A DNA stretch of 64,000 bases, taken from positions 39,594 to 103,593 of the forward strand of contig DASRDZ010000010.1 in assembly GCA_035652335.1 (NCBI GenBank), in the 5' to 3' direction. Each line of letters opens with the position of its first letter. Position 1 is the first letter of the stretch. The notes beneath the pieces were generated by a model that saw nothing but the letters and a program-made list of their open reading frames with translations, was not told where the DNA came from and ran no database searches. The position numbers were made by a program, and so were the translations under genes. Below are positions 1-64,000 of the stretch, in pieces. This DNA comes from Candidatus Dormiibacterota bacterium. Its GTDB lineage: Bacteria; Chloroflexota; Dormibacteria; Aeolococcales; Aeolococcaceae.

Positions 1-1140
1 GTCACCACCTTCGAGGCCAAGCGCAACGCCACGTCCGAGGCCCACTTCCAGCAGGACGAGGGCCAGTTCACCATCTACGGCGAGGGCGCGCAGCTCGCCG
101 TCGACTCGGGCTACGGGCACGACTACTCGTGCAACACGTCGGAGTACCAGGTCTACCGGGTGACCCAGGGCGGCTGCCCCACCACCTACGCCGGGAGCGC
201 CTCCGGGCACAACGTGGTGACCGTCGACTGCGACGGGGTCAGCACCCAGTGGGGTCGCGGCGGCGCCACCACCAGCCAGACCATCCCGCTGGAGATGTCC
301 AGCCCCGGGACCGCCTACGTGCGCAGCGATCTCAGCACCGCCTACTCGGCGACCGACCCGCCCAGCGGGGTGCCCATCGCCGCCCGCGACCTGCTGGTGA
401 GCCACGTCGCCGGCGAGCCGTACGTCGTCGCCGTCCGCGACGCGCTGGACACCAACGGCGCGCTGCACGACTGGTGCTGGACGCTGCACACCTCGGTCGA
501 GAACGCCGTGGCCCTCACCGGGGCGCAGACCTTCCTGGTGCGCAGCCCCGACGGCGTCTCCATGGCCGGGGCGGTGGCCAGCTCCTCGCACGGCACCGGC
601 GGGACCACCGTGCCGCAGCTCAGCGTGCAGCCGCAGGCCAACGACTTCGACCAGCCGGTCGAGCAGTGGGTGCTCTCCAGCGAGGTGCTGCAGACCGCCG
701 AGTACGACGGGCTCGGCGTTCTTGCCGTCAGTGGCATCAACGGCGCCGCCCCCGGCGTCTCGGTGCTCACCTCCACGGGCGGGTCGGTGATCGACGTCAC
801 CTGGAGCGGCGGCGAGATGCTGCTTGCGGGGGAGACCCACAACGCCGGCCCGGTGTCCTCGGCGCGGCTGCACTCCGACGGGCTTGTCGCCGCGGCGACG
901 CTCGGCCGCGGCGAGGAGACGCTGGACCAGGGCACCAGCCTGGTGGTCGACGGGGTGAGCGTCGTGTCGATCACCGGCGGTCCCGGGAGCGTCACCGTCT
1001 CCGAGGGTGCCGCCACCGCCAGTGGTCCCACCGGCGCGGTCTACACCGTGTACGCGCCCGGAGGCCTCACCTCGGCGACCGTCAACGGCACCGCGGTGAA
1101 CACCTGCGTGGCCGGCTCGTCGGTGCAGTTCCCCTGCTGA
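1..1140 (+). CDS. Secreted polysaccharide-degrading enzyme, C-terminal fragment (heparinase II/III-like?); Thr/Ser/Gly/Val-rich beta domain. The ORF is open to the window start, so the 5' end is outside the window
   Basis: Frame 1 has no stop from position 1 to the TGA at 1138-1140. The translation (VTTFEAKRNATSEAHFQQDEGQFTIYGEGAQLAVDSGYGHDYSCN...) is not low-complexity, unlike the overlapping Arg-rich ORF 129..1148. The family call is from memory only. Confidence 0.45.
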   Translation, partial: VTTFEAKRNATSEAHFQQDEGQFTIYGEGAQLAVDSGYGHDYSCNTSEYQVYRVTQGGCPTTYAGSASGHNVVTVDCDGVSTQWGRGGATTSQTIPLEMSSPGTAYVRSDLSTAYSATDPPSGVPIAARDLLVSHVAGEPYVVAVRDALDTNGALHDWCWTLHTSVENAVALTGAQTFLVRSPDGVSMAGAVASSSHGTGGTTVPQLSVQPQANDFDQPVEQWVLSSEVLQTAEYDGLGVLAVSGINGAAPGVSVLTSTGGSVIDVTWSGGEMLLAGETHNAGPVSSARLHSDGLVAAATLGRGEETLDQGTSLVVDGVSVVSITGGPGSVTVSEGAATASGPTGAVYTVYAPGGLTSATVNGTAVNTCVAGSSVQFPC

Positions 1141-1144
1141 GGGG

Positions 1145-1966
1145 CTAGGCCGCCCCGGCGGTGAGCTGCGCGTGGATGCGCACCAGCGCGTCGACGTCCT
1201 CACCGTGCGCGATGACCACGATGCCGTCGGCTCCGGCCTCGCGGTAGCGCTCCGCGGTGCCGGGCTCGACCTGCGACTGCCACACCGAGGCGAGCCGCTT
1301 GAGAGTGCGCGGATCCCGGCCGGCGCGCTCGCAGGCGGCGTCGACGCGTGCGTTGAGCTGGGCGTGGTCTTCGGGGCTGCCGAAGCCGTTCCACCAGTCG
1401 GCGTGGCGTGCGGCGACCTCCAGCATGCGCGGGCCGTGGCCGCCGATGAGCACCTCGGGGCGCGGTGACTGCAGCGGGGTCGGATAGCCGGCGGCGTCGG
1501 TGATGCGCGCATGCCTCCCCGTGAAGGAGAAGCGCTCGCCCGACCACATCCGCTCCAGCACCTGGCAGGTCTCGTCGAGCCGCCGCACGCGCTCACCGCC
1601 GGACGGGTACTCGACGCCGAACGCCTCGTGCTCGGCGGCCAGGCGCGCCGCGCCCAGCCCGACGACGAGCCGGCCGTCGCTGACGTGGTCCACGGTGGTG
1701 GCGATCCGCGCCAGCAGGGCGGGCTGCCGGAAGGTGACAGCCGTGACCAGAACTCCGAGGCGCGCCCGCTGCGTCGCCTCGGCGAGCGCGGCGAGCAGCG
1801 TCCAGCCGTCGTAGTCGCCCGGCGTCGTCTCGGTGAAGTAGTGGTCCCAGGACCACAGCGCGTCGTAGCCCGCGTCCTCGAGGGCGCGCCACGTGTCGCG
1901 CACGCGGCGGTACGGAGGCCGCGGTGGCGTCTGCACGTGGATCTCGAAGCGCCGCGCGCCGGTCAT
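1145..1966 (-). CDS. LLM-class (luciferase-like) F420/flavin-dependent oxidoreductase
   Basis: 273 aa; ATG at 1966-1964 and stop at 1147-1145. The N-terminus (WRALEDAGYDALWSWDHYFTE) and the LVVGLGAARL..EHEAFG pattern are typical of LLM oxidoreductases. Confidence 0.8.
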   Translation of the reverse strand: MTGARRFEIHVQTPPRPPYRRVRDTWRALEDAGYDALWSWDHYFTETTPGDYDGWTLLAALAEATQRARLGVLVTAVTFRQPALLARIATTVDHVSDGRLVVGLGAARLAAEHEAFGVEYPSGGERVRRLDETCQVLERMWSGERFSFTGRHARITDAAGYPTPLQSPRPEVLIGGHGPRMLEVAARHADWWNGFGSPEDHAQLNARVDAACERAGRDPRTLKRLASVWQSQVEPGTAERYREAGADGIVVIAHGEDVDALVRIHAQLTAGAA

Positions 1967-2173
1967 CGCACGGAGAGAGTGCAGGCTGGCCGGACCCGCG
2001 GGGGTGGTTGCGGGCCGGCCGCCTGCGAGGGGGGAGAGATTTGGGCCGCGGGTTCGCGGTCACGGCCCACCGTGCGGAAGTGGTGGTGCTCCCGGCCCGC
2101 TGCCACCCGGTTGGAGGTCTGAGTGGGGTGCGAGCCGGCCACCGCGGGAGACTTTAGCAGGATCATTGCCTTA

Positions 2174-2189
2174 GTGCAACCGTTTGCAC
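2174..2189. promoter_or_regulatory. Palindromic operator-like site GTGCAAccgtTTGCAC upstream of the LLM oxidoreductase
   Basis: Perfect 6-bp inverted arms with a 4-nt spacer, inside the 268-bp gap between the SMP-30 stop and the LLM start. Moderate GC and no run of Ts, so a transcription-factor site is more likely than a terminator. Confidence 0.25.
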
Positions 2190-2234
2190 GGAACCTCTCT
2201 GCGACGGCGTGGCGGGCGGCCCCGGCCGGGCTCG

Positions 2235-3131
2235 TCAGCCGGCGAAGAGGCGCGTCTGCCGCCCGCGCACGCCCGGCTTGCAGCGGAAGACGCCGCCCTC
2301 GCCCGGCCCGTCGTGGGGCAGCCCCTCGGGGTAGGCGCCTGCGCAGGTGATGTAGAGCTCGTCGAGGTCCTCGCCGCCGAAGACGGCGCTGGTCACCGCC
2401 AGCGGCGGGATGGTGACCACCTGGAGGATGTTCCCCTCGGGGTCGTAGCGGCGCACCTCGCCGGCCCCGTGCACCGCCACCCACAGCGCGCCCTCGGCGT
2501 CGAGGGTCATCCCGTCGGGGACGGTGAGCCCCGCCGGCGAGCTGTCGTCGTTGGGGATCTCGAAGGCGACGCGGCGGTTGCCGACGGTGCCCGCCGCGGC
2601 GTCGTAGTCGAAGGCGTCGACGCGGTAGGCGAAGGAGTCGATGTAGTAGAGGGTGCGCTCGTCGTCGGTCCAGTCCAGGCCGTTGGAGATGGTGACGTCC
2701 TCCAGCACGGTGTGGACCGACCCGTCGGGATCGAGGCGGTAGAGCGTGCCGGCACCCTGGTCGTACTCGTAGGCCATGGTGCCCGCCCAGAAGCGGCCCT
2801 GCGGGTCGCACTTGCCCTCGTTCATGCGCAGGTCGGGCCGGTCGGCCAGCACGGGGGCGATCATCTCCACCGCGCCTCCGCCGGCGTCGATCAGACCGAA
2901 GCCGTCCTGCACGGCGACGACGTAGCCGCCGTCGCGGCGCGGGGCGAAGGCGCCGATGTGCTGCCCGATGCCGTCGACGGTGTGCCGGCCGCTGCGCGGG
3001 TCGAGGTGGTGCAGCTCGCCGGACATGATGTCGACGAAGTCGAGCGCGCCGGTTGCCGGGTTCCAGACGGGCCCCTCGCCGAGCTTGCAGCGGCAGTCGA
3101 GGATGCACTCCGCGGTGAGCGAGGTGATCAT
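2235..3131 (-). CDS. SMP-30/gluconolactonase/LRE family lactonase (regucalcin-like)
   Basis: 298 aa. GGAGGG RBS 7 nt upstream of the ATG (3131). Beta-propeller family pattern (GEGPVWNPATGALDFVDI...TISNGLDWTDDERTLYYIDS...VPDGMTLDAEGALWVA). Sits downstream of the giant GH on the same strand. Confidence 0.85.
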   Translation of the reverse strand: MITSLTAECILDCRCKLGEGPVWNPATGALDFVDIMSGELHHLDPRSGRHTVDGIGQHIGAFAPRRDGGYVVAVQDGFGLIDAGGGAVEMIAPVLADRPDLRMNEGKCDPQGRFWAGTMAYEYDQGAGTLYRLDPDGSVHTVLEDVTISNGLDWTDDERTLYYIDSFAYRVDAFDYDAAAGTVGNRRVAFEIPNDDSSPAGLTVPDGMTLDAEGALWVAVHGAGEVRRYDPEGNILQVVTIPPLAVTSAVFGGEDLDELYITCAGAYPEGLPHDGPGEGGVFRCKPGVRGRQTRLFAG

Positions 3132-3177
3132 GGATTCTTCCCTCCACAGGCCGGCGGCTCAGGGCCGGCCGACTTCG

Positions 3178-6100
3178 TCAGTGATCGTAACGTAGGAGCC
3201 GGGGGCGGCCCAGCAGCCCGCTGACGCGCTGGTCCTCGGGACCGTAGATCGTCGGCACGCCACGCGCCACCAGCGGCGCCAGGGTGTTGGTCACCTCCAG
3301 CTCGATGAGGTTCTCGCCGGCACGCAGCGGGACCTCGATGCGCCAGGGGCGGCACCACAGCGCGCCGAGGTCCTCGCCGTTGACGCGCACGCCGGCGCTG
3401 CCGCGCACCTCGCCGAGGTCGAGCACCGCGTCCATGTCGCGCTCCACCCGCACCGTGGCGCGATGCAGGATGACGCCGGCGAAGGAGTCCAGGCCCTGGC
3501 GGTGCCAGGAGATGCCGGTGCGGATCACGCCGTCGCCGAGCGTCAGCACGGGGTGCTCGCGGAAGCAGGCGGCGCCGCGCCCGCCGGCCTGTGCCTGCAC
3601 GCGGATCGCCACGCGCGCACCGCCGCGCAGCGGCAGCACGCCGTCGTCGATCCGCACCTCCTCGCCGTCGAGCCAGGCCTGCACCTCGCCGTCGACCGGC
3701 AGCGTCATGCTGCGCGCGCCGGGCGGCGCCAGGAAGCAGAACCACGATGGCGGGGGCGGCTCCGGGGAGTCCGACCAGCGCTGCGGCACCAGCCCGCGCA
3801 CCACCTCCTCGCCCTCCAGCCAGGCGACGTCGGTGAGCGTGTGGCGGCGCTCGATCTGCTCGCGCGCTCCCCAGCCGGAGAGCGGGCTGCCCGCGCTGAG
3901 GCCGTAGGCGCCCACCCACGGTTCACCCGCGGCGCAGGTCTCCCAGCGCTCGTCGCTGCCGATCTCCAGCACCGCTCCCGAGCGCAGGCGCAGCCGCAGG
4001 CTGCAGCCGAAGCTCGGCGTGGTCATCGTCTCACCGGCGAAGGCCTCGACGACGTGCTCGCCCGCCTCCAGATGCGGCGGCACCTCGACGTGGTGCGTCG
4101 CCGCTGCGCTCGAGGACACCTCGACCTCGGCGGGCTCGCTCAGCGTGATGCGCCGCCGGAAGCGGCGCGCCTGCGGCGCGCCGCGATAGTCGGGGTGCAC
4201 CATCCGTCCGCCCCAGATGCCCACGGGCGCACGGCGGTAGGGCTCGCCGAAGCACCACGACAGCGCCGTCGGCGGCGGCTTGCTGTAGCCGCGATAGGCG
4301 AGATGCGGGGCGTGCCGCGGCACCACCTCGACGGCCACCTCGTGCCAGCCGGCGTCGAGGTGCACGGGGATGGCCAGCACGCCGTTGTCGAGCGGGCCGG
4401 CGAGATGCGTGCCGTCGAGCCACACCGTGATGACGGCGTCACCCTCGATGACGAGGTGCGTGTCGCAGGCCTGCGGCACGTGGCCGTAGGAGACCAGGCG
4501 TGCGCCGTCCTCGGGCAGCACCGCCTTCCACGTCTCCACCTTGCCGCGCACGCCGAAGAGCGTCTCCAGGCAGACGTCCTCGATGCCGTAGCGCTCCGAG
4601 TACTCGAAGGGGACGCCGTCGACGGTGGCCCGAGGGCCGTACGTCGACACCACCTCGCGCCAGCCGTCGCGCAGCATCCGCTCGCGCGGAGGGACGCGCC
4701 CGTTGTCGCCGCTCATGCGCTCCTCCATGCCCAGCGAACGCATGGGATGCTCGACGTCCTCGGGCACGACGGGAGCGCTGCGCCAGGCGGGATCGTCGCC
4801 CTCGCGCCAGGCGAAGGTGCGGCGCTCCACCGGCGGTGTGCCCGGGTTGGGCGGCAGGCGCAGGTCGCCCCAGCGGTTCTCGCCCCACTCGAGGTAGCGG
4901 CACTCCCACTCCACCGCCAGGGGGATCTCCTGCGACGGTGCCGGCGTGGCGACGCGCTGCGGCTCACCGGGCGGCAGCGCGACGATGGTGAAGGGGCCGT
5001 CGAGGCGCAGCAGCAGGTCGTCGCCGTCGAGCCGCGCGTCGAGGGGGTGCACGCTGCCGTCGCGGAACTCCCAGCGCTCGGCGCTCCGCGGGCCCACGCC
5101 GCGCACGCGCAGCTCGCCCTCGCCGGTGCAGAGCAGCAGGTCGAGGTCGCCGCAGCGCCGCCACTGCACGCGCACCTCCGCGCCGGCGGCGCGCGGCGGC
5201 GGCAGGGCGGCGGGCACCTCCGCGGGCGTGGCCACCACAGTCGCCAGCGAGCGCAATCTGGCCACGTGTGTCAGGAACTCGGCGTCGCCTGAGCCGTTCT
5301 CCGCCGACCAGTCCGGCAGCGGCTCGACGATCACCACGGGAACGCCTCGCTCCGCCCGCGCGATCAGGGCGTCGACCACCGGCAGCGGCAGGCAGCGGCA
5401 GGCCGGCAGCACCACGGGCAGGTCGGGCACCCGGTCCAGCCAGTCCTCGTTCACCGCCATGCGGTCGTGGCCGGCGTCGTGCAGGAGGCTGCGCGTCGCC
5501 CACTCGTCGGGCCGGTCCCAGCGCACCGAGCCGTGGTGCCCCATGAGCTGCACGTACACCTGGTTGGCGCGCTGCGCGCTCTCGCCCCACTCCATGTGCC
5601 CGAGCGTGTCGGCCCACACCGTCGAGAGCGGGTGGAGGACGGCCACCTCCGGGTGGTGCCGCCCCGCCGCCGCGGCCATCATCACCCGCGCCATGGCCTC
5701 GGCGAAGGGCGCGTAGTGCCGCGAGAAGGGCTGGCGCCAGAGCATCTCCGGCGAGGCCCACTCCCACCACATGCCGCGCGTCGCGTAGTAGCCACCGTGT
5801 GGCAGGAACAGCGACGCGCCCTCGCGCGCCCACTCGAAGAGCGCCTCCGCCTGGTGCGCCAGCGAGAGTCCCTGCCCCTGCGAGTGGAAGCCCTCCAGCC
5901 AGACGCGCGAGGCTCCGGTGAGCGTGGCCAGGGAGAGGTGGAAGCGGATGTCGCCCATCTGGTCACTGCCCGGCGCGTTGGCCCAGGCCATGGTCCGGAA
6001 GTGGTCGACGTAGGCGAGGGCGCCGATGATCGGCGTGCCCATCCGCGACATCTGGTCGTAGCCGGCCAGCAGGCCGCGCTCGCGCACCATGCGCGCGTAC

Positions 6101-6858
6101 GGCTCGGTGTAGGCGCGCTCGATGCGCTGCCTGGCCACGTCGCACACCTGCCAGCGCAGCGCCGGCATCCGCGGGTCGTCGGACGGCGCGAAGGGGACCG
6201 CGGGCGGGTCGAAGCCCTTGACGGCGCGGAACTCCTCGGCGAAGCCCGGCGCCCCGGTGCCGAAGCACCACATCTCGTCCTCGAAGAGCGCGACGACGGG
6301 ATCGCCGTCGAGGTCGCCGGTCGACTCCGCCAGCATGCGGTTGACCGCGCCGTCCCTCGCCAGCGTCGCGACGGCGCGCACGTTGCCGAAGTCGAAGCCG
6401 TAGGGAAGCACGGTCGGCCCCGGCGCCGTCATCTCGCCGCGGAAGTCGGGATGCTCGCGCAGCAGCGCGGACATGTCGCGCATGCCGCCCGCCTGGTAGG
6501 GGCTGCCGGTGACGACGCCGAGCCCCAGCTCGCGACAGCGAAGCAGGATGCGCCGGTAGAGCGCGGTGCGCTCGGGCGTGCCCACCGGCGGGTCGTCGCC
6601 GACCGAGCCGCCGGCAGGGCCGAAGGCTGCCAGCGAGGCCGTCGCCACACCGCCGCAGCCCATCTCGACCAGGCGGTCGAGCTGCCAGCGCAGCCGCTCC
6701 TCGTCGAGCTTCTCGCCGCTCCACCACCACGCCGGGATGGGGCGCCACCTGTTCTCCGGGTTGCCCGCGAAGGCGCTGCGCAGCTCGGCGGGATCCGCGA
6801 TCGCGCCGGTCCAATCCATGCGCACAGATGCCCTGGGGGCGGCGTCGTCGACGATCAT
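3178..6858 (-). CDS. Large multidomain glycoside hydrolase (1226 aa; family uncertain, GH106/GH2-like TIM-barrel plus C-terminal beta-sandwich)
   Basis: The real start is the ATG at 6858-6856 (MIVDDAAPRASVRMDWTG...), not the GTG at 7356; the N-terminal 166 codons of the track ORF are Arg-rich junk. This ATG overlaps the stop of the upstream PhyH gene (ATGA), indicating coupling. Motifs include WWWSGEKLDEERLRWQLDRLVEMGCGGV and a C-terminal ...GENLIELEVTNTLAPL tail typical of GH C-terminal beta-sandwich domains. Confidence 0.7.
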   Translation of the reverse strand: MIVDDAAPRASVRMDWTGAIADPAELRSAFAGNPENRWRPIPAWWWSGEKLDEERLRWQLDRLVEMGCGGVATASLAAFGPAGGSVGDDPPVGTPERTALYRRILLRCRELGLGVVTGSPYQAGGMRDMSALLREHPDFRGEMTAPGPTVLPYGFDFGNVRAVATLARDGAVNRMLAESTGDLDGDPVVALFEDEMWCFGTGAPGFAEEFRAVKGFDPPAVPFAPSDDPRMPALRWQVCDVARQRIERAYTEPYARMVRERGLLAGYDQMSRMGTPIIGALAYVDHFRTMAWANAPGSDQMGDIRFHLSLATLTGASRVWLEGFHSQGQGLSLAHQAEALFEWAREGASLFLPHGGYYATRGMWWEWASPEMLWRQPFSRHYAPFAEAMARVMMAAAAGRHHPEVAVLHPLSTVWADTLGHMEWGESAQRANQVYVQLMGHHGSVRWDRPDEWATRSLLHDAGHDRMAVNEDWLDRVPDLPVVLPACRCLPLPVVDALIARAERGVPVVIVEPLPDWSAENGSGDAEFLTHVARLRSLATVVATPAEVPAALPPPRAAGAEVRVQWRRCGDLDLLLCTGEGELRVRGVGPRSAERWEFRDGSVHPLDARLDGDDLLLRLDGPFTIVALPPGEPQRVATPAPSQEIPLAVEWECRYLEWGENRWGDLRLPPNPGTPPVERRTFAWREGDDPAWRSAPVVPEDVEHPMRSLGMEERMSGDNGRVPPRERMLRDGWREVVSTYGPRATVDGVPFEYSERYGIEDVCLETLFGVRGKVETWKAVLPEDGARLVSYGHVPQACDTHLVIEGDAVITVWLDGTHLAGPLDNGVLAIPVHLDAGWHEVAVEVVPRHAPHLAYRGYSKPPPTALSWCFGEPYRRAPVGIWGGRMVHPDYRGAPQARRFRRRITLSEPAEVEVSSSAAATHHVEVPPHLEAGEHVVEAFAGETMTTPSFGCSLRLRLRSGAVLEIGSDERWETCAAGEPWVGAYGLSAGSPLSGWGAREQIERRHTLTDVAWLEGEEVVRGLVPQRWSDSPEPPPPSWFCFLAPPGARSMTLPVDGEVQAWLDGEEVRIDDGVLPLRGGARVAIRVQAQAGGRGAACFREHPVLTLGDGVIRTGISWHRQGLDSFAGVILHRATVRVERDMDAVLDLGEVRGSAGVRVNGEDLGALWCRPWRIEVPLRAGENLIELEVTNTLAPLVARGVPTIYGPEDQRVSGLLGRPRLLRYDH

Positions 6859-7634
6859 CGGCAGCCGCGGAAGGGCATGTGGTCGCCGCTGCGGAAGCGC
6901 GGCGGCGTGGCGTACACGTTGCGGTGCGGCGTCCCGTCGCCGCGGAGCAGGTAGCAGATCGGCCAGGGTTGCTCGCCGCGGATGCGCGTGGTGGTGGGGA
7001 TGTAACGGATGGTCAGCCCGCAGCGGCGGCGCGTCGAGCGGTTCGCGCGCGAGCCGTGCACGATGCTCGGGTGGTGCACCGAGACCCCGCCTCGCGGCAC
7101 CACCACGTCGACGGCGGCGGACTCGTCGACGTCGAGCGCGATCTCGGAGCTGAGCAGGTTCTCGATCGCCGTGACCTCGCGCCGCTCGTGCACCGGCCAG
7201 TCGTGGCTGCCGGGGATGACGCGCAGGCAGCCGTTCTCCGGCAGCGAGTCGTCGACGGCGAGCCAGAGCGAGACCACCTCCATCGGCTCCAGCTGCGGCC
7301 AGTAGGCGGCGTCCTGGTGCCAGAGCACGGGCTGGCCGTCGCCGGGTGGCTTGCACACGTACTGCGAGGCGAAGAGCGCGATGCCGTCGCCGATGAACTG
7401 CGCGGCGACGTCGAGGAGGCGGTCGTCGCCGACCAGGCGCACCCAGAAGGGGTCGTCGGCGAGCAGGTCGACGCCAAGCGTCTCCGGGCGCCGCCCCGGG
7501 TTGCGCGCGGTGAGCCAGTCGACATGGGCGGCCACCTCGTCGATGAGCTCAACGTCGAGGACGTCGGGGAACACCGCGTAGCCCTGGCGGGCGTAGTGCT
7601 GCAGCGGCGACTCGGCGGTCGCGGCGGTGCTCAT
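6855..7634 (-). CDS. Phytanoyl-CoA dioxygenase (PhyH) family Fe(II)/2-oxoglutarate oxygenase, paralog 1
   Basis: 259 aa from the ATG at 7634 (MSTAATAESPLQHYARQGYAVFPDVL...). Carries the HxD...H facial triad context (LWHQDAAYW ... VSVHHPSIVHGSRAN). Its TGA stop (6857-6855) overlaps the ATG of the downstream GH. The track ORF 6855..8045 has an Arg/Gly/His-rich junk N-terminus. Confidence 0.75.
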   Translation of the reverse strand: MSTAATAESPLQHYARQGYAVFPDVLDVELIDEVAAHVDWLTARNPGRRPETLGVDLLADDPFWVRLVGDDRLLDVAAQFIGDGIALFASQYVCKPPGDGQPVLWHQDAAYWPQLEPMEVVSLWLAVDDSLPENGCLRVIPGSHDWPVHERREVTAIENLLSSEIALDVDESAAVDVVVPRGGVSVHHPSIVHGSRANRSTRRRCGLTIRYIPTTTRIRGEQPWPICYLLRGDGTPHRNVYATPPRFRSGDHMPFRGCR

Positions 7635-7648
7635 CGCCGGCGGCCCGG

Positions 7649-8557
7649 TCAGCGGCGGAGGGTCTGCACGAAGCGGCGCAGACGCGACGCTGCCGCCGCG
7701 CCCGCCGCCCCGCCGCTCGGCGCCGGGGGAGCCGGAGCAGGGATGAGGCTGCCGGCGAAGACGAGTGCGCCCAGCGCGGTGAGCAGGGTGCCGGGGAGCA
7801 GGCTGCGCAGCGGCAGCCCGGCGGCGACCGCCCGGATCGGCGTCCTGCGCAGCGGCGCCGCCCTCACCGGTGCTCGCGGCGCCGCCGGGACGACCGGTGC
7901 GGTCTCGACGGTGGGGATGGTGACCACGGCGGGCACCGGCGGCGGCGTGGGCACCAAGAGGTCGGCGGGCGGCAGTGGCGGCAGCACGGTGTTGCCGTCG
8001 TCGGTGGTGAGGATGGTGAGGATCGCCGAGGCCTGGCGGACGCACGGCGTGAGCTGGTCACCGGGATTGGGCAGCGGCACGGGCGGCGCGGCCGGCGGCG
8101 AGGGAGGAGTCACCGGAAGCGCAGGGATCGTGGCCACCGGCGACGTCAAAGGAGAGGGGCAGGCGGTTGCAGCGGGTGAGCCTGCGCCGATGTCCTGATA
8201 CACGGTGACCACCGCATCGCCCGGCGGGTCGTCCTGGGGGATCTCGAAGTTGCACTGCACCGTCCCGGTGTTGCTGGCGGAGCCGACCGCGCACTTCTGC
8301 GCCGGCGCGCCCGGCGCGCAGGCGGGTGCCGGGCAGACCGTCAGCGTGTACCCGACGGAGGGGGCGAACCCCTGCCCGGAGACGCTGATGGTGGCGCCGG
8401 GCAGGCCGCTGGCCGGCGCGACCTGGACGGCCGTCGAGGCCGTCGGCGGGGGCGGCTGGGTCGCGGCGGCCGGGTGCGCGTCGAGCAGCGAGAGCACGCC
8501 GGCCAGCGCCATGGCGGCGGCGACCGCCCTGGCGGCGCGACGGGGAGCTGTGCCCAT
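7649..8557 (-). CDS. Secreted proline-rich membrane-anchored protein (N-terminal signal peptide, C-terminal TM helix)
   Basis: Start trimmed to the ATG at 8557 (MGTAPRRAARAVAAAMALAGVLSLLDAHPAAA is a signal peptide). It has a Cys-containing domain, then long PPxP tracts (TPPSPPAAPPVPLPNPG..PTPPPVPAVV), and a C-terminal hydrophobic anchor (LLTALGALVFAGSLIP). It is the first gene of the operon PhyH1 - GH - SMP30. Confidence 0.55.
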   Translation of the reverse strand: MGTAPRRAARAVAAAMALAGVLSLLDAHPAAATQPPPPTASTAVQVAPASGLPGATISVSGQGFAPSVGYTLTVCPAPACAPGAPAQKCAVGSASNTGTVQCNFEIPQDDPPGDAVVTVYQDIGAGSPAATACPSPLTSPVATIPALPVTPPSPPAAPPVPLPNPGDQLTPCVRQASAILTILTTDDGNTVLPPLPPADLLVPTPPPVPAVVTIPTVETAPVVPAAPRAPVRAAPLRRTPIRAVAAGLPLRSLLPGTLLTALGALVFAGSLIPAPAPPAPSGGAAGAAAASRLRRFVQTLRR

Positions 8558-8599
8558 TCCCAACCAACCTCTTCTTCCCGCCCTCCGGGCGACCCTTCG

Positions 8600-8685
8600 G
8601 CGGCCCGGCGGCGACTCTAGCATTGACCACCTCGTATGATTAGGTAAAAATTCTAACAATGCAAGGTGGAGGAGGAAGGAAGGCC
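8600..8685. promoter_or_regulatory. AT-rich divergent promoter region between the Pro-rich/PhyH/GH operon (-) and the ABC transporter operon (+)
   Basis: TTGACCACCTCGTATGATTAGGTAAAAATTCTAACAATG lies in a roughly 72% GC genome. It contains TATGAT and TAAAAAT-like -10 candidates, and a strong RBS block GGAGGAGGAAGG follows. Confidence 0.4.
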
Positions 8686-9201
8686 GTGCCTGCGCGGTCC
8701 GCTGCCCGCGGCGCACGCCTGGCCGCGCTGGCCGGGGCGCTCGCCGCGGCCGTCACCCTGAGCGGCTGCGGCGTCCGGCTGCAGGCCAACCACCTGGTGG
8801 TGCGCATCGACGCCGCCGGCATGCACCTCGTCAGGGTCAACGGCAGCGCGGCCCGCGCCGGCACGGCCATCCCCTCGGGAGAAACCGTCATCGACGTCAT
8901 CAACGCCGACCCGCAGCTCGCCCACACGGTGAGCCTGGTGCAGGGCGTCGCCACGCCGGGCGCTCTCCCCGAGCGCGTGCGCGCCGCCCGCCTGGTCAGC
9001 GACGACCCCGACCAGATCCTCGACATGACCGACTCGCTCGACCGCGACCAGGTCAAGGTCAGCGCCAGCGGCGGCATCATCGACGACCCCCAGACTGCGC
9101 AGTTCCACGAGTACCTCGCGCCCGGCCAGGCCTACCTCATCGTCGACGTGGCCCACGCGAGCCGCGACTGGCTCGCCATCACCCCGAGCGGCGCCGCATG
9201 A
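8686..9201 (+). CDS. Small lipoprotein of unknown function (lipobox LSGC)
   Basis: GTG at 8686 sits 10 nt after GGAGGAGGAAGG (8668-8680). Signal plus lipobox: MPARSAARGARLAALAGALAAAVTLSGC. The stop TGA 9199-9201 overlaps the ATG of the next gene (ATGA). The ATG at 8659 chosen by the track lies inside the RBS. Confidence 0.6.
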   Translation: MPARSAARGARLAALAGALAAAVTLSGCGVRLQANHLVVRIDAAGMHLVRVNGSAARAGTAIPSGETVIDVINADPQLAHTVSLVQGVATPGALPERVRAARLVSDDPDQILDMTDSLDRDQVKVSASGGIIDDPQTAQFHEYLAPGQAYLIVDVAHASRDWLAITPSGAA

Positions 9202-11537
9202 ACGCTCCACGGACCGCCACGCCGCAGGGCGTCCGTCCCACCGGGACGGCGGCCGCGCTTGGGCTGCGCCTGCGGGCGAGCTGGCGAGCCATGGCGGCGG
9301 CGCTGGCGTCGGAGGCGCGCCTCTGGGCGCCCGCCGCGGTGTGGGCGCGGCTGCGCGCCCTGCCGCTGCGGCGGAGGGTCGCCATCGCCGGCTGGATCGG
9401 CCTGGTGGTTGCCGTCATGATCGCCGGCAACCTGCCCTTCGGCAGCGACCACGGCATCCTCCTGCCGCGCAAGATCCCGCTCGGACTGGTGCTCCAGGGC
9501 GTGATCTTCGGTGCGGTGTACTCGCTGGTGGCCATCGGGCTGGTGCTGGTCTACCGCGCCGGCCGCTACATCAACTTCGCCCAGGGCGGCGCCGGCGCGG
9601 TGGGCGTGGTGCTCACCGCCAAGCTCATCCAGATCACCGGGATGAACTTCTTCCTCGCCGCGATCGTCGGCGTGGCGGCAGCCGGGCTGCTGGCGATGCT
9701 GGTGGAGGTGCTGGTCTTCCAGGGCCTGCGCATCTTCAGCTCGCCGCGCCTGGTCGCCACCGTGGCCACCCTCGGCGTGATGCAGCTCTTCGGCTTCGTC
9801 GAGTACATGGTGCGCGGCATCGAGGCGGACCACTACTACAACCTGCTGCCCATTCCCAAGGCGCCGCTCAACCTCTCGTTCAGCATCGGCATCGTCGACT
9901 TCAACGGCGCCCACGTCCTGGTGCTGCTGGTGGTGCCGGTGGTGGTGCTGGCGCTGACGCTGTTCCTGCGCCTCACCGACTTCGGCGCCGCCATCCAGGC
10001 CGCCGCTGAGAATGCGGACCGCGCCCGGCTGGTGGGCATCACGGTGCGCCGCATGCACACCTACGTGTGGGCGATCGCGGGCGTGCTCAGCGGGCTCACC
10101 GCCATCCTCGCCGCGCCCTTCTTCAACTTCTCCAACGGCGTCAGCTCAGGACCGTCGCTCTTCCTGCTCGCCCTGGCACCCGCGGTGCTGGGTGGCATGA
10201 ACAGCCTGGCGCAGACCTTCTTCGCCTCCCTCGGGCTCGGCGTGATGGAGTCCGTGGTGGGCTGGAACTACAACGTGGCGACGCTGGAGATGGTGCTCCT
10301 CGGCGTGCTGCTCGTCGGCCTGCTGCTGCGCCGCCGGTTGACCAGCCGCACCACCGAGGGCGAGGAGCGCTCCTTCGCGGTGGCCTCGCGGGTGCGCCAG
10401 TTCCCACGCGAGCTGGCCAGGTTGCCGCTGGTGCGCGCCTGGCGCGGGGGCTTCCGCGCTCTGCTGCTCGGGATGGCCGTCCTGCTGCCGCTCGGCTTCG
10501 ACCTGCAGCACCAGGTGGAGGCCGAGAACGTCCTCGTGTTCATCATCGCCGGCGTCTCGCTGGTCCTGCTCACCGGCTTCTCGGGGCAGATCTCCTTCGG
10601 GCAGTTCGGCATCGTCGGCTTCGGTGCGCTCTTCGGCGGCTGGCTGCTCACCAACGCGGGCCTCGACTACTGGACCTCGATGCTCGTCGTCACCGTCGCG
10701 GGCGGCATGGTGGCGGCGGTCATCGGCATCCCCGCACTGCGCATCCGCGGCCTCTTCCTCGGGGCGGTGACGCTCGCCTTCGCGCTCGCCTGCACCGACT
10801 ACTTCTTCTCCGACAGCGGCCACTTCCCCATCTTCACGCCGAGCGGGCCCGTGCACCGTCCCAGCCTGCCCTTCGGCTGGGACCTGGGCACCCAGCTCGA
10901 CAAGGCGGGCGACGAGCTGCACCTCTACTGGTTCTGCCTCGGCGTGCTGGTGCTGGTGATGCTGATGGTCCGCGCGCTGCGCAACAGCCGCTGGGGGCGC
11001 GCCTTCCAGGCGGTGCGCGACAACGAGCGCGCCGCCAACGCCTACGGCGTGGGCTCGATGCAGACCAAGCTGCTCGCCTTCGCCGCCTCGGGGATGATCG
11101 CCGCGCTGGCCGGCTACCTCTACATCACCGTGCAGCAGCAGGTGGCCCCGACGTCGTTCCCGGTGACCACCTCGCTGGTGCTCTTCAGCGCGGTCGTCAT
11201 CGGCGGGCTCGGCTCGCTCTCCGGCGCGGTCATCGGCGGCCTCTTCTTCGAGGGCGTGCAGTACTTCATCAAGGTGGACGCCATCCAGCTGCTGACCACG
11301 AGCCTCGGCTTGCTGGTGGTGCTGGCGTTCTTCCCGGGAGGGCTGGGCTCGCTGTTCTTCAACGTGCGCGACGCGCTGCTCCGCCGCTACGCGCTGCGCC
11401 GCCGCATCGTGGTGCCGTCGCTGCTCGCCGACCGTCGGGTCGAGGACGGCACGGCGCCGGATGCCGAGGCTGCGCTGGTGGGCAACGCGGTCACCGCCGC
11501 AGCACCGGTCGGCGTCGGCGTGGGAGGAGGACAGTGA
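9198..11537 (+). CDS. Fused LivH-LivM branched-chain-amino-acid-type ABC transporter permease (two permease domains, 779 aa)
   Basis: The first half carries a LivH-like signature (LVAIGLVLVYRAGRYINFAQGGAGAVG) and the second half a LivM-like one (LLTGFSGQISFGQFGIVGFGALFGGWLL). The ATG overlaps the upstream stop; the stop TGA 11535-11537 overlaps the GTG of the next gene. Confidence 0.85.
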   Translation: MNAPRTATPQGVRPTGTAAALGLRLRASWRAMAAALASEARLWAPAAVWARLRALPLRRRVAIAGWIGLVVAVMIAGNLPFGSDHGILLPRKIPLGLVLQGVIFGAVYSLVAIGLVLVYRAGRYINFAQGGAGAVGVVLTAKLIQITGMNFFLAAIVGVAAAGLLAMLVEVLVFQGLRIFSSPRLVATVATLGVMQLFGFVEYMVRGIEADHYYNLLPIPKAPLNLSFSIGIVDFNGAHVLVLLVVPVVVLALTLFLRLTDFGAAIQAAAENADRARLVGITVRRMHTYVWAIAGVLSGLTAILAAPFFNFSNGVSSGPSLFLLALAPAVLGGMNSLAQTFFASLGLGVMESVVGWNYNVATLEMVLLGVLLVGLLLRRRLTSRTTEGEERSFAVASRVRQFPRELARLPLVRAWRGGFRALLLGMAVLLPLGFDLQHQVEAENVLVFIIAGVSLVLLTGFSGQISFGQFGIVGFGALFGGWLLTNAGLDYWTSMLVVTVAGGMVAAVIGIPALRIRGLFLGAVTLAFALACTDYFFSDSGHFPIFTPSGPVHRPSLPFGWDLGTQLDKAGDELHLYWFCLGVLVLVMLMVRALRNSRWGRAFQAVRDNERAANAYGVGSMQTKLLAFAASGMIAALAGYLYITVQQQVAPTSFPVTTSLVLFSAVVIGGLGSLSGAVIGGLFFEGVQYFIKVDAIQLLTTSLGLLVVLAFFPGGLGSLFFNVRDALLRRYALRRRIVVPSLLADRRVEDGTAPDAEAALVGNAVTAAAPVGVGVGGGQ

Positions 11538-13573
11538 AGCTCCGCATCGCCATGCCCAAGCGGCGCCGCACGCGCGTCCTGCTCGCCGGCGCCCCGCTGT
11601 ACCCGATCATCGCGCTGGCCCTGGTCAGCGCCCTCGACCAGCTCGACCTCGCCGTCTTCGGCGTCGTCTTCCCGGAGATGAAGGCCGACCTGCACTTCTC
11701 GCTGCAGGACGTCTTCTGGATCGGCTTCCCGGCGTCGCTGCTCGGCTGGTGCGGCATCTTCGTGATCGGCGCCCTCGGTGACCGACTCCGCCGGGTGACG
11801 CTGTCCTGGATCCTGGCGGCCGTCTTCGGGCTCAGCTCGTTCCTCACCGGAGCGGTGATCAGCTGGCCGCAGCTGGTCCTGCTGCGCACCTTCAGCGTGC
11901 TGCCCAACTCCTACACGTCGCTGCACCACAGCCTGATCGCCGACATCTACCCTCCCGAGGGTCGCGGCTTCGCGATGGGCCTGTGGACCGCGCTGCGACC
12001 CGCCGGCTTCGTCGCCGGCAGCCTGCTCGCCGGCGTGCTGGCGGCGGTGGCCAACTGGCGGCTGGCCTTCCTGGCGCTGTCCATCCCCGTCATCGCCGCG
12101 GTGGCGATGCTGTTCCGGGTGCGGGAACCCGCGCGCGGCGCGCAGGAGTTCGAGGCCTCCACCGCCGCATTCGCCAGCCAGGTTCACCTCGGCCCCATCC
12201 AGAGCGTCAAGCTGCTGCTCAACATCCGGTCGTACCGGCGGCTGATGTGGGCATACGGCGTGATCGGCATGGGCGTGGGATCGCTGGTCCCCCTCTCCGC
12301 CTTCGTGTACCAGGGCGTGTTCGGCGTGGGACCGTTCGGACGGGGCCTCATCAACGCCGTCACGCAGCTCATGGTCTTCCTCAGCAGCGTGGCGGCGGGA
12401 GCCCTGCTGCAGCGCTTCTCGCCGCGCTTCATCACCCTCGCCAACGGCCTCCTCGTCTCGGCGGCCGGGCTCTCCTACCTGTTCCTCGCCCTCGCGCCGA
12501 CCGCGGGACTCGCCGTCGCGTCGCAGCTCATCGGCAGCGCCGCCTTCGGCATCTTCTCGGTCGGCACCTTCCTGCAGGTGGCGGCGACGACTCCGGCCAA
12601 CATCCGGACCATGGCCTTCGCCGCGGCGGGCATCTTCATGATCCTCGGCAACCTCTGGGGTCCGATCGCCCTGGGCATCGGCGCCAGCCAGGGCTACCGG
12701 GTGGCCCTGCTCGCCTCCTTCTGGTGGTACATCGTCGGCGGCCTGGTGGTCGCCGACGGCGCACGGTTCGTGAAGCGTGACCAGGAGCGCGCCAACACGG
12801 TGCTGCGGGCCGAGGCGGAGGCGCGCCGCCGCCGCGCCGCCGGCGAGAAGCTCGCCCTGCTCGACGTGCGCCACCTCGACGTGGCCTACGGCAACGTGCA
12901 GGTGCTCTTCGACGTCTCGATGCAGGTCACCGAGGGCGAGATCGTCGCCCTGCTGGGCACCAACGGCGCCGGCAAGTCGACGCTGCTGCGCACCGTCTCC
13001 GGCTTGATCCGTCCCACCGAGGGCGTGGTGCTCTTCGAGGGCTCGGACATCACCGGCCTCGACGCGGAGCTGATCACCAAGCGCGGCGTCATCCACGTGC
13101 CCGGTGGGCGCGGCGTGTTCCCCGGGCTCACGGTGCGCCGCAACCTGCGGCTCGGCACCTACCTCTACCGCTCCGACCCGCTCTTCCGCGAGGAGCGCAT
13201 GGAGTACGCCCTGTCCTTCTTCCCGCGGCTCGGCGAGCGGCTCGACCAGGCCGCAGGCAGCCTGAGCGGTGGCGAGCAGCAGATGCTCAACCTGGCCCAG
13301 GCGATGATGGTGCAGCCACGCCTCCTGCTCATCGACGAGCTGTCGCTGGGCCTGGCGCCGCGCATCGTGGAGGAGATCCTCCAGGTCGTCGAGAGCATCG
13401 CCGCCAGCGGCGTCACCATCGTGCTCGTCGAGCAGTCGGTGAACATCGCGCTCAGTCTCGCCTCGCGCGCCTACTTCATGGAGAAGGGCGAGGTGCGCTT
13501 CGAGGGCCGCAGCGCCGACCTCGCCGACCGCGACGACCTGGTCCGCTCCGTGTTCCTGGCGGGGGCGCGCTGA
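11534..13573 (+). CDS. Chimeric protein: N-terminal 12-TM MFS-type transporter domain (about 415 aa) fused to a C-terminal LivF-like ABC ATP-binding domain (about 255 aa)
   Basis: GTG at 11534 lies 6 nt after GGAGGAGGA and overlaps the upstream TGA. The MFS motif A is present (GALGDRLRRV) across many TM segments. The C-terminus has Walker A (LLGTNGAGKST), the ABC signature (LSGGEQQ) and Walker B (LLLIDELSLGL). The track ORF 10067..13573 upstream of 11534 is an Arg-rich artefact overlapping the permease. Confidence 0.8.
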   Translation: MKLRIAMPKRRRTRVLLAGAPLYPIIALALVSALDQLDLAVFGVVFPEMKADLHFSLQDVFWIGFPASLLGWCGIFVIGALGDRLRRVTLSWILAAVFGLSSFLTGAVISWPQLVLLRTFSVLPNSYTSLHHSLIADIYPPEGRGFAMGLWTALRPAGFVAGSLLAGVLAAVANWRLAFLALSIPVIAAVAMLFRVREPARGAQEFEASTAAFASQVHLGPIQSVKLLLNIRSYRRLMWAYGVIGMGVGSLVPLSAFVYQGVFGVGPFGRGLINAVTQLMVFLSSVAAGALLQRFSPRFITLANGLLVSAAGLSYLFLALAPTAGLAVASQLIGSAAFGIFSVGTFLQVAATTPANIRTMAFAAAGIFMILGNLWGPIALGIGASQGYRVALLASFWWYIVGGLVVADGARFVKRDQERANTVLRAEAEARRRRAAGEKLALLDVRHLDVAYGNVQVLFDVSMQVTEGEIVALLGTNGAGKSTLLRTVSGLIRPTEGVVLFEGSDITGLDAELITKRGVIHVPGGRGVFPGLTVRRNLRLGTYLYRSDPLFREERMEYALSFFPRLGERLDQAAGSLSGGEQQMLNLAQAMMVQPRLLLIDELSLGLAPRIVEEILQVVESIAASGVTIVLVEQSVNIALSLASRAYFMEKGEVRFEGRSADLADRDDLVRSVFLAGAR

Positions 13574-14415
13574 TGGCCAGGCCGGTCGCGCTCGAGATCC
13601 GCGACGTGCTGGTGCAGTTCGGCGGCGTGCGCGCGGTCGACGTCGAGCACATGGCCATCAGGCGCGGGCGCATCGCCGGCCTGATCGGGCAGAACGGCGC
13701 CGGCAAGACCACCCTCTTCGACGTCATCAGCGGCTTCGTGCCGCAGCGCCGCGGCTCGGTCGTCCTCGACGGCGAGCACGAGCTGACCGGCCTCTCGCCG
13801 GTGCAGCGCGCCCACCTCGGCCTGGGACGCAGCTTCCAGGCCGCCACCCTCTTCGAGTCGCTGACCGTCGCCGAGTCGCTGATGGTCGCCTTCCACACGC
13901 GCATGGAGAGCAGCGGTCCGCTGTCGTCGGCGCTGCAGCTTCCCTGGGCGCGGCGCGAGGAGCGCGCGGTGCGGGTGCGCGTCGACGAGCTGATCGACCT
14001 GATGGGCCTGGGCGCGTTCCACGACAAGTTCATCAGCGAGCTGTCCACCGGGACGCGGCGCATCGTCGACCTGGCCGGCGTGCTCGCCCTGCAGCCCAGC
14101 GTGCTGCTGCTCGACGAGCCGTCGAGCGGCATCGCCCAGCGCGAGGTGGAGCAGCTCGGCGCGCTGCTCCGCGAGGTGCGCGAGGCGCTCGACTGCACCA
14201 TGGTGGTGGTCGAGCACGACATCCCCCTGGTGCGCACGCTCTGCGACGAGCTGTATGCGATGGAGACCGGGCGCGTCATCGCCCACGGCACCTGCGACGA
14301 GGTGCTGTCCGACGACAAGGTTGTGGAGTCCTACCTGGGCGGCGGCAGCCGCGCGGTGGAACGGAGCGGCGCCGCCACGGCGCCGGTCCCGGTTGCGATG
14401 GGAGGAACGCTGTGA
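13573..14415 (+). CDS. LivG-like ABC transporter ATP-binding protein
   Basis: Walker A (GLIGQNGAGKTTLF), signature (LSTGTRR) and Walker B (LLLDEPSSG). The ATG shares one nucleotide with the upstream TGA (TGATG). Confidence 0.85.
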   Translation: MARPVALEIRDVLVQFGGVRAVDVEHMAIRRGRIAGLIGQNGAGKTTLFDVISGFVPQRRGSVVLDGEHELTGLSPVQRAHLGLGRSFQAATLFESLTVAESLMVAFHTRMESSGPLSSALQLPWARREERAVRVRVDELIDLMGLGAFHDKFISELSTGTRRIVDLAGVLALQPSVLLLDEPSSGIAQREVEQLGALLREVREALDCTMVVVEHDIPLVRTLCDELYAMETGRVIAHGTCDEVLSDDKVVESYLGGGSRAVERSGAATAPVPVAMGGTL

Positions 14416-14975
14416 GCAGCACGACGATCAGCCGCGTCTCGAACCTGGGACGCGGTGTCAGCGCACTGGGACCGAAGCTGAAGCGCTTCGGCTCGCGGGC
14501 CGCGTCCGCGTCGGGGACGTGGCGGCGCTACGCCACCCCGCTCGGCCTCGCCGCCGTGGCCGGCGGCTTCGTCCTGCTCATCGAGAGCTGGTGGGACGGC
14601 AGCGGAACGCCGGACGCACGCGTCGAGCTCCAGGACGTCATCTCGGCGATCGGCGCGGGCGCGCTGGTCATCGCCGGCATGCTGCTCATCGTCGGCGAGC
14701 TCTTCATGTCGATGCGGCGCAGCGGCGAGCGGCAGTCGGAGCGGATGATCGCCGCGCTGCAGCAGATCGCCGCCGGCACCGCCGCGCAGCAGGAGACGGG
14801 CGGCGCCGCGGCAGTCAGCCCGTCGTCGGTGGTTCTGGCCAGCCATGCCTCATACCACACGCCCACCTGTGACCTCGTCCTGGGACGCGAGGGGGTCACC
14901 GTGACCACGCTGAGCGAGGCACACGCCAAGGGGTTGACCCCCTGCCGCGCCTGCCTCGGTGGAGGAGACCGCTGA
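14412..14975 (+). CDS. Small two-TM membrane protein with a C-terminal Ada-type zinc-binding domain (YH-x3-C ... A-x2-G-x2-PC-x2-C)
   Basis: GTG at 14412 is 6 nt after GGAGG and overlaps the upstream stop (GTGA). Two hydrophobic helices (LGLAAVAGGFVLLIESWW and AIGAGALVIAGMLLIVGELFM) are followed by SYHTPTCDLVLGREGVTVTTLSEAHAKGLTPCRACLGG, which matches the Ada_Zn_binding consensus (YHrpdC...eeAeaaGyrPCkvC). Confidence 0.6.
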   Translation: MSSTTISRVSNLGRGVSALGPKLKRFGSRAASASGTWRRYATPLGLAAVAGGFVLLIESWWDGSGTPDARVELQDVISAIGAGALVIAGMLLIVGELFMSMRRSGERQSERMIAALQQIAAGTAAQQETGGAAAVSPSSVVLASHASYHTPTCDLVLGREGVTVTTLSEAHAKGLTPCRACLGGGDR

Positions 14976-16750
14976 TGCACAGCACGCGCCGAGCCCGTCA
15001 CGTCCGTCTGCTGGTGATGCTGGGGCTGGCGGGGATCCTGGCCGGCTGCTCGCGCACACCTCCGGGCGGGATCATCGCGGGCGGCGGTCTTGGTGGCGCA
15101 GCGGGGGCGGCGGACGCGCAGACGCAGACGAGCGCGGACTCCTCGGCGACGGCCGGCAGCGGTGCGGGTGCGGGCGCGGGCGCCGCGGGCGTCAACGGCG
15201 CAGTGGCCGGCGCGGCGGGCGCGGCCGGTGCCACGGGCGGCTCCGCGGTCGCGGCGGCGGCCGCCTCCGGCCCCACGGGTGAGAAGCCGATCGCGTCGTG
15301 GCCCGGTGTGACGCCGACCACCATCGACATCGCCATCGCCGCCAAGCTGCACAACTGCAGCGAGTCGAACAACCCGCAGGAGTCGAGCGCCGGCACCTGG
15401 ACGCAGAAGTACGCCGACCTGGTCTCCGCCTACGTCGACTACGTCAACAAGTACATCCCCCTCCCCGGCGGCCGGAAGCTGAAGCTGGTCGGCAACGACA
15501 ACACCTTCGGCATCCCGCTCGTCGACGACGGCGGCCAGTTCTGCCCGACGCAGCAGGCTGCCGCCGGCCGCTACGTGGTCAACTCGCTCAAGCCCTTCGC
15601 CGCCCTGTACTCGCAGCCGACGCCCTCGGGCCCGGTGTTCGACGAGACCGTGGCCAACGGGCACGTCCTCGACATCGGCCAGGGCTGGCCGACGGTGCAG
15701 TCGATGACCAGCCGCTGGCCCTACGCCATCGGGGTGGCGGTGGTCGGCGAGCCGCTCGACCAGCACATGGGCTACCTCGCCGACTACGTGCACAAGCGCC
15801 TGCAGAGCACGCAGTACACGCCGCCGGCCGGGCCGTCGCAGCCGCGCAGCTACGGCGCGATGATCTACGACGACCCGTTCTACAACGGGCTGGCCAGCGA
15901 GACGCAGCAGCTCTTCGGACAGTTCGGCATCAGCGTCAAGATCTACCGGATCAGCAGCAACACCGCCACCGCCGCGCAGCAGGCCAACCAGGTGGCCCTG
16001 CAGATGAAGCAGGACGGGGTGAACACGATGATCTGGGGAGTGGTCGGCCAGCCCGGCATCGTCATGGCCAACGCCTTCGACTCCGAGGCCTACTACCCGG
16101 ACAACCTGCAGGCCTACAGCGGCGTCGCCTTCTGGGACACCGACTACTCGCACACGCAGTGGTCCCGCGCCTTCGGCATCGGCACCCCGTCGATCATCGC
16201 CGAGCGCAACGACACCACCCACTACACCACCGCCTTCGAGGGTGGTGACGCCTACGACGAGGTGTGGGCCAAGTCGACCCAGTACGACGGCAACACCGCG
16301 CAGAACGGTGCCGACGGCTACGGCATCTGGAACAACCTGATGACCCTGACGGCGGGCCTCGAGCGCTCGCCGGTCAACTTCACACCGACCTCGTTCGCCG
16401 ACGGGCTGGACTCCTCGGCGACGCAGTACCGCTGCGTCGAGGAGCGCTTCTGGGGAACCGACCACCCGCAGCTCTTCCGGGTGGCCTGGTACAAGGACAA
16501 CCCCGCAGGCGCAGAGGGGTACACGACCCTCTACTGGGTCAACAAGCAGTCGTCGTTCGGCACCCCGGGCTACTACGAGTCGTACGACGGGTACTACACC
16601 TACTTCGGGCTCAACGACCTGCCCAACTCACCCTCCGACGACACGGCCAACCAGTCGGTGCCGCCCATCAAGCAGATCCCGCACATCGGCGTCGACCCCT
16701 TCAAGTCGTGCCCCAGCATCGGGCTGCAGGGTGGCCTCTACGAGCACTGA
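14975..16750 (+). CDS. Large lipoprotein, putative divergent periplasmic-binding-protein-like substrate-binding component (591 aa)
   Basis: ATG at 14975 overlaps the upstream TGA. Lipobox LAGC, then a roughly 90-aa Gly/Ala/Ser-rich linker (GAGAGAGAAG...), then a roughly 480-aa globular domain. Position and lipidation suggest it is the operon's binding protein; its length and sequence are atypical for LivK. Confidence 0.6.
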   Translation: MHSTRRARHVRLLVMLGLAGILAGCSRTPPGGIIAGGGLGGAAGAADAQTQTSADSSATAGSGAGAGAGAAGVNGAVAGAAGAAGATGGSAVAAAAASGPTGEKPIASWPGVTPTTIDIAIAAKLHNCSESNNPQESSAGTWTQKYADLVSAYVDYVNKYIPLPGGRKLKLVGNDNTFGIPLVDDGGQFCPTQQAAAGRYVVNSLKPFAALYSQPTPSGPVFDETVANGHVLDIGQGWPTVQSMTSRWPYAIGVAVVGEPLDQHMGYLADYVHKRLQSTQYTPPAGPSQPRSYGAMIYDDPFYNGLASETQQLFGQFGISVKIYRISSNTATAAQQANQVALQMKQDGVNTMIWGVVGQPGIVMANAFDSEAYYPDNLQAYSGVAFWDTDYSHTQWSRAFGIGTPSIIAERNDTTHYTTAFEGGDAYDEVWAKSTQYDGNTAQNGADGYGIWNNLMTLTAGLERSPVNFTPTSFADGLDSSATQYRCVEERFWGTDHPQLFRVAWYKDNPAGAEGYTTLYWVNKQSSFGTPGYYESYDGYYTYFGLNDLPNSPSDDTANQSVPPIKQIPHIGVDPFKSCPSIGLQGGLYEH

Positions 16751-16760
16751 GCGATGCGGC

Positions 16761-16786
16761 GCGGTCCCGTCCCAGGGCGGGACCGC
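16761..16786. terminator. Bidirectional hairpin terminator between convergent substrate-binding-protein and PhyH2 genes
   Basis: GCGGTCCCG-tcccaggg-CGGGACCGC: a 9-bp perfect stem starting 11 nt after the substrate-binding-protein stop and ending 4 nt before the PhyH2 stop. It is a U-tract-less (I-shaped) terminator of the kind common in high-GC actinobacteria. Confidence 0.45.
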
Positions 16787-16789
16787 TTC

Positions 16790-17584
16790 TCACCGCGCCA
16801 GGCTGAAGGTCTCGGTGAAGAAGGCGCGCGTGACCTCGTTCTCGAAGTGGCCGTGCAGCGTGGCGCGGTGGATGGTGGGGATGTAATGCCCGAGGTGCAG
16901 CGCCGAGTCGCGGTACACGGCCACGTCGCCCGCGGACAGCGCGACCATCCGCGCGCCAGGCATGGAGCGGCGGTAGCGCGAGGCGGCGACCACGTACTCC
17001 TCCTCGCTCACCCCGTCGCGGCTGGGCGGCCCGGCGGCGAGGACCCGCGCCTCCTCGGGGGTGTCGTCGCGCACGTGGCTGCCGGGGACGACCCACAGCG
17101 ACATGTCGTCGTAGAGGGCGGCGTTGAACTGGTTGAAGAAGCGGAGGTCGGGGACCAGGGTGCGCCAGCGCTCCACGTCGGCCTGGGGGACGTTGTCCCG
17201 GTAGTCGCGGTGCCAGCGCTGGCACCACGACCCGGTGCTGCGCTGGAAGAGGACCGTGAAGGCCTCGGCGTCGAGGGCGAAGTCGGTGCCGAGCAGGCGG
17301 TCGACGACGCGGCGCAGGCGGGGCAGCTCGGCGAGCGCCGCGAAGGGCGCGGTGTCGATGCGCTCGCCGTAGTCGAGCAGCACCCTGCCGCCCACCGTGC
17401 CACCCGGCGGGCGCGTCGCGTCGGGGCCCAGCGTGGACCGCGTGTGGGCGCGAAGCACCTCGACCTGCTCGCGCATCCGCGCCAGCAGCGGCCCGGGGAT
17501 GGCGTCGGTGACGACGGTGAGGCCGTCCCGCGCGTATTCCTCGGCGTGGCGGTCGAGCTCGGCGGCCTGCATGGCTGCTCGCAT
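16790..17584 (-). CDS. PhyH-family Fe(II)/2OG dioxygenase, paralog 2
   Basis: 264 aa with clean non-repetitive sequence (WHRDYRDN ... VVPGSHVRDD ... ALHLGHYIP). Convergent with the substrate-binding-protein gene, with a hairpin between them. Confidence 0.8.
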   Translation of the reverse strand: MRAAMQAAELDRHAEEYARDGLTVVTDAIPGPLLARMREQVEVLRAHTRSTLGPDATRPPGGTVGGRVLLDYGERIDTAPFAALAELPRLRRVVDRLLGTDFALDAEAFTVLFQRSTGSWCQRWHRDYRDNVPQADVERWRTLVPDLRFFNQFNAALYDDMSLWVVPGSHVRDDTPEEARVLAAGPPSRDGVSEEEYVVAASRYRRSMPGARMVALSAGDVAVYRDSALHLGHYIPTIHRATLHGHFENEVTRAFFTETFSLAR

Positions 17585-17625
17585 TGTAGAGGCCGCGCCG
17601 CCGACTTCGGTAGGATTCCGAAATA
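17585..17625. promoter_or_regulatory. Divergent PhyH2 / beta-lactamase-like intergenic region with imperfect palindrome TTCGGTAGGATTCCGAA
   Basis: A 41-bp gap separates two divergent starts. The TTCGG ... CCGAA arms form an inverted repeat, followed by the AT-rich run AAATAATG. Confidence 0.3.
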
Positions 17626-18660
17626 ATGCTGCAGACCGTCGACCGCGTCCTCGACGTGGCCCGCGAGTTCGTCGAGAGGGGCTGGGATCGCGGCATCGCC
17701 GTGGCGGTGCTGCGAGACGGAGCCTGCGTCGTCGACGCCGTCACCGGCACCGACCTCGACGGGTGCCCGCTCGACACCGGCACGCGCTTCCTCTGGTTCT
17801 CGGCCAGCAAGCCGCTGACGGCGTTCTGCGTGGTGATGCTCGCCGACCGCGGGCTGCTCGGCTACGACGACCCGCTGGTGCGCTGGATCCCCGAGATCGG
17901 CGGGGGCGAGCGGGCGCGCATCACCGTCGACCATCTGCTCACCCACCGCGCCGGCATCCCCGACTTCTTCTGCACGGGGGTCACGGTCGAGGACTGGTAC
18001 GACTGGGATCGCGCGGTGCGGCTCACCGCCGCCCTCCCGCTGGAGTACGCACCGGGCAGCCAGACCGCTTACCACGCGCTGAGCTTCGGGCTGCTCGGCG
18101 AGCTGGTGCGGCGGGTCGACGGCCGGCCCTTCGCGCGGTTCTTCGCCGAGGAGGTGGCCCGGCCGCTCGGCCTCGACACGGTGACCTGGGGACTTCCGGA
18201 CAGGTCTGTCCCCTACACGCGCACCGGCGTCGAGGGCCAGGCGGAGGCCGCCAACGTGCACCGCTTCCAGACCGGCGCGGCGCTCGACGCCGTGGTGCCC
18301 GCCGGCAACGCCTGGGGGACGGCGCGCGACCTGGCGCGCTTCCATCAGATGCTCGGCGACGGCGGCGAGGGTCTCGTCTCGCCGCACTCAGCGGCCGAGA
18401 TGGTGCGTGCGCGCGTCGACGGCCACCAGGGCATGCTCGGCCGCGGGGTCGAGGTCGGACGCCGTCCCGGCGGCTGCACCGGCGACCTCGCCGGCCCGCG
18501 CGTCTTCGGGCACCCCGGCATCCGCTCGACGGTCGGCTGGCACGACCCCGACACGGGAGTGTCCTGCGCCATCCTCTGCAACGGAACGCCCGGCCCTGAG
18601 GAGGGCGAGCGCCGGCTGTCTGCCATCAGCGACGCGGTGATCACGGCGACGCGCGCGTGA
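17626..18660 (+). CDS. Serine hydrolase, class C beta-lactamase/esterase family (SxxK)
   Basis: Active-site motif FSASKPLTAF, with YHALSFGLLG downstream and a HPGIRSTVGWHDP region near the C-terminus. The stop overlaps the GTG of the next gene. Confidence 0.8.
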   Translation: MLQTVDRVLDVAREFVERGWDRGIAVAVLRDGACVVDAVTGTDLDGCPLDTGTRFLWFSASKPLTAFCVVMLADRGLLGYDDPLVRWIPEIGGGERARITVDHLLTHRAGIPDFFCTGVTVEDWYDWDRAVRLTAALPLEYAPGSQTAYHALSFGLLGELVRRVDGRPFARFFAEEVARPLGLDTVTWGLPDRSVPYTRTGVEGQAEAANVHRFQTGAALDAVVPAGNAWGTARDLARFHQMLGDGGEGLVSPHSAAEMVRARVDGHQGMLGRGVEVGRRPGGCTGDLAGPRVFGHPGIRSTVGWHDPDTGVSCAILCNGTPGPEEGERRLSAISDAVITATRA

Positions 18661-19472
18661 CCCGCAGCGGCGTGGTGCACCGGCCCGACGGTGCGCGCAT
18701 CCCCTGGGAGCTGCTCGGCGACGGCGGCGGTCCGCGCATGGTGTTCGGCCACAGCCTGATGGGCCGCGGCCTCGGCGCGGAGCCGATCTACCGCCCGCTC
18801 CTCGACGGCGGCTGGGCGATGCTCACCATGGACCAGCGCGGGCACGGTGAGGCCTCGCCGCCACCGGGCGGCGACTTCGCCGTGGAGACGCTGGCCGGCG
18901 ACATGCTGGCGGTGCTCGACGAGGTGGGGTGGGACACCGCCTGGCTGGGCGGCGGTTCGATGGGCGCCGCCGTCGCCACCGCCGCCGCCGCGCTGACGCC
19001 GCATCGCGTCGAGGGCCTGGCCCTGCTGGCGCCCGCCGTCGGCGGCGCACCCAATCCTGCGCTGCAGCCGTTCGCCGCGCTCGGCGACGTCTTCGGGCGT
19101 GACGGCCTCGACGCCGGCATCGCCGCGTACTCCGCCATGGCACGCGAGAACGGCGCGGACGAGGCCCTCCTCGCCCTGCGCGCCGAGCAGTTCCGCATGC
19201 AGCCTGCGGAGAGCTGGGTCGCCGCGCTGCGCGGCATCGCGCGCTGGAACCTGGCGGAGGCGCTCGACGCGGTGCAGGAGCTCGACGTCCCAACCGCCGT
19301 CGTCGCCTGGACCGGCGACGACGTGCACCCGTTGAGCGTCGCCGAGGACCTGGTGCGGCGCCTGCGCGACGCGCGACTGCACGTGCTGCAGGAGTGGAAC
19401 GGCGACCCCGCGCACCTCTTCCGCGTCATGCTCGACATGACGCAGGCCGTCAGCGCCGCCCGCCCACGCTGA
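18657..19472 (+). CDS. Alpha/beta hydrolase fold protein
   Basis: GTG start overlaps the upstream TGA (GTGA). Nucleophile elbow GGGSMGA plus an HGE motif; 271 aa. Confidence 0.75.
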   Translation: MTRSGVVHRPDGARIPWELLGDGGGPRMVFGHSLMGRGLGAEPIYRPLLDGGWAMLTMDQRGHGEASPPPGGDFAVETLAGDMLAVLDEVGWDTAWLGGGSMGAAVATAAAALTPHRVEGLALLAPAVGGAPNPALQPFAALGDVFGRDGLDAGIAAYSAMARENGADEALLALRAEQFRMQPAESWVAALRGIARWNLAEALDAVQELDVPTAVVAWTGDDVHPLSVAEDLVRRLRDARLHVLQEWNGDPAHLFRVMLDMTQAVSAARPR

Positions 19473-20364
19473 GCAGTCGCGACGGCGGGGTGCGCCGCTC
19501 GCTGACGATGTCGAAGCGCTGCACCACGCGCATCGGCCGCGGCGGCTCGATCCACTGCGCCGTCGACCAGCCACGAGTCAGCTCGTCCCAGTCGGGGATG
19601 AGCGGGAAGTAGTGCGGCCTGAGGCCGAAGTCGACGACGGCGTCGTCGCTGCGCTGGTAGCGGAAGTCGACGGAGAGACGCAGGCGATCGGTCGTGTTGG
19701 GCACCGAGCCGTGCACGGTGAGGCTGTGGAAGAGCAGCACGTCGCCGGCCCGGAAGTCGGTGGCCACCCATCGCGGGTCGTCATGGCGCACGCGCACGCC
19801 GACGCCGCCGGTGCCGACCATGCCGTGCACGCGGCGGAAGCCGTGCCGGTGCGAGCCGCGCAGGACGCGCAGGCCGCCCATCGCGGCCGGCACGTCGCCG
19901 AGCGGGATCCACATGGTCAGAACGTCGACCGTGCCCTGGATCAGGGGGAAGTCCTGGTGCGGGGGGGTGATGAAGCCGGGATCCTGGGGCAGGCCGGCGC
20001 GGAGGATCTTCAGCGGGTAGACGAGCAGCTCGCCGTCGCCGTGCGCGTCGAGCACCGCCGACGCCAGCGCGCGCAGGTGGGGGTGGAAGGCGAAGCGATG
20101 GAAGCTCTCCATCGCTTGCACGGCGGCGTACATGTCGGGGAAGGTCTCGCCGCCCTCGCGGCAGGCGCGCGGACCGGGATGCGCCTCGGCGGGATCGCCG
20201 CCCGCTGCGATCCACCCCTTGTCCTGCAGCGCTGTGGCGATCTGGGCGCGGATGTCCAGAACGTCGGCGCGGGGGAGGAGGCCGCGCAGCAGCAGGTGGC
20301 TGTCGCGGTCGAGCCGCCGGCGCAGCGCCTCGCCCTCGCCGAGCAGCGCCGTGGAGTCGACCAT
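19450..20364 (-). CDS. PhyH-family Fe(II)/2OG dioxygenase, paralog 3
   Basis: Start trimmed to the ATG at 20364 (MVDSTALLGEG...), 24 nt downstream of the GH51 stop. Metal triad context PPHQDFPLIQG ... LTVHGSVPN. Confidence 0.8.
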   Translation of the reverse strand: MVDSTALLGEGEALRRRLDRDSHLLLRGLLPRADVLDIRAQIATALQDKGWIAAGGDPAEAHPGPRACREGGETFPDMYAAVQAMESFHRFAFHPHLRALASAVLDAHGDGELLVYPLKILRAGLPQDPGFITPPHQDFPLIQGTVDVLTMWIPLGDVPAAMGGLRVLRGSHRHGFRRVHGMVGTGGVGVRVRHDDPRWVATDFRAGDVLLFHSLTVHGSVPNTTDRLRLSVDFRYQRSDDAVVDFGLRPHYFPLIPDWDELTRGWSTAQWIEPPRPMRVVQRFDIVSERRTPPSRLLSVGGRR

Positions 20365-20387
20365 GGCCGGCGCGGCGGCGGTGCTCC

Positions 20388-21911
20388 TCATGCGCCCGCG
20401 TCGACGATGAGCGCGCCCGCGGTGTGCGGCGGCAGCGTGAGCGTGGCCGTGCCCGTGCCGTCGACCTCGACCGCGACGTCGCGGAAGTGGACGGCGTCGG
20501 GATGGTCCTCGTCGTTGCGGGTGAAGGGGCCCGCTCCGGCGAGGTGGCGCAGGCGCCCGCGCCGTCCCGGCGGCAGGCCGTGCACCTCGACGCCGAGCGG
20601 CTCGTCGAAGAGGCGGTTGGCGAGGAACACCGTGGTGCCCGAGGCGTCGGCGGTGGCGGCGGCGTCGAGCGCGGCGGCGCGGCGCTCACCGGTCATCGGC
20701 GGGTCCTGCACCTGCACGTCGCGGAAGGGCGGCGCGGTGATCTGCTCCGCCTCGACCTGCACCGGCACGGTGCCGGCGCGCGCAGCACGGCGGTAGAGCA
20801 TCGCCACCAGGTAGGCGCTGGTCACGAAGCTGCGCTCACCCCGCGTCTGGATGGGCGCCATGCAGTTGACCAGGTGGCTGATGTGGGCCATCTGCACCCG
20901 CGAGGCGCGCTCGATCATGCGGTTGAAGCAGCCGGCGAAGAACACCGACCAGCTGAGCGGGTGGTTGGTGGTGATGAGGTCGCGCCACTGGTACCACAGG
21001 TTCCACTCGTCGAGCGAGATGGGGATGGCGCGCGAGCCGCCGGCGCTGTCGAACTCCGCCATGTTGCGGTCGAGCATGATGCCGAGCTCGTCGCTGCCGG
21101 TGGCCACCTGCAGGTAGTCCTCGACGTCGTCGCGCAGGTCGCGGCTCAGCACCGGCCCCGGGAAGTAGAAGTGCACCGACAGCGCGTCGATGTGCTCGCC
21201 GGCGATCTCCACCAGGCCGCGGTTCCACTCGGCGCTGCCGCCCTCGGGTCCGAGCCCACCGCAGCCCACGGCGACGATGCGGATGCCCGGGTCGACCGCG
21301 CGCATCGCGGTGGAGAACTCGACGAAGCGGCGCGCGTACTCGCCGACCGAGCAGTGGCCGATCTCCCAGTCGCCGTACGTCTCGTTGCCGACGGCCCACC
21401 ACGTCACCGGACGCGGTGCCTCGCCGCGGTTGCAGTACCGCACCCACTCCGCGGCCTCCTCGGGCGTGCCGCTGCCGAAGTTGGCCACGAGCATCGGCTC
21501 GACGTCGGTGTCCAGGCAGTAGCGGAGGAACTCGTCGGTGCCCACCTGGTTGGTCTCCACCGGGCCGAACTCGCGGGCCCACTCCGGCGGGAAGGCGTCG
21601 CCGAAGCTGAAGTCGGTCCAGAACTGGCGGTCGTGGGTCGGCCGCTTCGACTTGGGCCCGACGCCGTCGCGCCAGTGGTACCAGTCGGAGAAGCAGCCGC
21701 CCGGGTAGCGGAACATGGTGGGCTGCAGCGCGCGCACGGCGTTGAGGACGTCGCTGCGCGGGGCGTCGCGCTCGGTCGACCAGATGCCGCCGTACATGCC
21801 GCGGCCGAAATGCTCGGTGAGCGCGCCGAACACGAATGGGGAGAGCGGCACGGGTCCTGCACCGGCCGCGCCCACCCGGATCGCGGCGCGCGCCGAGGTG
21901 CTCGCTGGCAT
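20388..21911 (-). CDS. GH51-family alpha-L-arabinofuranosidase-like glycoside hydrolase
   Basis: 507 aa. WAVGNETYGDW provides the catalytic acid/base context (NE). MFRYPGGCFSDWYHW is typical of the GH51 TIM barrel. Confidence 0.85.
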   Translation of the reverse strand: MPASTSARAAIRVGAAGAGPVPLSPFVFGALTEHFGRGMYGGIWSTERDAPRSDVLNAVRALQPTMFRYPGGCFSDWYHWRDGVGPKSKRPTHDRQFWTDFSFGDAFPPEWAREFGPVETNQVGTDEFLRYCLDTDVEPMLVANFGSGTPEEAAEWVRYCNRGEAPRPVTWWAVGNETYGDWEIGHCSVGEYARRFVEFSTAMRAVDPGIRIVAVGCGGLGPEGGSAEWNRGLVEIAGEHIDALSVHFYFPGPVLSRDLRDDVEDYLQVATGSDELGIMLDRNMAEFDSAGGSRAIPISLDEWNLWYQWRDLITTNHPLSWSVFFAGCFNRMIERASRVQMAHISHLVNCMAPIQTRGERSFVTSAYLVAMLYRRAARAGTVPVQVEAEQITAPPFRDVQVQDPPMTGERRAAALDAAATADASGTTVFLANRLFDEPLGVEVHGLPPGRRGRLRHLAGAGPFTRNDEDHPDAVHFRDVAVEVDGTGTATLTLPPHTAGALIVDAGA

Positions 21912-21951
21912 TCGTTCGAGATCCTAATAAACGTGGTAGAGTGTGTCAACC
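21912..21951. promoter_or_regulatory. AT-rich divergent promoter region between GH51 (-) and the esterase (+)
   Basis: GATCCTAATAAACGTGGTAGAGTGTGTCAACC, with a TAGAGT -10-like hexamer. Confidence 0.35.
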
Positions 21952-22869
21952 ATGGCCGAGACGCCCCCCACCTGGATCGAGGCCCTGCGCTCGCTCGACC
22001 CCGACGCCGAGGCCGCGCCCGGCTTCCGCGCCGCCGACTTCCTCGCCCTGCACGACCACCTCGACGCGCCGCCCGGCGCGGTGCGCATGGACGCGGTGGA
22101 GTACGCCCGGGTCGACGGGCAGCCGCTGGTGCTGGACGTCTACGCGCGCGCCGGCGCGTCGGAGCGGCGCCCCGCGGTGCTCTTCGTCCACGGCGGGGGA
22201 TGGGCGGGCGGCTGCCGCACCTTCCACTCGCGGCACTGCGCAGCGCTGGCCGAGCTGGGCTACGTCGCCGCCACCGCGGACTACCGCCTGGTGCCGCAGG
22301 TGCGCTGGCCCGAGCCGCTGCTCGACGCCAAGCGGGCGCTGCGCTGGCTGCGCGCCAACGCCGCGCGCCTCGGCGCCGACCCCGACCGCATCGTCATCGC
22401 GGGCGGCTCGGCGGGTGGCCATCTGGCTGCGATGGTCGCATTGACCCCGGGGCGCTTCGAGCCCGCCGGCGCGCCGGACGTGCCGAGCACCGTCTCGGGC
22501 GCGGTGATCTGGTATCCGTGCGCCGACATGGAGTCGCTGCTGGCGCATCCCGACGGTGGTCCCATGGTGGAGGCGTTCCTCGGCTCGCGCGACGCCGAGA
22601 CCCTGCGCGAGGCGTCGCCGCTGTGGCAGGTCGCCGCCGGCGCGCCGCCGTTCCTCACCATGACCGGCTCCGCCGACCAGCTGACCACCGAAGCCGACAT
22701 CCGCCGCCTGCACGCGGCCTTCGACGCCTGCGGCGTGCGCAACCGGCTGCGCGTCTTCGACGGCGCCGACCACGCGTTCGACCTGGCCCCGGGCGGCTGG
22801 GAGCCCTGCTTCGCGGAGATGTGCGTCTTCCTCGACGAGGTGGTGGGCGCGGCCGTTCCCGCCGGGTAG
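21952..22869 (+). CDS. Alpha/beta-hydrolase fold-3 esterase/lipase (HGGG, GGSAGG)
   Basis: ATG at 21952. Oxyanion-hole motif VLFVHGGGW and nucleophile IVIAGGSAGGHLAA. Confidence 0.8.
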   Translation: MAETPPTWIEALRSLDPDAEAAPGFRAADFLALHDHLDAPPGAVRMDAVEYARVDGQPLVLDVYARAGASERRPAVLFVHGGGWAGGCRTFHSRHCAALAELGYVAATADYRLVPQVRWPEPLLDAKRALRWLRANAARLGADPDRIVIAGGSAGGHLAAMVALTPGRFEPAGAPDVPSTVSGAVIWYPCADMESLLAHPDGGPMVEAFLGSRDAETLREASPLWQVAAGAPPFLTMTGSADQLTTEADIRRLHAAFDACGVRNRLRVFDGADHAFDLAPGGWEPCFAEMCVFLDEVVGAAVPAG

Positions 22870-22881
22870 GCGCTTCCGCGC

Positions 22882-23889
22882 GTGGCCACGACGGAGGTGC
22901 TGCTCGACGAGGGCACGGTGCTCGCGCACCTGCGCTCGCGCGGTGTGCTTGGTGATGACGAGGCGGCGGTTGCGCAGGTGCTCGGTGGCGGCGTGTCCAA
23001 CACCGTCATCCTCGTCGAGGCCGGCCCGCGCCGCGTCGTCGTCAAGCAGGCGCTGCCGCGGCTGCGCGTCGCGCGGGAGTGGCTCGCCGACCCGTCGCGC
23101 ACGGTGACCGAGGGCCGTGCCCTGCGGGTGGCCGCGACGCTGCAGGAGGATGCGGTGCCCGCGGTGGTCGACCTCGACGAGGAGCGCAACGTGCTGGTGG
23201 TGGCCGCGGCGCCGGCCGGCACCGGCGACTGGAAGCAGCGGCTGCTGCACGGCGACGTGTCGGAGGACGACGTGCGCGTCGGCGAGTCCGTCGGAGCGCT
23301 GCTGGGGCGATTGCACGCGCGCACCGCGACCGACGCGTCGCTGCGCGCCGACTTCGACGCCTGGGCGGCCTTCGAGCAGCTGCGGGTGGCCCCCTACTTC
23401 CGGTCGATGGTGGCCGATACTCCGGAGCTGGGCGACATCGTGCTGCCCCACGTGGAGGCGATGGCGCGGCGGCGCGTCTGCCTCGTGCACGGTGACGTCT
23501 CGCCGAAGAACGTCCTCGCCGGCGAGGGCCTGCCCTGGCTGATCGACTTCGAGGTCGCCTGCTGGGGCGATCCCGCCTTCGACGTCGCCTTCCTGCTCAC
23601 CCACCTCGCCATGAAGGCGGTGCACCGCCCCGCGCAGGCGCCGGCGCTCGCGCGAGTCGCGAGGGCGTTCCTGGCGGCGTACCGCGCCGAGGCGGGCGCG
23701 CTGCTCGACGAGGCGCACGCCGCCGCGCTGCTCGGCTGCCTGCTCATGGCGCGCGTCGACGGCAGGTCGCCGGCGGAGTACCTCGACGGCGCGTCGCGCC
23801 AGGTGGTGCGCGGGCTCGGCCTGCGCGTGGCCACGGCTCCGCCGCGTACCCTCGACGCCGCAGTGCAGGAGGCCATGCAGTCCAGATGA
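22882..23889 (+). CDS. APH-fold small-molecule kinase (MtnK/aminoglycoside-phosphotransferase-like)
   Basis: GTG start. N-terminal LGGGVSNTVILVEAG and the catalytic region VHGDVSPKNVL...IDFEVACWGDP are APH-fold motifs. Its stop overlaps the ATG of the enolase gene (ATGA). Confidence 0.7.
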   Translation: MATTEVLLDEGTVLAHLRSRGVLGDDEAAVAQVLGGGVSNTVILVEAGPRRVVVKQALPRLRVAREWLADPSRTVTEGRALRVAATLQEDAVPAVVDLDEERNVLVVAAAPAGTGDWKQRLLHGDVSEDDVRVGESVGALLGRLHARTATDASLRADFDAWAAFEQLRVAPYFRSMVADTPELGDIVLPHVEAMARRRVCLVHGDVSPKNVLAGEGLPWLIDFEVACWGDPAFDVAFLLTHLAMKAVHRPAQAPALARVARAFLAAYRAEAGALLDEAHAAALLGCLLMARVDGRSPAEYLDGASRQVVRGLGLRVATAPPRTLDAAVQEAMQSR

Positions 23890-25199
23890 GCGACGCCGCC
23901 ACGCGCATCGCGCGCGTCGACGCCTGGGAGGCGCTCGACTCGCGCGGGCGTCCCACCGTCGCCTGCCGGCTGCTGCTGCAGGGCGGTGCCGAGGGGGAGG
24001 CGCTGGCGCCGAGCGGGGCGTCGACCGGCCGGCACGAGGCCGTCGAGCTGCGGGACGGCGGCGAGCGCTACGGCGGGCGCGGCGTGCGCACGGCGGTGGG
24101 CAATGTCCACGCCCTGATCGGCCCGGCGCTGGCGGGCATGGACGCGGCCGACCAGGCGTCGGTGGACGCGCGGATGCGAGAGCTCGACGGGACGCCGCAG
24201 CTCGCCCGTCTCGGCGCCAACGCGGTGCTCGCCGTGTCGCTGGCCTGCGCGCGCGCCGCCGCCGCCGCGACGGGCATCCCGCCGTGGCGCGCGCTCGCCG
24301 GGGACGGCGCCGGCGAGCCGCTGCTGCCCATGCCCATGGTCAACATCCTGAGCGGCGGCGCGCATGCCGGCCGCATGGTCGACGTCCAGGACTACCTCGT
24401 CATCCCGCTCGGCGCGGAGTCGTTCGCGCAGGCGATGGAGTGGGTGTGGCGCGTGCGCGAGGCGGCGGCCGCCGTTGTGGCCGATCGTGGCGGCAACCCG
24501 CATCTCGTCGCCGACGAGGGCGGCCTGGCCATGCAGCTGCACGACAACAGCGAGGGGCTCCGCCTGCTCTGCGAGGCGATCGAGCGCAGCGGGCTGCGGC
24601 CGTTGGACGACGTCGGCATCGCCCTCGACGTCGCCGCCACCCAGCTCTGGGCGGACGGCGCCTACACGCTCGCGGCCGAGCACCGCTCCCTCGACACGGC
24701 GGAGATGGTCGGCATGGTGGCCGGGTGGTCTCGCGAGTTCCCCCTGGTGTCGATCGAGGACCCGCTCGCCGAGGACGACTGGGAGGGCTGGCGGGCGGCC
24801 ACGGCGCTGCTCGGCGAGCGCCAGCTCATCGGCGACGACCTCTTCGCCACCAACGTGGCGCGCCTCCGCCGCGGGATCGGCGACCGCGCCGGCAATGCCG
24901 TTCTGGTCAAGGTCAACCAGAACGGCACGCTCAGCGGCACCGCCGAGGTGATGCGCCTCGCCCGCGACGCCGGCTACGCCACGGTGGTGTCGGCGCGCAG
25001 CGGTGAGACCGAGGACGCCTTCATCGCCGACCTCGCCGTCGCCTGGAGCGCCGGACAGATCAAGGTGGGCTCGCTGACACGTTCCGAGCGCACCGCCAAG
25101 TGGAACCGCCTGCTCGCCATCGAGGCGCAGGCCGGATCGAAGGCGACCTTCGCCGGGCGCGGCTGCCTCGCCGGCGGGGTCGCGGGAGGGATCACCTGA
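23886..25199 (+). CDS. Enolase (phosphopyruvate hydratase) family protein, probable paralog inside a catabolic operon
   Basis: SGASTGRHEAVELRDGG matches the canonical enolase metal/substrate motif; 437 aa. The stop shares a nucleotide with the ATG of the FAH gene (TGATG). Confidence 0.85.
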   Translation: MSDAATRIARVDAWEALDSRGRPTVACRLLLQGGAEGEALAPSGASTGRHEAVELRDGGERYGGRGVRTAVGNVHALIGPALAGMDAADQASVDARMRELDGTPQLARLGANAVLAVSLACARAAAAATGIPPWRALAGDGAGEPLLPMPMVNILSGGAHAGRMVDVQDYLVIPLGAESFAQAMEWVWRVREAAAAVVADRGGNPHLVADEGGLAMQLHDNSEGLRLLCEAIERSGLRPLDDVGIALDVAATQLWADGAYTLAAEHRSLDTAEMVGMVAGWSREFPLVSIEDPLAEDDWEGWRAATALLGERQLIGDDLFATNVARLRRGIGDRAGNAVLVKVNQNGTLSGTAEVMRLARDAGYATVVSARSGETEDAFIADLAVAWSAGQIKVGSLTRSERTAKWNRLLAIEAQAGSKATFAGRGCLAGGVAGGIT

Positions 25200-26125
25200 T
25201 GCGCCTCAGCACCATCCGCACCGACCGCGGGCCGCGCCTCGCCCTGCTCGACGGCGGCCTGGCCGTCGACCTCGCCGGCGCGCTCGACGCCACCGGGGAG
25301 CGCATCGCCGCGCTCGACGCGCCGGCCGGCGCCGGCGACCCGGCGAACGTCCTCGCACTGCTGCGCGCCTGGGACGACGCCCTTCCGGCACTGGAGCGCG
25401 CCGGTGCGCAGGTCGGTGCGCTGGTGCGCAGCGGCAGCCTGCAGCCGAGCGACGCGCAGCTCGGACCCTGCGTCCCGCGACCGGGGAAGATCGTCTGCGT
25501 CGGCCTCAACTACGCCGACCACGCGCGCGAGACCGGACAGCCGGTGCCGAAGAGCCCCGTCCTCTTCAGCAAGTGGGCCTCCTGCGTCGTCGGCCCCACC
25601 GACGACGTGGTCCGCCCGCTCGGCTGCACCGACCTCGACTATGAAGCGGAGCTGGGCGTCGTCATCGGCCGCACCGCGCGACACGTCCCCGTCGAGTCGG
25701 CGCTCGGCGTGGTGGCCGGCTACTGCTGCGCCAACGACGTCTCCGCCCGCGGCGCGCAGCTCGGCGACGGGCAGTGGGTGCGCGGCAAGTCCTTCGACAC
25801 CTTCTGTCCCCTGGGCCCGCTGGTCAGCGCCGGCGAGGTTCCCGACCCGCAGGCCCTCGGCATCGGCTGCCGCGTCGACGGCGAGGTGCGCCAGGACTCC
25901 AGCACCGCCCAGATGGTCTTCGGCGTCGCCGAGCTGATCGCCTTCTGCTCGCGCAGCTTCACCCTCGAACCGGGCGACGTCATCCTCACCGGCACCCCGC
26001 CCGGCGTCGCCCTCGGCCACGACCCCGCCCCCTGGCTCCAGCCCGGCCAGCTCTGCGAGGTCTGGATCGACGGCCTCGGTACGCTGGGCAACCGCATCGT
26101 CGACGAGTCCGCCGTCCGCGCCTGA
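25199..26125 (+). CDS. Fumarylacetoacetate hydrolase (FAH) family protein
   Basis: Start trimmed to the ATG at 25199 (MRLSTIRTDRG...), coupled to the enolase stop. The FAH core is recognisable (KIVCVGLNYADHARE ... DYEAELGVVIG ... GDVILTGTPPGV). Confidence 0.8.
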   Translation: MRLSTIRTDRGPRLALLDGGLAVDLAGALDATGERIAALDAPAGAGDPANVLALLRAWDDALPALERAGAQVGALVRSGSLQPSDAQLGPCVPRPGKIVCVGLNYADHARETGQPVPKSPVLFSKWASCVVGPTDDVVRPLGCTDLDYEAELGVVIGRTARHVPVESALGVVAGYCCANDVSARGAQLGDGQWVRGKSFDTFCPLGPLVSAGEVPDPQALGIGCRVDGEVRQDSSTAQMVFGVAELIAFCSRSFTLEPGDVILTGTPPGVALGHDPAPWLQPGQLCEVWIDGLGTLGNRIVDESAVRA

Positions 26126-26161
26126 TCCCGCGCCGCGGCAGAGCGCGAGCGCGTCCTCCTT

Positions 26162-27211
26162 CTACGGCTCGACGATGATCTTGAGGTGCCGCATGGGCTC
26201 GTCGATGAGCGGGGTGAACCCGTCCTCGACGACGCGGCGCAGCGGGATGCGGTCGGTGATCAGCGGGTCGAGCTGGACGGCGCCCGCGTCGATCATGCGC
26301 ACCGCCTCGACGAAGTCCTCGGCGAAGGTGTGCGACAGCGACGCCACCACCTCGCGCTCGCCCATCAGCATGTCGAGCATCGAGAGCGGGACGACGTCGT
26401 CGTAGACGCCGAGCAGGACGCTGCGCCCGCCGCGGCGCGCCAGCGAGATCGCCGCCATGGCGGCGCGGCTGTTGCCCGCGGCCTCGACGGTCACGTCGAG
26501 CCCGACGCCGCCGGTCAGGTCCAGCGCAGCCTGCGACGCCTCCTCGGGAGTCACCGCCGCCGCGGCGCCGAGCTGCGACGCCAGCGCGCGCCGCGACTCC
26601 ACGCGATCGACCACCACCACCTGTGACGCGCCTCGTCGCAGCGCGACCTGCAGCAGCAACAGCCCAACGGTGCCGCCGCCGACGATGCCGACCGTCGACC
26701 CGGCGAGGACGCCGCCGCGACGCGCTGCGCGCACCGCGACGGAGAGCGGCTCCGCCAGCGCGCCGTGCGCCGCGGGAACGGAGTCGGAGAGCGGCGCGCA
26801 CATCGAGGCCGGCGCCAGCATCAGCTCGGCGAGCGCGCCGTCGCCCATCAGCCCCAGGGAGGCGAGCTGGGTGCAGAGCTGCGTGTCGCCGCGACGGCAC
26901 CACCAGCACTCGCCGCAGTGCAGGTTGGTCTCGACAGCGACGCGGGTCCCGGGCCGGAGCGCGACGCCGTCGCCGACCGCCTCGACCGTCGCCGAGGGCT
27001 CGTGGCCCAGGGTGAGGGGGGCGGAGCGGTGGGAGAGGGGATGGGGAGCGGTGGGGACGAGGACGGGCCCGAGCTGGTACTCCTCGACGTCGGTGCCGCA
27101 GATGCCGCAGGCGTCGACGCGCAGCCGCACCCAGCCGGGCGGGGGAGCGCCGGGCTCGGCGATCTCCTCCACGCGGACGTCGCGCCGCGCGTGCCACCGT
27201 GCCGCCAGCAT
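26162..27211 (-). CDS. Zn-dependent alcohol dehydrogenase (MDR family)
   Basis: Catalytic zinc site GICGTDVEEY..GHEPS, structural zinc site CGECWWCRRGDTQLC, and a Rossmann motif GIVGGGTVG. Confidence 0.85.
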   Translation of the reverse strand: MLAARWHARRDVRVEEIAEPGAPPPGWVRLRVDACGICGTDVEEYQLGPVLVPTAPHPLSHRSAPLTLGHEPSATVEAVGDGVALRPGTRVAVETNLHCGECWWCRRGDTQLCTQLASLGLMGDGALAELMLAPASMCAPLSDSVPAAHGALAEPLSVAVRAARRGGVLAGSTVGIVGGGTVGLLLLQVALRRGASQVVVVDRVESRRALASQLGAAAAVTPEEASQAALDLTGGVGLDVTVEAAGNSRAAMAAISLARRGGRSVLLGVYDDVVPLSMLDMLMGEREVVASLSHTFAEDFVEAVRMIDAGAVQLDPLITDRIPLRRVVEDGFTPLIDEPMRHLKIIVEP

Positions 27212-27272
27212 CTCGTCCCTCCTTGAGTAAGTAAGGACAGTTTACCAAACCCGAAGGGCCCGCGCCAGTGTC

Positions 27273-28961
27273 TCACTCCACGTCGCGGTCGACCAGCTCC
27301 TCCATGAGCTGCAGGGCCACCCCGGCGGTCCAGGTATAGCGCCCGGTGCCCAGGCCGCAGCCGTCCTCGTGGGAGAGGTGCTCGAAGGCGTCGCCGCCCG
27401 CAGCGTACGCCGTCGCCACCGCGTCGCAGAAGGCGCGCGCGATCGCCGTGGCCAGCTCGACCTCGCCGTAGCGCATCAGCGCCTGGCAGGTGTGCAGCTG
27501 GTGGGGGCCCCAGATCGTGCCCGACCAGAACTCCGTCGGCGCGCCCGGCGCGGGATGCTTGCCGTCGAGCGGATGGTTGCTCTTGATGCCGTACGGCGAG
27601 AGCAGCCCCTTGTGCTCCACGCGGAACCAGCGCAGCTCCACCTCCTCGACGTCACACCCGGGTGCGTCGAGACGCAGCTCGCGGATCCCCGGGATCCAGT
27701 GTGGCCCGTCGCCGGGGAGGTGCGCCATGGTGTCGTGGCCCGCTCGTCCCTCGACGGCTCCCGGTTGCACCGCGTCCAGCGCGAGGAACGGATGCACCTC
27801 GCCGTTCCTGTCGGTCATGGTGAGTCGCAGCGACGCGCCGGCCTGGGCGCGCGCGACGCGCACCGACGCCTCCATCCGCGGGAACGCCGCGGCCGCCGGT
27901 CCGCGATCCGCGCCGAAGCGCGCGACGAAGCCACTCGGCGCCAGCTCCACTCCGCCCGCCGCCGCGCCCGCGCCGCGCGAGGGATGCAATCCGTCGGTGA
28001 CGACCTGGTAGCCGTTGTACAGCTGCGAGCCCAGCCGCACCGTCATCGCGCCGTCCCACTGCGGGTAGCCGCGCCGCCGGCCGCGAAGCGTCTCCACGAT
28101 GGCCCGCGCCTGCTCCTCGCTGGCGAAGCCGGCCCACATCGGCATCAGCATCGCCGGCGTGTGCCGGTACACGCGAGGCTGCGCGGCGCAGAGATCGCGG
28201 CGAACGACGGGGAAGAATCCACCGACGTCGCCGTCCCACATCGCCTCGTTCATCCGCGCGGCGAGAGCGTCGCGCCGCGCCAGCCACGCGGGCGTCGAAC
28301 CGGCGTCGACACGCGACGCCATGCGCACCAGGGCGTCGAGCTCCATCCAGAGACAGGAGTTGAGGAACACGTCGGCGATGGGCTCGTGCACCAGTCCGTC
28401 GTCGCTGACCGGGGTTGGCTCTCCCATCACCAGGTCGCGCTCCGGCGAGTAGTCGTGCCCGGACTCGTAGGCGACGAAGGTCGTCGTCGAGCCGCCGTAT
28501 TCGGACAGGCCGTCGCCGTCGTGGTCACGCCGCGGCGACTGCCACCAGTCGACGTGCATCGCCAGCTTGGGGTATACGCGAGCCAGGAAGGCGTCGTCGG
28601 GCTCGCAGGCGTCGACCTCCATGGCCAGCCAGGCGAGCATGGGCACCTGGGACCCGTCCTGCCCCGCCATGTGCCCGTCGCGATGCATGTGGCGCGCCAC
28701 CATTCCGCGGTCGGGGCCGTCCTGCTCCTGGAAGTCGAGCATGTTCTCGACGAAGCCCCTGGCCAGGTCGGGACGCCGGCCGACGGTGGCGACGCCACGC
28801 GCGGAGTAGGGGATGTCCCAGGTGAACTGCAGCCCGAAGCGCTCGTAGAAGGGCGCGACGCGCAGCGCCGTCCGCTTGTACACGCCGCCCGCGGGCACGA
28901 TGTTGTCGCCGAGGCTCAGCCGGTACAGCGCGCGCCGCAGCGACGGCGGGTAGCGATCCAT
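27273..28961 (-). CDS. (alpha/alpha)6-barrel glycoside hydrolase, GH63-like (mannosyl/glucosyl-glycerate hydrolase-type or trehalase-like)
   Basis: 562 aa. WDGDVGGFFP and HxWxxWxxG-like six-hairpin motifs. It starts immediately after the AKR stop, suggesting an operon. Confidence 0.65.
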   Translation of the reverse strand: MDRYPPSLRRALYRLSLGDNIVPAGGVYKRTALRVAPFYERFGLQFTWDIPYSARGVATVGRRPDLARGFVENMLDFQEQDGPDRGMVARHMHRDGHMAGQDGSQVPMLAWLAMEVDACEPDDAFLARVYPKLAMHVDWWQSPRRDHDGDGLSEYGGSTTTFVAYESGHDYSPERDLVMGEPTPVSDDGLVHEPIADVFLNSCLWMELDALVRMASRVDAGSTPAWLARRDALAARMNEAMWDGDVGGFFPVVRRDLCAAQPRVYRHTPAMLMPMWAGFASEEQARAIVETLRGRRRGYPQWDGAMTVRLGSQLYNGYQVVTDGLHPSRGAGAAAGGVELAPSGFVARFGADRGPAAAAFPRMEASVRVARAQAGASLRLTMTDRNGEVHPFLALDAVQPGAVEGRAGHDTMAHLPGDGPHWIPGIRELRLDAPGCDVEEVELRWFRVEHKGLLSPYGIKSNHPLDGKHPAPGAPTEFWSGTIWGPHQLHTCQALMRYGEVELATAIARAFCDAVATAYAAGGDAFEHLSHEDGCGLGTGRYTWTAGVALQLMEELVDRDVE

Positions 28962-29852
28962 CTACAGCAGCGCGGAGATCAGCGGGCGGGTTGCGGTGTC
29001 GCGGATGGCATCCTCGATCTGCTCGGCGCTGAGCGGTGTGAAGGCGCGCACCGCTTCGAGGACGGTGGGCATGATGCGCAGGTCGCCGACGGTCGGGATG
29101 CCCGTCACCGGCAGCGACAGCGTGAAGTTCACCGCGTCCTGGATGGCGTTGCGCTGGTCGAGCGGCTCGTACCAGGTGTTGTAGCGCCGCGCGGAGGGAT
29201 CGTTCCACGGCCCCTTGGCGATGGCCTTGATGGCCATGATCCCGAGGTCGCGCTCCGCGGCGGTGGCGAAGAGCTTCTCCAGCTCGGTGCGGTACTCGGG
29301 CACGCCCATCATCGAGGCGTTCACGGGAAGCATGATGGTGTCGAGGTCGAGCGCGTCCAGGGCGCGGTTGGCGACGCGCGCCACGTGCTCGAGATGCCCG
29401 GTCAGCCCGATCCAGCGCGTCAGGCCCTGCTCGCGCGCCTCCAGCAGCGCCTCGGCCGCGCCGCCGGGTGCGAGGATGGCGTCGAGGTCGTCGTCGTTGC
29501 AGACGGCGTGGAACTGGTGCAGGTCGACGCGGTCGACGTGCAGCGTCCGCAGCGAGTTCTCCAGCTCGCGCCAGAAGCCGTCGCGGGTGCGCTCGCCACT
29601 CTTGCAGCCGAGGAACACGCGATCGCGGAACGACGGAAGGGTGCGGCCGAGCTGCTCCTGGGCCATGCCGTACTGCGGCGCGACGTCGACGTGGTTGACG
29701 CCGCCGTCGAGCGCGAAGCGGATCGCCGCGTCACCCGAGTCGGGATCGTCGACCTGCCAGAAGGCGGCCATGCCCAGGATGGCCATGCTCGACATGTGGC
29801 CGGTGCGGCCGAGGCGGCGCCGGCCCAGCTCCGCCTGGGCAGACTCGGGCAT
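28962..29852 (-). CDS. Aldo/keto reductase
   Basis: AKR fold motifs (GVNHVDVAPQYG, LGCKSGE, HVDRVDLHQFHAV). Confidence 0.85.
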   Translation of the reverse strand: MPESAQAELGRRRLGRTGHMSSMAILGMAAFWQVDDPDSGDAAIRFALDGGVNHVDVAPQYGMAQEQLGRTLPSFRDRVFLGCKSGERTRDGFWRELENSLRTLHVDRVDLHQFHAVCNDDDLDAILAPGGAAEALLEAREQGLTRWIGLTGHLEHVARVANRALDALDLDTIMLPVNASMMGVPEYRTELEKLFATAAERDLGIMAIKAIAKGPWNDPSARRYNTWYEPLDQRNAIQDAVNFTLSLPVTGIPTVGDLRIMPTVLEAVRAFTPLSAEQIEDAIRDTATRPLISALL

Positions 29853-29903
29853 GGGGGGGAATGGTAGCGATCTTTACGATCGTCCGCCAGCGGGAGGCGA
29901 GCC

Positions 29904-31160
29904 TCAGCCGAGCAGGGCCTGGTCGACGACCCGGAAGGACGGCGTGGCCTGCCCCATGGCCAGCTGGATGGCTCCGAGGAGCGGTGCGTCGGGACCGATC
30001 GCGGTGGTCTCCACCGCCACCGCCTCGGCCGGCAGGCAGTGTCGCGCGGCCGAGGCCTGGGCCGCCTCGACGTAGGCCTCGCTGGCCACCAGCGGACCGC
30101 CGAGGACGACGATCGAGGGCGAGAGCACGTTGACCAGGTAGGCGATGCCGCGTCCCAGCTGGTCGCCCGCCTCGCGCACAGCGCGCAATGCGACGGCGTC
30201 GCCGTCACGGGCCAGCTCGACGACCATGTCGGCGGTCAGCCGCCGGCGGCCGCGCTGCAGCCTGGAGGACTCTCCTCCGCTCTTGAGCAGCTCACCGGCA
30301 TGGCGCACGATCGCCTGGCTGCTGGCCACCGTCTCCAGGCAGCCGCGGTTGCCGCAGCTGCAGCGCACGCCGTTCTCCACCACCGGCGAGTGGCCGACCT
30401 CGCCGGCATAGCCGGTGGCGCCGCTGAAGAGCGTGCCGTCGAGCACGACGCCTGCGCCGATGCCGCTGCCCGCGTACACCCAGACCAGGACGCGATGCTC
30501 CTCGCCGCGCAGCCGCGACTCCGCGATCGCCGCCGCGTGCGTCGAGTTGGCCACCACCGTGGGTGCACCGACCGCCGCCTGCACGCGCTGGCGGATGGGC
30601 ACGTCGTGCCAGTCGAGGTTGGGCGCGATGGCGCAGACGCCGCTGCTCGGGTCGACCAGCCCCGGCACCGCCACGCCGGCGCCGCGCACCTGCTCGCGCT
30701 TGACGCCGCTGCGGCTGATGGCCTGGCGCAGCGCCTTCTGCGCGTCACGGACCGACTGGTCGACATCGCCGTGCACGGCGGGCGTGGTCGCGGTGCTGAC
30801 CAGGTTGCCCAGCCCGTCGGTGACCGCGACGTGGGTGGTGTTGACGCCGAACTGGATGCCGGCGAAGGCGACGGCGCGCTCGTTGTAGACGAGCAGCGAG
30901 GGCGGCCGTCCGGTGCGATGCGTGGCCGGGTCGGCCCCCGTCTCGCGGACGAGGCCGGCGCCGACCAGGTCCTCGACGATGGAGGAGACCGTCGGCTTGC
31001 TCAGCCGGGTGCGCCGGGCCAGCTCGACGCGGGAGACCGGCTGCCCCTCGCGGAGGATGTCGAGCACGATGCTGCGATTGACCTCGCGCATCATGCCGTG
31101 GGCGACCTTGGTGCCCGTCGCCCGCCTCGAGGCCGTGCGGTCGCTGCTCACGGGCCGCAT
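29904..31160 (-). CDS. ROK-family transcriptional regulator (NagC/XylR-like)
   Basis: N-terminal HTH (RSIVLDILREGQPVSRVELARRTRLSKPTVSSIVEDL), the ROK zinc motif (CSCGNRGCLET) and the GIGAG sugar-kinase fold. Confidence 0.85.
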   Translation of the reverse strand: MRPVSSDRTASRRATGTKVAHGMMREVNRSIVLDILREGQPVSRVELARRTRLSKPTVSSIVEDLVGAGLVRETGADPATHRTGRPPSLLVYNERAVAFAGIQFGVNTTHVAVTDGLGNLVSTATTPAVHGDVDQSVRDAQKALRQAISRSGVKREQVRGAGVAVPGLVDPSSGVCAIAPNLDWHDVPIRQRVQAAVGAPTVVANSTHAAAIAESRLRGEEHRVLVWVYAGSGIGAGVVLDGTLFSGATGYAGEVGHSPVVENGVRCSCGNRGCLETVASSQAIVRHAGELLKSGGESSRLQRGRRRLTADMVVELARDGDAVALRAVREAGDQLGRGIAYLVNVLSPSIVVLGGPLVASEAYVEAAQASAARHCLPAEAVAVETTAIGPDAPLLGAIQLAMGQATPSFRVVDQALLG

Positions 31161-31227
31161 CCTAGCACCGGCCTAGTTAGTACAAATTATTTCCTTTCTG
31201 GGCCCGATTGGGGTAGAATCCCAGGCC
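31161..31227. promoter_or_regulatory. Divergent ROK-regulator / MR-dehydratase intergenic region with AT-rich box and a TAGAAT -10
   Basis: CTAGTTAGTACAAATTATTTCCTTTCTGG ... GGGTAGAATCCCAGGCC-ATG. The TAGAAT lies 9 nt before the ATG at 31228, and an AT-rich box (a likely operator) sits beside it. Confidence 0.4.
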
Positions 31228-32532
31228 ATGCGCATCACCGGGATCTCCACCGCCGTGCTCGAGGCCAACTTCGACTGGACCCTGATCAGGGTTGACACCG
31301 ACGCCGGTGTGAGCGGGCTCGGCGAGGCCTTCTTCGCCCCGGGCCTGACCGCCATGGTCCGCGAGTTCGCCACCATCCTGGAGGGCGAGAACCCGCTCGA
31401 CGTCGACCGCCTCTACCAGAAGATGCGCTGGGCGGGCTCGGCGGGCGCCATCGCGGGCTACGTGTACAACGCCATCAGCGGCATCGAGTCGGCGCTCTGG
31501 GACCTCAAGGGCCGAGCCCTGGGCGTGCCCATCTGGCAGCTCCTCGGCGGGCGCTTCCGCGACGCGGTGCGCATCTACGCCGACTGCCACGGCGGCAGCG
31601 CTCTGGAGTCGCTGGGACCGCTGCTGCAGCGCCGCCGCCCGTCGTGGGTGGAGGACGAGCACGCGCCCGCCACCGGCGGCTACTTCGACACCCTGGCCGG
31701 TGACGAGGAGTGCTTCACCCCCGAGGCCTACGCGCAGACCGCGCGCGACGCGGTGGCGATGGGCTTCGACGCCATCAAGTTCGACCTCGACGTCCCGGTG
31801 ATGGGCACGCGCCCGCCCGACGCGTACGCGCGCAACCTCTCGCCCGCGCAGCTCGACCACATGGTGCGACTCGTGGCGGCGGCATGCGAGGCGGCGGGGC
31901 CACATGTCGAGGTCGCCTTCGACTGCCACTGGCGCTTCACCGTGCAGGACGCCGTGCGACTCGCGCGCCGCATCGAGGGGTATCCCGTCGCCTGGCTGGA
32001 GGATCCCACGCCGCCGGAGAACGCCGCCACGCTGGCGCGCGTCACCGCCAAGACCTCGACGCCGATCGGCTGCGGCGAGAACTGGTTCGGCCGCGAGGGC
32101 TTCCGCGAGCCGCTGGCGCTCGGCGCCATCGACGTCGCCCTGCCCGACCTGCAGAAGTGCGGCGGTCTCGGTGAGGGCAGGCGCATCGCCGACCTCGCCG
32201 ACATGCACGACATCCCCCTCTCGCCGCACAACATCTCCAGCCCCATCGGGACCATGGCCTCGGCGCACCTCTGCGCCGCCATCCCCAACTTCCGCTCGCT
32301 GGAGTGGCACGCCATGAGCGTGCCGTTCTTCGACTCGCTCGTGCTCGGCGGCACCAGGATCATCCAGGACGGGCACGTCGTGCTCCCGGAGTCTCCCGGT
32401 CTCGGCATCGAGCTCGACTACGACGAGGCGCGGCGCTGGGCCAAGGCCGGCGAGCCGTTCTTCGACGAGGCGCCGACCGTGCTCGCGGGTGAGCGCGCCG
32501 CGACGGCTGCGGAGCCGGTGCCGGCGAGCTAG
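31228..32532 (+). CDS. Mandelate racemase/muconate lactonizing enzyme family (enolase superfamily) sugar-acid dehydratase
   Basis: 434 aa. MR-family capping domain and barrel (KFDLD ... WLEDP ... CGE). A TAGAAT -10 hexamer sits only 9 nt upstream of the ATG, suggesting a leaderless or short-leader transcript. Confidence 0.85.
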   Translation: MRITGISTAVLEANFDWTLIRVDTDAGVSGLGEAFFAPGLTAMVREFATILEGENPLDVDRLYQKMRWAGSAGAIAGYVYNAISGIESALWDLKGRALGVPIWQLLGGRFRDAVRIYADCHGGSALESLGPLLQRRRPSWVEDEHAPATGGYFDTLAGDEECFTPEAYAQTARDAVAMGFDAIKFDLDVPVMGTRPPDAYARNLSPAQLDHMVRLVAAACEAAGPHVEVAFDCHWRFTVQDAVRLARRIEGYPVAWLEDPTPPENAATLARVTAKTSTPIGCGENWFGREGFREPLALGAIDVALPDLQKCGGLGEGRRIADLADMHDIPLSPHNISSPIGTMASAHLCAAIPNFRSLEWHAMSVPFFDSLVLGGTRIIQDGHVVLPESPGLGIELDYDEARRWAKAGEPFFDEAPTVLAGERAATAAEPVPAS

Positions 32533-33206
32533 AAGCGCCCGGCCTCCTTGAAGAGCGACAGGGCGCGCTCGCGACGCGCCAGGCGCTCGCGGATCGCCGA
32601 CTCCTCGGCGCAGCACACCTCGGCCGCCTCGACGATCTCCGCCAGGCGGTCGCGCGGCACCACCACCACACCGTCCAGGTCGGCGACCAGGTAATCGCCA
32701 AGGGCGACCCGAACTCCCTCGATCTCGACGGGCTCGCCGACCGCGGTGATGCGGTAGCGACCGACCACGTCGATCGGGGTGCGGTAGCGGTACCAGACGG
32801 GGAAGCCGGTGGCGGCGACCAGCGCCCCGTCGCGCAGACCCCCGTCGATGATCGCGCCGCGCAGCCCGCCGACCTTGCAGGAGTTGGCGCTCAGCTCGCC
32901 GAAGTGCGCCGCCCAGGGTGGGTTGACGCCGGCGTTGGCCAGCAGCACCGAGCCGGCCGGCGCCGCCTCGTAGGCCTCGAGGATCTCGGAGATGATCACG
33001 TCGCGGTCGCGGATGGGCGTGACCTCGAAGCGATAGGGGAAGGCGGGACCGGCGACGCGCTGCGCCTCGTCGATGGCGACGAAGCCCGGTGGCAGCGCCT
33101 GGTGCCACATGTCGCGCTCCTCCATCACGTCGAGGATGGCGGGCGCGTAGAGGGCCTCCAGCCGCTCGGCCCAGGGATCCTGCGGCAGCGCGCCGTTCTC
33201 AGCCAC
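32529..33206 (-). CDS. RraA-family protein (4-hydroxy-4-methyl-2-oxoglutarate aldolase / RraA-like)
   Basis: Start trimmed to the GTG at 33206 (VAENGALPQDPWAERLEALYAPAILDVMEE...), 3 nt after the upstream ADH stop. The Ser-rich 31-aa N-terminus of the track ORF overlaps that ADH and is rejected. Confidence 0.7.
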   Translation of the reverse strand: MAENGALPQDPWAERLEALYAPAILDVMEERDMWHQALPPGFVAIDEAQRVAGPAFPYRFEVTPIRDRDVIISEILEAYEAAPAGSVLLANAGVNPPWAAHFGELSANSCKVGGLRGAIIDGGLRDGALVAATGFPVWYRYRTPIDVVGRYRITAVGEPVEIEGVRVALGDYLVADLDGVVVVPRDRLAEIVEAAEVCCAEESAIRERLARRERALSLFKEAGRF

Positions 33207-34224
33207 GGCAGTCGACCAGGATCTTGAGATGTGGCTGGGGATCGTCGATGAGCCGCTGGAAGCCCTGCTCGACGACGCCGTCGAGCGGGATGCAGTCACT
33301 CACCACCGGCTCCCAGTCGATCTCGTGCGCGGCGAGCAGCTCCATGGCGGGGCGGTAGTCGTCGTCGAGGGTGTGCGAGAGCGAGGCGACGATGCTGCGC
33401 TCCTCGAGCACCAGCGCGCAGAGGTCGAGCGGCTGCGGCGCGGGATGCACGCCGACGACGACCGTCACGCCGCTCTTCGCGGTGGCCTCGACGGCCTCGG
33501 CGAAGCCGGTCGGCTGCCCGCTGCACTCGAAGACGACCTGCGCTCGCGGCGCGGCGGTCTCGGGCGCATCGGACTCGAAGCCGAGCTGCCGGGCGACGGC
33601 GCGGCGCGACGGATGCGGCTCGCGCACCAGCACCGCGCGGGCTCCTCGTGCGCGTGCCACCTGCGCGGTGAACAGCCCCACAGGCCCGGCGCCGAACACC
33701 TGGACCGTCTGCCCGCGCAGGTCGCCGGCCCGGCGCACCGCGCGGACGGCGACGCTGAGCGGCTCGGCGATGGCGCCGATCTCGTCCGGAACTCCGTCGG
33801 GGATGGGCACGCACATCGAGGCGGGGACGTTGACCGCCTCGGCAAGCGCCCCGTCCAGCATCAGGCCGATGGCGGCCATGCGCTCGCAGAGCTGGGGCAT
33901 GCGGGCGCGGCAGCGCTCGCAGGTGGTGCAGCCGACGCTGTTCTCCATGCCGACGCGGGTGCCGGCGTCGATCCCGGCGCCGTCACCGGCGGCGACGACG
34001 ACGCCCATGCCCTCGTGGCCCAGCACCAGGGGAAGCTGCCTGCCGGTCAGCGGGTGCGGCTCGGTGGGGATGAGCACAGGCCCGTGGAGGATCTCGTCGA
34101 CGTCGGTGCCGCAGATGCCGCAGAAGCCGACCGCGACGGTGACCCACCCGGGCGGCGGCGCGGGCGGGCTGGGCCAGTCCTGGGTGCGGACGTCGTGGCG
34201 GCCCTGGTAGACGGTCGCGAGCAT
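33199..34224 (-). CDS. Zn-dependent alcohol dehydrogenase (MDR family), second copy
   Basis: Real start is the ATG at 34224 (MLATVYQGRHDV...); the upstream 183 codons in the track are Arg-rich junk. GFCGICGTDVDE..GHEGMG and CTTCERCRARMPQLC zinc sites. Confidence 0.85.
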   Translation of the reverse strand: MLATVYQGRHDVRTQDWPSPPAPPPGWVTVAVGFCGICGTDVDEILHGPVLIPTEPHPLTGRQLPLVLGHEGMGVVVAAGDGAGIDAGTRVGMENSVGCTTCERCRARMPQLCERMAAIGLMLDGALAEAVNVPASMCVPIPDGVPDEIGAIAEPLSVAVRAVRRAGDLRGQTVQVFGAGPVGLFTAQVARARGARAVLVREPHPSRRAVARQLGFESDAPETAAPRAQVVFECSGQPTGFAEAVEATAKSGVTVVVGVHPAPQPLDLCALVLEERSIVASLSHTLDDDYRPAMELLAAHEIDWEPVVSDCIPLDGVVEQGFQRLIDDPQPHLKILVDCRG

Positions 34225-34265
34225 CTCCCTCAACTCTACCAGGTTTCGTTCGAAAATCTTACAAA

Positions 34266-35009
34266 TCAGCCCGCCGCGATGCCGCCGTCGAGCACCAAGG
34301 CGGTGCCGGTGGCGAAGGCCGCGGCGTCGCTGGCCAGGTAGCAGACGGCCTCGGCCACCTCGGCGGGCGTGCCCAGGCGTCCCAGCGGCTGCCGGCCGAC
34401 CAGCTGGCGGCGCGCCTCGGCGGCGTCGGGCGCGGCGTCGAGCAGCCGTCCCACCCAGGGTGAGTCCACCGTGCCGGGGCATACGCAGTTGCAGCGCACG
34501 CCGCGCGTCGCGTACTGCACCGCGACCTGCTTGGTGAGGGTGATCACCGCGCCCTTGCTGGCGCAGTAGGCGGCGCGGTCGCGCAGGCCGATCATCCCCG
34601 CCACCGACGCGGTGTTGACGATCACGCCGCCGCCGTCCTGGGCGAGCATCTGCTTCGCCGCATGCTTGCAGCCGAGGAAGACGCCCCGCACGTTGACGGC
34701 GAACACCCTGTCCCACTCCTCGACGCTGCACTCCACGACGTCGACGGTGGAGCCGATGCCGGCGTTGTTGCACATGATGTCGAGCCGTCCCCGCCGGGCG
34801 ACCGCGGCGGCGACCAGGGCTGCGACGTCGCTCTCGCTGCTGACGTCCGCCTGCATCGGCGTGGCCCGCTCCGGCACGCCGCCCGTGTCGCGGTCGGCTC
34901 CGATCACCCAGGCGCCCTCGTCGAGGAGGATGCGGGTGATCTCCCTGCCGATGCCGGAGCCCGCGCCGGTGACGATGGCGGTGCGGCCCTGGAAGCGCGG
35001 TCCGCTCAC
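34266..35009 (-). CDS. Short-chain dehydrogenase/reductase (SDR)
   Basis: GTG start 6 nt after GAGGAG. TGAGSGIGRE cofactor motif, NNAG, and the YxxxK catalytic context (YCASKGAV). Confidence 0.85.
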   Translation of the reverse strand: MSGPRFQGRTAIVTGAGSGIGREITRILLDEGAWVIGADRDTGGVPERATPMQADVSSESDVAALVAAAVARRGRLDIMCNNAGIGSTVDVVECSVEEWDRVFAVNVRGVFLGCKHAAKQMLAQDGGGVIVNTASVAGMIGLRDRAAYCASKGAVITLTKQVAVQYATRGVRCNCVCPGTVDSPWVGRLLDAAPDAAEARRQLVGRQPLGRLGTPAEVAEAVCYLASDAAAFATGTALVLDGGIAAG

Positions 35010-35106
35010 TGTGCTCTCCTCATCGCGGCATTAGTATGCATAATTGCCGAACCCGGCCGAGGGCCCACCATGGTGCCGCGGCGGCCGGGACGGAAGGAGC
35101 CAGCCG
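35010..35106. promoter_or_regulatory. Divergent SDR / MR2 intergenic region with AT-rich box
   Basis: CATTAGTATGCATAATTGCCGAACC contains the palindromic core ATGCAT and a TGcATAAT extended -10-like element. Both flanking genes have strong RBSs. Confidence 0.4.
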
Positions 35107-36300
35107 GTGAAGGTCGACGCCGTCGAGACGGTACGCCTCGACGACCACCACGAGCACCTCTGGGTGCGCCTGCACACCGACGCGGGCATCGTCGGCACGG
35201 GTGAGACGACGCCGCGGGTGGGCAGCGTCGAGCGCATCGTCCACGAGGTGCTGGCGCCGCTGCTGCTCGGCGCCGAGGTGGCCCCGGAGCGCAACTGGCA
35301 GGCGATGTTCCGCGCGGTCGCCTACCACGGCTACGCCGGTGCGGAGCTGCGCGCCGTCTCCGCGCTGGACATGGCGCTGTGGGACGCGCTGGGACAGCAG
35401 GCGGGACTGCCCGTGCACCGGCTGCTGGGCGGCCCCTGCCGCGACGTGGTGCCGGTCTACAACACCTGCGTGTCGCACGGTCCGCTGCGCGACCACGAGC
35501 GCTTCATGGCCGACCCCGGCGGCCTCGCCCGCGACCTGGTCGACGAGGGCTACCGGGCGATGAAGATCTGGCCGTTCGACGAGCTCTCGCCCGCATCACT
35601 CGGGCATGACGTCGACCGCCGCGAGCTGCGCGCGGTCGCGCGCGTCTTCGCCGCCATCCGCGAGGCGGTGGGCGACCGCATCGAGGTTGCCCTGGAAGGC
35701 CATTCCTGCTGGGGTCTCCCCGCCGCGCTGCGCATCGCGCGCGAGGTGGAGGAGTTCGACCTGATGTGGCTGGAGGACATGCTGCACGCCGGCGATCCCG
35801 ACGCCTGGCGGGCGCTTCGGGAGTCGACGCGCACCCCCATCTGCGGCAGCGAGCGGCTCTTCACCCGCTACGGGATGGCGCCCTTCCTGCAGTGCGTCGA
35901 CGTCGTCAAGCAGGACGTGTGCTGGACGGGCGGCTTCACCGAGTTCGTCAAGGTGGCCGCCCTCTGCGGCGCGCACGAGCTGCCGGTGGCGCCGCACAAC
36001 TGCCACGGGCCGGTGGGCGCCATGGCGACGCTGCACGCCAGCGCGGCCATCCCCAACCTGCGCGTCATGGAGTCGGTGCGCGCCTTCACGCGCGGGTTCT
36101 TCGCCGACCTTGTCGACGAGCCGCCCGTGATCCGCGGCGAGGGCGCGGTCATCCCCGAGCGTCCGGGCCTGGGGCTGCGCCTGCGCGACGACGTGCTGGC
36201 GCGGGCGCGGCGCACCGTCAGCGAGCGTGGTGACGCCGTCGCCGCCGGCGGCTGGGGGGACGGCGATCCCTGGAAGGGCGGGCTGGGCGACCGCGTCTGA
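35107..36300 (+). CDS. Mandelate racemase/muconate lactonizing enzyme family (enolase superfamily), second copy
   Basis: GTG at 35107 sits 6 nt after GGAAGGAG. The 21 upstream codons of the track ORF (TTG start) lack an RBS. MR motifs (KIWPFD, WLEDM, CGSE). Confidence 0.8.
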   Translation: MKVDAVETVRLDDHHEHLWVRLHTDAGIVGTGETTPRVGSVERIVHEVLAPLLLGAEVAPERNWQAMFRAVAYHGYAGAELRAVSALDMALWDALGQQAGLPVHRLLGGPCRDVVPVYNTCVSHGPLRDHERFMADPGGLARDLVDEGYRAMKIWPFDELSPASLGHDVDRRELRAVARVFAAIREAVGDRIEVALEGHSCWGLPAALRIAREVEEFDLMWLEDMLHAGDPDAWRALRESTRTPICGSERLFTRYGMAPFLQCVDVVKQDVCWTGGFTEFVKVAALCGAHELPVAPHNCHGPVGAMATLHASAAIPNLRVMESVRAFTRGFFADLVDEPPVIRGEGAVIPERPGLGLRLRDDVLARARRTVSERGDAVAAGGWGDGDPWKGGLGDRV

Positions 36301-36327
36301 TCGCTTCGCGCTGGGAGCGCCTGCGCG

Positions 36328-37983
36328 TCAGAGCCCGGTGACGGCGGGCAGCTCGATCCAGGACGGCGTGGCGCCCCCGTGCAGCACCGTCTGCTGCGCG
36401 GGCTGGAGCGACGTCGCGGTGTTGGCGTCCTCGCCGGTCGAGGGATTGCGGTCGAGGCGTGGGAAGTTCGAGGACGACACCTCGACGCGCAGGCGGTGTC
36501 CGGCGAGGAAGGCCATCGCCGTCGAGCCCACCTCGACGTCGACGCCGGCCGGCTCACCTGGGGTCAGGCGCGCCCGCCGCACCGAGTCCACGACGTTGTA
36601 GGCGCGCCCGTCGGGGTGGACGTCGACCAGCTTCACCGTGACGTCCGCCGAGGGGGCTGACGACGCCACCACGACGTGGGCGCGGACCATGCCCATCACC
36701 GTGAGCGGCTGCTGCAGCGGCTCGGAGGTGTAGACGAGCACGTCGGGACGCTCCTCGACGCTGCGCTGGTCGCATGGTCCCGGCATGGGCAGATGGGGGC
36801 CGCAGCTCCGTCCGCCGCGCGAGGGGACCGGATCGCGCGGGTCGTAGCGGTACGTGTCGCTGCGCTGCTCCGGCGGGTTGGCGGAGGCCAGGCGCCCGTC
36901 GCCGCCCAGGCTGTTGGCGTGGCCGTCGGAGTCGAGGAAGAGCCGCTCCGGCTGCGACGGCGGCGGCCACGTGGCCATGTCGACCCAGCGGTTCTCGCCC
37001 ATCACGAAGATGCGCGCGCCGCTCTCGACCTCCTCGCCGCGCACCGCGCGGGCCAGCCAGCCGAGCATGTCCGCGGCGACGGTGGCGCCGAGGGCCGTGG
37101 CCCCGAAGTCCACCTCCGGCGACATGCGCTGGAAGATGTTGAAGTGCGTCCAGGGGCCGACGACGATGCGCTGCCCGCGCCGGGCGCGCTCGGTGGCGGC
37201 GGTCTGCTGCAGCCCGCTGAAGTTGCGCAGCGAGCCCTCGCAGAAGATGTCGTACCAGCCGGCGACGTGGTACGCGGGCACGGTGATCTCGGCGTGGCGC
37301 CGCTCGACGTCGACGGGTGCCCAGTGGTCCGCGTCCTCGGGGCGCAGCCAGCCGGGCAGCTCGTCGAAGATCCTCTGGATGCGCGGCGATCCCAGCGGCA
37401 GCGCGTACGCGTCCGCGTGGTCGTCGACGATGGCCTGGGCGGCGCTGCGCAGCTCAGGGTCGCTGCGCGGTGAGGTCGCCACGAATCCCGCGCCCCACTG
37501 CTCGGTGAAGCCGAGCTGCATGGCGCCGCCCTCGTAGAGCCAGCCCTCGGTGTAGCGGTTGGCGGTGCACACGGGGGAGATGGCGCGCAGCGCGGGCGGC
37601 GCCGACACCGCGCAGAGCATCTGGGTGGCGCCGACGTAGGAGCCGCCCCACATGGCGACGTCACCCGTGCACCACGGTTGCGCCGCGCACCATTGCACGG
37701 CGTCGTAGCCGTCGTCCACCTCCTGGTGGAAGGGGCGGAAGTCCCCGTCGCTGTCGAAGCGTCCGCGCGCGTCCTGGATCACGACGGCCCAGCCGGCTCG
37801 GGCCATCGAGACGGCGTCGGTGGTGAGCCGCGAGCCCGCCCGCGAATACGGCGTGCGCATCAGCAGCGCGGGACGCGGCGTGCCGTCGTCGAGGCGCACC
37901 ACGTCGGTGGCGAGGCGCACGCCGTCGCGCATCGGCACGCGCTCGTCGTCGACGGCGATCCTCGCCGAGGCCGGCGGGGTCAC
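36328..37983 (-). CDS. CocE/NonD-family alpha/beta hydrolase (X-Pro dipeptidyl-peptidase S15-like)
   Basis: Real start is the GTG at 37983 (VTPPASARIAVDDERVPMRDGVRLATDV...), which overlaps the TGA of GH31 (GTGA). The upstream roughly 440 codons of the track ORF are Arg-rich junk overlapping GH31. Nucleophile elbow WGGSYVG; C-terminal beta-sandwich. Confidence 0.75.
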   Translation of the reverse strand: MTPPASARIAVDDERVPMRDGVRLATDVVRLDDGTPRPALLMRTPYSRAGSRLTTDAVSMARAGWAVVIQDARGRFDSDGDFRPFHQEVDDGYDAVQWCAAQPWCTGDVAMWGGSYVGATQMLCAVSAPPALRAISPVCTANRYTEGWLYEGGAMQLGFTEQWGAGFVATSPRSDPELRSAAQAIVDDHADAYALPLGSPRIQRIFDELPGWLRPEDADHWAPVDVERRHAEITVPAYHVAGWYDIFCEGSLRNFSGLQQTAATERARRGQRIVVGPWTHFNIFQRMSPEVDFGATALGATVAADMLGWLARAVRGEEVESGARIFVMGENRWVDMATWPPPSQPERLFLDSDGHANSLGGDGRLASANPPEQRSDTYRYDPRDPVPSRGGRSCGPHLPMPGPCDQRSVEERPDVLVYTSEPLQQPLTVMGMVRAHVVVASSAPSADVTVKLVDVHPDGRAYNVVDSVRRARLTPGEPAGVDVEVGSTAMAFLAGHRLRVEVSSSNFPRLDRNPSTGEDANTATSLQPAQQTVLHGGATPSWIELPAVTGL

Positions 37984-40004
37984 CACGGCTCGTGCCCTTC
38001 GCGCACCAGCAGCGGGAGGCGATCGAGCGGCACGCCGTCGTGACGCACCCACGCCGGACCCTGGAAGCGCTCGCCGGTGAAGTGGTCCGTCCACGAGCCG
38101 GGCGGCACGTACACGTCGACGCGTCCCCCGGGCTGCAGCACCGGCGCGACGAGCAGGGAGGGGCCGAGGAGGTACTCGGTGTCGACGCCGTGCGCGCCGC
38201 GGTCGCCGGGGAACTCCAGCGCGACGGGGCGCATCACCGGCACGCCGGTGTCCGCGGCCTCCTGCGCGCAGCGGAGGAGGTACGGGCGCAGCCGGGTGCG
38301 CAGCGCGATGAAGTCGCGCGCGATGCGCACCGCGTCGTCGCCGTAGAGCCAGGGCTCGCGGCCGAGGATGCCGTGGAAGCGGCAGTGGCTGCAGAGCAGC
38401 CCGTACTGCATCCAGCGGATGAAGAGCTCCGGCTCCGGCCTCTCGATGCCGAAGCCCTCGTCCTCGGCGCGGTCGAGGTCGCGCACGTAGAAGCCGCCGA
38501 TATCGTTGGCCCAGAAGGCGAAGCCGCTCCAGGCGGCGCTCAGCGCGCCGCGCAGGTTGCCAGCCATGCCGGCCCACGTCGACTGCGAGTCGCCAGGCCA
38601 GTGCGCCGGGTAGCGCTGGCTGCCCGCCGTGCCGGAGCGCGTGTAGAGGAAGGGCGCGCCGGCGCGGTGGGCGGTGATCGAGCCGAGCAGGCCGTAGAGG
38701 TTGTGGACCTCGCGGCCGCTGCGGCCGTCGGCGTACTCGGCGGTGATCGGCGCCAGCTCGCCGTAGTCCAGCTTGAAGGCGTCGACGCCGGCGTCGAGGA
38801 GGCGGCGCATCTCGGTGATCCACCACGCGGCGCCGCCGCCGGTGAAGTCGACGAAGGCGCGCACGGGGAACTGCGTCTCGCGGGCGCGGCCCCTGCCGAC
38901 GAGGTTGTCCGGAACGTAGCCGGCCTCGTCCTCGACGACGTTGGGGTTGACCCACAGGCAGAGCTTCTTCCCCCTGCCGTGCAGCCAGTCCACGAACTCC
39001 TGCATGGGGCCGAAGTCCTTCTCGTTCCAGACGAAGTCGCAGAAGTCGTAGGCGCGGCCCGGACGGTTGGCCAGCCAGAGCGGATCGAGCCCGACCACGT
39101 CGACGGGGATCTCCAGCCTCTCCGCGGTGTCGAGCACCTCCTCGACCTCGGCGCGGCTCGCGTACATGCACTTCGACATCCAGACGCCGAAGCTCCACTC
39201 CGGCGGCACGGGCGCGCGACCGGTCAGCGCGGTGTAGCGCTGCAGCACCTGCTTGGGCTCGCCGAGCAGGACGAAGAGGTCGAGGTGGTGGCTCTCGACG
39301 CACACGCTCGCCGACGCCGTGGAGGTCGCGCCGACGTCGAACACCGCGCGCTCGCCGTGATGCACGAAGACCCCGTAGCCCTCGCTCGACACCACCAGCG
39401 GCACGCTCTTGTAGACGCGGTCGGTGGTGTTGGTCCCGCCCGGCTCGCAGATGAAGTGCGAGAGCCGGCGCCCGACCAGGCTCGGTCCCAGGAAGCGCTC
39501 GCCAAGCCCCCAGAGCTGCTCGCCGGGACGCAGCCGGAAGGTCTCGTACGCCTGCACGCGATCGCCCGTGCGCAGCTCGTCGGCCCAGCCGCCCGGCTCG
39601 TTGACGTTCTCCAGCAGCGAGGTGTCGGTGCGCTCCGTCGCAAAGGGGCCGAAGTCGACGCGATAGGGCTTGCGCCGCAGCACCAGCGCGGTGCCGCCGG
39701 CGTCGATGCGCACCTCGGTCGCCGTCTCCTCGACGTGGAGCGGCAGGCAGCGTGGCGGCGCGGCCAGCATCTCGGTGAGGTGCTCGTCAGGATCGCCGGC
39801 CATCGACCACTGCAGGCGCGCCACCTCCGGGTCGGGGAAGGTGATCCGCCCCTTGACGGGCTTGCCGCCGCGCGTCACCAGGGTGAGGTGGACGCACGCG
39901 GGCTCGGCGCGCAGGCCGGCCAGCTCGTCGATGGGATGGAACGCCCAGGCGCCGCGGTCGAAGATCGGCCGCGCCGTCTCGTAGGTGCCGATGTGCCAGT
40001 CCAC
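37980..40004 (-). CDS. GH31-family alpha-glucosidase/alpha-xylosidase
   Basis: 674 aa, GTG start. GH31 catalytic-region motifs (GVWMSKCMY, KLDYGE, WPGDSQSTW). Its stop overlaps the CocE start. Confidence 0.85.
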   Translation of the reverse strand: MDWHIGTYETARPIFDRGAWAFHPIDELAGLRAEPACVHLTLVTRGGKPVKGRITFPDPEVARLQWSMAGDPDEHLTEMLAAPPRCLPLHVEETATEVRIDAGGTALVLRRKPYRVDFGPFATERTDTSLLENVNEPGGWADELRTGDRVQAYETFRLRPGEQLWGLGERFLGPSLVGRRLSHFICEPGGTNTTDRVYKSVPLVVSSEGYGVFVHHGERAVFDVGATSTASASVCVESHHLDLFVLLGEPKQVLQRYTALTGRAPVPPEWSFGVWMSKCMYASRAEVEEVLDTAERLEIPVDVVGLDPLWLANRPGRAYDFCDFVWNEKDFGPMQEFVDWLHGRGKKLCLWVNPNVVEDEAGYVPDNLVGRGRARETQFPVRAFVDFTGGGAAWWITEMRRLLDAGVDAFKLDYGELAPITAEYADGRSGREVHNLYGLLGSITAHRAGAPFLYTRSGTAGSQRYPAHWPGDSQSTWAGMAGNLRGALSAAWSGFAFWANDIGGFYVRDLDRAEDEGFGIERPEPELFIRWMQYGLLCSHCRFHGILGREPWLYGDDAVRIARDFIALRTRLRPYLLRCAQEAADTGVPVMRPVALEFPGDRGAHGVDTEYLLGPSLLVAPVLQPGGRVDVYVPPGSWTDHFTGERFQGPAWVRHDGVPLDRLPLLVREGHEPW

Positions 40005-40101
40005 CGGGGCTGCATCCTCCCAACCGACCCCCTGCGCCGAATTAGTCTAGAATCATAACGAACCCGGCGGAGGGCGGTCGAAGGAGCGTACCCGGGAGCG
40101 A
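40005..40101. promoter_or_regulatory. Divergent GH31 / GH38 intergenic region with AT-rich box
   Basis: GAATTAGTCTAGAATCATAACGAACC, with TAGAAT and CATAAC hexamers and a central TCTAGA palindrome. Confidence 0.35.
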
Positions 40102-43100
40102 ATGAGCACGTCGGAGGTCCCCACCCGCGCCGGCGCGGGGGAGCGGGTTGTGTGGCGGATCGGCCGGCTCGACGGGGGCGCCGAGCAGTTCGCAGCGGGG
40201 CCGCGTTTCGACGCGGGCTGCGACGAGCTGCGCTTCCGGGTCGGGGTCGACGACGAGAGCAGCGCCTGGCCGTCGTACCAGCCCGGGCCGCTGATGGCCT
40301 GGACCGGCTACCGCTCGAAGCGCGTCGCCGTCGACTTCCATCTCGACGCGCCGCCGTCCACCGCGTGCGAGCTGCGCCTGCGCCTGCTCACCGTCACCGG
40401 GCCGCCGCCGGACGTCGACGTCTCCGTCAACGGCCGCCGCGGGCGCTGGTTCCTCGACCCGGTGCGGCGCGACCGCACCGACCTGTCCAGCCCCTCGCAC
40501 ATCGGCGGCTGGGACCTGCTGCGCGTGCCGGTCGACTCGGCGTGGCTGCAGCGCGGAGAGAACCGCATCGTCGTCGCCACCGTGCAGGACGACGCCGTCG
40601 ATCCCGCCGAGCTGGGGCCGATGCATCCCGAGTACCCGTACTTCTGGGGCAGCGTGCTGCGCCACGGCGGCGTCGAGCTGGTGGAGACGGGCGAGGCCAT
40701 GCCGGCGCGGTCCGTGCGCGTGTCACCGACACCGCTCTTCGTGCGGCGCGACGGAGCGTTCTGCGAGCTGGTCGACGTCGTCGTCACCGCGCCCGCTGGA
40801 GTCGCGGCCGGGGCGGTGTCACTCACGGTGGCGGGAGCGGCGCCGGTGTCCGCCGCACTCGATCCCGCCGGACGCGACACCGGCCAGGTGCGCGTGCGCC
40901 TCGCCGTGCCCGACCTCGGGGACACGCCATGCGATGCCGAGATCAGCGTCGCGCTCGACGGCGCCCCGATCCGCGAGCAGATCACCCTGCGCCCCTGCCG
41001 CAAATGGACGGTGCACCTGCTGCCCCACGTCCACCTCGACGTCGGCTACACCGACGTGCAGGCCAAGGTCTTCGAGGTGCACAGCCGCAACCTCGACCGC
41101 GTCCTCTCCATCCTCGGCGACGTTCCCGAGTACCGCTACTCCGTCGACGGCGGCTTCGTCCTCGAGCAGTTCGCCCGGTCGCGCAGCGCCGAGTCGCGCG
41201 AGTCCGTCCTCGCCGCGCTGCGCGACGGGTCGCTGAGCGTCAACGCCTTCATGGCGCTGTTCCTCACCGGCATCGCCTCGCTGGAGGAGTGCTACCGCGC
41301 CGGCTACGGAACCGCTGCGCTCCGCCGTGAGCACGGCGTGCCCGTCGACTACGCGAACCTCACCGACGTCCCGTCGTACAGCTCCGCGATGCCGTCGGTG
41401 CTCCGCGCGATGGGCGTCGACGCCTTCGCCGGCATCCAGAACCACGGCCGCGCCGCCACCGAGGACGGCGACGTGCTCCATCTGGTCTCGCCGTTCCTCT
41501 GGGAGGGACCTGACGGCGCGCAGGTGCTCAGCTTCTTCGCCGACTGCTACGCGCAGCTCCGCTACATCTGCGGCCATCCCACCACGGTGACGGGCAGCGC
41601 GCTGAGCCTCACCCGCCTGCTCGGCCGCTACGAGCGCGACGACTACCTGCCCCACGACTTCCCCCTGGTGGGCATCTACAGCGACAACGAGGACCTCGGC
41701 GACGGCGAGGCCGGCTTCGTGGCGCGCTGGAACGCCGCCTACGAGTACCCGCGGCTGCGCTACAGCACCCTGCGCGACTACTTCGCCGCGGTGCGTCCGC
41801 TGCGCGACCGCCTTCCCGTGGTGCGCGGCGACGGGGGCAGCTTCTGGGAGGACGGCGTCGGCTCCTCGGCCTCGCTGACGGCGGCGTACCGCCGCGCCCA
41901 GGCGCTGCTGCCCGTGGCCGAGGCGTGCAGCGCATTGGTGCAGACCGTCGACCCCTCGCTGCGCGCGGCCGTCGACGATCTCGACCGCGCCTGGCAGGGC
42001 CTGCTGATCGGATGCGAGCACACCTGGACCTGGATGCACGCGCACGAGCATCCGCACGGCGAGCAGACCGACGACCAGCTCGGCTGGAAGCGCGCCCAGG
42101 TCGACACGGCGCTGCGCGTCGCCGTCGACGAGACGCGCCGCGCCATGAGCCAGCTCGGCGAGCTGGTGCAGACGGACGGTCCCTCGCTGCTGCTCTTCAA
42201 CGCCCTGGGATGGCGGCGCGACGGCGTCGTCGAGGTGGAGCTTCCCCGGCGGCTGCACGTGATCGGCGAGGATGGCGCGCCGGTGCCGTCCGAGGTGACG
42301 TGGTGCGACACCGGCCTCCAGCGGGTGCGCCTGCGCAGCACCGTCCCCGGCCTCGGCTACCGCCGCCTCACTCTCGCCGAGCAGCCGGATCCCGACGGCG
42401 TCTCCACGGCGGGGCTGGCGCCACTCGACGGCGACCTGGTCGAGACGCGACGCCATCGCCTGCGCGTCGACCGCGGCACCGGACGCATCGTCTCGCTCTG
42501 GTCCACGACGCTGCAGCGCGAGCTGCTCGACTGCGAGGCCACCGGCGTCGCCCTCGCCGAGGTGCTCTACGTGCGCAGCGAGAACGCCGCGCGCGACAGC
42601 ATTCACGAGTTCTCGCGGCACCTTCCTGCGCCGTCGCTCACCGTCACGCCCGCCGCGATGCGCGTTGCCGGCGTGCGCCGCACGCCCTGGGGCGCGGTGG
42701 TCGCGCTCCGCGGTGAGGCGCCGAGCCTGCCGCGGGTCGAGGTGGACGTCGAGCTGCACGACGACGAGGAGCGCGTCGACGTCACCGTGCGCCTCGACAA
42801 GGAGGCGGTGCACGCCACCGAATCGGTCTACGTCGCCTTCCCCTTCGCCGTCCCGGACGCGACGCTGCGCTACGACCGCCAGCAGGGCTGGGTCGATCCC
42901 GCCGCCGACCACGCGCCGGGCGCCTGCAACGAGTGGTTCACCACGCAGCACGCGGTGGGCCTCGACGGCGGCGGCGCCGCGGTGACGTGGTGCTCGGCGG
43001 ACGCGCCGCTCTTCACCGTGGGCGACGTGGTGCGCGGTCGCTGGCCGCGCCATCACCAGCCCGGATCCTCGACCCTGCTCTCCTGGGTGATGAACAACCA

Positions 43101-43560
43101 CTGGTGGACCAACTACGCACCCGCGCAGTCCGGTGAGGTGACGCTGCGCTACTCCTTCACCGCCGCGCAGCGCTGGGACGCCGCCGCGGCCGCGCGTTTC
43201 GGGCGCGAGGCGCGCACGCCGCTCGCCGTCTCGACGGTCACCTGGCTCGACAAGATGGACACCGGCCCGCGCCGGCTCAGCCAGGCCGCGGCGTCGCTCC
43301 TCGACGTCGAGGCGCCGCCCAATCTCACCGTCACCGTCGCCCAGGCGCGCGCCGGGGACGGCCTGCTGCTGCGCCTCCAGGAGACCGCCGGCATCGCAGC
43401 GTCCGCCTCCGTCCGCCACCCCTTCGCGACACGCACCACCCCGCGCGTCGAGCGCTGCACCGCGCTGGAGGACGGCCTCGCCCCGCTCGACGTCGTCGAC
43501 GGCCGGGTGCGCGTCGAGGTCGCGCCGTACGAGATCGTCAGCATGAGGATGTCCCGATGA
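40102..43560 (+). CDS. GH38-like alpha-mannosidase family protein with an extra roughly 290-aa N-terminal domain
   Basis: 1152 aa. The GH38 N-terminal metal-site region is recognisable (VHLLPHVHLDVGYTD, like HSHxDxGW). The stop overlaps the sulfatase ATG (ATGA). Confidence 0.7.
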   Translation: MSTSEVPTRAGAGERVVWRIGRLDGGAEQFAAGPRFDAGCDELRFRVGVDDESSAWPSYQPGPLMAWTGYRSKRVAVDFHLDAPPSTACELRLRLLTVTGPPPDVDVSVNGRRGRWFLDPVRRDRTDLSSPSHIGGWDLLRVPVDSAWLQRGENRIVVATVQDDAVDPAELGPMHPEYPYFWGSVLRHGGVELVETGEAMPARSVRVSPTPLFVRRDGAFCELVDVVVTAPAGVAAGAVSLTVAGAAPVSAALDPAGRDTGQVRVRLAVPDLGDTPCDAEISVALDGAPIREQITLRPCRKWTVHLLPHVHLDVGYTDVQAKVFEVHSRNLDRVLSILGDVPEYRYSVDGGFVLEQFARSRSAESRESVLAALRDGSLSVNAFMALFLTGIASLEECYRAGYGTAALRREHGVPVDYANLTDVPSYSSAMPSVLRAMGVDAFAGIQNHGRAATEDGDVLHLVSPFLWEGPDGAQVLSFFADCYAQLRYICGHPTTVTGSALSLTRLLGRYERDDYLPHDFPLVGIYSDNEDLGDGEAGFVARWNAAYEYPRLRYSTLRDYFAAVRPLRDRLPVVRGDGGSFWEDGVGSSASLTAAYRRAQALLPVAEACSALVQTVDPSLRAAVDDLDRAWQGLLIGCEHTWTWMHAHEHPHGEQTDDQLGWKRAQVDTALRVAVDETRRAMSQLGELVQTDGPSLLLFNALGWRRDGVVEVELPRRLHVIGEDGAPVPSEVTWCDTGLQRVRLRSTVPGLGYRRLTLAEQPDPDGVSTAGLAPLDGDLVETRRHRLRVDRGTGRIVSLWSTTLQRELLDCEATGVALAEVLYVRSENAARDSIHEFSRHLPAPSLTVTPAAMRVAGVRRTPWGAVVALRGEAPSLPRVEVDVELHDDEERVDVTVRLDKEAVHATESVYVAFPFAVPDATLRYDRQQGWVDPAADHAPGACNEWFTTQHAVGLDGGGAAVTWCSADAPLFTVGDVVRGRWPRHHQPGSSTLLSWVMNNHWWTNYAPAQSGEVTLRYSFTAAQRWDAAAAARFGREARTPLAVSTVTWLDKMDTGPRRLSQAAASLLDVEAPPNLTVTVAQARAGDGLLLRLQETAGIAASASVRHPFATRTTPRVERCTALEDGLAPLDVVDGRVRVEVAPYEIVSMRMSR

Positions 43561-45014
43561 GCCGCACCAACCGTCCGCCCAACATCGTCCTGGTGCTCCT
43601 CGACCAGCTGCGCGCCGACGTCTGCGGCACCTACGGCAGCGCCATCTGCCGCACGCCGCACCTCGACCGCATCGCCGCCCAGGGGATCCGCTTCGACCGC
43701 GCCTACACCCCGATCGGCATCTGCAGCCCGGCGCGCGCCTCGATGCTGAGCGGCACGTACCCGCACCGCCACGGTGTGCTCAACAACGTGCACGGGCCCG
43801 ATGCGTTGCAGGTCGACCTCCGCCCGGGAACGCCGGTCTACCCCGCGCTGCTGCGCGACGCGGGCTACGCCACCTCGTACACCGGCAAGTGGCACGTCGA
43901 CATCGAGGACGGCCCGGCCAGCAAGGGCTTCACCCATGTCGGGGCGTGCGACGACTACATGCCCGCGCTCGCCGAGCAGCGCCGGCGGCTTGGCCTGCCG
44001 CACACCGATCCCATCGCCTTCGATCGCAGCACGACGTACCCGCCGCTGTCCGCGCGCGCCACGCGCACGGTGCCCGGCTTCCCGCTGGAGGGTCGCGAGA
44101 CGCAGCCCGTCGAGGGCACGCCGCAGGGCCTGTTCCTGGAGAACGCCCTCGACGCCATGGAGGCGATGCGCCGCGGGGACGCGCCGTTCCTGCTGGTGCT
44201 CTCCTTCCTCGGGCCGCACTGGCCCTACTCCGTCCCCGAGCCGTGGTGGTCGATGTACGACCCGGCCGCGATCCCGCCCTGGCCCAACTGGGAGGACGAC
44301 TTCACCGGCAAGCCCGGCGCCAACCGTCGCGGCCTGCAGCACTTCGGCGTCGAGGGCTGGACCTGGCAGGACTGGGCCCCCACCGTCGCCGCCTACCTCG
44401 GCTCGGTGACGATGCACGACGAGCTGATCGGCCGCCTCGTCGCCGCGCTCGACGCCGGCGGCGCCGCCGAGGACACGCTGCTCATCGTCACCGCCGACCA
44501 CGGCGACCTCTGCGGCAGCCACCGCCAGTTCAACAAGGGCCCGCTGATGTACGAGGAGGTCTACCGCATCCCCCTGGTGGCGCGCTGGCCCGGCGTCATC
44601 GCGCCGCAGTCGGCGAGCGACGCCTACGCCAGCTCACTCGACCTCTTCGCCACCATGCTCGACGCCGCCGGCGTGGCATTGCCCGACGCGCCGCTCGACT
44701 CCCGCAGCCTGCTCCCGCTGTTGCGCGGTGAGACCCCGCAGGGCTGGCGCGACTCCTGGGTCTCCGAGTTCCACGGGGACGAGTTCGGTCTGTATTCGCA
44801 GCGCATGCTGGTGCATGGGCGCCACAAGCTCGTCTACAACCCGCACGACGTCGACGAGCTCTACGACCTGGTCGCCGATCCCCACGAGCTGCGCAACCTC
44901 AGCGCCGAGCCGTCCCTGGCCGCGCTGCGCGACGACCTCGAGTCGCGCCTCGCCCAGTGGATGGACGCCACCGGCGACCCGCTGGGCAAGTACGCCTACA
45001 ACCTCCTCGGCTGA
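43557..45014 (+). CDS. Cys-type sulfatase (formylglycine-dependent, C-x-P-x-R)
   Basis: Signature LLDQLRADVCGTYGS ... CSPARASMLSGTYPHRHG, with the C-x-P-x-R formylglycine motif and the metal-binding D/D/N context. Coupled to GH38. Confidence 0.9.
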   Translation: MSRTNRPPNIVLVLLDQLRADVCGTYGSAICRTPHLDRIAAQGIRFDRAYTPIGICSPARASMLSGTYPHRHGVLNNVHGPDALQVDLRPGTPVYPALLRDAGYATSYTGKWHVDIEDGPASKGFTHVGACDDYMPALAEQRRRLGLPHTDPIAFDRSTTYPPLSARATRTVPGFPLEGRETQPVEGTPQGLFLENALDAMEAMRRGDAPFLLVLSFLGPHWPYSVPEPWWSMYDPAAIPPWPNWEDDFTGKPGANRRGLQHFGVEGWTWQDWAPTVAAYLGSVTMHDELIGRLVAALDAGGAAEDTLLIVTADHGDLCGSHRQFNKGPLMYEEVYRIPLVARWPGVIAPQSASDAYASSLDLFATMLDAAGVALPDAPLDSRSLLPLLRGETPQGWRDSWVSEFHGDEFGLYSQRMLVHGRHKLVYNPHDVDELYDLVADPHELRNLSAEPSLAALRDDLESRLAQWMDATGDPLGKYAYNLLG

Positions 45015-45021
45015 GCCGGCG

Positions 45022-45930
45022 TCAGGCGGTCGCCGCGGCGGCCTGCCGCGGCGCGCCGTCGCGCGCAGCCAGCGCCTCGCGGTACGCCGACATGTCGAGC
45101 TTCGGGTAGCGCGCCTGCACGCCGTCGACGGTGCGCTGCGTCCAGTACGGGTGTCCCGGCTTGGGGAAGCCGATCACGGTGAGCTGCTCGACGCCGGCCT
45201 GCTCGACGAACTGCCGCATCTCAGCGCTCAACCCCTCGTGCGGCCAGGCGCGCCAACCCATCCACTCCAGGCCCGCGCCGCGGAAGACGTTGTGGAAGGT
45301 GAGCCGGATGCCATGGGTGGCGAGCAGCCGCGAGCCGCGGTGGAAGGTCTGCATGTCGTAGAGCATGATCGTGCCGGCTTCGACCGCAACCGCCTGCTCC
45401 GCCTCGTACATCTCCGGCACGTCCTCGCGCGGCGGCGCCACCGGCACCAGCGGCCGCTCACGCGTCACCGTGCGCGACACCACCTTGGTCGGCCCCAGCT
45501 CGACGGTGACGTCCTCCAGGTAGAGGATCGAGGGCATCTGCCGGAAGCCGTCCTCGTCACTGGGGTAGAGGAGGCTGTTGTTCTGGTAGTCGACGTGGTG
45601 CGGCTGCTCCCAGTCGCCCCTCCCGGCGTACTTCGCCCAGAGCAGCGACTGGGTGAGGAAGACGTCCTCGGTGCCGACGATGCGGCGCGCCGCGTCGACG
45701 AGGTCGGGGCCGGTGCTGATGTTGTTGAGGGCGTCGTCCCTGAAGGGGAACTCCCAGTGGATGGGGAGGTTCTGGTAGCGGTGCGGCGCCGCGTAGTACT
45801 CCTCGGCGGTGGGGTAGTAGCGGTAGGCCACCTCGCGTGCCGCGGCCAGCTCGTCGGGGCTGAGGAAGCCCGGGATGAGCACGTAGCCGTGCTCCCGCCA
45901 GTGGGCGACCTGCTCGTCGGTGATGCGCAC
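45022..45930 (-). CDS. PhyH-family Fe(II)/2OG dioxygenase, paralog 4
   Basis: The best start is the GTG at 45930 (VRITDEQVAHWREHGYVL...), 8 nt after AAGGAG; the alternative ATG at 45993 (MVHNSYQ...) has no RBS. HHVDYQNN ... FHRGSRLL metal triad context. Convergent with the sulfatase gene. Confidence 0.75.
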   Translation of the reverse strand: MRITDEQVAHWREHGYVLIPGFLSPDELAAAREVAYRYYPTAEEYYAAPHRYQNLPIHWEFPFRDDALNNISTGPDLVDAARRIVGTEDVFLTQSLLWAKYAGRGDWEQPHHVDYQNNSLLYPSDEDGFRQMPSILYLEDVTVELGPTKVVSRTVTRERPLVPVAPPREDVPEMYEAEQAVAVEAGTIMLYDMQTFHRGSRLLATHGIRLTFHNVFRGAGLEWMGWRAWPHEGLSAEMRQFVEQAGVEQLTVIGFPKPGHPYWTQRTVDGVQARYPKLDMSAYREALAARDGAPRQAAAATA

Positions 45931-46000
45931 GCCGTGGTCTCCTTGCCTGCCCGCGGGGGGCCGTCTCGCCAATTGGTAAGAATTATGAACCATTAGCGGC
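45931..46000. promoter_or_regulatory. AT-rich promoter region upstream of PhyH paralog 4 (minus strand)
   Basis: Minus-strand read: GGTTCATAATTCTTACCAATT. CATAAT is a -10 candidate about 50 nt upstream of the GTG at 45930. Confidence 0.35.
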
Positions 46001-46141
46001 GCTGGAGGAAGGTGCAGCCGGCGAGGGGCCTGCGGCAGGCTCGCACCCAGCGCGGGAAGGGAGCGCGCGGCGGCGTCCCCCGGCGGGCCCGTCCGTGCTC
46101 GCCGAGGTCGGCCGGCGCGAGACGACGCTGCGGTCATTGCG

Positions 46142-46170
46142 TTGACACCTAACGGAGGCGCCCCTACACT
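46142..46170 (+). promoter_or_regulatory. Sigma70/SigA-like promoter TTGACA-17nt-TACACT for the membrane-protein/bluB transcription unit
   Basis: TTGACA at 46142-46147, an exactly 17-nt spacer, and TACACT at 46165-46170. The predicted TSS near 46177 is 6-18 nt upstream of the candidate starts. This is the best canonical -35/-10 pair in the window. Confidence 0.5.
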
Positions 46171-46194
46171 CCCGCGACGGGGGTGACACACACA

Positions 46195-47940
46195 ATGCCG
46201 TCGCGGGTGGGCAGCATCAGGGGCAGGTGGCGCCTGCGCGGTCTCGGCGTTCTCGCCGGTGCGGTGCTCGCGATCCTGCTCGGCGTGCAGGGCGCGGTGA
46301 CGGCGCTCGCCGACTGCGGCAACCTCCACGCGGCGGCGATCCAGGGCAGCTGGCAGATCCGCGTCACCTTCGACGGGTTCACCGGGTCGGCCGCGCCCGG
46401 GGTCGCGCGCCAGCCGGGGAACGTCGCCGTCGACGACGTCACCTTCCAGCCGGGCTGCGCGTCGAACGGCACCTGCGGCGTGCAGATGCAGGGCACGCAG
46501 GGATCGCTGAGCTTCTTCAGCAACACCAGCGGCCTGGAGGGCCCGGATCCCGACCACCCGCTGGTCGAGCAGGCCGACGGCACCTGGACCACCCAGTTCC
46601 GGCCGGGTGGCATCGGCGGCCGCAACCTGCCCCCCTGCTCGCCGCCGCCGCTGACGCGCACCCTCGTCCTCGCGGTGCAGCAGGCGGTCCCCTCGTCGTC
46701 GGCGAGCACGGGATGGAACGCCGTGGTGATGACCGGCACCGAGACGATCGTCTCCTACTGGACGTGCAACGGCAGCACCGGCGTGCCCTCGTCGGTCGAG
46801 AACTACACGCTGCTGGCGGTCCCCGCCGGCGCGCCGTTCCCCGCGTCGTCGCGGCTCGCCTGCGGCACGACGCTGAGCGCACCGGCCGCGCCCGCGGTGA
46901 CCGTCACGGGGTCGGGCGCCGTGGCCCAGTCGTCGTTCAGCAGCGCGCTGGCGACGCCGTCACAGAGCTTCGGCTCGGCGGGCACCACCATCGTCAACCT
47001 GGTGGTGACCATCGGGCTGGTGCTGTTCATCACCTTCCCCGCCCAGCTCTTCAACCGCACGCTGGAGGAGAACTACGACGACATCCGCGACATCCTCAGC
47101 CGGCGCTTCGGCTGGGTGCGGCGGATGCGCCGCGAGGTGGCCGCGGAGTCCACCCGCGAGACGCGGCTCGGCGTCTTCGCGGCCGTGGTGCTGGGCGGCG
47201 CGCTGCTGGGGTCGCTCAACGACCCGGGCTTCGGCTTCAACGCCAGCTCGGTGCTCACCTATCTCGGCGTGGTCGCCTCGATGCTGACCGGGCTGACGGC
47301 GGGCACCATGGCGGCGAAGCTCTACCGCCGCGCGCGCGGCGAGGACGCCAGCGGCAGGCTGCACGCACTGCCCGCCGGGCTGCTCGTCGCCGGCGCCTGC
47401 GTGCTGCTCTCGCGCTCGACGCACTTCACCCCTGGCTACCTGTACGGCGTGATCTTCGGCGTCGCCTTCACCGCCAAGCTGAGCCGCTCGCGCGAGGGGG
47501 CCGGCATCGTCGTGGGCACGGCGACGACGCTGGCGCTGGCGGTGCTGGCCTGGATCCTCTGGGTGCCGGTGCACGACCGCAGCGGCGGAGTTTCTGCCAA
47601 CGCCGGCCTCATCCTGGTGGCCGACTTCCTCGCCCCGCTGGTGGTCGGCGGTTTCGTGGGCAGCGTCATCGGGCTGTTCCCGCTGCGCTTCCTCTCCGGG
47701 GGCACGCTCTTCGGCTGGGATCGGCGCGTCTGGGCGGCGACCTTCGGCGTGGCGCTCTTCGGCCTGGTCCAGGTGCTGCTCCACCCCGGCGCCTCTCCGG
47801 CGCACAGCGGCAACGCGCCGATGGTCACCGCCATCGTGCTGTTCCTCTGCTTCGGCCTTCTCTCGCTGGGCTTCAACGCGTACTTCGAGCGGCGCAAGAA
47901 GCGGCGGCAGGCGGCCGCGGTCACAGCGGGTCACGCGTAG
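46195..47940 (+). CDS. Membrane protein: signal peptide, Cys-containing extracytoplasmic domain of about 270 aa, and a C-terminal polytopic (about 6 TM) domain; function unknown
   Basis: ATG at 46195 (or GTG at 46183) is downstream of a TTGACA-17-TACACT promoter. Signal: MPSRVGSIRGRWRLRGLGVLAGAVLAILLG. Hydrophobic helices run from about aa 280 onwards. The overlapping Arg-rich ORF 46227..48293 is rejected. Confidence 0.55.
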   Translation: MPSRVGSIRGRWRLRGLGVLAGAVLAILLGVQGAVTALADCGNLHAAAIQGSWQIRVTFDGFTGSAAPGVARQPGNVAVDDVTFQPGCASNGTCGVQMQGTQGSLSFFSNTSGLEGPDPDHPLVEQADGTWTTQFRPGGIGGRNLPPCSPPPLTRTLVLAVQQAVPSSSASTGWNAVVMTGTETIVSYWTCNGSTGVPSSVENYTLLAVPAGAPFPASSRLACGTTLSAPAAPAVTVTGSGAVAQSSFSSALATPSQSFGSAGTTIVNLVVTIGLVLFITFPAQLFNRTLEENYDDIRDILSRRFGWVRRMRREVAAESTRETRLGVFAAVVLGGALLGSLNDPGFGFNASSVLTYLGVVASMLTGLTAGTMAAKLYRRARGEDASGRLHALPAGLLVAGACVLLSRSTHFTPGYLYGVIFGVAFTAKLSRSREGAGIVVGTATTLALAVLAWILWVPVHDRSGGVSANAGLILVADFLAPLVVGGFVGSVIGLFPLRFLSGGTLFGWDRRVWAATFGVALFGLVQVLLHPGASPAHSGNAPMVTAIVLFLCFGLLSLGFNAYFERRKKRRQAAAVTAGHA

Positions 47941-47971
47941 GCGCGGCACGGCGGCCTACACTGTGCGGCCC

Positions 47972-48706
47972 ATGGCATCCACGGCCCCGAACCACGCCGC
48001 CGCCGCACGTCGGTTCGCCTTTCCCGCCGAGGAGCGCGACGCCGTGTACCGCGCCATCCACCAGCGGCGCGACGTGCGCCTGTTCCGCGACGACCCCGTC
48101 GACGACGCGCTGCTCGCCCGCCTGCTCGCCGCGGGGCACCACGCACCCTCGGTGGGCTTCATGCAGCCGTGGAGCTTCATGGTCATCCGCTCCGCCGAGA
48201 CACGGGCGCGCGTCAAGGAGCTCTACCTGCGCGAGCGGCAGAGCGCCGCCTGCTTCTTCGACGAGCCGCGCCGCTCCCAGTACCTGGCCATGAAGCTGGA
48301 GGGGATCTGCGAAGCGCCGGTCAACCTCTGCGTCACCTGCGATCCCACGCGTGGTGGCACCCAGGTGCTCGGCCGCAACAGCCAGCCGGAGACCGACGTC
48401 TACAGCACCTGCCTGGCGGTGCAGAACATCTGGCTCGCCGCCCGTGCCGAGGGCCTCGGCGCCGGGTGGGTCAGCATCCTCAAGACGGGCGAGCTGCGCG
48501 AGATCCTCGGCATCCCGCCGCACATCGTCCCGGTGGCGTATCTGTGCATCGGCTGGCCGGTCGACCTTCCGCCGCGGCCGATGCTGCAGGAGGTCGGCTG
48601 GAGAGATCGCATGCCGTTGCGCGACGTCATCCGCGGGGAGCGCTTCGACGCGGCCCCGCCGCTCGGCGACGACGTGATCGGGGCGGCGGAGGGGGCTGCG
48701 GGCTAG
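47972..48706 (+). CDS. bluB: 5,6-dimethylbenzimidazole synthase BluB (nitroreductase-fold flavin destructase)
   Basis: IHQRRDVRLFRDDPVDDALLARLLAAGHHAPSVGFMQPWSFMVIR matches the BluB-specific RRDVR and SVGFMQPW signatures rather than generic nitroreductase. Confidence 0.8.
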   Translation: MASTAPNHAAAARRFAFPAEERDAVYRAIHQRRDVRLFRDDPVDDALLARLLAAGHHAPSVGFMQPWSFMVIRSAETRARVKELYLRERQSAACFFDEPRRSQYLAMKLEGICEAPVNLCVTCDPTRGGTQVLGRNSQPETDVYSTCLAVQNIWLAARAEGLGAGWVSILKTGELREILGIPPHIVPVAYLCIGWPVDLPPRPMLQEVGWRDRMPLRDVIRGERFDAAPPLGDDVIGAAEGAAG

Positions 48707-48976
48707 CGCTGCTCGCATGGCGCCGTGGGCCCTGTGCCCACGCGAGGGCAAACCCGGTCGTGCCCTGAGCCTCTTGACATCGGCGCGGCAGGGCGTGAGA
48801 CTTCACGGTGGCTCTGATGCGTGCGACGTTCCCGCCGCATCGGACGGCTAGGGGCCTCGCGGACGTGTGAGGTCGTGACCGGGTCGGGTGCCCACCGGAC
48901 GGAGACGTCAGGCAGGCACCCGGCGCTGTTTAACGGGCCGCAAGGCCGTCCGTCGATCCTCTGACCGATCGGTACG

Positions 48977-51448
48977 GTGGCGGACACAAGCCGTTCGCCG
49001 GACCGGTTGCACGTCGCCCGGTGCTACGGTGATGTGGCCATCCGCATCGCCTTCACCTCGTCGAGCATCCCGCGTCGCTGCGGCATCGCCACGTTCACGG
49101 CGGACCTGATGGCCGCCATCAGGACCGCGGCGCCGGACACCCGGTGCAGCGTCGCGGCCATCGACGAGGCCAACGTGGTGCGGCCCTACGGACCTGAGGT
49201 GCGCTGGCGCATCCGGCAGGGCGAGCCCGAGAGCTACCGCACGGCGGCGCTCGCCATCAACGCGTCCAACGCCGACGTCGTCAACGTGCAGCACGAGTTC
49301 GGCCTCTACGGCACGTGGCGCGAGCCCGGCTACCGTGACGGTCGCTGGGTGGAGACCGGCTACGAGGACCACCTTCGCGAGTTCCTCGACACCATCCGAA
49401 AGCCGGTGATCACCACCCTGCACACCGTGCTTCCCGACCCGCCACGATCGGTGCGCGACGCGGTCCGCTCCATCGCCGAGCGCAGCGACGAGGTCGTCGT
49501 CATGGCGAGCACCGCCATCGACGTCCTCGCCGCCGACTACGGGGTCACCCATGCGCCGGTGGTCATCCCTCACGGCATGCCGGCGATCGAGCCGCACGGT
49601 CGCGTGCGACTCAAGGCCAAGCTCGGCGTCGAGGGACGCACCATCATCTCGACGTTCGGCCTGGTCGATCCTCGCAAGGGGTTGGAGTACATGGTCGAGG
49701 CGATGCCCGCGGTGGTGACGCGCCATCCGCGAGCGCTGTACCTGATCGCCGGGCAGACCCATCCCGAGCTGCTCAGGGCGCAGGGCGAGGCGTATCGCAA
49801 CGGCCTGGTCGACGACGTGCGCCGGCTCGGCATGCAGAGCCACGTCGCCTTCATCGACCAGTACATGTCGCAGCGCGACATCGTCGAGCTCCTGCTGGCC
49901 AGCGACGTGTACGTGACGCCGTACCTCGACCCCAACCAGATCACCAGCGGGACTCTCTCGTACGCGCTGGGGGCCGGCAAGGCGGTGGTGTCGACGCCCT
50001 ACCTGCACGCGGCCGAGGCGCTCGCGGACGGCCGCGGCCTGCTCGTCCCGTTCCGCGACGGCGATGCACTGGCGATCGCCGTGCTGTCGATCCTCGACGA
50101 TCCCCGACGCAAGGAGACCCTGGAGCGCGGCGCCTACGCGTACGCGAAGGATTCGGCGTGGCCGCGCGCCGCGGCGCGATTCGTCGAGCTGGCGCACGCC
50201 GTCGACAGTGCGCGGCGGGTGCGACATGCCGAGCGGCGCGCCGCTTCCCGCCACGCGGAGGCCGGCCTGGGGCAGCGCGTTGCGGGCAACCCGATCATCA
50301 CGCCCGCCGACGTCCCACCCTCGCGCCCCGGGCTCGAGGTCGTCTCGGTGTTCAACGCGGCCGCGGCGCGGGTGGACGGCGAGGTCATCCTGCTGCTGCG
50401 CGTCGGTGAGCGCCCGCGCACCGACGTCGATCCCCCCGAGGGCTCGATGACGTTCGACCTGAACGGTCCCGAGCCCCGCCTCTCGCCGCTGGCCCCAGGC
50501 ATCCCTCGTGACCAGCTCGTCGGCGTCGCCTTCCTGGACACGACGCCGCAGCCGCCGCAGGTCGTCGACGTGTACCTGCCAAGGGACATGCCGGGGCTCG
50601 ACCTCAGCGACTCACGGACCATCCGCTACCGCGGGTCGACGGGCGGCTTCACGGCCGCGGCCGACGACGTCACCGACCTCCTCACCCAGATGTCCCACCT
50701 GCGCGTGGCGCGCAGCGCCGACGGCGAGCACTTCCACGTCGACGACGCTCCCGCGCTCGCACCGGTGGACCGTCTCGAGGAGTACGGCTGCGAGGATCCG
50801 CGCGCCACCTGGCTCGACGGTGCGTGGGAGATCACCTACGTCTCGGTCAGCCGGCTCGGCATCACCACCAGCCGCGCCACCACCACCGACTTCCGCGCGT
50901 TCGAGCGCAGGGGGGTGATGTTCCTGCCCGACCACAAGGACGTGGTGCTCTTCCCCGAGCGCATCGGTGGGCGGTACGTGGCGCTCACGCGCCCGATGCC
51001 GCAATCGTTCGGGCGCGTGCTCGGCATCTGGATCGCCTTCTCCGACGACCTGCAGCAGTGGGGCGATCACCGGCCGCTGGCGCTGCCGCGCTGGGGAACG
51101 TGGGACGAGCTGCGCACCGGGGCGGGCACCGTTCCCTTCCGCGTCGCCGAGGGCTGGCTGGAGCTCTACCACGGCGTCGACCGCGATCAGCGCTACGCGA
51201 TGGGTGCGCTGCTCCTCGACGCGGACGATCCCACGCGCGTGCTTGCCCGATCGCGCCGCCCCGTCCTGGTGCCCAGCGAGCCCTTCGAGCGGGTGGGCGT
51301 CTTCGGCAACGTCGTCTTCTCCTGCGGGCACGTGCCCCTCGACGACGACGGTGCGCGCATCCGCCTCTACTACGGCGCCGCGGACACCTGCCTGGGAGCC
51401 GCCGACTTCGCGGTCCGCGACATCGTGGACGACCTCGAGCCATGCTGA
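48977..51448 (+). CDS. Bifunctional fusion: N-terminal GT4-family glycosyltransferase (about aa 1-410) plus C-terminal GH130-family glycoside phosphorylase/hydrolase (about aa 440-823)
   Basis: One uninterrupted 823-codon frame. The GT4 part carries the GT-B EX7E region (GRTIISTFGLVDPRKG ... YVTPY ... E). The GH130 part has GNPIITPADVPP...SVFNAAAARVDGEVILLLRVGERP, GCEDPRATW, YHGVDRD and YYGAADTC motifs. Several start codons are possible (GTG 48977 or GTG 49034). Confidence 0.8.
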   Translation: MADTSRSPDRLHVARCYGDVAIRIAFTSSSIPRRCGIATFTADLMAAIRTAAPDTRCSVAAIDEANVVRPYGPEVRWRIRQGEPESYRTAALAINASNADVVNVQHEFGLYGTWREPGYRDGRWVETGYEDHLREFLDTIRKPVITTLHTVLPDPPRSVRDAVRSIAERSDEVVVMASTAIDVLAADYGVTHAPVVIPHGMPAIEPHGRVRLKAKLGVEGRTIISTFGLVDPRKGLEYMVEAMPAVVTRHPRALYLIAGQTHPELLRAQGEAYRNGLVDDVRRLGMQSHVAFIDQYMSQRDIVELLLASDVYVTPYLDPNQITSGTLSYALGAGKAVVSTPYLHAAEALADGRGLLVPFRDGDALAIAVLSILDDPRRKETLERGAYAYAKDSAWPRAAARFVELAHAVDSARRVRHAERRAASRHAEAGLGQRVAGNPIITPADVPPSRPGLEVVSVFNAAAARVDGEVILLLRVGERPRTDVDPPEGSMTFDLNGPEPRLSPLAPGIPRDQLVGVAFLDTTPQPPQVVDVYLPRDMPGLDLSDSRTIRYRGSTGGFTAAADDVTDLLTQMSHLRVARSADGEHFHVDDAPALAPVDRLEEYGCEDPRATWLDGAWEITYVSVSRLGITTSRATTTDFRAFERRGVMFLPDHKDVVLFPERIGGRYVALTRPMPQSFGRVLGIWIAFSDDLQQWGDHRPLALPRWGTWDELRTGAGTVPFRVAEGWLELYHGVDRDQRYAMGALLLDADDPTRVLARSRRPVLVPSEPFERVGVFGNVVFSCGHVPLDDDGARIRLYYGAADTCLGAADFAVRDIVDDLEPC

Positions 51449-52539
51449 GGCAGCTCGCCCGCCTCACCCGCGCCGTGCCGGCGGCAGGGCCCGCCGCCGT
51501 CGCACTCGCGGTGTACGCCGATGCCGACGATGCGCTGGTCCCCGCGCGAGAATCGGGAGTCGAAGGCGTCGCCTGCGTCGACGACGCCGCCCGCGCGATC
51601 CTGCTGCTCTGCGCTGTGTGGGAGGACACCCGGCTGCCCTGGGTGCGCACGTGGTGCGAGGGGCTCCTCGACTTCCTGGCCTGGATGCAGAACCCGGACG
51701 GGCAGTGGGTGAACTTCGTCAGCGACTGGGACGGGACGCGCAACCGCGGAGGCAGCAGCTCCGTCGCCGGCGGCGCCTTCTGGCAGGCGCGTGCGCTCCA
51801 GGCCGCGGCGCGCGCGGCCATCGTCCTGGATGACGCGCGCGCCGATGCGATGCTGGACCGGGGCATCGTCTGGATGCGCGCGCCCGCGACGCCGGACGTG
51901 CGCGCCCTGCACGTCATGACCGCGGTGGACCTGTTGCGAGCGGGCCGGTTCCCGCGGTTGCGCGACCACCTCACCGGTTGGATCGACCAGATGCTGACCT
52001 GCACGCGTGACGGGATGCTGATGAACGCGCCGAACGAGACCGGCTCTCCCCACCTGTGGGGGCACGTCGAGGAGGCTGCGCTGGCCGACGGCGGCGCGCT
52101 GCTCGGCCGCGACGGCGTGGTCGACGTCGCCCGGCGCAGTGGAGAGCTGCTCTTCCGCGACGTCATCGGCGCCGGCTTCGACCTGCCTCACGTGCAACCG
52201 TACGACGTGGCCTCGGCGATCCTGGTCATGGACCGCCTCCATGCCGTCACCGGCGCGGCGGAGTACGCCGCGCTCGCCCAGACCGCCCGCCGGTGGTTCG
52301 ACGGGCGCAACCCGGCTCGCCGTCCGGTCTACGACACGAGCAGGGGGCGTGTCGCCGACGGCATCGACCAGGGACGGCTCAGCCGCAACTCCGGGGCCGA
52401 GTCCAACATCGTCGGCGCGCACGCGCTCCTGGATCGCACCGTGGAGCAGGCGCGGCGGCTCGGCGCCAATGCGGCGCTTCCCTGGCGAGATGCCGCGATG
52501 CCGCGCCGGGCCGTCGACGCCGCGCGGCCGGAGGCCTGA
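51442..52539 (+). CDS. Hypothetical protein, possible (alpha/alpha)6-barrel glycosidase/epimerase-like fold, translationally coupled to the GT4-GH130 gene
   Basis: ATG at 51442 overlaps the upstream stop (ATGCTGA). 365 aa and non-repetitive (ACVDDAARAILLLCAVWEDTRLPWVRTWCEGLLDFLAWMQNPDGQW). The track ORF 50824..52539 upstream of 51442 is a frame artefact overlapping the fusion gene. Confidence 0.5.
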   Translation: MLRQLARLTRAVPAAGPAAVALAVYADADDALVPARESGVEGVACVDDAARAILLLCAVWEDTRLPWVRTWCEGLLDFLAWMQNPDGQWVNFVSDWDGTRNRGGSSSVAGGAFWQARALQAAARAAIVLDDARADAMLDRGIVWMRAPATPDVRALHVMTAVDLLRAGRFPRLRDHLTGWIDQMLTCTRDGMLMNAPNETGSPHLWGHVEEAALADGGALLGRDGVVDVARRSGELLFRDVIGAGFDLPHVQPYDVASAILVMDRLHAVTGAAEYAALAQTARRWFDGRNPARRPVYDTSRGRVADGIDQGRLSRNSGAESNIVGAHALLDRTVEQARRLGANAALPWRDAAMPRRAVDAARPEA

Positions 52540-52723
52540 CGGCACCGGGATCCGACGCCCGCCACGCCGGACCCACTCGTCAGCGCCTGCCGCGATCGGC
52601 GCAACCTGCCCCGCCGCCGACTCGCCGCAGCCTCGACGGTCGACGATCGTATGCGGCGGGAAGCACGGCGGTCGGTCCGCCGCCGTACGAACAATGCAAC
52701 GCCTTGCGGTGTGCGGTGGACGG

Positions 52724-53458
52724 CTACGTCGCGGAATCCCGGTCGGGTTGCGCGATCGCGTCGTCGAGCTCGCGCTTGATGACGCTGTAGCACTCGCACG
52801 CGACGCCTTCCAGGCCCGGCCGGTCGATGATCGACACGTGGCCGCGGTGGTAGCGGATCAGGCCGGCGGCCTGGAGGATGCCGGCAGAGAGCGTCACCGT
52901 CGCCCGGCGGGAGCCCAGCATCTGGCCGAGGAACTCGTGGGTGATGGCGAACTCGTCGACGCCGACGCGGTCGTGGCTCATCAGGAGCCAGCGGCTGAGA
53001 CGTTCCTCGTTGGAGTGGAGCCGGTTGCACGCCGCCGCCTGGGCGATCTGGCCGAACAGCGCGCTGGTGTACCGCTGCACCACCTCGTAGAGCGCGCCGC
53101 GCCGCTCCATCTCGCCGAGGAACGGCGACGCCTCCATGCGCAGCGCCCGTCCCGGCACCTGCGAGATGGCGCGCACCGCCAGCGACCCGCCGGGGACCAG
53201 CGGGACGCCGACCACGCCCTCGTTGCCCACCGTGGCCACCTCGACGATGGCGCCGTCCTCGAGCGGCGTCACCAGCGAGACGACCCCGTCGAGCGGGAAG
53301 TGCACGGCGTCGATGCGCTCGCCCGGCTCGAAGAGGACGGTCTTGATCTCCAGCGAGACCGGAGTCAGCAGGGATGCCAGGCGTTGCGCCTCGGCCGCGG
53401 GGACCGCTGCGAGAACGTGGTTCCGGTTCTGATGGTTGTCTGGGTTGGCTGGTCCCAT
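52724..53458 (-). CDS. Crp/Fnr-family transcriptional regulator
   Basis: cNMP-binding beta-barrel (IVEVATVGNEGVVG) and a C-terminal HTH (EFLGQMLGSRRATVTLSAGILQAAGLI). Confidence 0.8.
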   Translation of the reverse strand: MGPANPDNHQNRNHVLAAVPAAEAQRLASLLTPVSLEIKTVLFEPGERIDAVHFPLDGVVSLVTPLEDGAIVEVATVGNEGVVGVPLVPGGSLAVRAISQVPGRALRMEASPFLGEMERRGALYEVVQRYTSALFGQIAQAAACNRLHSNEERLSRWLLMSHDRVGVDEFAITHEFLGQMLGSRRATVTLSAGILQAAGLIRYHRGHVSIIDRPGLEGVACECYSVIKRELDDAIAQPDRDSAT

Positions 53459-53513
53459 GCGCGAGCCTCTATTGGATTCTGGCCGGTGATGCGGTGCGCC
53501 GTGCCGGCGGCTG

Positions 53514-53600
53514 CGGAGCGAGAGGGATTCGAACCCCCGAGGGCTTGTCGGCCCTTGTGGTTTTCAAGACCACTCCGATCAACCACTCCGGCATCGCTCC
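53514..53600 (-). tRNA. tRNA-Ser (anticodon TGA), class II with long variable arm
   Basis: Minus-strand read: GGAGCGA-TG-CCGGAGTGGTTGATCGG-A-GTGGT-CTTGAAA-ACCAC-A-AGGGCCGACAAGCCCTC-GGGGGTTCGAATCCCTC-TCGCTCC-G. A 7-bp acceptor, the GTTCGAATC T-loop, anticodon loop CT-TGA-AA and a long variable arm identify it as Ser. CCA is not encoded. Confidence 0.85.
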
Positions 53601-53641
53601 GCCGCGCAGTGTACCTCCGCCGCGACGGGCCGGCGGGGCGC

Positions 53642-54682
53642 TCAGTTCGGCGCCGGCGCGCCGACATCGCCGTCCTGCGGCCGGAAGTGGACCAGCGCGA
53701 GCGCCGCCGGCACGGCGATCGATCCCAGCCCGCGCGAGACGGCGACGTCGCGCATCTCCCAGCGCGGCGCGAACTTGTCCTTGAACCGCGCCAGGGAGCG
53801 GTAGTCGTACCCGAACGTGCCGTGGCGGAACAGCCAGTGCCGCAGCGAGCGCGCCAGCCGTCCGTCGGGCGCGTCGCCGTCATGCGTCGAGTCGCGGAAG
53901 GGCGCGACTCCGAGCGACGCCACGCGCAGGCCGCGGGCGCGCGCCGCGTCGAGCGCCGCCGCGATGCACAGGTCCATCGCCCCCGCGGGTGCGACGGGTG
54001 AGCGCCGGAACATGTCGAGCGCGATGCCGTGCCCACCGAGGCGCAGCCACGTGGTGAACGCCTGCGCGCGCCCGTCCGCACCGCGGACGACGCTGACCGT
54101 CGCGTCCGCGTCGAGGATCTCCCCGAAGCGCCCCACCGAGAATCCCAGCTCGCGCCAGGGCCGCCGCGCCAGCCAGGCGTCCGACACCCCGCGCAGCTCC
54201 TCCCACGTCGCGCCGTCGACGTCGTCCGCCCGCAGCACCGACGCCGACATCCCGGCGCGGCGGGCCCGCGACAGCTCGTGCCGCAGATTGGCGCGCCGCG
54301 GCGACGACGGGCAGAACGACTCCAGGTCGACCACCGCCTCCTCGCCGAATGCGTACACCCGCAATCCTGCGGCACGGTACGCCGGTCGCAGCGACGGATG
54401 CGTCTGCATGAAGCACACCGGCAGGCGCGCCGTGCGGCAGATGGCGACGAACTCGTCGACGGCGCGCCGCTGCAGCTCGGGCGCCACCAGCGGATCGCCC
54501 GCCGCGACGACCACCCCCGCGGCGACCCGGAACCCGACGACGGCACCGCAGTGCAGCCGCAGCTGCTGCTTGTCCCGCGAGCCTGCCAGGCAGCTCAGCT
54601 GCGATGCGGCGTGGCGCCGGCGGGCCGCCTCGACCTCGGCTGCGTCCGCCCGCAGCAGCTCCAGGGCTGCCGTCCTTCCCAT
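53642..54682 (-). CDS. Standalone MprF C-terminal-domain-like protein (DUF2156 / LPG-synthase C-domain; aminoacyl-tRNA-dependent aminoacyl transferase, VlmA-like), no membrane flippase domain
   Basis: Real start is the ATG at 54682 (MGRTAALELLRADAAEV...), 346 aa. The roughly 800 upstream codons of the track ORF 53642..57076 are an Arg-rich artefact on the opposite strand to the TPR gene. It resembles the soluble C-terminal synthase domain of MprF/LysX (...YAFGEEAVVDL...FSVGRFGE...DYRSLARFKDKFAPRWEMRDVAV). Confidence 0.75.
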   Translation of the reverse strand: MGRTAALELLRADAAEVEAARRRHAASQLSCLAGSRDKQQLRLHCGAVVGFRVAAGVVVAAGDPLVAPELQRRAVDEFVAICRTARLPVCFMQTHPSLRPAYRAAGLRVYAFGEEAVVDLESFCPSSPRRANLRHELSRARRAGMSASVLRADDVDGATWEELRGVSDAWLARRPWRELGFSVGRFGEILDADATVSVVRGADGRAQAFTTWLRLGGHGIALDMFRRSPVAPAGAMDLCIAAALDAARARGLRVASLGVAPFRDSTHDGDAPDGRLARSLRHWLFRHGTFGYDYRSLARFKDKFAPRWEMRDVAVSRGLGSIAVPAALALVHFRPQDGDVGAPAPN

Positions 54683-54740
54683 GGCGCCGAAGCCTACCCT
54701 CCCGGGACCGCCGAGGGCGGTCGCGGGACGGTGCCCTGGG

Positions 54741-54746
54741 TATACT
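54741..54746 (+). promoter_or_regulatory. TATACT -10 hexamer of the tRNA-Ser(GCT) promoter
   Basis: GGGTATACTCGAC; the hexamer ends 13 nt before tRNA position +1. Confidence 0.35.
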
Positions 54747-54759
54747 CGACACCCTCCGC

Positions 54760-54854
54760 GGGGAGGTGGCTGAGTGGCCGAAAGCGCCCGCCTGCTAAGC
54801 GGGTGAGGGGTATTAAACGCTCCTCCGAGGGTTCGAATCCCTCCCTTCCCGCCA
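54760..54854 (+). tRNA. tRNA-Ser (anticodon GCT), class II, CCA encoded
   Basis: GGGGAGG-TG-GCTGAGTGGCCGAAAGCGC-CCGCC-TGCTAAG-GCGGG-(long variable arm)-CGAGGGTTCGAATCCCTC-CCTTCCC-G-CCA. The acceptor has 6 Watson-Crick pairs plus one G-T. A TATACT -10 hexamer lies at 54741-54746, 13 nt upstream. Confidence 0.85.
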
Positions 54855-55072
54855 GGGCTGCTTCGTGCTCCGTCTTGGGGTTGGTTCCGTTTGGTGCGAA
54901 CCCCGGACACAACGAAGCCCCGCGGGCTCGGCGTCGGGGCGGCGCACGCTCCCGTCGGAGTTGCCTTTACCTGCTTTGACAATCGTGAACGCGGGCAAGG
55001 TCGCGTCGCGGTGCGCAGCGGTGGAGCATCGCCAGCGCAGGCCCCGAAGGCCGTGCAGCCGGGAGTCCCGCC

Positions 55073-58000
55073 ATGTCCCACAGGCGAGGCAGCGCCATGC
55101 GATGGAGCGTCGGGGTCGTCGTGGTGACGGCTGCGATGGTCGCGTTTCCCGTCGCCCTGGTCGCCGCCCAGCCCGGGCTGGCCACGCCGCCCGCCCCGCC
55201 GCCTGCCGCGCCCCGCCTGCCCCCGCTGCCCGCCTCGCAGCCGGGTGCGGCGGCGACGCTCGACGCGGTGGTCGCCCACGGACCGTTCCTCGCCACGGGC
55301 TTCCCCGACCTCCCCTCCGAGGACGCCGCCACGGAGGTCGCGGCCCTCGACCCCCGCGACGGGGCCGCCGCCCAGCGCGCCTTCCTCGACGCCTGGGACG
55401 CCATGCCCGCCGCCGACCCGCAGCTCTCCGAGCAGTTCGCCGCCGCATTGATGGCCGGCCCGCTGGCCATGAACCAGGACCCGCCCAGCCCCGCCGACCA
55501 GGCCTTCGAGGGCTTCACCGGCGACCCCGACAACGCCGCCCGGCTGGCCAACGCGGCGGTGGCCCTGTTCACCCTCGGCGTGGCGCAGATGGACGGCGCT
55601 GCGGTGACCGACCAGTCGGTCGGCAAGGGCGACGACGTCGAGGACAACGCCGCCCAGCTCCTCCAGCTCGGCTACCGGGCGTTCTCGGCCGACGCCCCGC
55701 AGGCCGTGGAGACGCTGAGCCTCGACCTCGGCTTCCTCACCCCGCTGGTCGGCGAGTTCAACTCCTCCGCGGTCGACGCGCTGGAGGCGTGGCTGCGCAC
55801 GCATCCCGCCGACGCGACGGCGCGCTACCTGCTGGGCACCCTGCTGGGCGCGGGGTTCACCAGGGCCGCCGTGGTCGGCCAGGTGTCGCCGACCCCGCCG
55901 CCTCCGCTGGCCGCGGCGATGCAGGTGCTCGCACCCCTGGAGCACGACGCGCGCACCGCCGCGCTGGGCTACTCCGCCGTCGGCGACGCCGAGATGCGCG
56001 AGGCGCAGCGGGCCGTGGCGGAGAGGCCCTACGCCGCGCGGCAGGACGCCCGCGACGCGCTCGACGCCTACGACGCCGCCATCCGGCTCAACCGCGACCC
56101 CGGCCTGCTGGCCGGCCGCGCCGTCGCCCTCGACTTCCTCGGCGACGAGGCCGGCGCCGTCGCCGCCCAGCAGCGCGCCGTTGCCGCGGCGCCGCGGTCG
56201 GCGGCCGGGCTGGTCGAGTTGGCGGCGCTGCAGCAGAAGCTGTGCGACTCGCGGTCGCCGTGCGACGAGTCGGCGGTCGAGGGCACCGCGCGGTCGGCGA
56301 TGGGCCTGCTGGAGTCGGCATGGCAGCCGCGCGTCGACACGTCGCGCTTCCCGCGGTGGACGGAGCCCTGCCTCTCGGAGTGGAGCGGCGAGGTCGTCGC
56401 CGCCACCGACCCCGGCGACGATCGCGGCTACGCCGGCTACTCCTTCGGCAGCCTCGACGACGCCGTCCCGGTGATGCGCACCCCGGAGGGCTGCGGTGCC
56501 GGCGGAGCCGTCTTCCTCAGCTACACGCTGGTCCCCACCAGCGACGACACCGGCGTCGACGCCCGCCACGCCGACGGCGCCATGCTCGACACCGCCGCGT
56601 CGATCGCCATGCAGGCCGCGGCGCTCCGCGGCACCGCCGGCGACGCCGACACCGCGTACCGAGCCTGGCGCGCCGACGTCGCCGACGCCCGCCTCGGCGC
56701 CACCGCGGGCACGGCGGTGTGGACGGGACGCCGCCATCTCATGGCGTCGTACGACGAGGCGGCGCACCTCGTCGTCGCACCCGCGCCGGCGACGCCCGAC
56801 GCCGGCCCCCAGCAGTGGCCGGAGTCGCTCTTCGTCGCCGACTCGATCCTGCGCCACGCCGGCCGCTTCAGCCAGGCGGCGCGGGTCTGCCAGGCGTCGG
56901 TGTCCGCCCTGGCGGGCACCACCTACCCGCTCCGGTGCGAGGGGGAGGACGACTTCCTCGCCGGCGACGCCGCCGCGGCGCAGCGGCTCCTGCAGCCGCT
57001 CGACGGCAGGCTGCGGACCCCCGCCGACAGGGACTGGCTGAGCGACGACCTGCTCGCCGCCGACATCCGCCTGCACCGGGATGCCGCCGCGCGCAGCATC
57101 GTCGCCGCCGCCACCGACGACGACGTCAGCAGGGAGAAGCTCGGCGAGGTGGCCATGGACGCCGGCGACCTGCGCACCGCCGAGGCGGAGTTCGCCAGGG
57201 TGGTGCAGTCACAGCCGCAGGGACGCCCGCCCTCGCTGGTCGCCGAGGCCGCCTTCTCGGACCACGGCATCGTCCTGCTGCGCGAGATCCAGCCCGCCGC
57301 CGACGCCACCCCCGACTGCACGACGCACCGCGCGGACTGCGAGACGGCGCGCGCCGACTTCCTCGCCGCGTCGGCGATGGACCCGCGGAACCCGGTCTTC
57401 CTGCTCAACCTCGCCTGGGCCGACCGCCTCCTCGACTTTCCGCCGGCAGTGACCGAAACCGTGCTGCGGCGCGCCGTCGCGGAGGACCCCACCCTGTTCC
57501 CCGCCTACAACGACCTCGGCGTCCTCGAAGCCGGGCAGGGCGACACCGACGCCGCCCGCCAGGACCTGGAGCGGGCGCTCGCCGTCGCGCCCCAGTACGA
57601 CCTGGCCACGTGGAACCTCGGCGTCCTCGACATGCGCACGGTCGGCGGCATCCCCGCCGGGCAGGCGCTGCTGGCGGCGGCGACGTCGCGCAACCCCGTG
57701 CTGCGCGGCGAGTCGACGGTCGAGCTGCGCACCGACGAGCGCGTCTACGACGTGGCCCTGGGCCGGGGCGCGCTCCAGCCGTTCGACCGCACCTACGGGG
57801 TGGCCGCGGCGGCGCTCGGCGGCGTCAGCCTGGGCGCCCTGGCGGTGGGCACCCTCGTCGACCTGGGCAAGGAGCGCGGCCTGGAGACCGTCCTCGACCA
57901 GCTCGGCGAGCGGGCGCGGCGCTTCACCGCCGCCGTGGAGCGGCGCCTGGGCCGGGCGCTGCGCGGCATGCGGGCGCGGCCGTGGATGGTCACCGCACCG

Positions 58001-58540
58001 ATCCTGGTGGCGCTGACCGCGACGGTGACGGTGTGGACGGGGCAGGGGAGCGGCCTCCCGTCGGTGCTGATCGCCGCCTATGCGGCGCTGCTCGGCCTGC
58101 TGGTGCACGAGACCGGGCACCTCGTCGCCGCCGCGGCGCTGCGCCGGCGGGTGCGCCCGGTGCAGTCGCCGCTGCTCCTCGGCGTCGCCGTCCTCATGCT
58201 GCCGCTGCGCCTGCTCGGCGGCCCCTGCGTCGGCCACGAGGTGGTCGCCCGCGAGGGCGAGGCGGCGGGCGCGGCGCCGCGCCGCGACCTGGTCGTCTAC
58301 TGGGCCGGTCCCGCCGCCAACCTGCTCGTCGCCCTCGCCGCCGGGCTCGCCGCCGTGGCGCGGCCGCTGCCCATGCTGCGCGTCATCCTGCTGGTGCAGC
58401 TCGGCATGGTGGCGTTCAGCTTCCTGCCCGTCGAGCCCATGGAGGGTTCGCGGCTGGGCCGGGTGCACAGGCGGCCGCTCGCCGTGTTCCTGCTCGCCCT
58501 CGTGGTGGTCGCCATCCTCTTCTCGGAAGGCGTGCTGTGA
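55073..58540 (+). CDS. Giant secreted TPR-repeat protein with a C-terminal site-2-protease (peptidase M50-like, HExxH in TM) membrane domain
   Basis: Signal peptide MRWSVGVVVVTAAMVAFPVALVAAQP. A Pro-rich linker and TPR-like repeats follow (AYNDLGVLEAGQGDTDAARQDLERALAVAPQYDLATWNLG). The last roughly 230 aa are polytopic with LLVHETGHLVAAAAL and FLPVEPMEGSRL (the S2P LDG-like motif). The alternative ATG at 55097 is also possible. Confidence 0.65.
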   Translation: MSHRRGSAMRWSVGVVVVTAAMVAFPVALVAAQPGLATPPAPPPAAPRLPPLPASQPGAAATLDAVVAHGPFLATGFPDLPSEDAATEVAALDPRDGAAAQRAFLDAWDAMPAADPQLSEQFAAALMAGPLAMNQDPPSPADQAFEGFTGDPDNAARLANAAVALFTLGVAQMDGAAVTDQSVGKGDDVEDNAAQLLQLGYRAFSADAPQAVETLSLDLGFLTPLVGEFNSSAVDALEAWLRTHPADATARYLLGTLLGAGFTRAAVVGQVSPTPPPPLAAAMQVLAPLEHDARTAALGYSAVGDAEMREAQRAVAERPYAARQDARDALDAYDAAIRLNRDPGLLAGRAVALDFLGDEAGAVAAQQRAVAAAPRSAAGLVELAALQQKLCDSRSPCDESAVEGTARSAMGLLESAWQPRVDTSRFPRWTEPCLSEWSGEVVAATDPGDDRGYAGYSFGSLDDAVPVMRTPEGCGAGGAVFLSYTLVPTSDDTGVDARHADGAMLDTAASIAMQAAALRGTAGDADTAYRAWRADVADARLGATAGTAVWTGRRHLMASYDEAAHLVVAPAPATPDAGPQQWPESLFVADSILRHAGRFSQAARVCQASVSALAGTTYPLRCEGEDDFLAGDAAAAQRLLQPLDGRLRTPADRDWLSDDLLAADIRLHRDAAARSIVAAATDDDVSREKLGEVAMDAGDLRTAEAEFARVVQSQPQGRPPSLVAEAAFSDHGIVLLREIQPAADATPDCTTHRADCETARADFLAASAMDPRNPVFLLNLAWADRLLDFPPAVTETVLRRAVAEDPTLFPAYNDLGVLEAGQGDTDAARQDLERALAVAPQYDLATWNLGVLDMRTVGGIPAGQALLAAATSRNPVLRGESTVELRTDERVYDVALGRGALQPFDRTYGVAAAALGGVSLGALAVGTLVDLGKERGLETVLDQLGERARRFTAAVERRLGRALRGMRARPWMVTAPILVALTATVTVWTGQGSGLPSVLIAAYAALLGLLVHETGHLVAAAALRRRVRPVQSPLLLGVAVLMLPLRLLGGPCVGHEVVAREGEAAGAAPRRDLVVYWAGPAANLLVALAAGLAAVARPLPMLRVILLVQLGMVAFSFLPVEPMEGSRLGRVHRRPLAVFLLALVVVAILFSEGVL

Positions 58541-58680
58541 CGCCCCATCGCGCCCGGCGGATTTGACGCGCACGCGTCATTGCCCCAGACTCCGGCGGCA
58601 TAGGAAGGCGGACGTCCGGGAGGCGGCACGCAGTTCGCGGCGTGGGCGCACGTCCGCCGGCACAAGGAAGGGAGAGAGCC

Positions 58681-60564
58681 GTGGAAACCTCGATCCGAGC
58701 GCGCGCCGGCGCGCGCCCATCACGCCGGGCACTGGGAGTGCTCGGCGCCGCCGCCATCGCCGCGGCGGCCATCGCCGCGGGGCCGCAGGTCGCCGTCCGC
58801 GCCCAGGCCGGCTGCCCGAACGGCACGTCGCAGAACGGCGGCACGATCTCGCCGAGCGGCGGCGTGCCGTTCATCCTCTGCAGCGGGATGATCGCCAGCT
58901 TCGACGGCACGCCGCTCGACGTCGACGTCTCCATCCCGGCGTCGGCGAGCGGCGCGCTGCCACTGATGGTGATGATGCACGGCTGGGGCAACAGCAAGAC
59001 CGAGTTCGAGTCGACCACCCTCGCCGGCGACGGTGCGCATTCGTACGACTGGAACAACGCCTGGTTCACCGCCCAGGGGTATGCGGTTCTCACCTACACC
59101 GCACGAGGCTTCCATCAATCCTGCGGCAGGGAGAACTTCGTCCCTGTGGTGAACGCCGCCTGCGCCGGCAAGGCGAGCTGGACGCACCTCGCCGACCGCC
59201 GCTGGGAGGTGCACGACACGCAGTACCTCGCCGGCCTGCTCGTCGACGACGGTGTCGCCGACGCCAGCCACATCGCGGTCACCGGCGACTCCTACGGCGG
59301 TGGGCAGAGCTGGCTGCTCGCCCTGTCGCAGGACGAGGTGATGGCCACCGACGGCTCGACCTCGAGCTGGACGTCGCCCAACGGCACCGCGCTGCACGTC
59401 TTCGCCGCCGTGCCGCAGTACACCTGGAGCGACCTGCTGGAGGCGCTGACCGACAACGGCGGCGCGTCCGACGGCGCCAACGGCGCGCCCGCCCAGGCCG
59501 ACCACACGTCGCCGATCGGCGTCGAGAAGGCGAGCTACGTCGACGGCCTCTTCGCGCTCGGCGAGCAGACCGCGCAGTTCGCGCCGCCACAGGTCGATCC
59601 CACCGCCGACCTGGTGTCGTGGTTCGCCGGCCTCAGCGCGGGCGAGCCGTACGAGGTCAACCCGCAGGTGGCCAACGCGATCACCCAGGTGACCCAGTTC
59701 CGCTCGCCCTACTACATGGCCGTGCCGCCGGCGGGCCACGAGGTCCCCGTGCTGGCGCTGCAGGGCGTCACCGATCCGCTCTTCCCCGCCATCCAGGCGG
59801 AGCAGGAGATCCAGAAGCTGACCGCAGCAGACGCCGCCTACCCGGTGTGGTCGATCTACGGCGACATCGGCCACTCCTACGCCGCCAACCCGGGCGCGGT
59901 CTGGCAGACGCTCAACGGTGACGCCAACACCTGGCTCAGCACCATCCTCGCCGGTGGCACGCCCACGCTGGCGCGTGCCACCGTGGCGACCGTCGTCTGC
60001 AACTCGTCGCAGAGCACGACGTACCTCACCGGCGGCAGCCTCAGCGCCATCGCCACCTCGACGGTGACCCTCAGTGCGAGCGCCACCGCGACGACGAGCA
60101 GCGCCACCCCGCCGGGCCAGGAGGCCGAGCGTGCCGACCCCATCGTCAACGGCGGCGCACCGGGAACCACGCCTGGTTGCGTCACCATGCAATCGCAGAC
60201 CGACCAGGGCGTGGCCGCATGGACGTTCAGCCCGAGCACGCCGATCACCGTGGTGGGCAGCCCGGTGGTCGACGTCAGCGCCACCCTGCTCGGCACCAAC
60301 GCCGTGGTGGCGACCCGGCTGTGGGACCTCGACCCGCAGTCCGGCCGGCAGACGCTGATCACCCGCAACGTGTACCGCCTGGCCGGCACGCCGGGCTCGA
60401 CCGTCCCGCTCAGCTACGAGCTCTGGCCCACCGGCTGGCAGCTCGTCTCCGGGCACCAGCTCAAGCTCGAGATCACCCAGGACGACGCGCCCACCTGGCG
60501 CGCCGACAACCTGCCCTCGGCGCTGCTGCTCAGCGGCGTCAGCCTCACGCTGCCCACGGCGTAG
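58681..60564 (+). CDS. Secreted CocE/NonD (peptidase S15)-family alpha/beta hydrolase with a Tat-like signal
   Basis: GTG at 58681 follows GGAAGGGAGAGAG. The N-terminus SRRALGVLGAAAIAAAAIAAGPQVAVRAQA is twin-arginine-like. MVMMHGWGNS and the nucleophile elbow GDSYGGG; C-terminal beta-sandwich. A perfect 12-bp hairpin follows 13 nt after the stop. Confidence 0.7.
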   Translation: METSIRARAGARPSRRALGVLGAAAIAAAAIAAGPQVAVRAQAGCPNGTSQNGGTISPSGGVPFILCSGMIASFDGTPLDVDVSIPASASGALPLMVMMHGWGNSKTEFESTTLAGDGAHSYDWNNAWFTAQGYAVLTYTARGFHQSCGRENFVPVVNAACAGKASWTHLADRRWEVHDTQYLAGLLVDDGVADASHIAVTGDSYGGGQSWLLALSQDEVMATDGSTSSWTSPNGTALHVFAAVPQYTWSDLLEALTDNGGASDGANGAPAQADHTSPIGVEKASYVDGLFALGEQTAQFAPPQVDPTADLVSWFAGLSAGEPYEVNPQVANAITQVTQFRSPYYMAVPPAGHEVPVLALQGVTDPLFPAIQAEQEIQKLTAADAAYPVWSIYGDIGHSYAANPGAVWQTLNGDANTWLSTILAGGTPTLARATVATVVCNSSQSTTYLTGGSLSAIATSTVTLSASATATTSSATPPGQEAERADPIVNGGAPGTTPGCVTMQSQTDQGVAAWTFSPSTPITVVGSPVVDVSATLLGTNAVVATRLWDLDPQSGRQTLITRNVYRLAGTPGSTVPLSYELWPTGWQLVSGHQLKLEITQDDAPTWRADNLPSALLLSGVSLTLPTA

Positions 60565-60576
60565 GGGACCCCTGGA

Positions 60577-60606
60577 GCCGGTCGCCGCCCGGGCGCGGCG
60601 ACCGGC
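60577..60606 (+). terminator. Hairpin terminator after the secreted S15 hydrolase gene
   Basis: GCCGGTCGCCGC-ccgggc-GCGGCGACCGGC: a perfect 12-bp stem with a 6-nt loop, 13 nt after the stop. There is no U-tract. Confidence 0.5.
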
Positions 60607-60634
60607 CCATCGCCCGGCGGGCTAGGATCACGCC

Positions 60635-61486
60635 ATGGCCGACCCCCGACTCGCGCTCCGCGGCCGCCGGGTGCTCATCACCGGCGCCGCCGGCGGGATC
60701 GGCGGTGCCACAGCAGCGGCGATGCGCCACCTCGGCGCCACCGTGGTGGGCGTCGACCTGCAGGCGTCGCCGCCCGAGATCCTAGCCGCCGACGTGCGCG
60801 ACGCCGAGGCCGTGCAGCACGCCGTCGACGAGGCGGCTGAGCGCATGGGCGGAATCGACGTGCTGGTCAACGCCGCCGGGATCGGCATCGCCAACGACGC
60901 GGGCGCCTTTCCCGACGCCGCCGCCCGGCGGGTGCTCGACGTCAACCTGCTGGGCACCTGGACGGCCACCGCCGCGGCGCTGCCCCATCTGCTCCGCGCC
61001 CACGGGCACGTCGTCAACATCGCCAGCGGGCTGGCCTACGTCACCGTTCCCTTCGCCGTCGCGTACACGGCGAGCAAGCGCGCCGTCACCGCCTACTCCG
61101 ACACGCTGCGCATGGAGTACCGCGGGCGCATCTCGGTGAGCACCGTGTACCCGGGCTACGTGCGCACCCCCATCCACGACGCGCCGGCGGCGCAGGGCGT
61201 GTCGCTGGAGGGAGCGGTTCCTGCCGAACCTGTCGAATACACGGTGGGCGCCATCATCCGCTCCTGCGTGACCCGCAAGCGCGACCTGGCCACCGGCCGC
61301 GGCACGGCGGTGGGCATCTTCCTGGGGCGGCACGCGCCCTCCCTGCTCGACGCGCTGGTGGCGCGGCGCTTCGAACGGCGCTTCGCCGGCCGGGAGCGGC
61401 CCGCCTTCCTGCGCAGCTTCGACAGCGAGACGCCGGACGCGCTGAGCGCTCCGCGCAGCGCGCCGCCGGCCGGCAGCCAGCGCTAG
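60635..61486 (+). CDS. Short-chain dehydrogenase/reductase (SDR)
   Basis: ITGAAGGIGGA cofactor motif, NAAG, and YTASKRAV (YxxxK). Its TAG stop overlaps the convergent DinB stop. Confidence 0.8.
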   Translation: MADPRLALRGRRVLITGAAGGIGGATAAAMRHLGATVVGVDLQASPPEILAADVRDAEAVQHAVDEAAERMGGIDVLVNAAGIGIANDAGAFPDAAARRVLDVNLLGTWTATAAALPHLLRAHGHVVNIASGLAYVTVPFAVAYTASKRAVTAYSDTLRMEYRGRISVSTVYPGYVRTPIHDAPAAQGVSLEGAVPAEPVEYTVGAIIRSCVTRKRDLATGRGTAVGIFLGRHAPSLLDALVARRFERRFAGRERPAFLRSFDSETPDALSAPRSAPPAGSQR

Positions 61487-61989
61487 GCGGTTCCCACCAG
61501 CCCGTCGAGCTGCGCCGCGTGCTGCTCGAGGTGGCCGACCATGAACTCGTCGACGATGCGCGGCAGCGGCATGACGCCGAGGGTGGAATGGAGGCCGCGG
61601 GCGGCCCAACCGGCGTCGGGGACGTCGCGGAGGAACGCCCGCGTCGCGCCGATGCCGTCGCGTGTGCGCTGCCACAGGGACCGCACCGCCTGGTTGCGGT
61701 CGCGCTCGATGGCGGAGATGCGGCCTGCGTCCGCCTTGGTGCGTCCGAAGGGCACGGGCTCGCCGTGGTACGCGGCGATCACCTCGCGCGCCTGGGCCAG
61801 CCAGTAGGGCAGGAACTCGGCGAGGTGGGCCCACACCTGCCCCCACTCCCAGGTCTCGCCGGTGGGCGGGTCGGGGTCGGTGCGGCGGCCGCCCGCGCTG
61901 CCGGCGTCGCGCTGCGCGTGCTCCGCGAGGCGCCGCTCCACGGCGTCGAGACGCTGCAGGAAGTCCGGCGCCGGCGGCGCGTCGCTCAT
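61483..61989 (-). CDS. DinB/YfiT-like (DinB_2, mycothiol-dependent-isomerase-N-terminal-like) four-helix-bundle metal-binding protein
   Basis: 168 aa. The ATG overlaps the upstream FAH stop (ATGA). A His-containing helix pattern is present (WGQVWAHLAEFLPYW ... MVGHLEQHAAQLDGL). Confidence 0.6.
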   Translation of the reverse strand: MSDAPPAPDFLQRLDAVERRLAEHAQRDAGSAGGRRTDPDPPTGETWEWGQVWAHLAEFLPYWLAQAREVIAAYHGEPVPFGRTKADAGRISAIERDRNQAVRSLWQRTRDGIGATRAFLRDVPDAGWAARGLHSTLGVMPLPRIVDEFMVGHLEQHAAQLDGLVGTA

Positions 61990-62897
61990 CGCGCCACGAC
62001 GCGGTTGCGCAGCACTCCGAGCCGGTCCACCTCCAGCTCGACGACGTCGCCCGGCCGCAGCCAGGGATACCTCTCACCGCCGTGCACCAGCGAGAGCTCG
62101 AGGATGCATCCCGTGCCGCACGTCCCCGAGCCGATGACGTCGCCCGGCTCGACGCGCGTGCCGCGTGACGCCCACGCCAGCATCTCCCCGAATCCGTAGT
62201 GGATCGTCGCCAGCGACGAGCGTGACCACTCCTCGCCGTTGACACGCGCGACCATCTGCAGGTCGAACGCCCTGTTGCTGCGGAGGGGCTCCAGCTCGTC
62301 CGGCGTCACCAGCATCGGGCCCAGCGAGGTGGCGAAGTCCTTGCCCTTGACGGGGCCCATCGACAGCTTCATCTCGCGCCGCTGGATGTCGCGGGCACTC
62401 CAGTCGTTCATCACCATGTAGCCGGCGATGTGCTGCTCCGCGGTGGAGGCGTCGAGGTCGGCTCCGGCCCTGCCGACGACGGCGGCGACCTCCAGCTCGT
62501 AGTCCATCTCGGCCGTGCCGGGCGGCATGGCCACGTCGACGTCGGGCCCGACGGTGGCGTAGGGATTGCTGAAGTAGAAGACCGGGAACTCGTACCACTC
62601 GGGGATCATCTCCAGCCCGCGGCGCTGACGCGCGGTGCGGACGTGCTCCTCGAAGGCGTAGAAGTCGCGGATGGTCGGCGGCCTGGGCAGCGGGGCGCGC
62701 AGCTGCACGTCGCTCAGCGCGACCACCTCCGCCGGCTCGCGCAGTGCCATCGCACCCATGCTGTGCAGGCGGTCGCCGTCGTCGCCGAGGAGGTCGACGA
62801 GCGCGGTGCCCTGCGGCATGGCGTGCACGTCGTCGCCGTGCAGCACGCCGCAGCGGTCGTGCTGCGTCTCGGGATGGCGGTAGGTGACGAACCTCAC
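61986..62897 (-). CDS. Fumarylacetoacetate hydrolase (FAH) family protein, second copy
   Basis: Real start is the GTG at 62897 (VRFVTYRHPETQHDRCGVLHG...), which overlaps the TGA of the aminotransferase (GTGA). The upstream roughly 300 codons of the track ORF are Arg-rich junk overlapping the aminotransferase. Core motifs FPVFYFSNPYATVGPD ... DYELEVAAVVG ... GDVIGSGTCG. Confidence 0.8.
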   Translation of the reverse strand: MRFVTYRHPETQHDRCGVLHGDDVHAMPQGTALVDLLGDDGDRLHSMGAMALREPAEVVALSDVQLRAPLPRPPTIRDFYAFEEHVRTARQRRGLEMIPEWYEFPVFYFSNPYATVGPDVDVAMPPGTAEMDYELEVAAVVGRAGADLDASTAEQHIAGYMVMNDWSARDIQRREMKLSMGPVKGKDFATSLGPMLVTPDELEPLRSNRAFDLQMVARVNGEEWSRSSLATIHYGFGEMLAWASRGTRVEPGDVIGSGTCGTGCILELSLVHGGERYPWLRPGDVVELEVDRLGVLRNRVVAR

Positions 62898-64000
62898 GCC
62901 GTCAGCTCGACGGCGCTGAGCTCGGCGATCCGCGCCATCGCCGTCTCCACCGCCTCGCGGCGCGCCGTGAAGCAGAGGCGGAAGCGATCCGGCATCCCGA
63001 ACGCGATGCCGGGCGCGACGATGACGAGCTTCTCGGTGAGCGCCTGGGCGAAGGAGAGCGCGTCCTCCCAGGGGCTGCGCATCCAGAGGTAGAGGCCGCC
63101 CTGCGGCGCCGCGACGTCGAGGCCCGCGTCCTGCGCGCATCGCACCGCATGGTCGCGGCGCTCGCGGAACGGCTGCAGGTCGACGTCCCAGGAGTCGAGG
63201 TGGAGCAGCATGCGCTGCATCGTGGCGGGCGCGTTGACGAAGCCGAGCGCGCGCTGGCACAGCTCCAGGCCCCGCTGCACCTCGACGTCCGCCAGCTCGG
63301 GATGCACCGCGAGATAGCCGATGCGCTCGCCGGCGAGCCCGAGGTCCTTGGAGAAGGAGCGGGCCAGCACCGTGGCGCCGTAGAACTCCATGGCGTTGAG
63401 ACTCTGGTGCGGCGGGTACACCAACCGCCGGTAGACCGCGTCGACGATGAGGACGACGCGCCGCCCGCTGCGCCGGCGATGCTCCTCCAGGAGCGACGCC
63501 AGGGCACGCAGCTCGCCGGCGGTGACGACGTGGCCGCTCGGGTTGTTGGGCGTGTTGAGGATGAGCGCGGCCGTGCGCGGGCTCAGCGCGGACTCGATGC
63601 CGCCGAGGTCGAGCGACATGTCCTCGCGCGAGGGCACCGGCACGAAGCGCGCACCGGCGGCCGCGCAGTAGGCGCGGTACTCGCCGAAATAGGGCACGAC
63701 GCCGATCACCTCGTCGCCGGTGTCGACGAAGGCGCGCAGCGCCAGCGACATCGCGGCCCCGGCGCCGCCGGTCATGGCGACGCACTCGCGAGTCACGCCG
63801 GGGAGCTCGACGTCGAGCGCCGCCCGCTCACGCACCTCGGGGTAGCCGAGGTTGGGCATGTAGCCGAAGCGCTCCCGGCCGCGCTCGGCGGCGGCGCGCT
63901 GCAGTGCCTCGCGCACCTGCGGCGAGGGCTCGCCGAGGGGCTGTCCGAGGGCCAGGTCGCTCACGGCCTCGTCGCCGTGCAGCGCACGCAGGCGCTGTCC
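62894..64000 (-). CDS. Class I/II PLP-dependent aminotransferase; the frame stays open to the window end, so the N-terminus may lie outside the window
   Basis: SFSKDLGLAGERIGY gives the PLP-lysine context, and NTPNNPSGHV is present. A GTG at 63964 is a possible start, but the frame has no stop from there to position 64000. Confidence 0.75.
   Translation of the reverse strand, partial: GQRLRALHGDEAVSDLALGQPLGEPSPQVREALQRAAAERGRERFGYMPNLGYPEVRERAALDVELPGVTRECVAMTGGAGAAMSLALRAFVDTGDEVIGVVPYFGEYRAYCAAAGARFVPVPSREDMSLDLGGIESALSPRTAALILNTPNNPSGHVVTAGELRALASLLEEHRRRSGRRVVLIVDAVYRRLVYPPHQSLNAMEFYGATVLARSFSKDLGLAGERIGYLAVHPELADVEVQRGLELCQRALGFVNAPATMQRMLLHLDSWDVDLQPFRERRDHAVRCAQDAGLDVAAPQGGLYLWMRSPWEDALSFAQALTEKLVIVAPGIAFGMPDRFRLCFTARREAVETAMARIAELSAVELTA

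Follow-up and report, generated by a model that had tools for sequence, protein, structure and literature searches.

The window (the whole stretch of 64,000 nt that was analysed) carries a six-gene operon on the forward strand that encodes a complete importer of the HAAT type, and one of these genes, MFS-LivF (11534-13573), joins an MFS domain to a LivF-type ABC ATPase. A promoter-like site, TTGACC-17-AAAAAT (8623-8651), immediately precedes the first gene; it was recognised by consensus alone and is the sole such site in 8000-17200, where 0.3 would be expected by chance. The first gene (8659-9201) is an accessory one encoding a small lipoprotein of 180 aa with the lipobox LSGC and no Pfam match. 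It is present in 7 of the 88 loci fetched (one of the seven being a duplicate record), with homologues in L002, L003, L004, L006, and L033. Its AF2 model (pLDDT 70.7) suggests a cupredoxin-like fold without the copper ligands, with weak Foldseek matches to azurin and auracyanin; only four close relatives were returned by the homologue search, and the model is thus of moderate quality. The following gene (9198-11537) encodes a fused LivH-LivM permease of 779 aa with two BPD_transp_2 membrane domains (Pfam, 205.6 bits across two stretches) and partial NCBIfam matches to LivH, LivM, UrtB, and UrtC; a sequence search of the PDB with this permease gave no match. Downstream of MFS-LivF, a LivG-type ABC ATPase of 280 aa (13573-14415) matches Pfam ABC_tran and carries the BCA_ABC_TP_C tail (PF12399, 28.9 bits). 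Its Walker A and B motifs, Q-loop Gln, and H-loop His are canonical and its signature is LSTGTRR; in every partner LivG the signature takes the non-canonical form LSTG[TS]RR.

A small membrane protein of 187 aa (14412-14975), also encoded by an accessory gene, has two hydrophobic stretches that look by eye like TM helices, and its C-terminus bears a Cys motif (YHTPTC...PCRAC). It shares 36% identity with the product of L003 10987-11496 and has a further homologue in L006. A lipoprotein of 591 aa (14975-16750) begins with the lipobox LAGC followed by a low-complexity tether. It has no Pfam match of its own, but is 26% identical (E 1e-34) to a Peripla_BP_6-scoring protein of L002 and 35% identical to a protein of L003. 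A binding-protein profile run against the PDB gave weak matches only, at E about 1e-3, to aromatic-acid binding proteins. Judged by this homology, the lipoprotein is probably a divergent type I substrate-binding protein related to Peripla_BP_6, and the Jiangella operon includes a Peripla_BP_6 protein.

The MFS-LivF gene consists of one open frame of 679 codons plus stop, as had been proposed by the sequence-only reading. Its GTG start at 11534 overlaps the TGA stop of the permease gene in the tetranucleotide GTGA (11534-11537). A Shine-Dalgarno-like purine run, GGGAGGAGGA (11522-11531, read from the sequence), ends 2 nt before the GTG; a spacing of 6 nt had been given previously, a detail that is immaterial. 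GC3 is 0.92-1.00 in every 50-codon block of the gene, the domain junction included, which is far beyond chance. The predicted protein is identical to NCBI HZS13347.1, and three JGI contigs carry a 679-aa member of its cluster with at least 90% identity. We concluded that 11534-13573 is a genuine gene, whose product is a chimeric subunit in a HAAT-type (LivHMGF/Urt-like) ABC importer that depends on a binding protein.

Residues 1-408 (11534-12757) form the MFS domain. Pfam MFS_1 (PF07690) matches residues 28-377 at 124.7 bits against a curated cut-off of 33.4 bits, and the match covers model positions 1-347 of 347. The AF2 model of the fusion (pLDDT 85.4, pTM 0.80) shows 12 TM helices in a 6+6 fold, N-in/C-in, with a central cytoplasmic loop at residues 194-231. 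The loops on the inside contain 23 K+R and those on the outside contain none, and Foldseek matches the MFS part to EfpA (8ufd_A, TMt 0.67). The assignment of the N-terminal half to the MFS superfamily is thereby borne out. Motif A, GALGDRLRRV, is found at residues 79-88 (11768-11797) and includes D83, R84, and R87; motif B is marked by R118, and P354-x-x-x-R358 lies in loop 10-11. The charged residues D83, R84, R87, and R118 are invariant or nearly so in the alignments of 40 and 82 sequences and in 36 free-standing relatives. About 30 MFS positions, including motif A, R118, and P354/R358, are conserved to an equal degree in these 36 relatives, and the comparison of the fused family with them revealed no fusion-specific conserved residue that would mark an interface. 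The MFS domain is undegenerated, with each signature residue of the free-standing relatives retained. Across the fused proteins, conservation falls mainly on motifs of the cytoplasmic face and on structural Gly and Pro. When conservation was measured as per-helix entropy, no strongly conserved positions were found in TM7, TM9, or TM10 of the fused family, and hence no common substrate site is visible.

The two domains are joined by a cytoplasmic linker (residues 409-440; 12758-12853) containing 10 K+R and a conserved D416. In the AF2 model the linker is a continuous helix at residues 410-435: the last MFS helix is predicted to lead into this 26-residue helix, which would end at the first strand of the ATPase. 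In an alignment of 40 proteins the linker stretch shows a single 1-residue indel only, so its length is nearly invariant. A fixed linker length is also compatible with a purely structural role.

The ATPase half (residues 441-679; 12854-13573) matches Pfam ABC_tran (PF00005) at 101.7 bits over residues 459-602. LivF is its best NCBIfam model and UrtE the second, in agreement with the LivF-type assignment made initially. Both scores fall under the equivalog cut-offs (LivF, NF008626, 209.3 vs 441; UrtE, TIGR03410, 197.4 vs 285.8), and the domain is thus LivF-like and an orthologue of neither. It is 43% identical to the LivF-like structure 1ji0. Walker A (GTNGAGKST, residues 475-483, 12956-12982), the ABC signature (LSGGEQQ, residues 577-583, 13262-13282), and Walker B (LLLIDE, residues 597-602, 13322-13339, with the catalytic Glu E602) had all been named in the sequence-only reading; they are intact in the window protein and invariant across relatives. 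Two other positions depart from the usual ATPase pattern. The Q-loop position is occupied by G524 (13103-13105), the window sequence being VPGGRGVF vs VPEGRRIF in 1ji0, and the Q-loop Glu/Gln is replaced by Gly-Gly in 82 of 82 fused LivFs. The H-loop His is also missing in the window LivF (VEQS, Gln634). The canonical LivF-like 1ji0 likewise has Gln at this position (VEQN), which marks the absence of His as a feature of LivF and not of the fusion.

The same architecture was found in many other genomes. The best 120 database matches are all single chains, 18 of them MFS-LivF and 102 MFS-LivF-LivG. Species-representative genomes were scanned with one narrow junction peptide taken from the junction alignment, which yielded 158 confirmed stretches. 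The 80 loci retained belong to Acidimicrobiia, Frankia/Parafrankia, Jiangella, and Gaiellaceae. In all 80, one frame runs through the C-terminal MFS part, the linker, and the start of LivF, and the isolates among the carriers include Jiangella muralis DSM 45357, several Parafrankia strains, Frankia nepalensis, and Rhabdothermincola sediminis. No stop codon between the two domains, the finding that would have spoken against a fusion, was present in the 120 best matches or the 80 loci. Split orthologues, in which MFS and LivF would be neighbouring but separate genes, were looked for at five free-standing relatives (P0122, P0124, P0134, P0135, and P0143), none of which has an adjacent LivF. Conservation of the MFS-LivF chimera extends to well over a hundred species of actinobacteria. 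The fusion had been called rare, which holds across biology and the literature and does not hold within Actinomycetota, where it forms a large conserved family. A full-text literature search found no study of MFS-LivF or MFS-ABC fusions; most subscription journals and TCDB lie outside the scope of that search, and such an absence is not proof.

The genes adjoining the fusion were analysed in 85 loci, of which 77 have LivH, 80 have LivM, and 82 have LivG next to it. Two layouts occur among the relatives: LivHM with MFS-LivF(-LivG), or MFS-LivF with LivH-LivM-LivG. Fusion of LivG to MFS-LivF was seen in 31 loci, and in 35 others it is joined to LivH-LivM; most type A loci show the former arrangement and most type B loci the latter. 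In Jiangella, which has a two-chain system (741 aa and 947 aa), MFS-LivF-LivG is one ORF of 947 aa. Because the fusion partner of LivG changes from one layout to the other, all parts are tied into one complex. The MFS domain itself is always fused to LivF, and never to LivG, LivH, or LivM, in all loci. Other neighbouring genes vary by lineage (amidase, sulfatases, esterases, and a beta-lactamase-family hydrolase), and no consistent clue to a substrate or an exported by-product was found in the gene neighbourhoods across lineages.

It is almost certain, by this fusion logic, that the architecture is as described and that its parts belong to one complex. The proposed complex would have four parts: the fused LivH-LivM permease, LivG, the lipoprotein binding protein, and the MFS-bearing LivF. 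In the best reading of the sequence data the MFS domain is a second transport module, still intact, whose action is coupled to ATPase cycling; we place the probability of this mechanism at roughly 0.4 to 0.45. The MFS domain would then work as a second translocation module beside LivHM in the membrane, and its alternating-access cycle would be tied mechanically or allosterically to the way in which the LivF-LivG dimer closes and opens with ATP. Import by LivHM could in this way be coordinated with the movement of a related solute by the MFS domain, which might carry a product or by-product outward or the same substrate inward in a lower-affinity mode. In its favour are the undegenerated MFS domain, the nearly invariant linker, the altered Q-loop of LivF, and the non-canonical signature of the partner LivG. 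Several observations point the other way: no common substrate site, no interface-marking residue, no consistent clue in the neighbourhood, and a fixed linker length that a structural role would explain equally well. A more far-reaching version seems rather doubtful to us, namely that the ABC ATPase dimer drives or gates the MFS carrier cycle directly via a rigid helix from TM12 to the NBD, making a hybrid primary/secondary transporter within a binding-protein-dependent importer. If true, it would be a mode of energy coupling undescribed for either superfamily.

The MFS domain may instead have lost transport and serve as an extra membrane module in the manner of TMD0 of ABCC and TAP, as an anchor for LivF, an aid in LivHM assembly, or a ligand or membrane sensor that tunes the ATPase. 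Extra N-terminal membrane domains of ABC proteins are usually interaction modules. The concentration of conservation on the cytoplasmic face and structural Gly/Pro, with variable TM7, TM9, and TM10, is compatible with such a module; the fixed linker length also fits, as does the altered Q-loop of LivF, which is normally the reader of the permease coupling helix. However, the retention of every free-standing signature residue, with none specific to the fusion, is unexpected after a loss of transport. Twelve helices with intact motifs A and B far exceed the needs of an anchor, and the full domain has been kept through deep lineages and two operon layouts. Among the roles offered by the sequence-only reading (extra channel, substrate-gating module, or anchor), a bare anchor fits worst because the MFS domain keeps all these signature residues. 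Taken together, a transport-dead module is an explanation that we consider unlikely, though it deserves serious weight.

Somewhat less probable still is that the fusion serves only to co-express or co-localise two independent transporters, or to fix their stoichiometry, each running its own cycle without mechanical or allosteric coupling. When functionally related proteins are fused, the fusion often indicates no more than a shared pathway. The free-standing MFS relatives work without an ATPase partner, and no fusion-specific residues were found. A passive tether should drift, however, and the linker is one predicted helix of near-invariant length over 40 diverse sequences. Joining for convenience also does not account for a partner that is LivF in every locus, or for the derived Q-loop of the fused LivF clade.

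The possibility that MFS-LivF is an ATP-driven transporter of its own, for example a homodimer, apart from LivHM-LivG, is very improbable. The domain order (membrane domain, then NBD) is that of a half-transporter, and Foldseek loosely aligned the whole chain to type IV exporters. These whole-chain alignments have an rmsd of more than 20 A and are not meaningful, and the likeness to type IV exporters was dismissed. The fusion of LivG to MFS-LivF in one set of loci and to LivHM in another ties the chimera to the importer. A LivF that lacks both the H-loop His and the Q-loop Glu/Gln, has a canonical signature, and is paired with a LivG of fully canonical Walker, Q-loop, and H-loop motifs shows the pattern of an obligate heterodimer. 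MFS domains are not known to have a coupling helix. Finally, an assembly or sequencing artefact, in which a lost stop or a frameshift joined two neighbouring genes, could be suspected because the source is a metagenome-assembled genome and in view of frame changes in three related loci (L006, L048, and L074, all in the MFS central loop and none at the junction), but it was ruled out for practical purposes by the single frame of the junction in the 120 best matches and the 80 loci, isolates included, by the NCBI and JGI copies, and by the uniform GC3.

Textbooks use MFS proteins to illustrate secondary active transport and ABC proteins to illustrate primary active transport, and the two are regarded as distinct machines. 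In the system described here, one ATPase subunit of a complete ABC importer has a whole MFS domain built into its chain, and the arrangement has been kept in deep actinobacterial lineages and in two operon layouts. If the coupled reading is right, the complex would be a natural system for ATP control of a carrier fold, or for carrier regulation of an ABC pump; if the MFS domain is merely structural or sensing, it would still represent a type of accessory domain that is new among ABC importers. Hundreds of database entries tagged only as "MFS transporter" or "ATP-binding protein" would be corrected. The cultured carriers (Jiangella muralis DSM 45357, the Parafrankia and Frankia strains, and Rhabdothermincola sediminis) make experiments feasible.

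The closest known systems are the HAAT importers (TC 3.A.1.4), LivJ/K-LivHMGF for branched-chain amino acids and UrtABCDE for urea. They share with the window operon two BPD_transp_2 domains, two different ATPases (LivG with the BCA_ABC_TP_C tail and LivF), and probably a type I binding protein of the Peripla_BP_6 kind, the window candidate being assigned by its homology to the L002 protein. The window system differs from them in the whole N-terminal MFS domain carried by LivF, in the Q-loop Glu to Gly change of the fused LivF, and in the fusion of LivH to LivM, and often of LivG too. The free-standing 12-helix MFS relatives (for example P0122, P0134, P0135, and P0143) have the same fold and the same approximately 30 signature residues, among them motif A, R118, and the post-TM12 "FVxxD" helix; they end past this helix, however, and lie in unrelated gene contexts with no ABC ATPase. 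We know of none that has been characterised. These relatives bear a distant likeness to DHA-type exporters such as EmrB, NorA, and EfpA. An extra N-terminal membrane domain on a core ABC subunit is found in TMD0 of ABCC/SUR and TAP, and its presence can affect how the transporter assembles or works; TMD0, however, is a small bundle of helices with no recognised transporter fold, whereas the domain described here is a complete secondary transporter. Regulatory domains on the ATPase of ABC importers, which can have similar effects, are known from MetN (C2), MalK (C-terminal domain), and OpuA (CBS), but these are soluble and C-terminal, while the window MFS domain is membrane-bound and N-terminal to the ATPase. 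In concept, the ArsB/ArsA arsenite pump comes closest as a precedent for a carrier fold under ATP control, since in it a secondary-carrier-type membrane protein works with an ATPase. ArsB does not belong to the MFS, however, nor ArsA to the ABC ATPases; they are made as separate polypeptides, and the pump has no binding-protein-dependent permease.

The gene at 11534-13573 (+) is genuine, and its product is a conserved chimera: the LivF subunit, with a derived Q-loop, of a HAAT-type (LivHMGF/Urt-like) importer. The sequence-only reading had described an uninterrupted 679-codon frame overlapping the permease stop, with an MFS domain fused to a LivF-type ABC ATPase. The fusion was confirmed and its interpretation is supported. 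The frame is open throughout, its GTG start shares bases with the upstream TGA stop (GTGA) and comes after a purine run (GGGAGGAGGA, 11522-11531), and every block of 50 codons, the junction included, has a GC3 of 0.92-1.00. All of the named motifs are present (GALGDRLRRV, Walker A GTNGAGKST, LSGGEQQ and Walker B LLLIDE). The N-terminal half does score as MFS: Pfam MFS_1 aligns at full length (all 347 model positions) with residues 28-377, at 124.7 bits where 33.4 is the cut-off. ABC_tran is matched at residues 459-602. For the C-terminal part the top NCBIfam models are LivF (209 bits) and then UrtE (197 bits), each score lying under the respective equivalog cut-off.

MFS-LivF is the third of six plus-strand genes with overlapping starts and stops, and one promoter-like site is predicted ahead of the first. 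It is preceded by genes for a small lipoprotein (8659-9201, +) and a fused LivH-LivM permease (LivHM; 9198-11537, +; BPD_transp_2, 205.6 bits), and followed by those for the partner ATPase LivG (13573-14415, +; BCA_ABC_TP_C tail), a small membrane protein (14412-14975, +) and a 591-aa lipoprotein (14975-16750, +). The last has no direct match in Pfam and is a putative, divergent Peripla_BP_6 homologue, with 26% identity (E 1e-34) to the Peripla_BP_6-scoring protein heading the Gaiellaceae operon. Because of this relationship the operon is predicted to encode a complete binding-protein-dependent HAAT-type importer. The binding-protein profile gave matches only at E ~1e-3, to aromatic-acid binding proteins. 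Enzymes encoded downstream might act on the compound taken up: a PhyH-like dioxygenase (16790-17584, -), a beta-lactamase-family serine hydrolase (17626-18660) and an alpha/beta hydrolase (18657-19472). Neighbourhoods vary between lineages, though, with an amidase and an esterase beside the operon in Jiangella and sulfatases in two related loci (L002 and L003). Upstream lies a divergent 1392-aa ORF (3178-7356, -) with a coding-like GC3 of 0.88 and no Pfam match at E <= 0.001.

The small lipoprotein belongs to a family of ~160-180 aa with GETV..N and FHVYLxPG motifs and no Pfam match, found at L002 9817-10290, L003 5305-5808, L004 5378-5920, L006 9503-9940 and L033 8883-9281 among the fetched genome loci. 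It accompanies this MFS subfamily both in ABC operons and beside a free-standing MFS gene (L004). Its AF2 model (pLDDT 70.7) weakly matched the cupredoxins azurin, auracyanin and rusticyanin in fold, and the protein lacks the Cys and Met ligands of type-1 copper. The small membrane protein, which matches nothing in Pfam or NCBIfam, has counterparts at L003 10987-11496 and L006 8853-9398; all three keep a C-terminal motif, YH(T/Q)P(T/A)CDL...(T/R)PC..C, which resembles the Ada-type zinc-binding motif.

Tentatively, at a probability of about 0.4-0.45, we infer that the MFS domain serves as a second, functional translocation module beside LivHM, with a conformational cycle that would be tied to that of the LivF-LivG dimer as it closes and opens. 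The AF2 model of MFS-LivF, built on a 40-sequence alignment (pLDDT 85.4, pTM 0.80), has 12 transmembrane helices arranged 6+6, a cytoplasmic central loop (194-231) and, after TM12, one continuous helix (410-435) followed by the ATPase. The predicted inside loops contain 23 K+R residues versus 0 in the outside loops, so both MFS ends, and hence the ATPase, are cytoplasmic. Some 30 positions are conserved in the fused family, including P47, S133/L134/D137/Y139, W175, P199/R201, R270/G271, P354/R358, D416 and the charged residues D83/R84/R87 (motif A) and R118 (motif B), which are retained here. Conservation is equal at all ~30 positions in 36 free-standing relatives, which argues that the fused domain has not decayed; the model likewise depicts it as intact and correct in topology. 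Comparison with these 36 relatives revealed no fusion-specific signature. The MFS domain is a member of no curated MFS family, with partial matches only, to DHA2/EmrB, aromatic-acid symporters and NorA. When 1.84 billion cluster representatives were searched with the MFS part, 278 relatives were found at E < 1e-10; among 149 of the best, 58 carry LivF and 89 the MFS domain only (some are fragments), and no ATPase gene adjoins five free-standing relatives inspected, whose neighbourhoods are unrelated. The conserved positions are mostly cytoplasmic-face residues or structural Gly/Pro, none is strongly conserved in TM7, TM9 or TM10 of the fused family, and no common substrate site is visible from them. 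That the domain is a non-transporting accessory or sensor module is possible, if rather doubtful, given that it has not decayed.

From TM12 to the first ATPase strand a single 1-residue indel occurs among 40 aligned proteins. This near-fixed length, combined with a variable linker sequence, points to a defined geometry over a loose tether. Two independent transporters, joined solely for stoichiometry, are an unlikely arrangement. The ATPase shares 43% identity (TMt 0.90) with the LivF-like structure 1ji0, and its Walker A, signature, Walker B and catalytic Glu are intact and invariant in relatives. At the Q-loop, where a Glu/Gln normally connects the nucleotide site with the permease coupling helix, VPEGRRIF of 1ji0 corresponds to VPGGRGVF in the window (G524-G525, 13103-13108); Gly-Gly occupies the position in 82 of 82 fused LivF sequences, from which the Q-loop Glu/Gln is absent. 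In LivG the Walker A/B, Q-loop and H-loop are canonical, and the signature is LSTG[TS]RR without exception. Together these changes suggest one deviant ATP site, probably formed by LivF Walker A and the LivG signature, and one consensus site of LivG Walker A and LivF LSGG(E/Q)QQ. The MFS domain would thus be attached to the subunit bearing the deviant site.

When the operon proteins were compared with 85 loci by tblastn, LivH was found in 77, LivM in 80 and LivG in 82, nearly always adjoining MFS-LivF. In the window's layout (type A), LivH-LivM precedes MFS-LivF, with LivG either fused to the end of the latter (31 loci) or encoded separately (5 loci). In type B, carried by Frankia, Parafrankia, Jiangella, Ca. 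Poriferisocius and others, MFS-LivF precedes LivH-LivM-LivG, and at 35 of the 40 loci LivM reads on in frame into LivG. Since LivG is covalently attached to MFS-LivF in type A and to LivHM in type B, the fusions strongly suggest that all four modules act in one complex, and a separate MFS-LivF transporter is highly improbable. In Jiangella muralis (L076, 8011-10854) a Peripla_BP_6 gene lies before a 947-aa LivH-LivM-LivG ORF; a joined polypeptide of ~950 aa occurs in 34 other type B loci, so that the transporter minus its binding protein would consist of only two chains.

The fusion is widespread in Actinomycetota. When 185,579 species, each represented by one genome, were scanned with just one narrow peptide from the junction, [ASG]YG[NTG]VQVLF, 158 stretches were confirmed, of which 80 loci were kept, chiefly from Acidimicrobiia (Microthrixaceae, Ilumatobacter, Ca. 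Poriferisocius) and also from Gaiellaceae and the isolates Parafrankia spp., Frankia nepalensis CN4 and Jiangella muralis DSM 45357. The fusion is also carried by Rhabdothermincola sediminis. Cultured carriers make the fusion open to testing. A stop codon between the domains of orthologues was looked for and none was found: one frame spans the C-terminal MFS part, linker and LivF in 80/80 loci. The best 120 hits among 5.8 billion proteins are all single chains with the same domain order (18 MFS-LivF and 102 MFS-LivF-LivG). As an identical protein is also deposited at NCBI (HZS13347.1) and a 679-aa protein of at least 90% identity occurs on three JGI contigs, an assembly or sequencing artefact is scarcely credible. 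Away from the junction, a frame change within the MFS central cytoplasmic loop of three loci (L006 ~6548-6650, L048 ~6552-6690, L074 ~6570-6620) would divide the protein into an MFS N-half and a C-half-LivF; it may reflect sequencing error, pseudogenisation or a real split, and the isolate names hint at long-read MAGs for two of these loci. The source MAG of HZS13347.1 is labelled Candidatus Dormibacteraeota by NCBI, yet all operon relatives found are Actinomycetota, including the nearest one among species representatives, L006 ('uncultured Actinomycetes bacterium'; 67% identical over junction query A4). The label or binning of this MAG may be questionable.

Public records name such proteins 'MFS transporter', 'ATP-binding protein' or 'ABC-type branched-chain amino acid transport ATPase / predicted MFS permease', and a search confined to full-text literature found no description of the fusion. 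None of the structure matches returned unites an MFS fold with an ABC ATPase, and HAAT permease structures gave no match by sequence. The architecture is robust and would surprise transporter specialists; its function is our interpretation. Conceptual neighbours are the TMD0 domains of ABCC and TAP proteins, the regulatory domains on MetN, MalK and OpuA, and the ArsB/ArsA pair; in none of these is an entire secondary transporter known to be covalently linked with an ABC ATPase. NCBIfam cut-offs place MFS-LivF outside both the LivF and the UrtE orthologue groups. The core of the system is a HAAT-family importer as in the LivHMGF/Urt type, from which the window variant differs in having an MFS domain built into LivF.

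Follow-up and report, generated by a model that had tools for sequence, protein, structure and literature searches.

A small membrane protein with a predicted Ada-like zinc module and a conserved link to Liv-type ABC importer genes

What might an Ada-like zinc finger be doing at the end of a small membrane protein that is encoded inside a transporter operon? The gene that raises this question occupies 14412..14975 on the forward strand of the window, the 64-kb stretch of DNA that was analysed. It runs from a GTG start to a TGA stop, and its 187-aa translation, with the C-terminal end ...SYHTPTCDLVLGREGVTVTTLSEAHAKGLTPCRACLGGGDR, agrees exactly with the original prediction. This frame has a GC3 of 0.91, the other two have 0.67 and 0.59, and third codon positions hold most of the differences between the gene and two 87%-identical orthologues. 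Taken with the ORF list and the homologues, these data show that 14412..14975 is a real, conserved gene. No second copy of the family was found within the 64-kb window.

The boundaries of the gene were then read from the sequence. A Shine-Dalgarno-like GGGAGGA (14400..14406, +) lies 5 nt 5' of the GTG start (14412-14414), which overlaps the livG stop TGA (14413-14415) in the sequence GTGA (14412-14415). At the other end, in a TGATG junction, the last base of the stop TGA (14973-14975) is also the first base of the ATG with which the next gene begins (14975), and GGAGGAG (14961-14967) lies ahead of that ATG. The gene is thus translationally coupled both upstream and downstream, as had been claimed.

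The surrounding genes, all on the + strand, form an apparent operon that fits a HAAT/Liv-type ABC importer, with a BPD_transp_2 permease and LivG-type and LivF-type ATPases. Its first gene (8659..9201) encodes a 180-aa putative lipoprotein that has no significant Pfam match and is kept in the relatives L001 and L002. It is followed by a fused LivH/LivM-type permease of 779 aa (9198..11537; PF02653, E=1e-60), by a 679-aa protein in which an MFS_1 domain is fused to a LivF-like ABC ATPase (11534..13573; ABC_tran), a fusion also present in relatives, and by a LivG-like ABC ATPase of 280 aa (13573..14415; PF00005 and PF12399 BCA_ABC_TP_C). These genes bear out the proposed location in an ABC importer operon. 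Downstream lies a 591-aa lipoprotein (14975..16750) with the lipobox LAGC. While it had no Pfam or PDB match, hhalign against an alignment of Liv-type binding proteins gave a partial match (92%, 62 columns), and the lipoprotein may be a divergent substrate-binding protein. A search of the window with Rfam found no riboswitch that would hint at the substrate.

Hydropathy places two TM helices in the 187-aa protein, at about residues 41-60 (14532..14591, +) and about residues 77-99 (14640..14708, +), in keeping with the two-TM membrane protein described previously. The N-terminal tail (residues 1-40; 14412..14531, +) contains 8 Lys/Arg and 0 Asp/Glu, and its residues S2-S3-T4-T5-I6 are invariant across the four close homologues. 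In TM helix 1, Gly52 is family-invariant and Trp60 is conserved. The helices are joined by a short acidic loop, predicted to be extracytoplasmic (residues 61-76; 14592..14639, +); residues 58-76 include 1 Lys/Arg and 5 Asp/Glu, and position 72 is occupied by Glu in the window protein but by Gln in 83 of 89 relatives. TM helix 2 is rich in small residues and, among 89 family members, shows the motif Q-x-P-Y-L-I-S-G-G-x-x-G-L-A-L-V-x-x-G, which includes S78, G82 and G89. The small residues and this motif suggest that TM helix 2 is tightly packed.

Beyond TM helix 2, charge counts, AF2 and the family alignment outline a cytoplasmic segment of variable length (residues 100-139; 14709..14828, +) with an Arg-rich start, a predicted helix that extends TM helix 2 to about residue 129, and an Ala/Gly/Ser-rich linker. 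The full-length AF2 model, built from a 5-sequence alignment, shows a helix at 72-129 with a pLDDT of only 50, so the geometry of this stalk is uncertain. The positive-inside bias favoured an N-in/C-in arrangement in 89 of 89 family members. Both termini, and hence the zinc finger, are therefore predicted from charge bias to be cytoplasmic, the side about which the original prediction had called for a topology check.

The conserved residues of the tail were analyzed in 66 diverse C-terminal domains and 89 full-length proteins, drawn from a family with about 185 representative homologue clusters at E<=1e-3. Most of these relatives are 140-200 aa long, with 2 TM helices and one C-terminal motif, and they appear to represent an unnamed family of small hairpin membrane proteins, seen only in Actinomycetota. 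The motif is YH-x3-C...PC-x2-C, with the ligand spacing H-x3-C-x24-C-x2-C. The only invariant columns in the 66 domains are His149 (14856-14858, +), Cys153 (14868-14870, +), Cys178 (14943-14945, +) and Cys181 (14952-14954, +), and in the 89 full-length relatives only Gly52 is added to them. Since the four predicted zinc ligands are invariant among such diverse relatives, the motif is not a chance resemblance, and the expected His, Cys, Cys, Cys conservation holds. The domain as a whole spans residues 140-183 (14829..14960, +) and in most family members stops 2-12 residues short of the C terminus. The AF2 model of the isolated domain is confident (pLDDT 88.3). We infer from these patterns that the tail is probably a structural Zn(His-Cys3) module.

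Whether this module is an Ada-type zinc finger, as originally proposed, depends on the method of comparison. The full protein did not match PF02805 (Ada_Zn_binding) in Pfam at E<=10. Searched on its own, the 48-aa tail reached 13.9 bits (E=0.054; profile positions 27-62 of 65), below the 23-bit gathering threshold; thus, by Pfam's own thresholds, the window protein is not a PF02805 member. Pfam and NCBIfam searches with the full protein returned nothing useful, and no HTH_AraC, methyltransferase or other Pfam domain was found. On the other hand, hhalign of the family against N-Ada gave a 95.1% probability (E=3.4e-8) over about 46 residues, with H149/C153/C178/C181 in register with C38/C42/C69/C72 of Ada, and a search of all PDB sequences with the family profile placed N-Ada structures in the top four positions (E=0.001-0.007). 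Weak PF02805 matches were also obtained from 38 of the 66 family domains. The best BFVD matches of the AF2 domain model were viral proteins annotated 'Metal binding domain of Ada' (TM 0.7-0.83), with weak E-values of 4e-3 at best. Foldseek of the same model against solved PDB structures gave nothing significant, so the fold assignment rests on the profile alignments and the predicted viral models. The profile evidence indicates remote homology between the tail and Ada's N-terminal zinc domain, while the Pfam membership did not stand. The 53-aa tail was too short a query for a word-indexed homologue search, which gave no matches, and phmmer against PDB, run with the full protein, gave only spurious matches of the TM region to kainate receptors.

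Compared with N-Ada (N-Ada10; PF02805; PDB 1adn, 1eyf, 1u8b, 1zgw and 1wpk), the window domain has the motifs aromatic-[C/H]-x-P-x-C and A-x3-G-[LF]-x-P-C-x-x-C in common, whereas the first ~28 residues of N-Ada, before the FVFAV strand, are unmatched. The module is C-terminal and membrane-tethered, and the O6-methylguanine methyltransferase domain of Ada is missing, as is its HTH_AraC domain. It also resembles the recently described ECOD X-group 'ADA_N-like domains', to which the C-terminal domains of M. tuberculosis ArfC, C. difficile Cwp27 and ComEC, and Cutibacterium RplD belong; C-terminal copies on membrane proteins, such as that of ArfC, were thus known in this group before (Pei et al. 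2025; PMC12353581). The window domain is likewise a small module at the C terminus, as in these Gram-positive or actinobacterial proteins, and like theirs it is picked up only when profiles or structures are compared. Its hhalign probability of 95.1% is comparable to the HHpred probabilities of 82-98% used for those assignments (PMC12353581). ArfC and RplD have degenerate sites, whereas the His-Cys3 site of the window family is intact and invariant. The family further adds two TM helices with the conserved TM helix 2 motif and a Liv-type ABC neighbourhood, which is not described for the ECOD group (PMC12353581). Weak, sub-threshold matches to DUF6233 (PF19746), a stand-alone domain of unknown function, came from 50 of the 66 family domains (best E=6.8e-5; profile positions ~14-59), while the window domain gave no match at E<=1. 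A relative with 9 repeats exceeds both Pfam cut-offs (DUF6233, 65.9 bits versus the 27.6-bit cut-off). A literature search yielded nothing useful for DUF6233, ArfC/Rv0901 or 'sunset domain'.

We then analyzed the genes around distant homologues. In all 11 whose contigs were looked up (about 23-55% identity, best local alignment), the gene is in or directly beside a BPD_transp_2, LivG and LivF operon. A scan of species-representative genomes with a back-translated motif yielded 33 blocks of 8 kb, and Liv genes were present in 23 of them, within 300 nt in 18. Nine of the 10 blocks without a Liv match are incomplete on one side, and one well-flanked block (L018) has no Liv genes nearby. The check for co-occurrence with LivG/LivF in other genomes, proposed originally, thus had a positive outcome. 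The related loci include Peripla_BP_6 genes, and their surroundings encode amino-acid-type importers and acyl-CoA metabolism. At many loci the family gene is convergent with livF and not co-transcribed, so a looser functional link fits better than a stoichiometric subunit.

Because the family almost always adjoins their genes, it is probably an accessory part of Liv-type transporters. In the fuller proposal, actinobacterial Liv/HAAT importers would have the protein, with its tethered zinc module, as an accessory or regulatory subunit, and we consider the case for this evenly balanced. The protein would be a hairpin in the membrane whose glycine-rich TM helix 2 packs against the LivH/M permease and continues as a helical stalk, which a flexible linker joins to a zinc-binding module of ~45 residues. 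The module would serve as a structural protein-interaction knob, rather than as an Ada-style methyl-acceptor switch, and its contact with the LivG/LivF ATPases or another cytosolic partner could modulate assembly or ATPase activity. Docking to the ATPases is the most plausible of the remaining ideas in the original prediction, and we infer both the physical association with the transporter and the docking or regulatory mechanism. A wider version, in which the family is a previously unrecognised, Actinomycetota-wide extra Liv/HAAT component whose zinc module binds the LivG/LivF dimer and gates transport on a cytosolic cue, is a tentative possibility. The same logic, a cytoplasmic module at the nucleotide-binding domains that modulates ATPase activity, may be seen in MetN, ModC and MalK, ABC importer ATPases with C-terminal regulatory domains. 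Their domains, however, are fused to the ATPase and have unrelated folds and known ligands, whereas the window module is carried by a 2-TM protein of its own, with no ligand known for it.

As the tail is homologous to the zinc domain of N-Ada, an alkylation sensor would also be conceivable, in which methylphosphotriesters or some other alkyl donor pass a methyl group to a zinc-thiolate and thereby switch transport or expression. Three cysteine thiolates are left in the site, one of them at the place of Cys69, the acceptor of Ada in older literature. The authors of the ECOD study have speculated on a role for ADA_N-like domains in sensing alkylated DNA (PMC12353581). However, the methyl acceptor of Ada is Cys38 (PMC6818145), which is replaced by the invariant His149, and the net charge is 0 in the window domain (family mean, +0.5) compared with +6 in the Ada segment. 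On these two features we rejected an Ada-type methyl acceptor, and with neither HTH_AraC nor a methyltransferase domain in a protein tethered to the membrane beside an importer, Ada-style alkylation sensing is extremely unlikely; the alkylation-responsive role suggested originally is not upheld. The charge likewise makes binding to the DNA backbone unlikely, which weighs against the idea of a membrane-tethered nucleic-acid-binding regulator of the adjacent ABC operon. The domain contacts DNA in Ada, ribosomal protein L4 carries an ADA_N-like domain too (PMC12353581), and the separate convergent transcription units at many loci are compatible with such a regulator. The protein nevertheless has no recognisable DNA-binding domain and, because its extracytoplasmic part is only a ~16-residue loop, no sensor domain. 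Regulator genes also usually lie divergent to the operon that they control, while the family gene is convergent with its neighbouring operon or embedded in it, and we regard this reading as very unlikely.

A metal or redox sensor is a further alternative, in which occupancy or oxidation of a labile His-Cys3 site reports the cytosolic zinc or thiol state and gates the importer. The strictly invariant ligands and the predicted cytoplasmic location are in its favour, and His-Cys3 sites can be redox-labile, as in the ZAS anti-sigma factors. Yet the spacing is H-x3-C...C-x2-C rather than the H-x3-C-x2-C of the ZAS/zf-HC2 anti-sigma motif (PF13490), to which no match was found and which was rejected. 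The neighbours are, moreover, transport and acyl-CoA genes rather than metal or redox genes, and by analogy with N-Ada the site is most simply read as purely structural, so we consider such a sensor improbable. The protein could instead be a partner of extracytoplasmic proteins, as an anchor, assembly factor or signal relay for an adjacent secreted or surface protein, with the transporter linked only via that protein. At 6 of the 11 looked-up loci, a signal-peptide protein without Pfam match (430-545 aa in other clades) overlaps the start of the family gene, and the window gene is coupled to the downstream 591-aa lipoprotein; the secreted protein of the main clade, rather than the ATPases, might be the real partner. 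The window, however, lacks that secreted protein, neither window lipoprotein is related to it, and it is missing at the convergent loci L005 and L006 and at the Streptomyces loci. The Liv transporter is the only constant neighbour, and the external loop is very short, which leaves this explanation unlikely.

ADA_N-like fingers have recently been recognised on many Gram-positive proteins, and none outside Ada has a known role. If the module binds LivG/LivF and gates transport, this would be the first function assigned to any ADA_N-like domain outside Ada. The family offers a concrete, testable context, with an intact His-Cys3 site, a predicted cytoplasmic location and a strikingly conserved pairing with transporters of a class that is well understood. 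Should the pairing prove physical, actinobacterial Liv-type importers would gain an unannotated subunit or regulator, and a new family model would be justified for proteins now labelled 'hypothetical'. The pairing of family and transporter spans Frankiaceae, Mycobacteriales, Acidimicrobiia, Nitriliruptorales, Streptomyces and Kitasatospora.

Sequence analysis showed that the ORF at 14412-14975 (+) encodes a conserved two-transmembrane (2TM) protein of 187 aa with an invariant His-Cys3 ADA_N-like module and a conserved neighborhood of Liv-type amino-acid ABC importer genes. The ORF is a real gene. The window has a G+C content of 73%, and the GC3 of the target frame was 0.91, versus 0.67 and 0.59 in the two alternative frames. 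Two 87%-identical orthologues differed from the target at 35 and 43 third codon positions, compared with 13 to 18 differences at positions 1 and 2. The GTG start is supported by the SSTTI N terminus, which was invariant across four close homologues, and the final 40 residues of the translation were identical to the finger sequence quoted in the original prediction. Translational coupling on both sides, as had been proposed, could be read directly: downstream of GGGAGGA, the GTG start and the livG stop run into each other (GTGA), and downstream of GGAGGAG, the target stop and the ATG of the following gene have one base in common (TGATG).

In the operon, a 180-aa lipoprotein (8659-9201, +) is followed by a fused LivH/M permease (9198-11537, +; PF02653, 1e-60), a fusion of MFS_1 with a LivF-like ATPase (11534-13573, +), a LivG-like ATPase (13573-14415, +; PF00005 and PF12399), the target, and a 591-aa lipoprotein with the lipobox LAGC and a long Ala/Gly-rich linker (14975-16750, +). 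The 591-aa lipoprotein had no match in Pfam, NCBIfam, or PDB sequences; its hhalign match to Liv-type binding proteins covered just 62 columns (92%), and it could be a substrate-binding protein that has diverged strongly. The joining of a complete MFS_1 domain at the N terminus (PF07690, E=5e-36, residues 28-377) to a LivF-type ATPase (ABC_tran, residues 459-602) is an unusual secondary-transporter/ABC-ATPase fusion. Since the fusion is kept at 87% identity in both metagenome-assembled relatives (L001 and L002), which carry the same operon as the window, it is not an assembly artifact. In the closest relatives (L001 10846-13350; L002 9457-11961; L003 3052-5556), the 593-aa lipoprotein gene is immediately followed by a gene for an 834-aa protein with no significant Pfam match. 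The window is without this gene, and 40 bp past its lipoprotein gene (~16750-16790) comes a convergent PhyH-like gene.

Upstream of the transporter operon, a divergent ORF lies at 7649-8716 (-), the same position being taken in relatives by a 301-aa gene without a Pfam match, and an ORF of 1,456 codons with a coding-like GC3 of 0.88 lies at 3178-7548 (-). An Rfam scan of the window found no riboswitch ahead of the operon, the sole matches being two tRNA genes (53514-53600, -; 54760-54851, +).

We then turn to the protein family. An exhaustive profile search over 1.84 billion representatives found 185 relatives at E<=1e-3, mostly of 140 to 200 aa and aligned across query residues ~38-181. Nearly all carry [YF]-H-x-P-x-C...G-L-x-P-C-R-x-C near the C terminus, with two hydrophobic helices before the motif. 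When 66 diverse C-terminal domains were aligned, the only invariant columns were the four predicted ligands, His149, Cys153, Cys178, and Cys181; in 89 full-length relatives, only these and Gly52 were invariant. All named sources are Actinomycetota, where every member is called 'hypothetical protein' or 'uncharacterized membrane protein'.

Hydropathy placed the TM helices of the target at residues ~41-60 and 77-99, in agreement with the proposed two-helix tether, and most relatives have the same architecture. The N-terminal tail carries eight Lys/Arg but nothing acidic, one basic residue stands against five acidic ones in the loop, and the segment after TM2 is Arg rich; an N-in/C-in orientation is predicted from this charge pattern. 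Positive-inside bias favored the same orientation in 89 of 89 family members (mean Lys+Arg: N flank, 2.9; loop, 0.85; after TM2, 2.9), so the finger should be cytoplasmic, a location that also suits a thiolate zinc site. Gly52 and Trp60 are conserved in TM1, and the loop is short (family mean, 16.6 residues). TM2 is rich in small residues, with the family motif Q72-x-P-Y-L-I-S78-G-G-x-x-G82-L-A-L-V-x-x-G89, which the clade of the window varies (QMQDLIS/ELQDVIS).

Under the Pfam threshold, the tail is not a PF02805 member. The full-length target had no PF02805 match, and the isolated tail scored 13.9 bits (E=0.054), below the 23-bit cut-off, in a match spanning model positions 27-62 of 65, the metal-binding portion. 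However, remote homology to N-Ada was detected by profiles. The 66-domain profile retrieved N-Ada entries as its top four among all PDB sequences (1adn/1eyf, 1u8b, 1zgw, and 1wpk; E=0.001-0.007). Its hhalign comparison with E. coli Ada residues 1-92, a sequence whose residues 56-77 agree with the PDB-search alignment, gave 95.1% probability and E=3.4e-8 over 46 columns, pairing H149/C153/C178/C181 with Ada C38/C42/C69/C72. Single domains matched PF02805 (38 of 66) and DUF6233 (PF19746; 50 of 66) weakly, and a 745-aa relative with nine tandem module copies was above the gathering thresholds of both. The AF2 domain model, built from the 66-sequence alignment, was confident (pLDDT 88.3), with a strand-strand-strand-helix fold. 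Foldseek found no match to it among solved structures; among predicted viral structures, the best were 'Metal binding domain of Ada', 'DNA methyl phosphotriester repair domain', and 'Ada-like Zn-binding domain' (probability ~1.0, TM 0.7-0.83, rmsd 1.4-2.9 Å), with the weak E-values (at least 4e-3) expected of a domain of only 50 residues. These profiles and models make the tail a genuine, if remote, homologue of the N-Ada zinc domain and place it in the recent ECOD 'ADA_N-like' group, which includes the C-terminal domains of ArfC, Cwp27, ComEC, and RplD (PMC12353581). The domain class is already known as PF02805, DUF6233, and ADA_N-like; in the databases and literature searched, we found no description of the 2TM scaffold with the conserved TM2 motif, intact His-Cys3 site, and Liv neighborhood. 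A ZAS anti-sigma motif fits poorly, as the ligand spacing of the target differs from it and PF13490 gave no match.

The co-occurrence with LivG/LivF extended to other genomes. Contigs were examined for 11 distant homologues, whose best local alignments reached ~23-55% identity, and in all 11 the family gene belonged to or immediately adjoined a system of BPD_transp_2, LivG, and LivF; in one (L011), the transporter genes looked fragmented and lay ~1.5-3 kb away. Three arrangements recur: the family gene stands immediately 5' of a fused livHM (Nitriliruptorales, Streptomyces, and Kitasatospora), follows livF as the last gene of the operon, in most cases with its start overlapped by the stop of a gene for a secreted 430-545-aa protein, or is convergent with livF, tail to tail. 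A scan with the back-translated motif (one genome per species, 8-kb blocks) gave 33 loci, all in Actinomycetota. Liv ATPase or permease genes were present in 23 blocks, 18 of them with these genes <=300 nt from the family gene. Nine of the 10 Liv-negative blocks are cut to <1.5 kb on one side, and L018 was the only well-flanked block without Liv genes. In actinobacterial genomes, Liv-type systems make up just a few percent, so by this general measure the adjacency is probably far beyond chance.

We give about an even chance to the target being part of the transporter in an accessory or regulatory role. The glycine-rich TM2 would associate the target with the transporter, while the helical stalk and flexible linker would hold a structural zinc knob level with the ATPases, in a position to modulate assembly or activity. 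Any specific docking target of the finger is proposed more tentatively, and because the gene is so often convergent, a strictly stoichiometric subunit is less likely. Alternatively, and less probably, the protein may be a partner of adjacent secreted or surface proteins and not of the ATPases. In the main clade, the gene for the 430-545-aa protein runs into the start of the 2TM-finger gene; this protein has a signal peptide and, toward its C terminus, a hydrophobic segment with arginines behind it, and gave no Pfam match. Six copies (L007 5543-6988; L010 5412-7004; L012 1164-2777; L046 5605-7008; L047 5370-7004; L048 5706-7004) align mutually (alignment A5), and no relationship was found between them and either lipoprotein of the window.

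An Ada-like alkyl acceptor would fit the homology to N-Ada, but the proposed response to alkylation fared poorly. The methyl acceptor of N-Ada is Cys38 (PMC6818145; the ECOD paper, PMC12353581, follows the older assignment, Cys69), and this position is an invariant His in the target family. The net charge of the finger is 0 in the target and +0.5 +/- 3 in the family, versus +6 in the equivalent Ada segment, and Pfam found no DNA-binding or methyltransferase domain in the target. These features make an Ada-style alkylation switch on DNA unlikely. The same charge and Pfam results argue against a membrane-tethered regulator binding nucleic acid, and the invariant His-Cys3 site could, less probably, be read as a metal or redox sensor.

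The H-x3-C...C-x2-C module was also found in other protein architectures (P0073, P0134, P0055, P0109, P0122, P0129, P0098, and P0126) and is thus mobile. P0134 (233 aa) has three copies of a looser, related motif variant, with no PF02805/DUF6233 match at E<=0.01; Lys-rich proteins of 130-140 aa have two module copies behind an N-terminal hydrophobic segment, and proteins of 460-680 aa also carry two. In two Streptomyces strains (L008 and L009), the family gene stands ahead of a triple fusion of LivH/M permease and LivG ATPase (893-955 aa). The neighborhood is conserved between both strains and includes an Mtb12_C-domain protein, a Peripla_BP_6 binding protein, a WYL/PafC-type regulator, and two Rpf-like transglycosylase/LysM genes.

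Follow-up and report, generated by a model that had tools for sequence, protein, structure and literature searches.

A translationally coupled MtnK-like kinase and enolase paralog as a candidate module from glycerate-like acids to phosphoenolpyruvate

Glycerate 2-kinases operate in the non-phosphorylative Entner–Doudoroff pathway, in the glucarate/galactarate pathways and in the serine cycle, where glyceraldehyde, tartronate semialdehyde or hydroxypyruvate is converted to free glycerate, then to 2-phosphoglycerate and finally to phosphoenolpyruvate (PEP). To our knowledge, no glycerate 2-kinase described so far comes with an enolase of its own, and we know of a single function in the enolase subgroup apart from the enzymes discussed here. 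In yeast enolase, residues Glu168 and His373 lie close to the C3 hydroxyl. L-2,4-diketo-3-deoxyrhamnonate hydrolase, for its part, releases pyruvate and a 2-hydroxy acid.

Here, we analyse a kinase–enolase pair found in a 64,000-nucleotide stretch of DNA (hereafter, the window) from a Candidatus Dormiibacterota bacterium (contig DASRDZ010000010.1). A literature search retrieved no paper on this pair.

The operon and its surroundings

Genes for a kinase, an enolase and an FAH-family enzyme lie on the forward strand, overlapping start to stop (window positions 22882–26125), in an island of sugar-degradation genes:

20388–21911, reverse strand: GH51-like alpha-L-arabinofuranosidase (family models); a 56% identical ortholog adjoins the pair in related locus L009
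21943–22869, forward strand: alpha/beta-hydrolase esterase (BD-FAE/Abhydrolase_3), ending 12 nt 5' of the kinase
22882–23889, forward strand: APH-fold, MtnK-like small-molecule kinase, 335 aa (PF01636, fold match); proposed 2-hydroxy-acid (glycerate-like) 2-kinase
23886–25199, forward strand: enolase-subfamily paralog, 437 aa (TIGR01060, signature residues); proposed dehydratase converting the kinase product to PEP
25199–26125, forward strand: FAH-family enzyme, 308 aa (PF01557, nearest PDB entry 8gsr); proposed 2,4-diketo-3-deoxy-aldonate C–C hydrolase yielding pyruvate and a 2-hydroxy acid
26162–27211, reverse strand: Zn-dependent medium-chain dehydrogenase (ADH_N and ADH_zinc_N), convergent with the operon; orthologs near the pair are 73% identical in locus L001 and 59% in L009
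27273–28961, reverse strand: GH63/MGH1-like glycoside hydrolase (PF22422, E = 2e-28)
28962–29852, reverse strand: aldo/keto reductase (Pfam)
29904–31160, reverse strand: ROK-family transcriptional regulator with N-terminal HTH (Pfam); L001 and L009 also have ROK orthologs next to the pair
31228–32532, forward strand: MR/MLE (enolase-superfamily) acid-sugar dehydratase, galactonate-dehydratase-like (Pfam, NCBIfam)
32529–33299, reverse strand: RraA-like aldolase, candidate 2-keto-3-deoxy-acid aldolase
34266–35009, reverse strand: short-chain dehydrogenase (SDR), candidate sugar dehydrogenase or 2-keto-3-deoxy-acid 4-dehydrogenase
35044–36300, forward strand: second MR/MLE acid-sugar dehydratase

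The GC3 values of the three operon frames (0.92–0.95) correspond to the codon bias of real genes. The kinase stop (TGA, 23887–23889) and the enolase start (ATG, 23886) share ATGA, and the enolase stop (TGA, 25197–25199) shares TGATG with the FAH start (ATG, 25199), which is the real start of a frame whose longest ORF runs from 25100. Both overlaps, as well as an SGASTGRHEA motif in the enolase, had been reported in a first-pass annotation of this DNA, and they can indeed be read directly in the sequence and in the translation, respectively. The esterase is possibly carried on the same transcript as the kinase, and the ROK regulator likely controls the island.

Several of these surrounding families recur near the pair at other loci: 12 loci have MR/MLE dehydratases no more than 7 kb from it, RraA-like genes are found near it in L001 and on a Halomarina plasmid, and SDRs are its commonest neighbour family (19 loci), the order kinase–enolase–FAH–SDR being also present on a Paracoccus seriniphilus plasmid. 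The GH63-like hydrolase, previously suggested to release the glycerate, gave no tblastn match to the related loci (0/87) and is not a conserved partner, so that this part of the earlier proposal is abandoned. The FAH-family enzyme matches PF01557 (FAA_hydrolase; E = 2e-74, 250 bits); its best NCBIfam model is that of 2,4-didehydro-3-deoxy-L-rhamnonate hydrolase (LRA6; NF053535), at 224.5 bits and below the cutoff of 500, and the best match of known structure is L-2,4-diketo-3-deoxyrhamnonate hydrolase (8gsr, 195 bits), which fits the action on a keto acid suggested for it in the first pass.

The kinase and enolase families

The kinase belongs to the APH family (PF01636: E = 7e-21, 75.5 bits, for a gathering threshold of 23.2). 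Its catalytic HGD-SPKN and DFE motifs and its ATP lysine are invariant in an alignment of relatives (K55, H203-G204-D205, N210 and D222-x-E224), as are many Arg/Lys residues, a feature that fits an anionic substrate. The AF2 model (pLDDT 93.5) finds its best fold match in MtnK (TM 0.77–0.79, 18–19% identity); PsiK ranks, like MtnK, above the weaker matches LxmK, TvaE, corramycin kinase and AmiN. These nearest structural relatives phosphorylate the anomeric hydroxyl of a sugar, a phenol, or Ser/Thr in peptides, and none acts on hydroxy acids. A standard MtnK was rejected, as the kinase reaches 56 bits against the TIGR01767 cutoff of 275, with a match limited to the N-terminal 100 residues, and neither the window nor the related loci with annotation contain mtnA or other methionine-salvage genes. 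Only APH-type domains were retrieved from Pfam and NCBIfam, with no homology to class I GlxK/GarK, class II MOFRL or class III GLYK; if it is a glycerate kinase, the enzyme would thus represent a fourth, non-homologous class.

The enolase displays the two-domain architecture of its family (PF03952, Enolase_N, E = 6e-46; PF00113, Enolase_C, E = 1e-85), scores 489.6 bits with TIGR01060, over the curated cutoff of 300, and is approximately 50–52% identical to three solved canonical enolases. The motifs SGASTG, ALDVAA, SIEDP, GDDL, KVNQ, DEGG, IKVG and RSGETED align with these structures, as do the metal ligands (yeast Asp246, Glu295, Asp320 and the Ser39 loop), and Lys345 (base), Glu211 (acid), Lys396 and the phosphate binders Arg374/Ser375 are kept. 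Since the residues binding carboxylate, 2-phosphate and metal are retained together with Lys345, Glu211 and Lys396, the substrate should be a 2-phospho carboxylate bearing a leaving group at C3. Nevertheless, the enzyme is not the ‘canonical’ enolase that the first pass took it for: Asp replaces yeast Glu168 (VQDYLV) and Ala replaces His373 (SARSGETED), both of which are conserved in the canonical enolases compared. This Asp/Ala signature is present in 121 of the 121 closest homologs (one with Gly in place of Ala) and in the kinase-linked enolases checked from Vibrio, Bacteroidota, haloarchaea and alphaproteobacterial plasmids, that is, in all phyla sampled. About a dozen other changes are fixed in the subfamily, including R14W, E26A, K106L and Y406W, as well as N156S, G209A, F214L, E253Q and T394V, which are adjacent to the active site, beside catalytic motifs. 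The paralog belongs to a separate, ancient subfamily with two replaced residues in the catalytic pocket.

Relatives of the kinase occupy more than 595 loci in species-representative genomes. Among 87 related loci drawn from many phyla, 72 have the enolase as the next gene downstream of the kinase; of 66 loci, 31 retain a 4-nt overlap of start and stop. Conversely, on metagenome contigs chosen by the enolase signature only, with flanks long enough, the kinase adjoins the signature enolase in 53 of 60 cases. Given these three counts, the arrangement is not due to chance. The translational coupling first seen in the window thus belongs to a unit conserved in Actinomycetota, Chloroflexota, Acidobacteriota, Planctomycetota, Bacteroidota, Vibrio, Alphaproteobacteria and haloarchaea. 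Approximately one-tenth of the kinase loci have no enolase nearby.

A proposed route and its rivals

The neighbours of the pair are variable, and yet repeatedly point to one theme, namely pathways giving free glyceraldehyde, glycerate or hydroxypyruvate: they include diketo-acid hydrolases, 2-keto-3-deoxy-acid aldolases, aldehyde dehydrogenases (Aldedh) and glycerate-dehydrogenase-like enzymes. Aldedh–kinase–enolase operons exist in Flammeovirga and Vibrio hannami, the latter preceded by an isomerase, a PfkB kinase and a class II aldolase; elsewhere, DHDPS- or RraA-type aldolases accompany an Aldedh, or an FAH enzyme accompanies an SDR. A D-2-hydroxyacid dehydrogenase, whose nearest solved relative is a glycerate dehydrogenase/glyoxylate reductase, is found directly upstream in 13 loci, and one Rhizobium plasmid cluster associates PEP carboxylase, 2-hydroxyacid dehydrogenase and kinase, with the enolase 4 kb off.

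We therefore propose, with moderate confidence, that the pair is a self-contained two-gene catabolic module composed of a non-homologous glycerate(-like) 2-kinase and a dedicated enolase delivering PEP, a module for which substrate, position phosphorylated and product are what we infer. With ATP as phosphate donor, the MtnK-like kinase would phosphorylate a free C3 2,3-dihydroxy acid, glycerate being the most likely, at its 2-hydroxyl. The Glu168Asp/His373Ala enolase would then eliminate the 3-hydroxyl in the manner usual for enolases, with a two-Mg2+ site, Lys345 serving as base and Glu211 as acid, and so yield PEP. In the window, the FAH enzyme would split 2,4-diketo-3-deoxy-hexonate into pyruvate and glycerate, the diketo acid being supplied by the neighbouring MR/MLE dehydratases and dehydrogenases acting on sugars freed by the surrounding glycosidases. 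A whole hexose skeleton could in this way be converted to pyruvate and PEP without any phosphorylated sugar intermediate. The two-step route sketched in the first-pass annotation is consistent with all the comparative evidence, both the coupled unit and the neighbours leading to glycerate, glyceraldehyde, hydroxypyruvate and PEP, once its canonical enolase and its GH63 source are removed.

Two rival readings deny the pair a joint metabolic role. That a housekeeping glycolytic eno stands by chance beside an ordinary methylthioribose kinase, the case named in the first pass as fatal to its proposal, agrees with an enolase score above the NCBIfam eno cutoff and with source annotations, which name the enolase phosphopyruvate hydratase and the kinase, often in JGI, 5-methylthioribose kinase. 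This reading is however scarcely credible, as the enolase subfamily carries the Asp/Ala signature throughout and occurs as an additional gene copy on Halomarina, Rhodococcus, Methylobacterium, Rhizobium and Paracoccus megaplasmids, while the kinase stays at 56 bits against the MtnK cutoff of 275 and methionine-salvage genes are absent nearby in every locus examined. Comparison with housekeeping eno, a check called for in the first pass, indicates a diverged paralog: members from Nocardia, Gordonia and Blastococcus are only 50–53% identical to the Mycobacterium tuberculosis enolase (approx. 51% in Nocardia and Gordonia), and these low identities, like the megaplasmid copies, speak for relatives of the window enzyme against orthology with housekeeping eno. 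It is also very unlikely that the kinase is an antibiotic/xenobiotic phosphotransferase, or a protein kinase regulating or modifying enolase, with coupling reflecting regulation or moonlighting. Indeed, even though the APH fold takes in many resistance kinases and peptide Ser/Thr kinases, and LxmK, TvaE, corramycin kinase and AmiN are among the fold matches, the latter are weaker than MtnK and PsiK; moreover, the pair resides in operons of sugar/organic-acid catabolism, with transporters and LacI, GntR or ROK regulators, rather than in biosynthetic or resistance contexts, and the enolase active site is intact but for two specific changes.

The substrate itself is more contentious. A kinase that made ordinary D-2-phosphoglycerate would need no enolase beyond the housekeeping one, and the strict replacement of Glu168 and His373, together with the active-site-adjacent changes, argues that the reaction or the substrate differs in some respect. 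Other points against glycerate are the structural relatives of the kinase, which are not hydroxy-acid kinases, the tenth or so of kinase loci devoid of enolase, and the lack of an aldehyde dehydrogenase or D-2-hydroxyacid dehydrogenase among the annotated window genes. Possibly, although we remain doubtful, the same architecture of 2-hydroxy-acid kinase and beta-eliminating enolase thus serves a substrate other than D-glycerate/D-2-phosphoglycerate; the need for a separate enolase whose C3 pocket is altered would then be explained. Candidates are a bulkier C3 (tetronate or 2,3-dihydroxybutyrate 2-phosphate), another leaving group (e.g. phosphosulfolactate giving PEP and sulfite) or the L-enantiomer. 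Such a substrate would account for the invariance of Glu168Asp/His373Ala across bacteria and archaea, for the further subfamily-specific changes beside catalytic motifs and for the near-obligate two-way linkage, as would be predicted were the product of the kinase unusable for the housekeeping enolase; besides, LRA6-like FAH hydrolases and fuconate-type MR/MLE and SDR sets generally use L-configured sugar acids, and the V. hannami operon parallels sulfo-EMP-type clusters as far as the aldehyde dehydrogenase. However, the neighbour contexts converge on no single alternative acid, and the D-specific 2-hydroxyacid dehydrogenase and PEP carboxylase partners favour D-glycerate and PEP. For a sulfo substrate in particular, the GH31 and Aldedh enzymes of L001 resemble an alpha-xylosidase and an alpha-ketoglutarate-semialdehyde dehydrogenase rather than sulfoquinovose enzymes, the Vibrio locus has neither sulfoquinovosidase nor sulfite exporter, and the retained general acid Glu211 would be superfluous for a sulfonate leaving group; the negatively charged pocket would likewise be poorly suited to sulfonate or phosphate, and the changed residues do not seem to match a simple mirror-image binding of L-2-phosphoglycerate.

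More broadly, we only tentatively suggest that the Glu168Asp/His373Ala enolases are the first functionally divergent family within the enolase subgroup and, with their private kinase, process a 2-hydroxy acid beyond the reach of housekeeping enzymes, be it C3-substituted, endowed with another leaving group or of opposite configuration. If so, these enzymes would mark out a widespread and hitherto unrecognised route by which sugar-derived acids reach PEP or one of its analogues. Under the glycerate(-like) 2-kinase reading that we prefer, the kinase, now mis-annotated as aminoglycoside phosphotransferase, MtnK or Bud32, would complete non-phosphorylative pathways of sugars and sugar acids by supplying their final step in hundreds of soil, marine and hypersaline species. 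In either case, the pair occurs in hundreds of bacterial and archaeal species, and the enzymes of its route have never been characterised. In databases, the paralog simply bears the name ‘enolase/phosphopyruvate hydratase’ and is counted among the glycolytic genes; a separate subfamily thus bears on metabolic reconstructions and on studies of ‘second enolases’ (Streptomyces coelicolor has two enolases). The pair offers a clean test case in a much-studied enzyme family, either for the evolution of a pathway-dedicated isozyme or for new chemistry.

Comparison with described systems

With glycerate 2-kinases (GarK/GlxK class I and MOFRL class II, compared here from general knowledge), the window kinase would share its reaction and its position in the pathway, and both have neighbours of the same types (aldolase, aldehyde dehydrogenase, hydroxypyruvate reductase, PEP carboxylase); by contrast, it has no sequence or fold relationship to them, being of APH type only. 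MtnK (TIGR01767; PDB 2olc, 2pyw) is its best fold match, with a similar N-terminal G-loop, ‘KQALP..R’ segment and APH-type catalytic loop, whereas the window kinase is only 18–19% identical, about 60 residues shorter, and partnered with an enolase rather than with methionine-salvage genes. LRA6 (8gsr), from the non-phosphorylative L-rhamnose/L-fucose route, is both the nearest solved relative and the best NCBIfam match of the FAH enzyme, and the pair lies among the gene set of that route (MR/MLE dehydratase, SDR and FAH); the window enzyme, however, scores 224 against an equivalog cutoff of 500, and its coupling to kinase and enolase would imply a dehydratable hydroxy-acid product (glycerate) instead of lactate. 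Finally, the paralog shares with canonical enolase (EC 4.2.1.11) two domains, approximately 50% identity, the SGASTG loop, the metal ligands, Lys345, Glu211, Lys396 and Arg374/Ser375, but belongs to a subfamily distinguished by Glu168 to Asp, His373 to Ala and further fixed changes, and is a second copy, often plasmid-borne, whose gene is usually fused start to stop with that of its kinase.

The kinase–enolase–FAH operon and its divergent enolase

In the window, whose GC content is approximately 73%, codon-position GC picked out three consecutive genes, identified by Pfam and NCBIfam as follows:

22882-23889, + strand, APH-fold phosphotransferase (the kinase)
23886-25199, + strand, two-domain enolase (TIGR01060, 489.6 bits versus a cutoff of 300)
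25199-26125, + strand, FAH-family protein

The longest open reading frame of the FAH gene runs from 25100, but the ATG that overlaps the enolase stop is at 25199. The junctions read cagATGAgc (kinase/enolase) and ccTGATGcg (enolase/FAH), so that both start/stop overlaps reported in the first-pass annotation are real. Upstream, an esterase gene stops 12 nt before the kinase begins.

The kinase protein of the window is 100% identical to one in the NCBI listings from a Candidatus Dormibacteraeota MAG. The kinase-family alignment displays the APH catalytic machinery together with many invariant basic residues. AlphaFold models the kinase with high confidence (pLDDT 93.5), and the solved structures closest to it in fold are methylthioribose kinases (TM 0.77–0.79, but identity only 18–19%), followed by PsiK and peptide or antibiotic kinases. 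The protein scores below the model for 5-methylthioribose kinase (MtnK; 56 bits versus a cutoff of 275), and no methionine-salvage genes were found beside the kinase in the loci examined.

The enolase had been described as canonical, which is wrong in detail. Approximately 50% identical to the solved enolases with which it was aligned, it retains the SGASTG loop, the metal ligands, Lys345, Glu211, Lys396 and Arg374/Ser375, but yeast Glu168 is replaced by Asp (VQDYLV) and His373 by Ala (SARSGETED), two changes hereafter called the signature. In yeast enolase, Glu168 and His373 flank the C3 hydroxyl and Glu211; mutation of Glu168 is strongly deleterious, and substitutions of His373 range from mild to severe. 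Among the 121 best database homologs (59–98% identity), Asp is found at the Glu168 position in all, and the His373 position is Ala in 120 and Gly in one. Comparison of these homologs with three canonical enolases, each of a different phylum, revealed further fixed differences: R14W, E26A, K106L, N156S, M171L, G209A, F214L, E253Q, an R185E/E189R swap, L281W, T394V and Y406W. The signature (QD and SARSGET) is kept even in the most distant kinase-linked copies, from Vibrio, Flammeovirga, Maribacter, Planctomycetota, haloarchaea and Azospirillum.

In Gordonia, Nocardia and Blastococcus, the subfamily members share just 50–53% identity with the Mycobacterium tuberculosis enolase, which makes them paralogs rather than the housekeeping orthologs of those actinomycetes; other copies reside on megaplasmids (Halomarina, Rhodococcus opacus, Methylobacterium nodulans, Rhizobium and Paracoccus). 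The reading that the first-pass annotation named as fatal to its own proposal, a housekeeping eno next to a standard MtnK, is accordingly rejected, on model scores, signature residues, plasmid-borne second copies and the lack of salvage genes.

Three of the fixed changes in the enolase (23886-25199), R14W, E26A and Y406W, are distant from the catalytic motifs. Residues 14, 26 and 406 may match dimer-interface salt-bridge positions of the yeast enzyme, a hint that oligomerisation is altered or that heterodimers with the housekeeping enzyme are avoided. If R14W and E26A do affect such salt-bridge residues, the divergence could mean insulation from that enzyme rather than a different substrate.

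Conservation of the pair and its neighbours

A scan of one genome per species detected at least 595 loci of the kinase family, in many bacterial phyla and in haloarchaea. Cultured strains with an ortholog include Paracoccus seriniphilus DSM 14827 (JHW44_RS18710), Rhodococcus opacus PD630 (K2Z90_RS39755), Halomarina sp. BND7 (NKI68_RS18800), Vibrio hannami KACC 19277 and Flammeovirga sp. SJP92. In 72 of the 87 loci fetched for comparison, the kinase is directly followed by a signature enolase, and the 4-nt start/stop overlap is retained in 31/66; on certain plasmids the gene order is reversed with an overlap still present. An independent reverse test, in which a DNA pattern for SARSGETED was run on metagenome contigs, yielded 120 paralog enolases, and of the 60 with 700 nt or more of sequence upstream, 53 had the kinase next to them.

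Loci carrying the kinase alone fall into a few small clades. No enolase occurs within 10 kb in nine loci (L005, L025, L027, L028, L032, L035, L056, L061 and L081). The L005 kinase adjoins a 2-hydroxyacid dehydrogenase, two AP_endonuc_2 genes (hydroxypyruvate-isomerase-like), GFO_IDH_MocA and DUF993.

All open reading frames within 7 kb of the pair were clustered, and immediate neighbours were profiled with Pfam. No universal third partner emerged: immediate neighbours are heterogeneous, each family occurring in at most approximately 10–25% of loci.

Gene families recurring near the kinase–enolase pair
SDR: 19 loci
FAH: at least 14 loci
D-2-hydroxyacid dehydrogenase: 13 loci, usually directly upstream on the same strand
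MR/MLE dehydratase: 12 loci
Sulfatase: 9 loci
Aldehyde dehydrogenase (Aldedh): 8 loci
Zn-dependent dehydrogenase: 7 loci
SGL lactonase: 4 loci

Also found repeatedly are regulators of the LacI, GntR and ROK types and transporters for sugars or organic acids. The best solved relatives of the hydroxyacid dehydrogenase partner are glycerate dehydrogenase/glyoxylate reductases. Several single loci are informative:

— In Vibrio hannami, a single operon holds a sugar ABC transporter, an isomerase, a PfkB kinase, a class II aldolase, Aldedh, the kinase and the enolase, a path from ketose-1-phosphate to DHAP and a free C3 aldehyde, and on to acid, phospho-acid and enol phosphate. Flammeovirga has an isolated Aldedh–kinase–enolase operon, and locus L003 has Aldedh downstream and a DHDPS-type aldolase upstream of the pair.

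— Halomarina combines several MR/MLE dehydratases, DHDPS and RraA aldolases and a CtBP-type dehydrogenase.

— Paracoccus seriniphilus has LacI, then kinase–enolase–FAH–SDR–SDR–sugar ABC transporter, with the core order of the window; in Rhodococcus opacus the order is FAH, 2-hydroxyacid dehydrogenase, enolase, kinase and a second FAH.

— Rhizobium sp. N324 has PEP carboxylase, 2-hydroxyacid dehydrogenase and kinase, with the signature enolase 4 kb off.

A conserved protein of approximately 350–400 residues without NCBIfam match also recurs beside the pair (L059, 7220-8440; L072, 12277-13335; six loci in cluster 19), one cluster matching DUF4432 (mutarotase-like fold). On plasmid p1 of Azospirillum brasilense Sp7, whose locus was annotated by hand, a PhyH gene (L088, 7247-8155) lies two genes upstream of the pair with GntR between, near a PEP-mutase/isocitrate-lyase-family gene, an Fe-ADH and a TRAP transporter.

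Genomic surroundings in the window

The operon is embedded in a glycan and sugar-acid catabolic island. Its glycan genes (GH51, GH31, GH130, GH63-like, GH38-like and a sulfatase) are accompanied by those for two MR/MLE acid-sugar dehydratases, one RraA-like aldolase and three oxidoreductases (SDR, Zn-dependent dehydrogenase and aldo-keto reductase), together with a ROK regulator. Individual features of the window are:

19450-20391, - strand, PhyH-type Fe/2-oxoglutarate dioxygenase, within the island
37980-45014, GH31 (- strand), a GH38-like protein of 1152 aa that has a CBM-like domain at its N terminus, and a sulfatase, grouped together
48977-51448, an 823-aa frame with a GT1-family glycosyltransferase domain and a C-terminal GH130 (mannoside phosphorylase-like), an unusual fusion
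53514-53600, - strand, 87-nt tRNA gene
54760-54851, + strand, 92-nt tRNA gene

By their length both tRNA genes belong to the long-variable-arm type, and Rfam matched nothing else in the window. Long frames with coding-type GC3 that gave no Pfam match at E ≤ 1e-5 lie at 3178-7356 (-; 1392 aa), 14412-16750 (+; 187 and 591 aa) and 46183-47940 (+; 585 aa).

In L001, the closest related locus (kinase 67–68% identical), the pair likewise has a sulfatase and two GH31 genes next to it, which suggests a common, possibly sulfated, glycan substrate. As for the proposal that a GH63/mannosylglycerate-hydrolase-type enzyme supplies the glycerate, this link is not conserved, with no GH63 match in any of the 87 related loci.

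Proposed reaction of the pair

The kinase would add phosphate to the 2-hydroxyl of glycerate or a close analogue, and the coupled enolase paralog would next eliminate the 3-hydroxyl, giving PEP. Gene structure, family assignments, signature and linkage are demonstrated directly; we infer the substrate, regiochemistry and product from the gene contexts: conversion of glycerate to PEP is the sole metabolite route common to aldolase plus Aldedh, diketo-hydrolase, hydroxypyruvate reduction and PEP carboxylation. The kinase-to-enolase logic of the first-pass annotation stands on comparative evidence, as does the keto-acid role it gave to FAH. The best solved relative and best NCBIfam model of the window's FAH are L-2,4-diketo-3-deoxyrhamnonate hydrolase (LRA6-type), although the model score (224 bits) is below its cutoff of 500. 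That enzyme cleaves its diketo acid to pyruvate and a 2-hydroxy acid; by analogy, cleavage of a non-deoxy hexonate would release glycerate as the latter. In the window, FAH would yield glycerate and pyruvate from 2,4-diketo-3-deoxy-hexonate made by the neighbouring dehydratases and dehydrogenases. We give this scheme, with FAH feeding the pair in the window, about an even chance.

It is possible, though less likely, that the true substrate of the paralog is a 2-phospho acid other than D-2-phosphoglycerate. Ordinary D-2-phosphoglycerate would need no private enolase, and this reading is still live since the signature changes, conserved in two domains of life, adjoin the leaving-group position and leave the pocket larger and less polar. 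No single alternative acid was found that fits all contexts together. Desulfonation of sulfoquinovose/sulfolactate (kinase to phosphosulfolactate, enolase to PEP and sulfite), a minor branch of this reading, was suggested by GH31, TauE and sulfatase in L001 and by how the Vibrio operon is laid out, but lost its initial support when these loci were inspected. The L001 GH31 is α-xylosidase-like and its Aldedh resembles α-ketoglutarate-semialdehyde dehydrogenase, indicating the Weimberg pathway instead, and neither a sulfoquinovosidase nor a sulfite exporter was found in the Vibrio locus. Supply of 2-phospholactate for F420 was also rejected: the pair is present in Vibrio and Bacteroidota, which to our knowledge make no F420, and phospholactate has no C3 leaving group.

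Literature searches on the kinase–enolase pair, APH-type glycerate kinases and divergent enolases returned nothing relevant, Streptomyces papers mentioning only an uncharacterised second enolase (PMC12727718, PMC7244524); in S. coelicolor this is SCO7638, with 57% identity to SCO3096 (PMC12727718). The kinase has no relation to any of the three known classes of glycerate kinase, and the paralog lacks one defining feature of canonical enolases; the proposed chemistry of the pair, for its part, is like the closing glycerate 2-kinase and enolase steps of the non-phosphorylative Entner–Doudoroff, glucarate and serine-cycle pathways.
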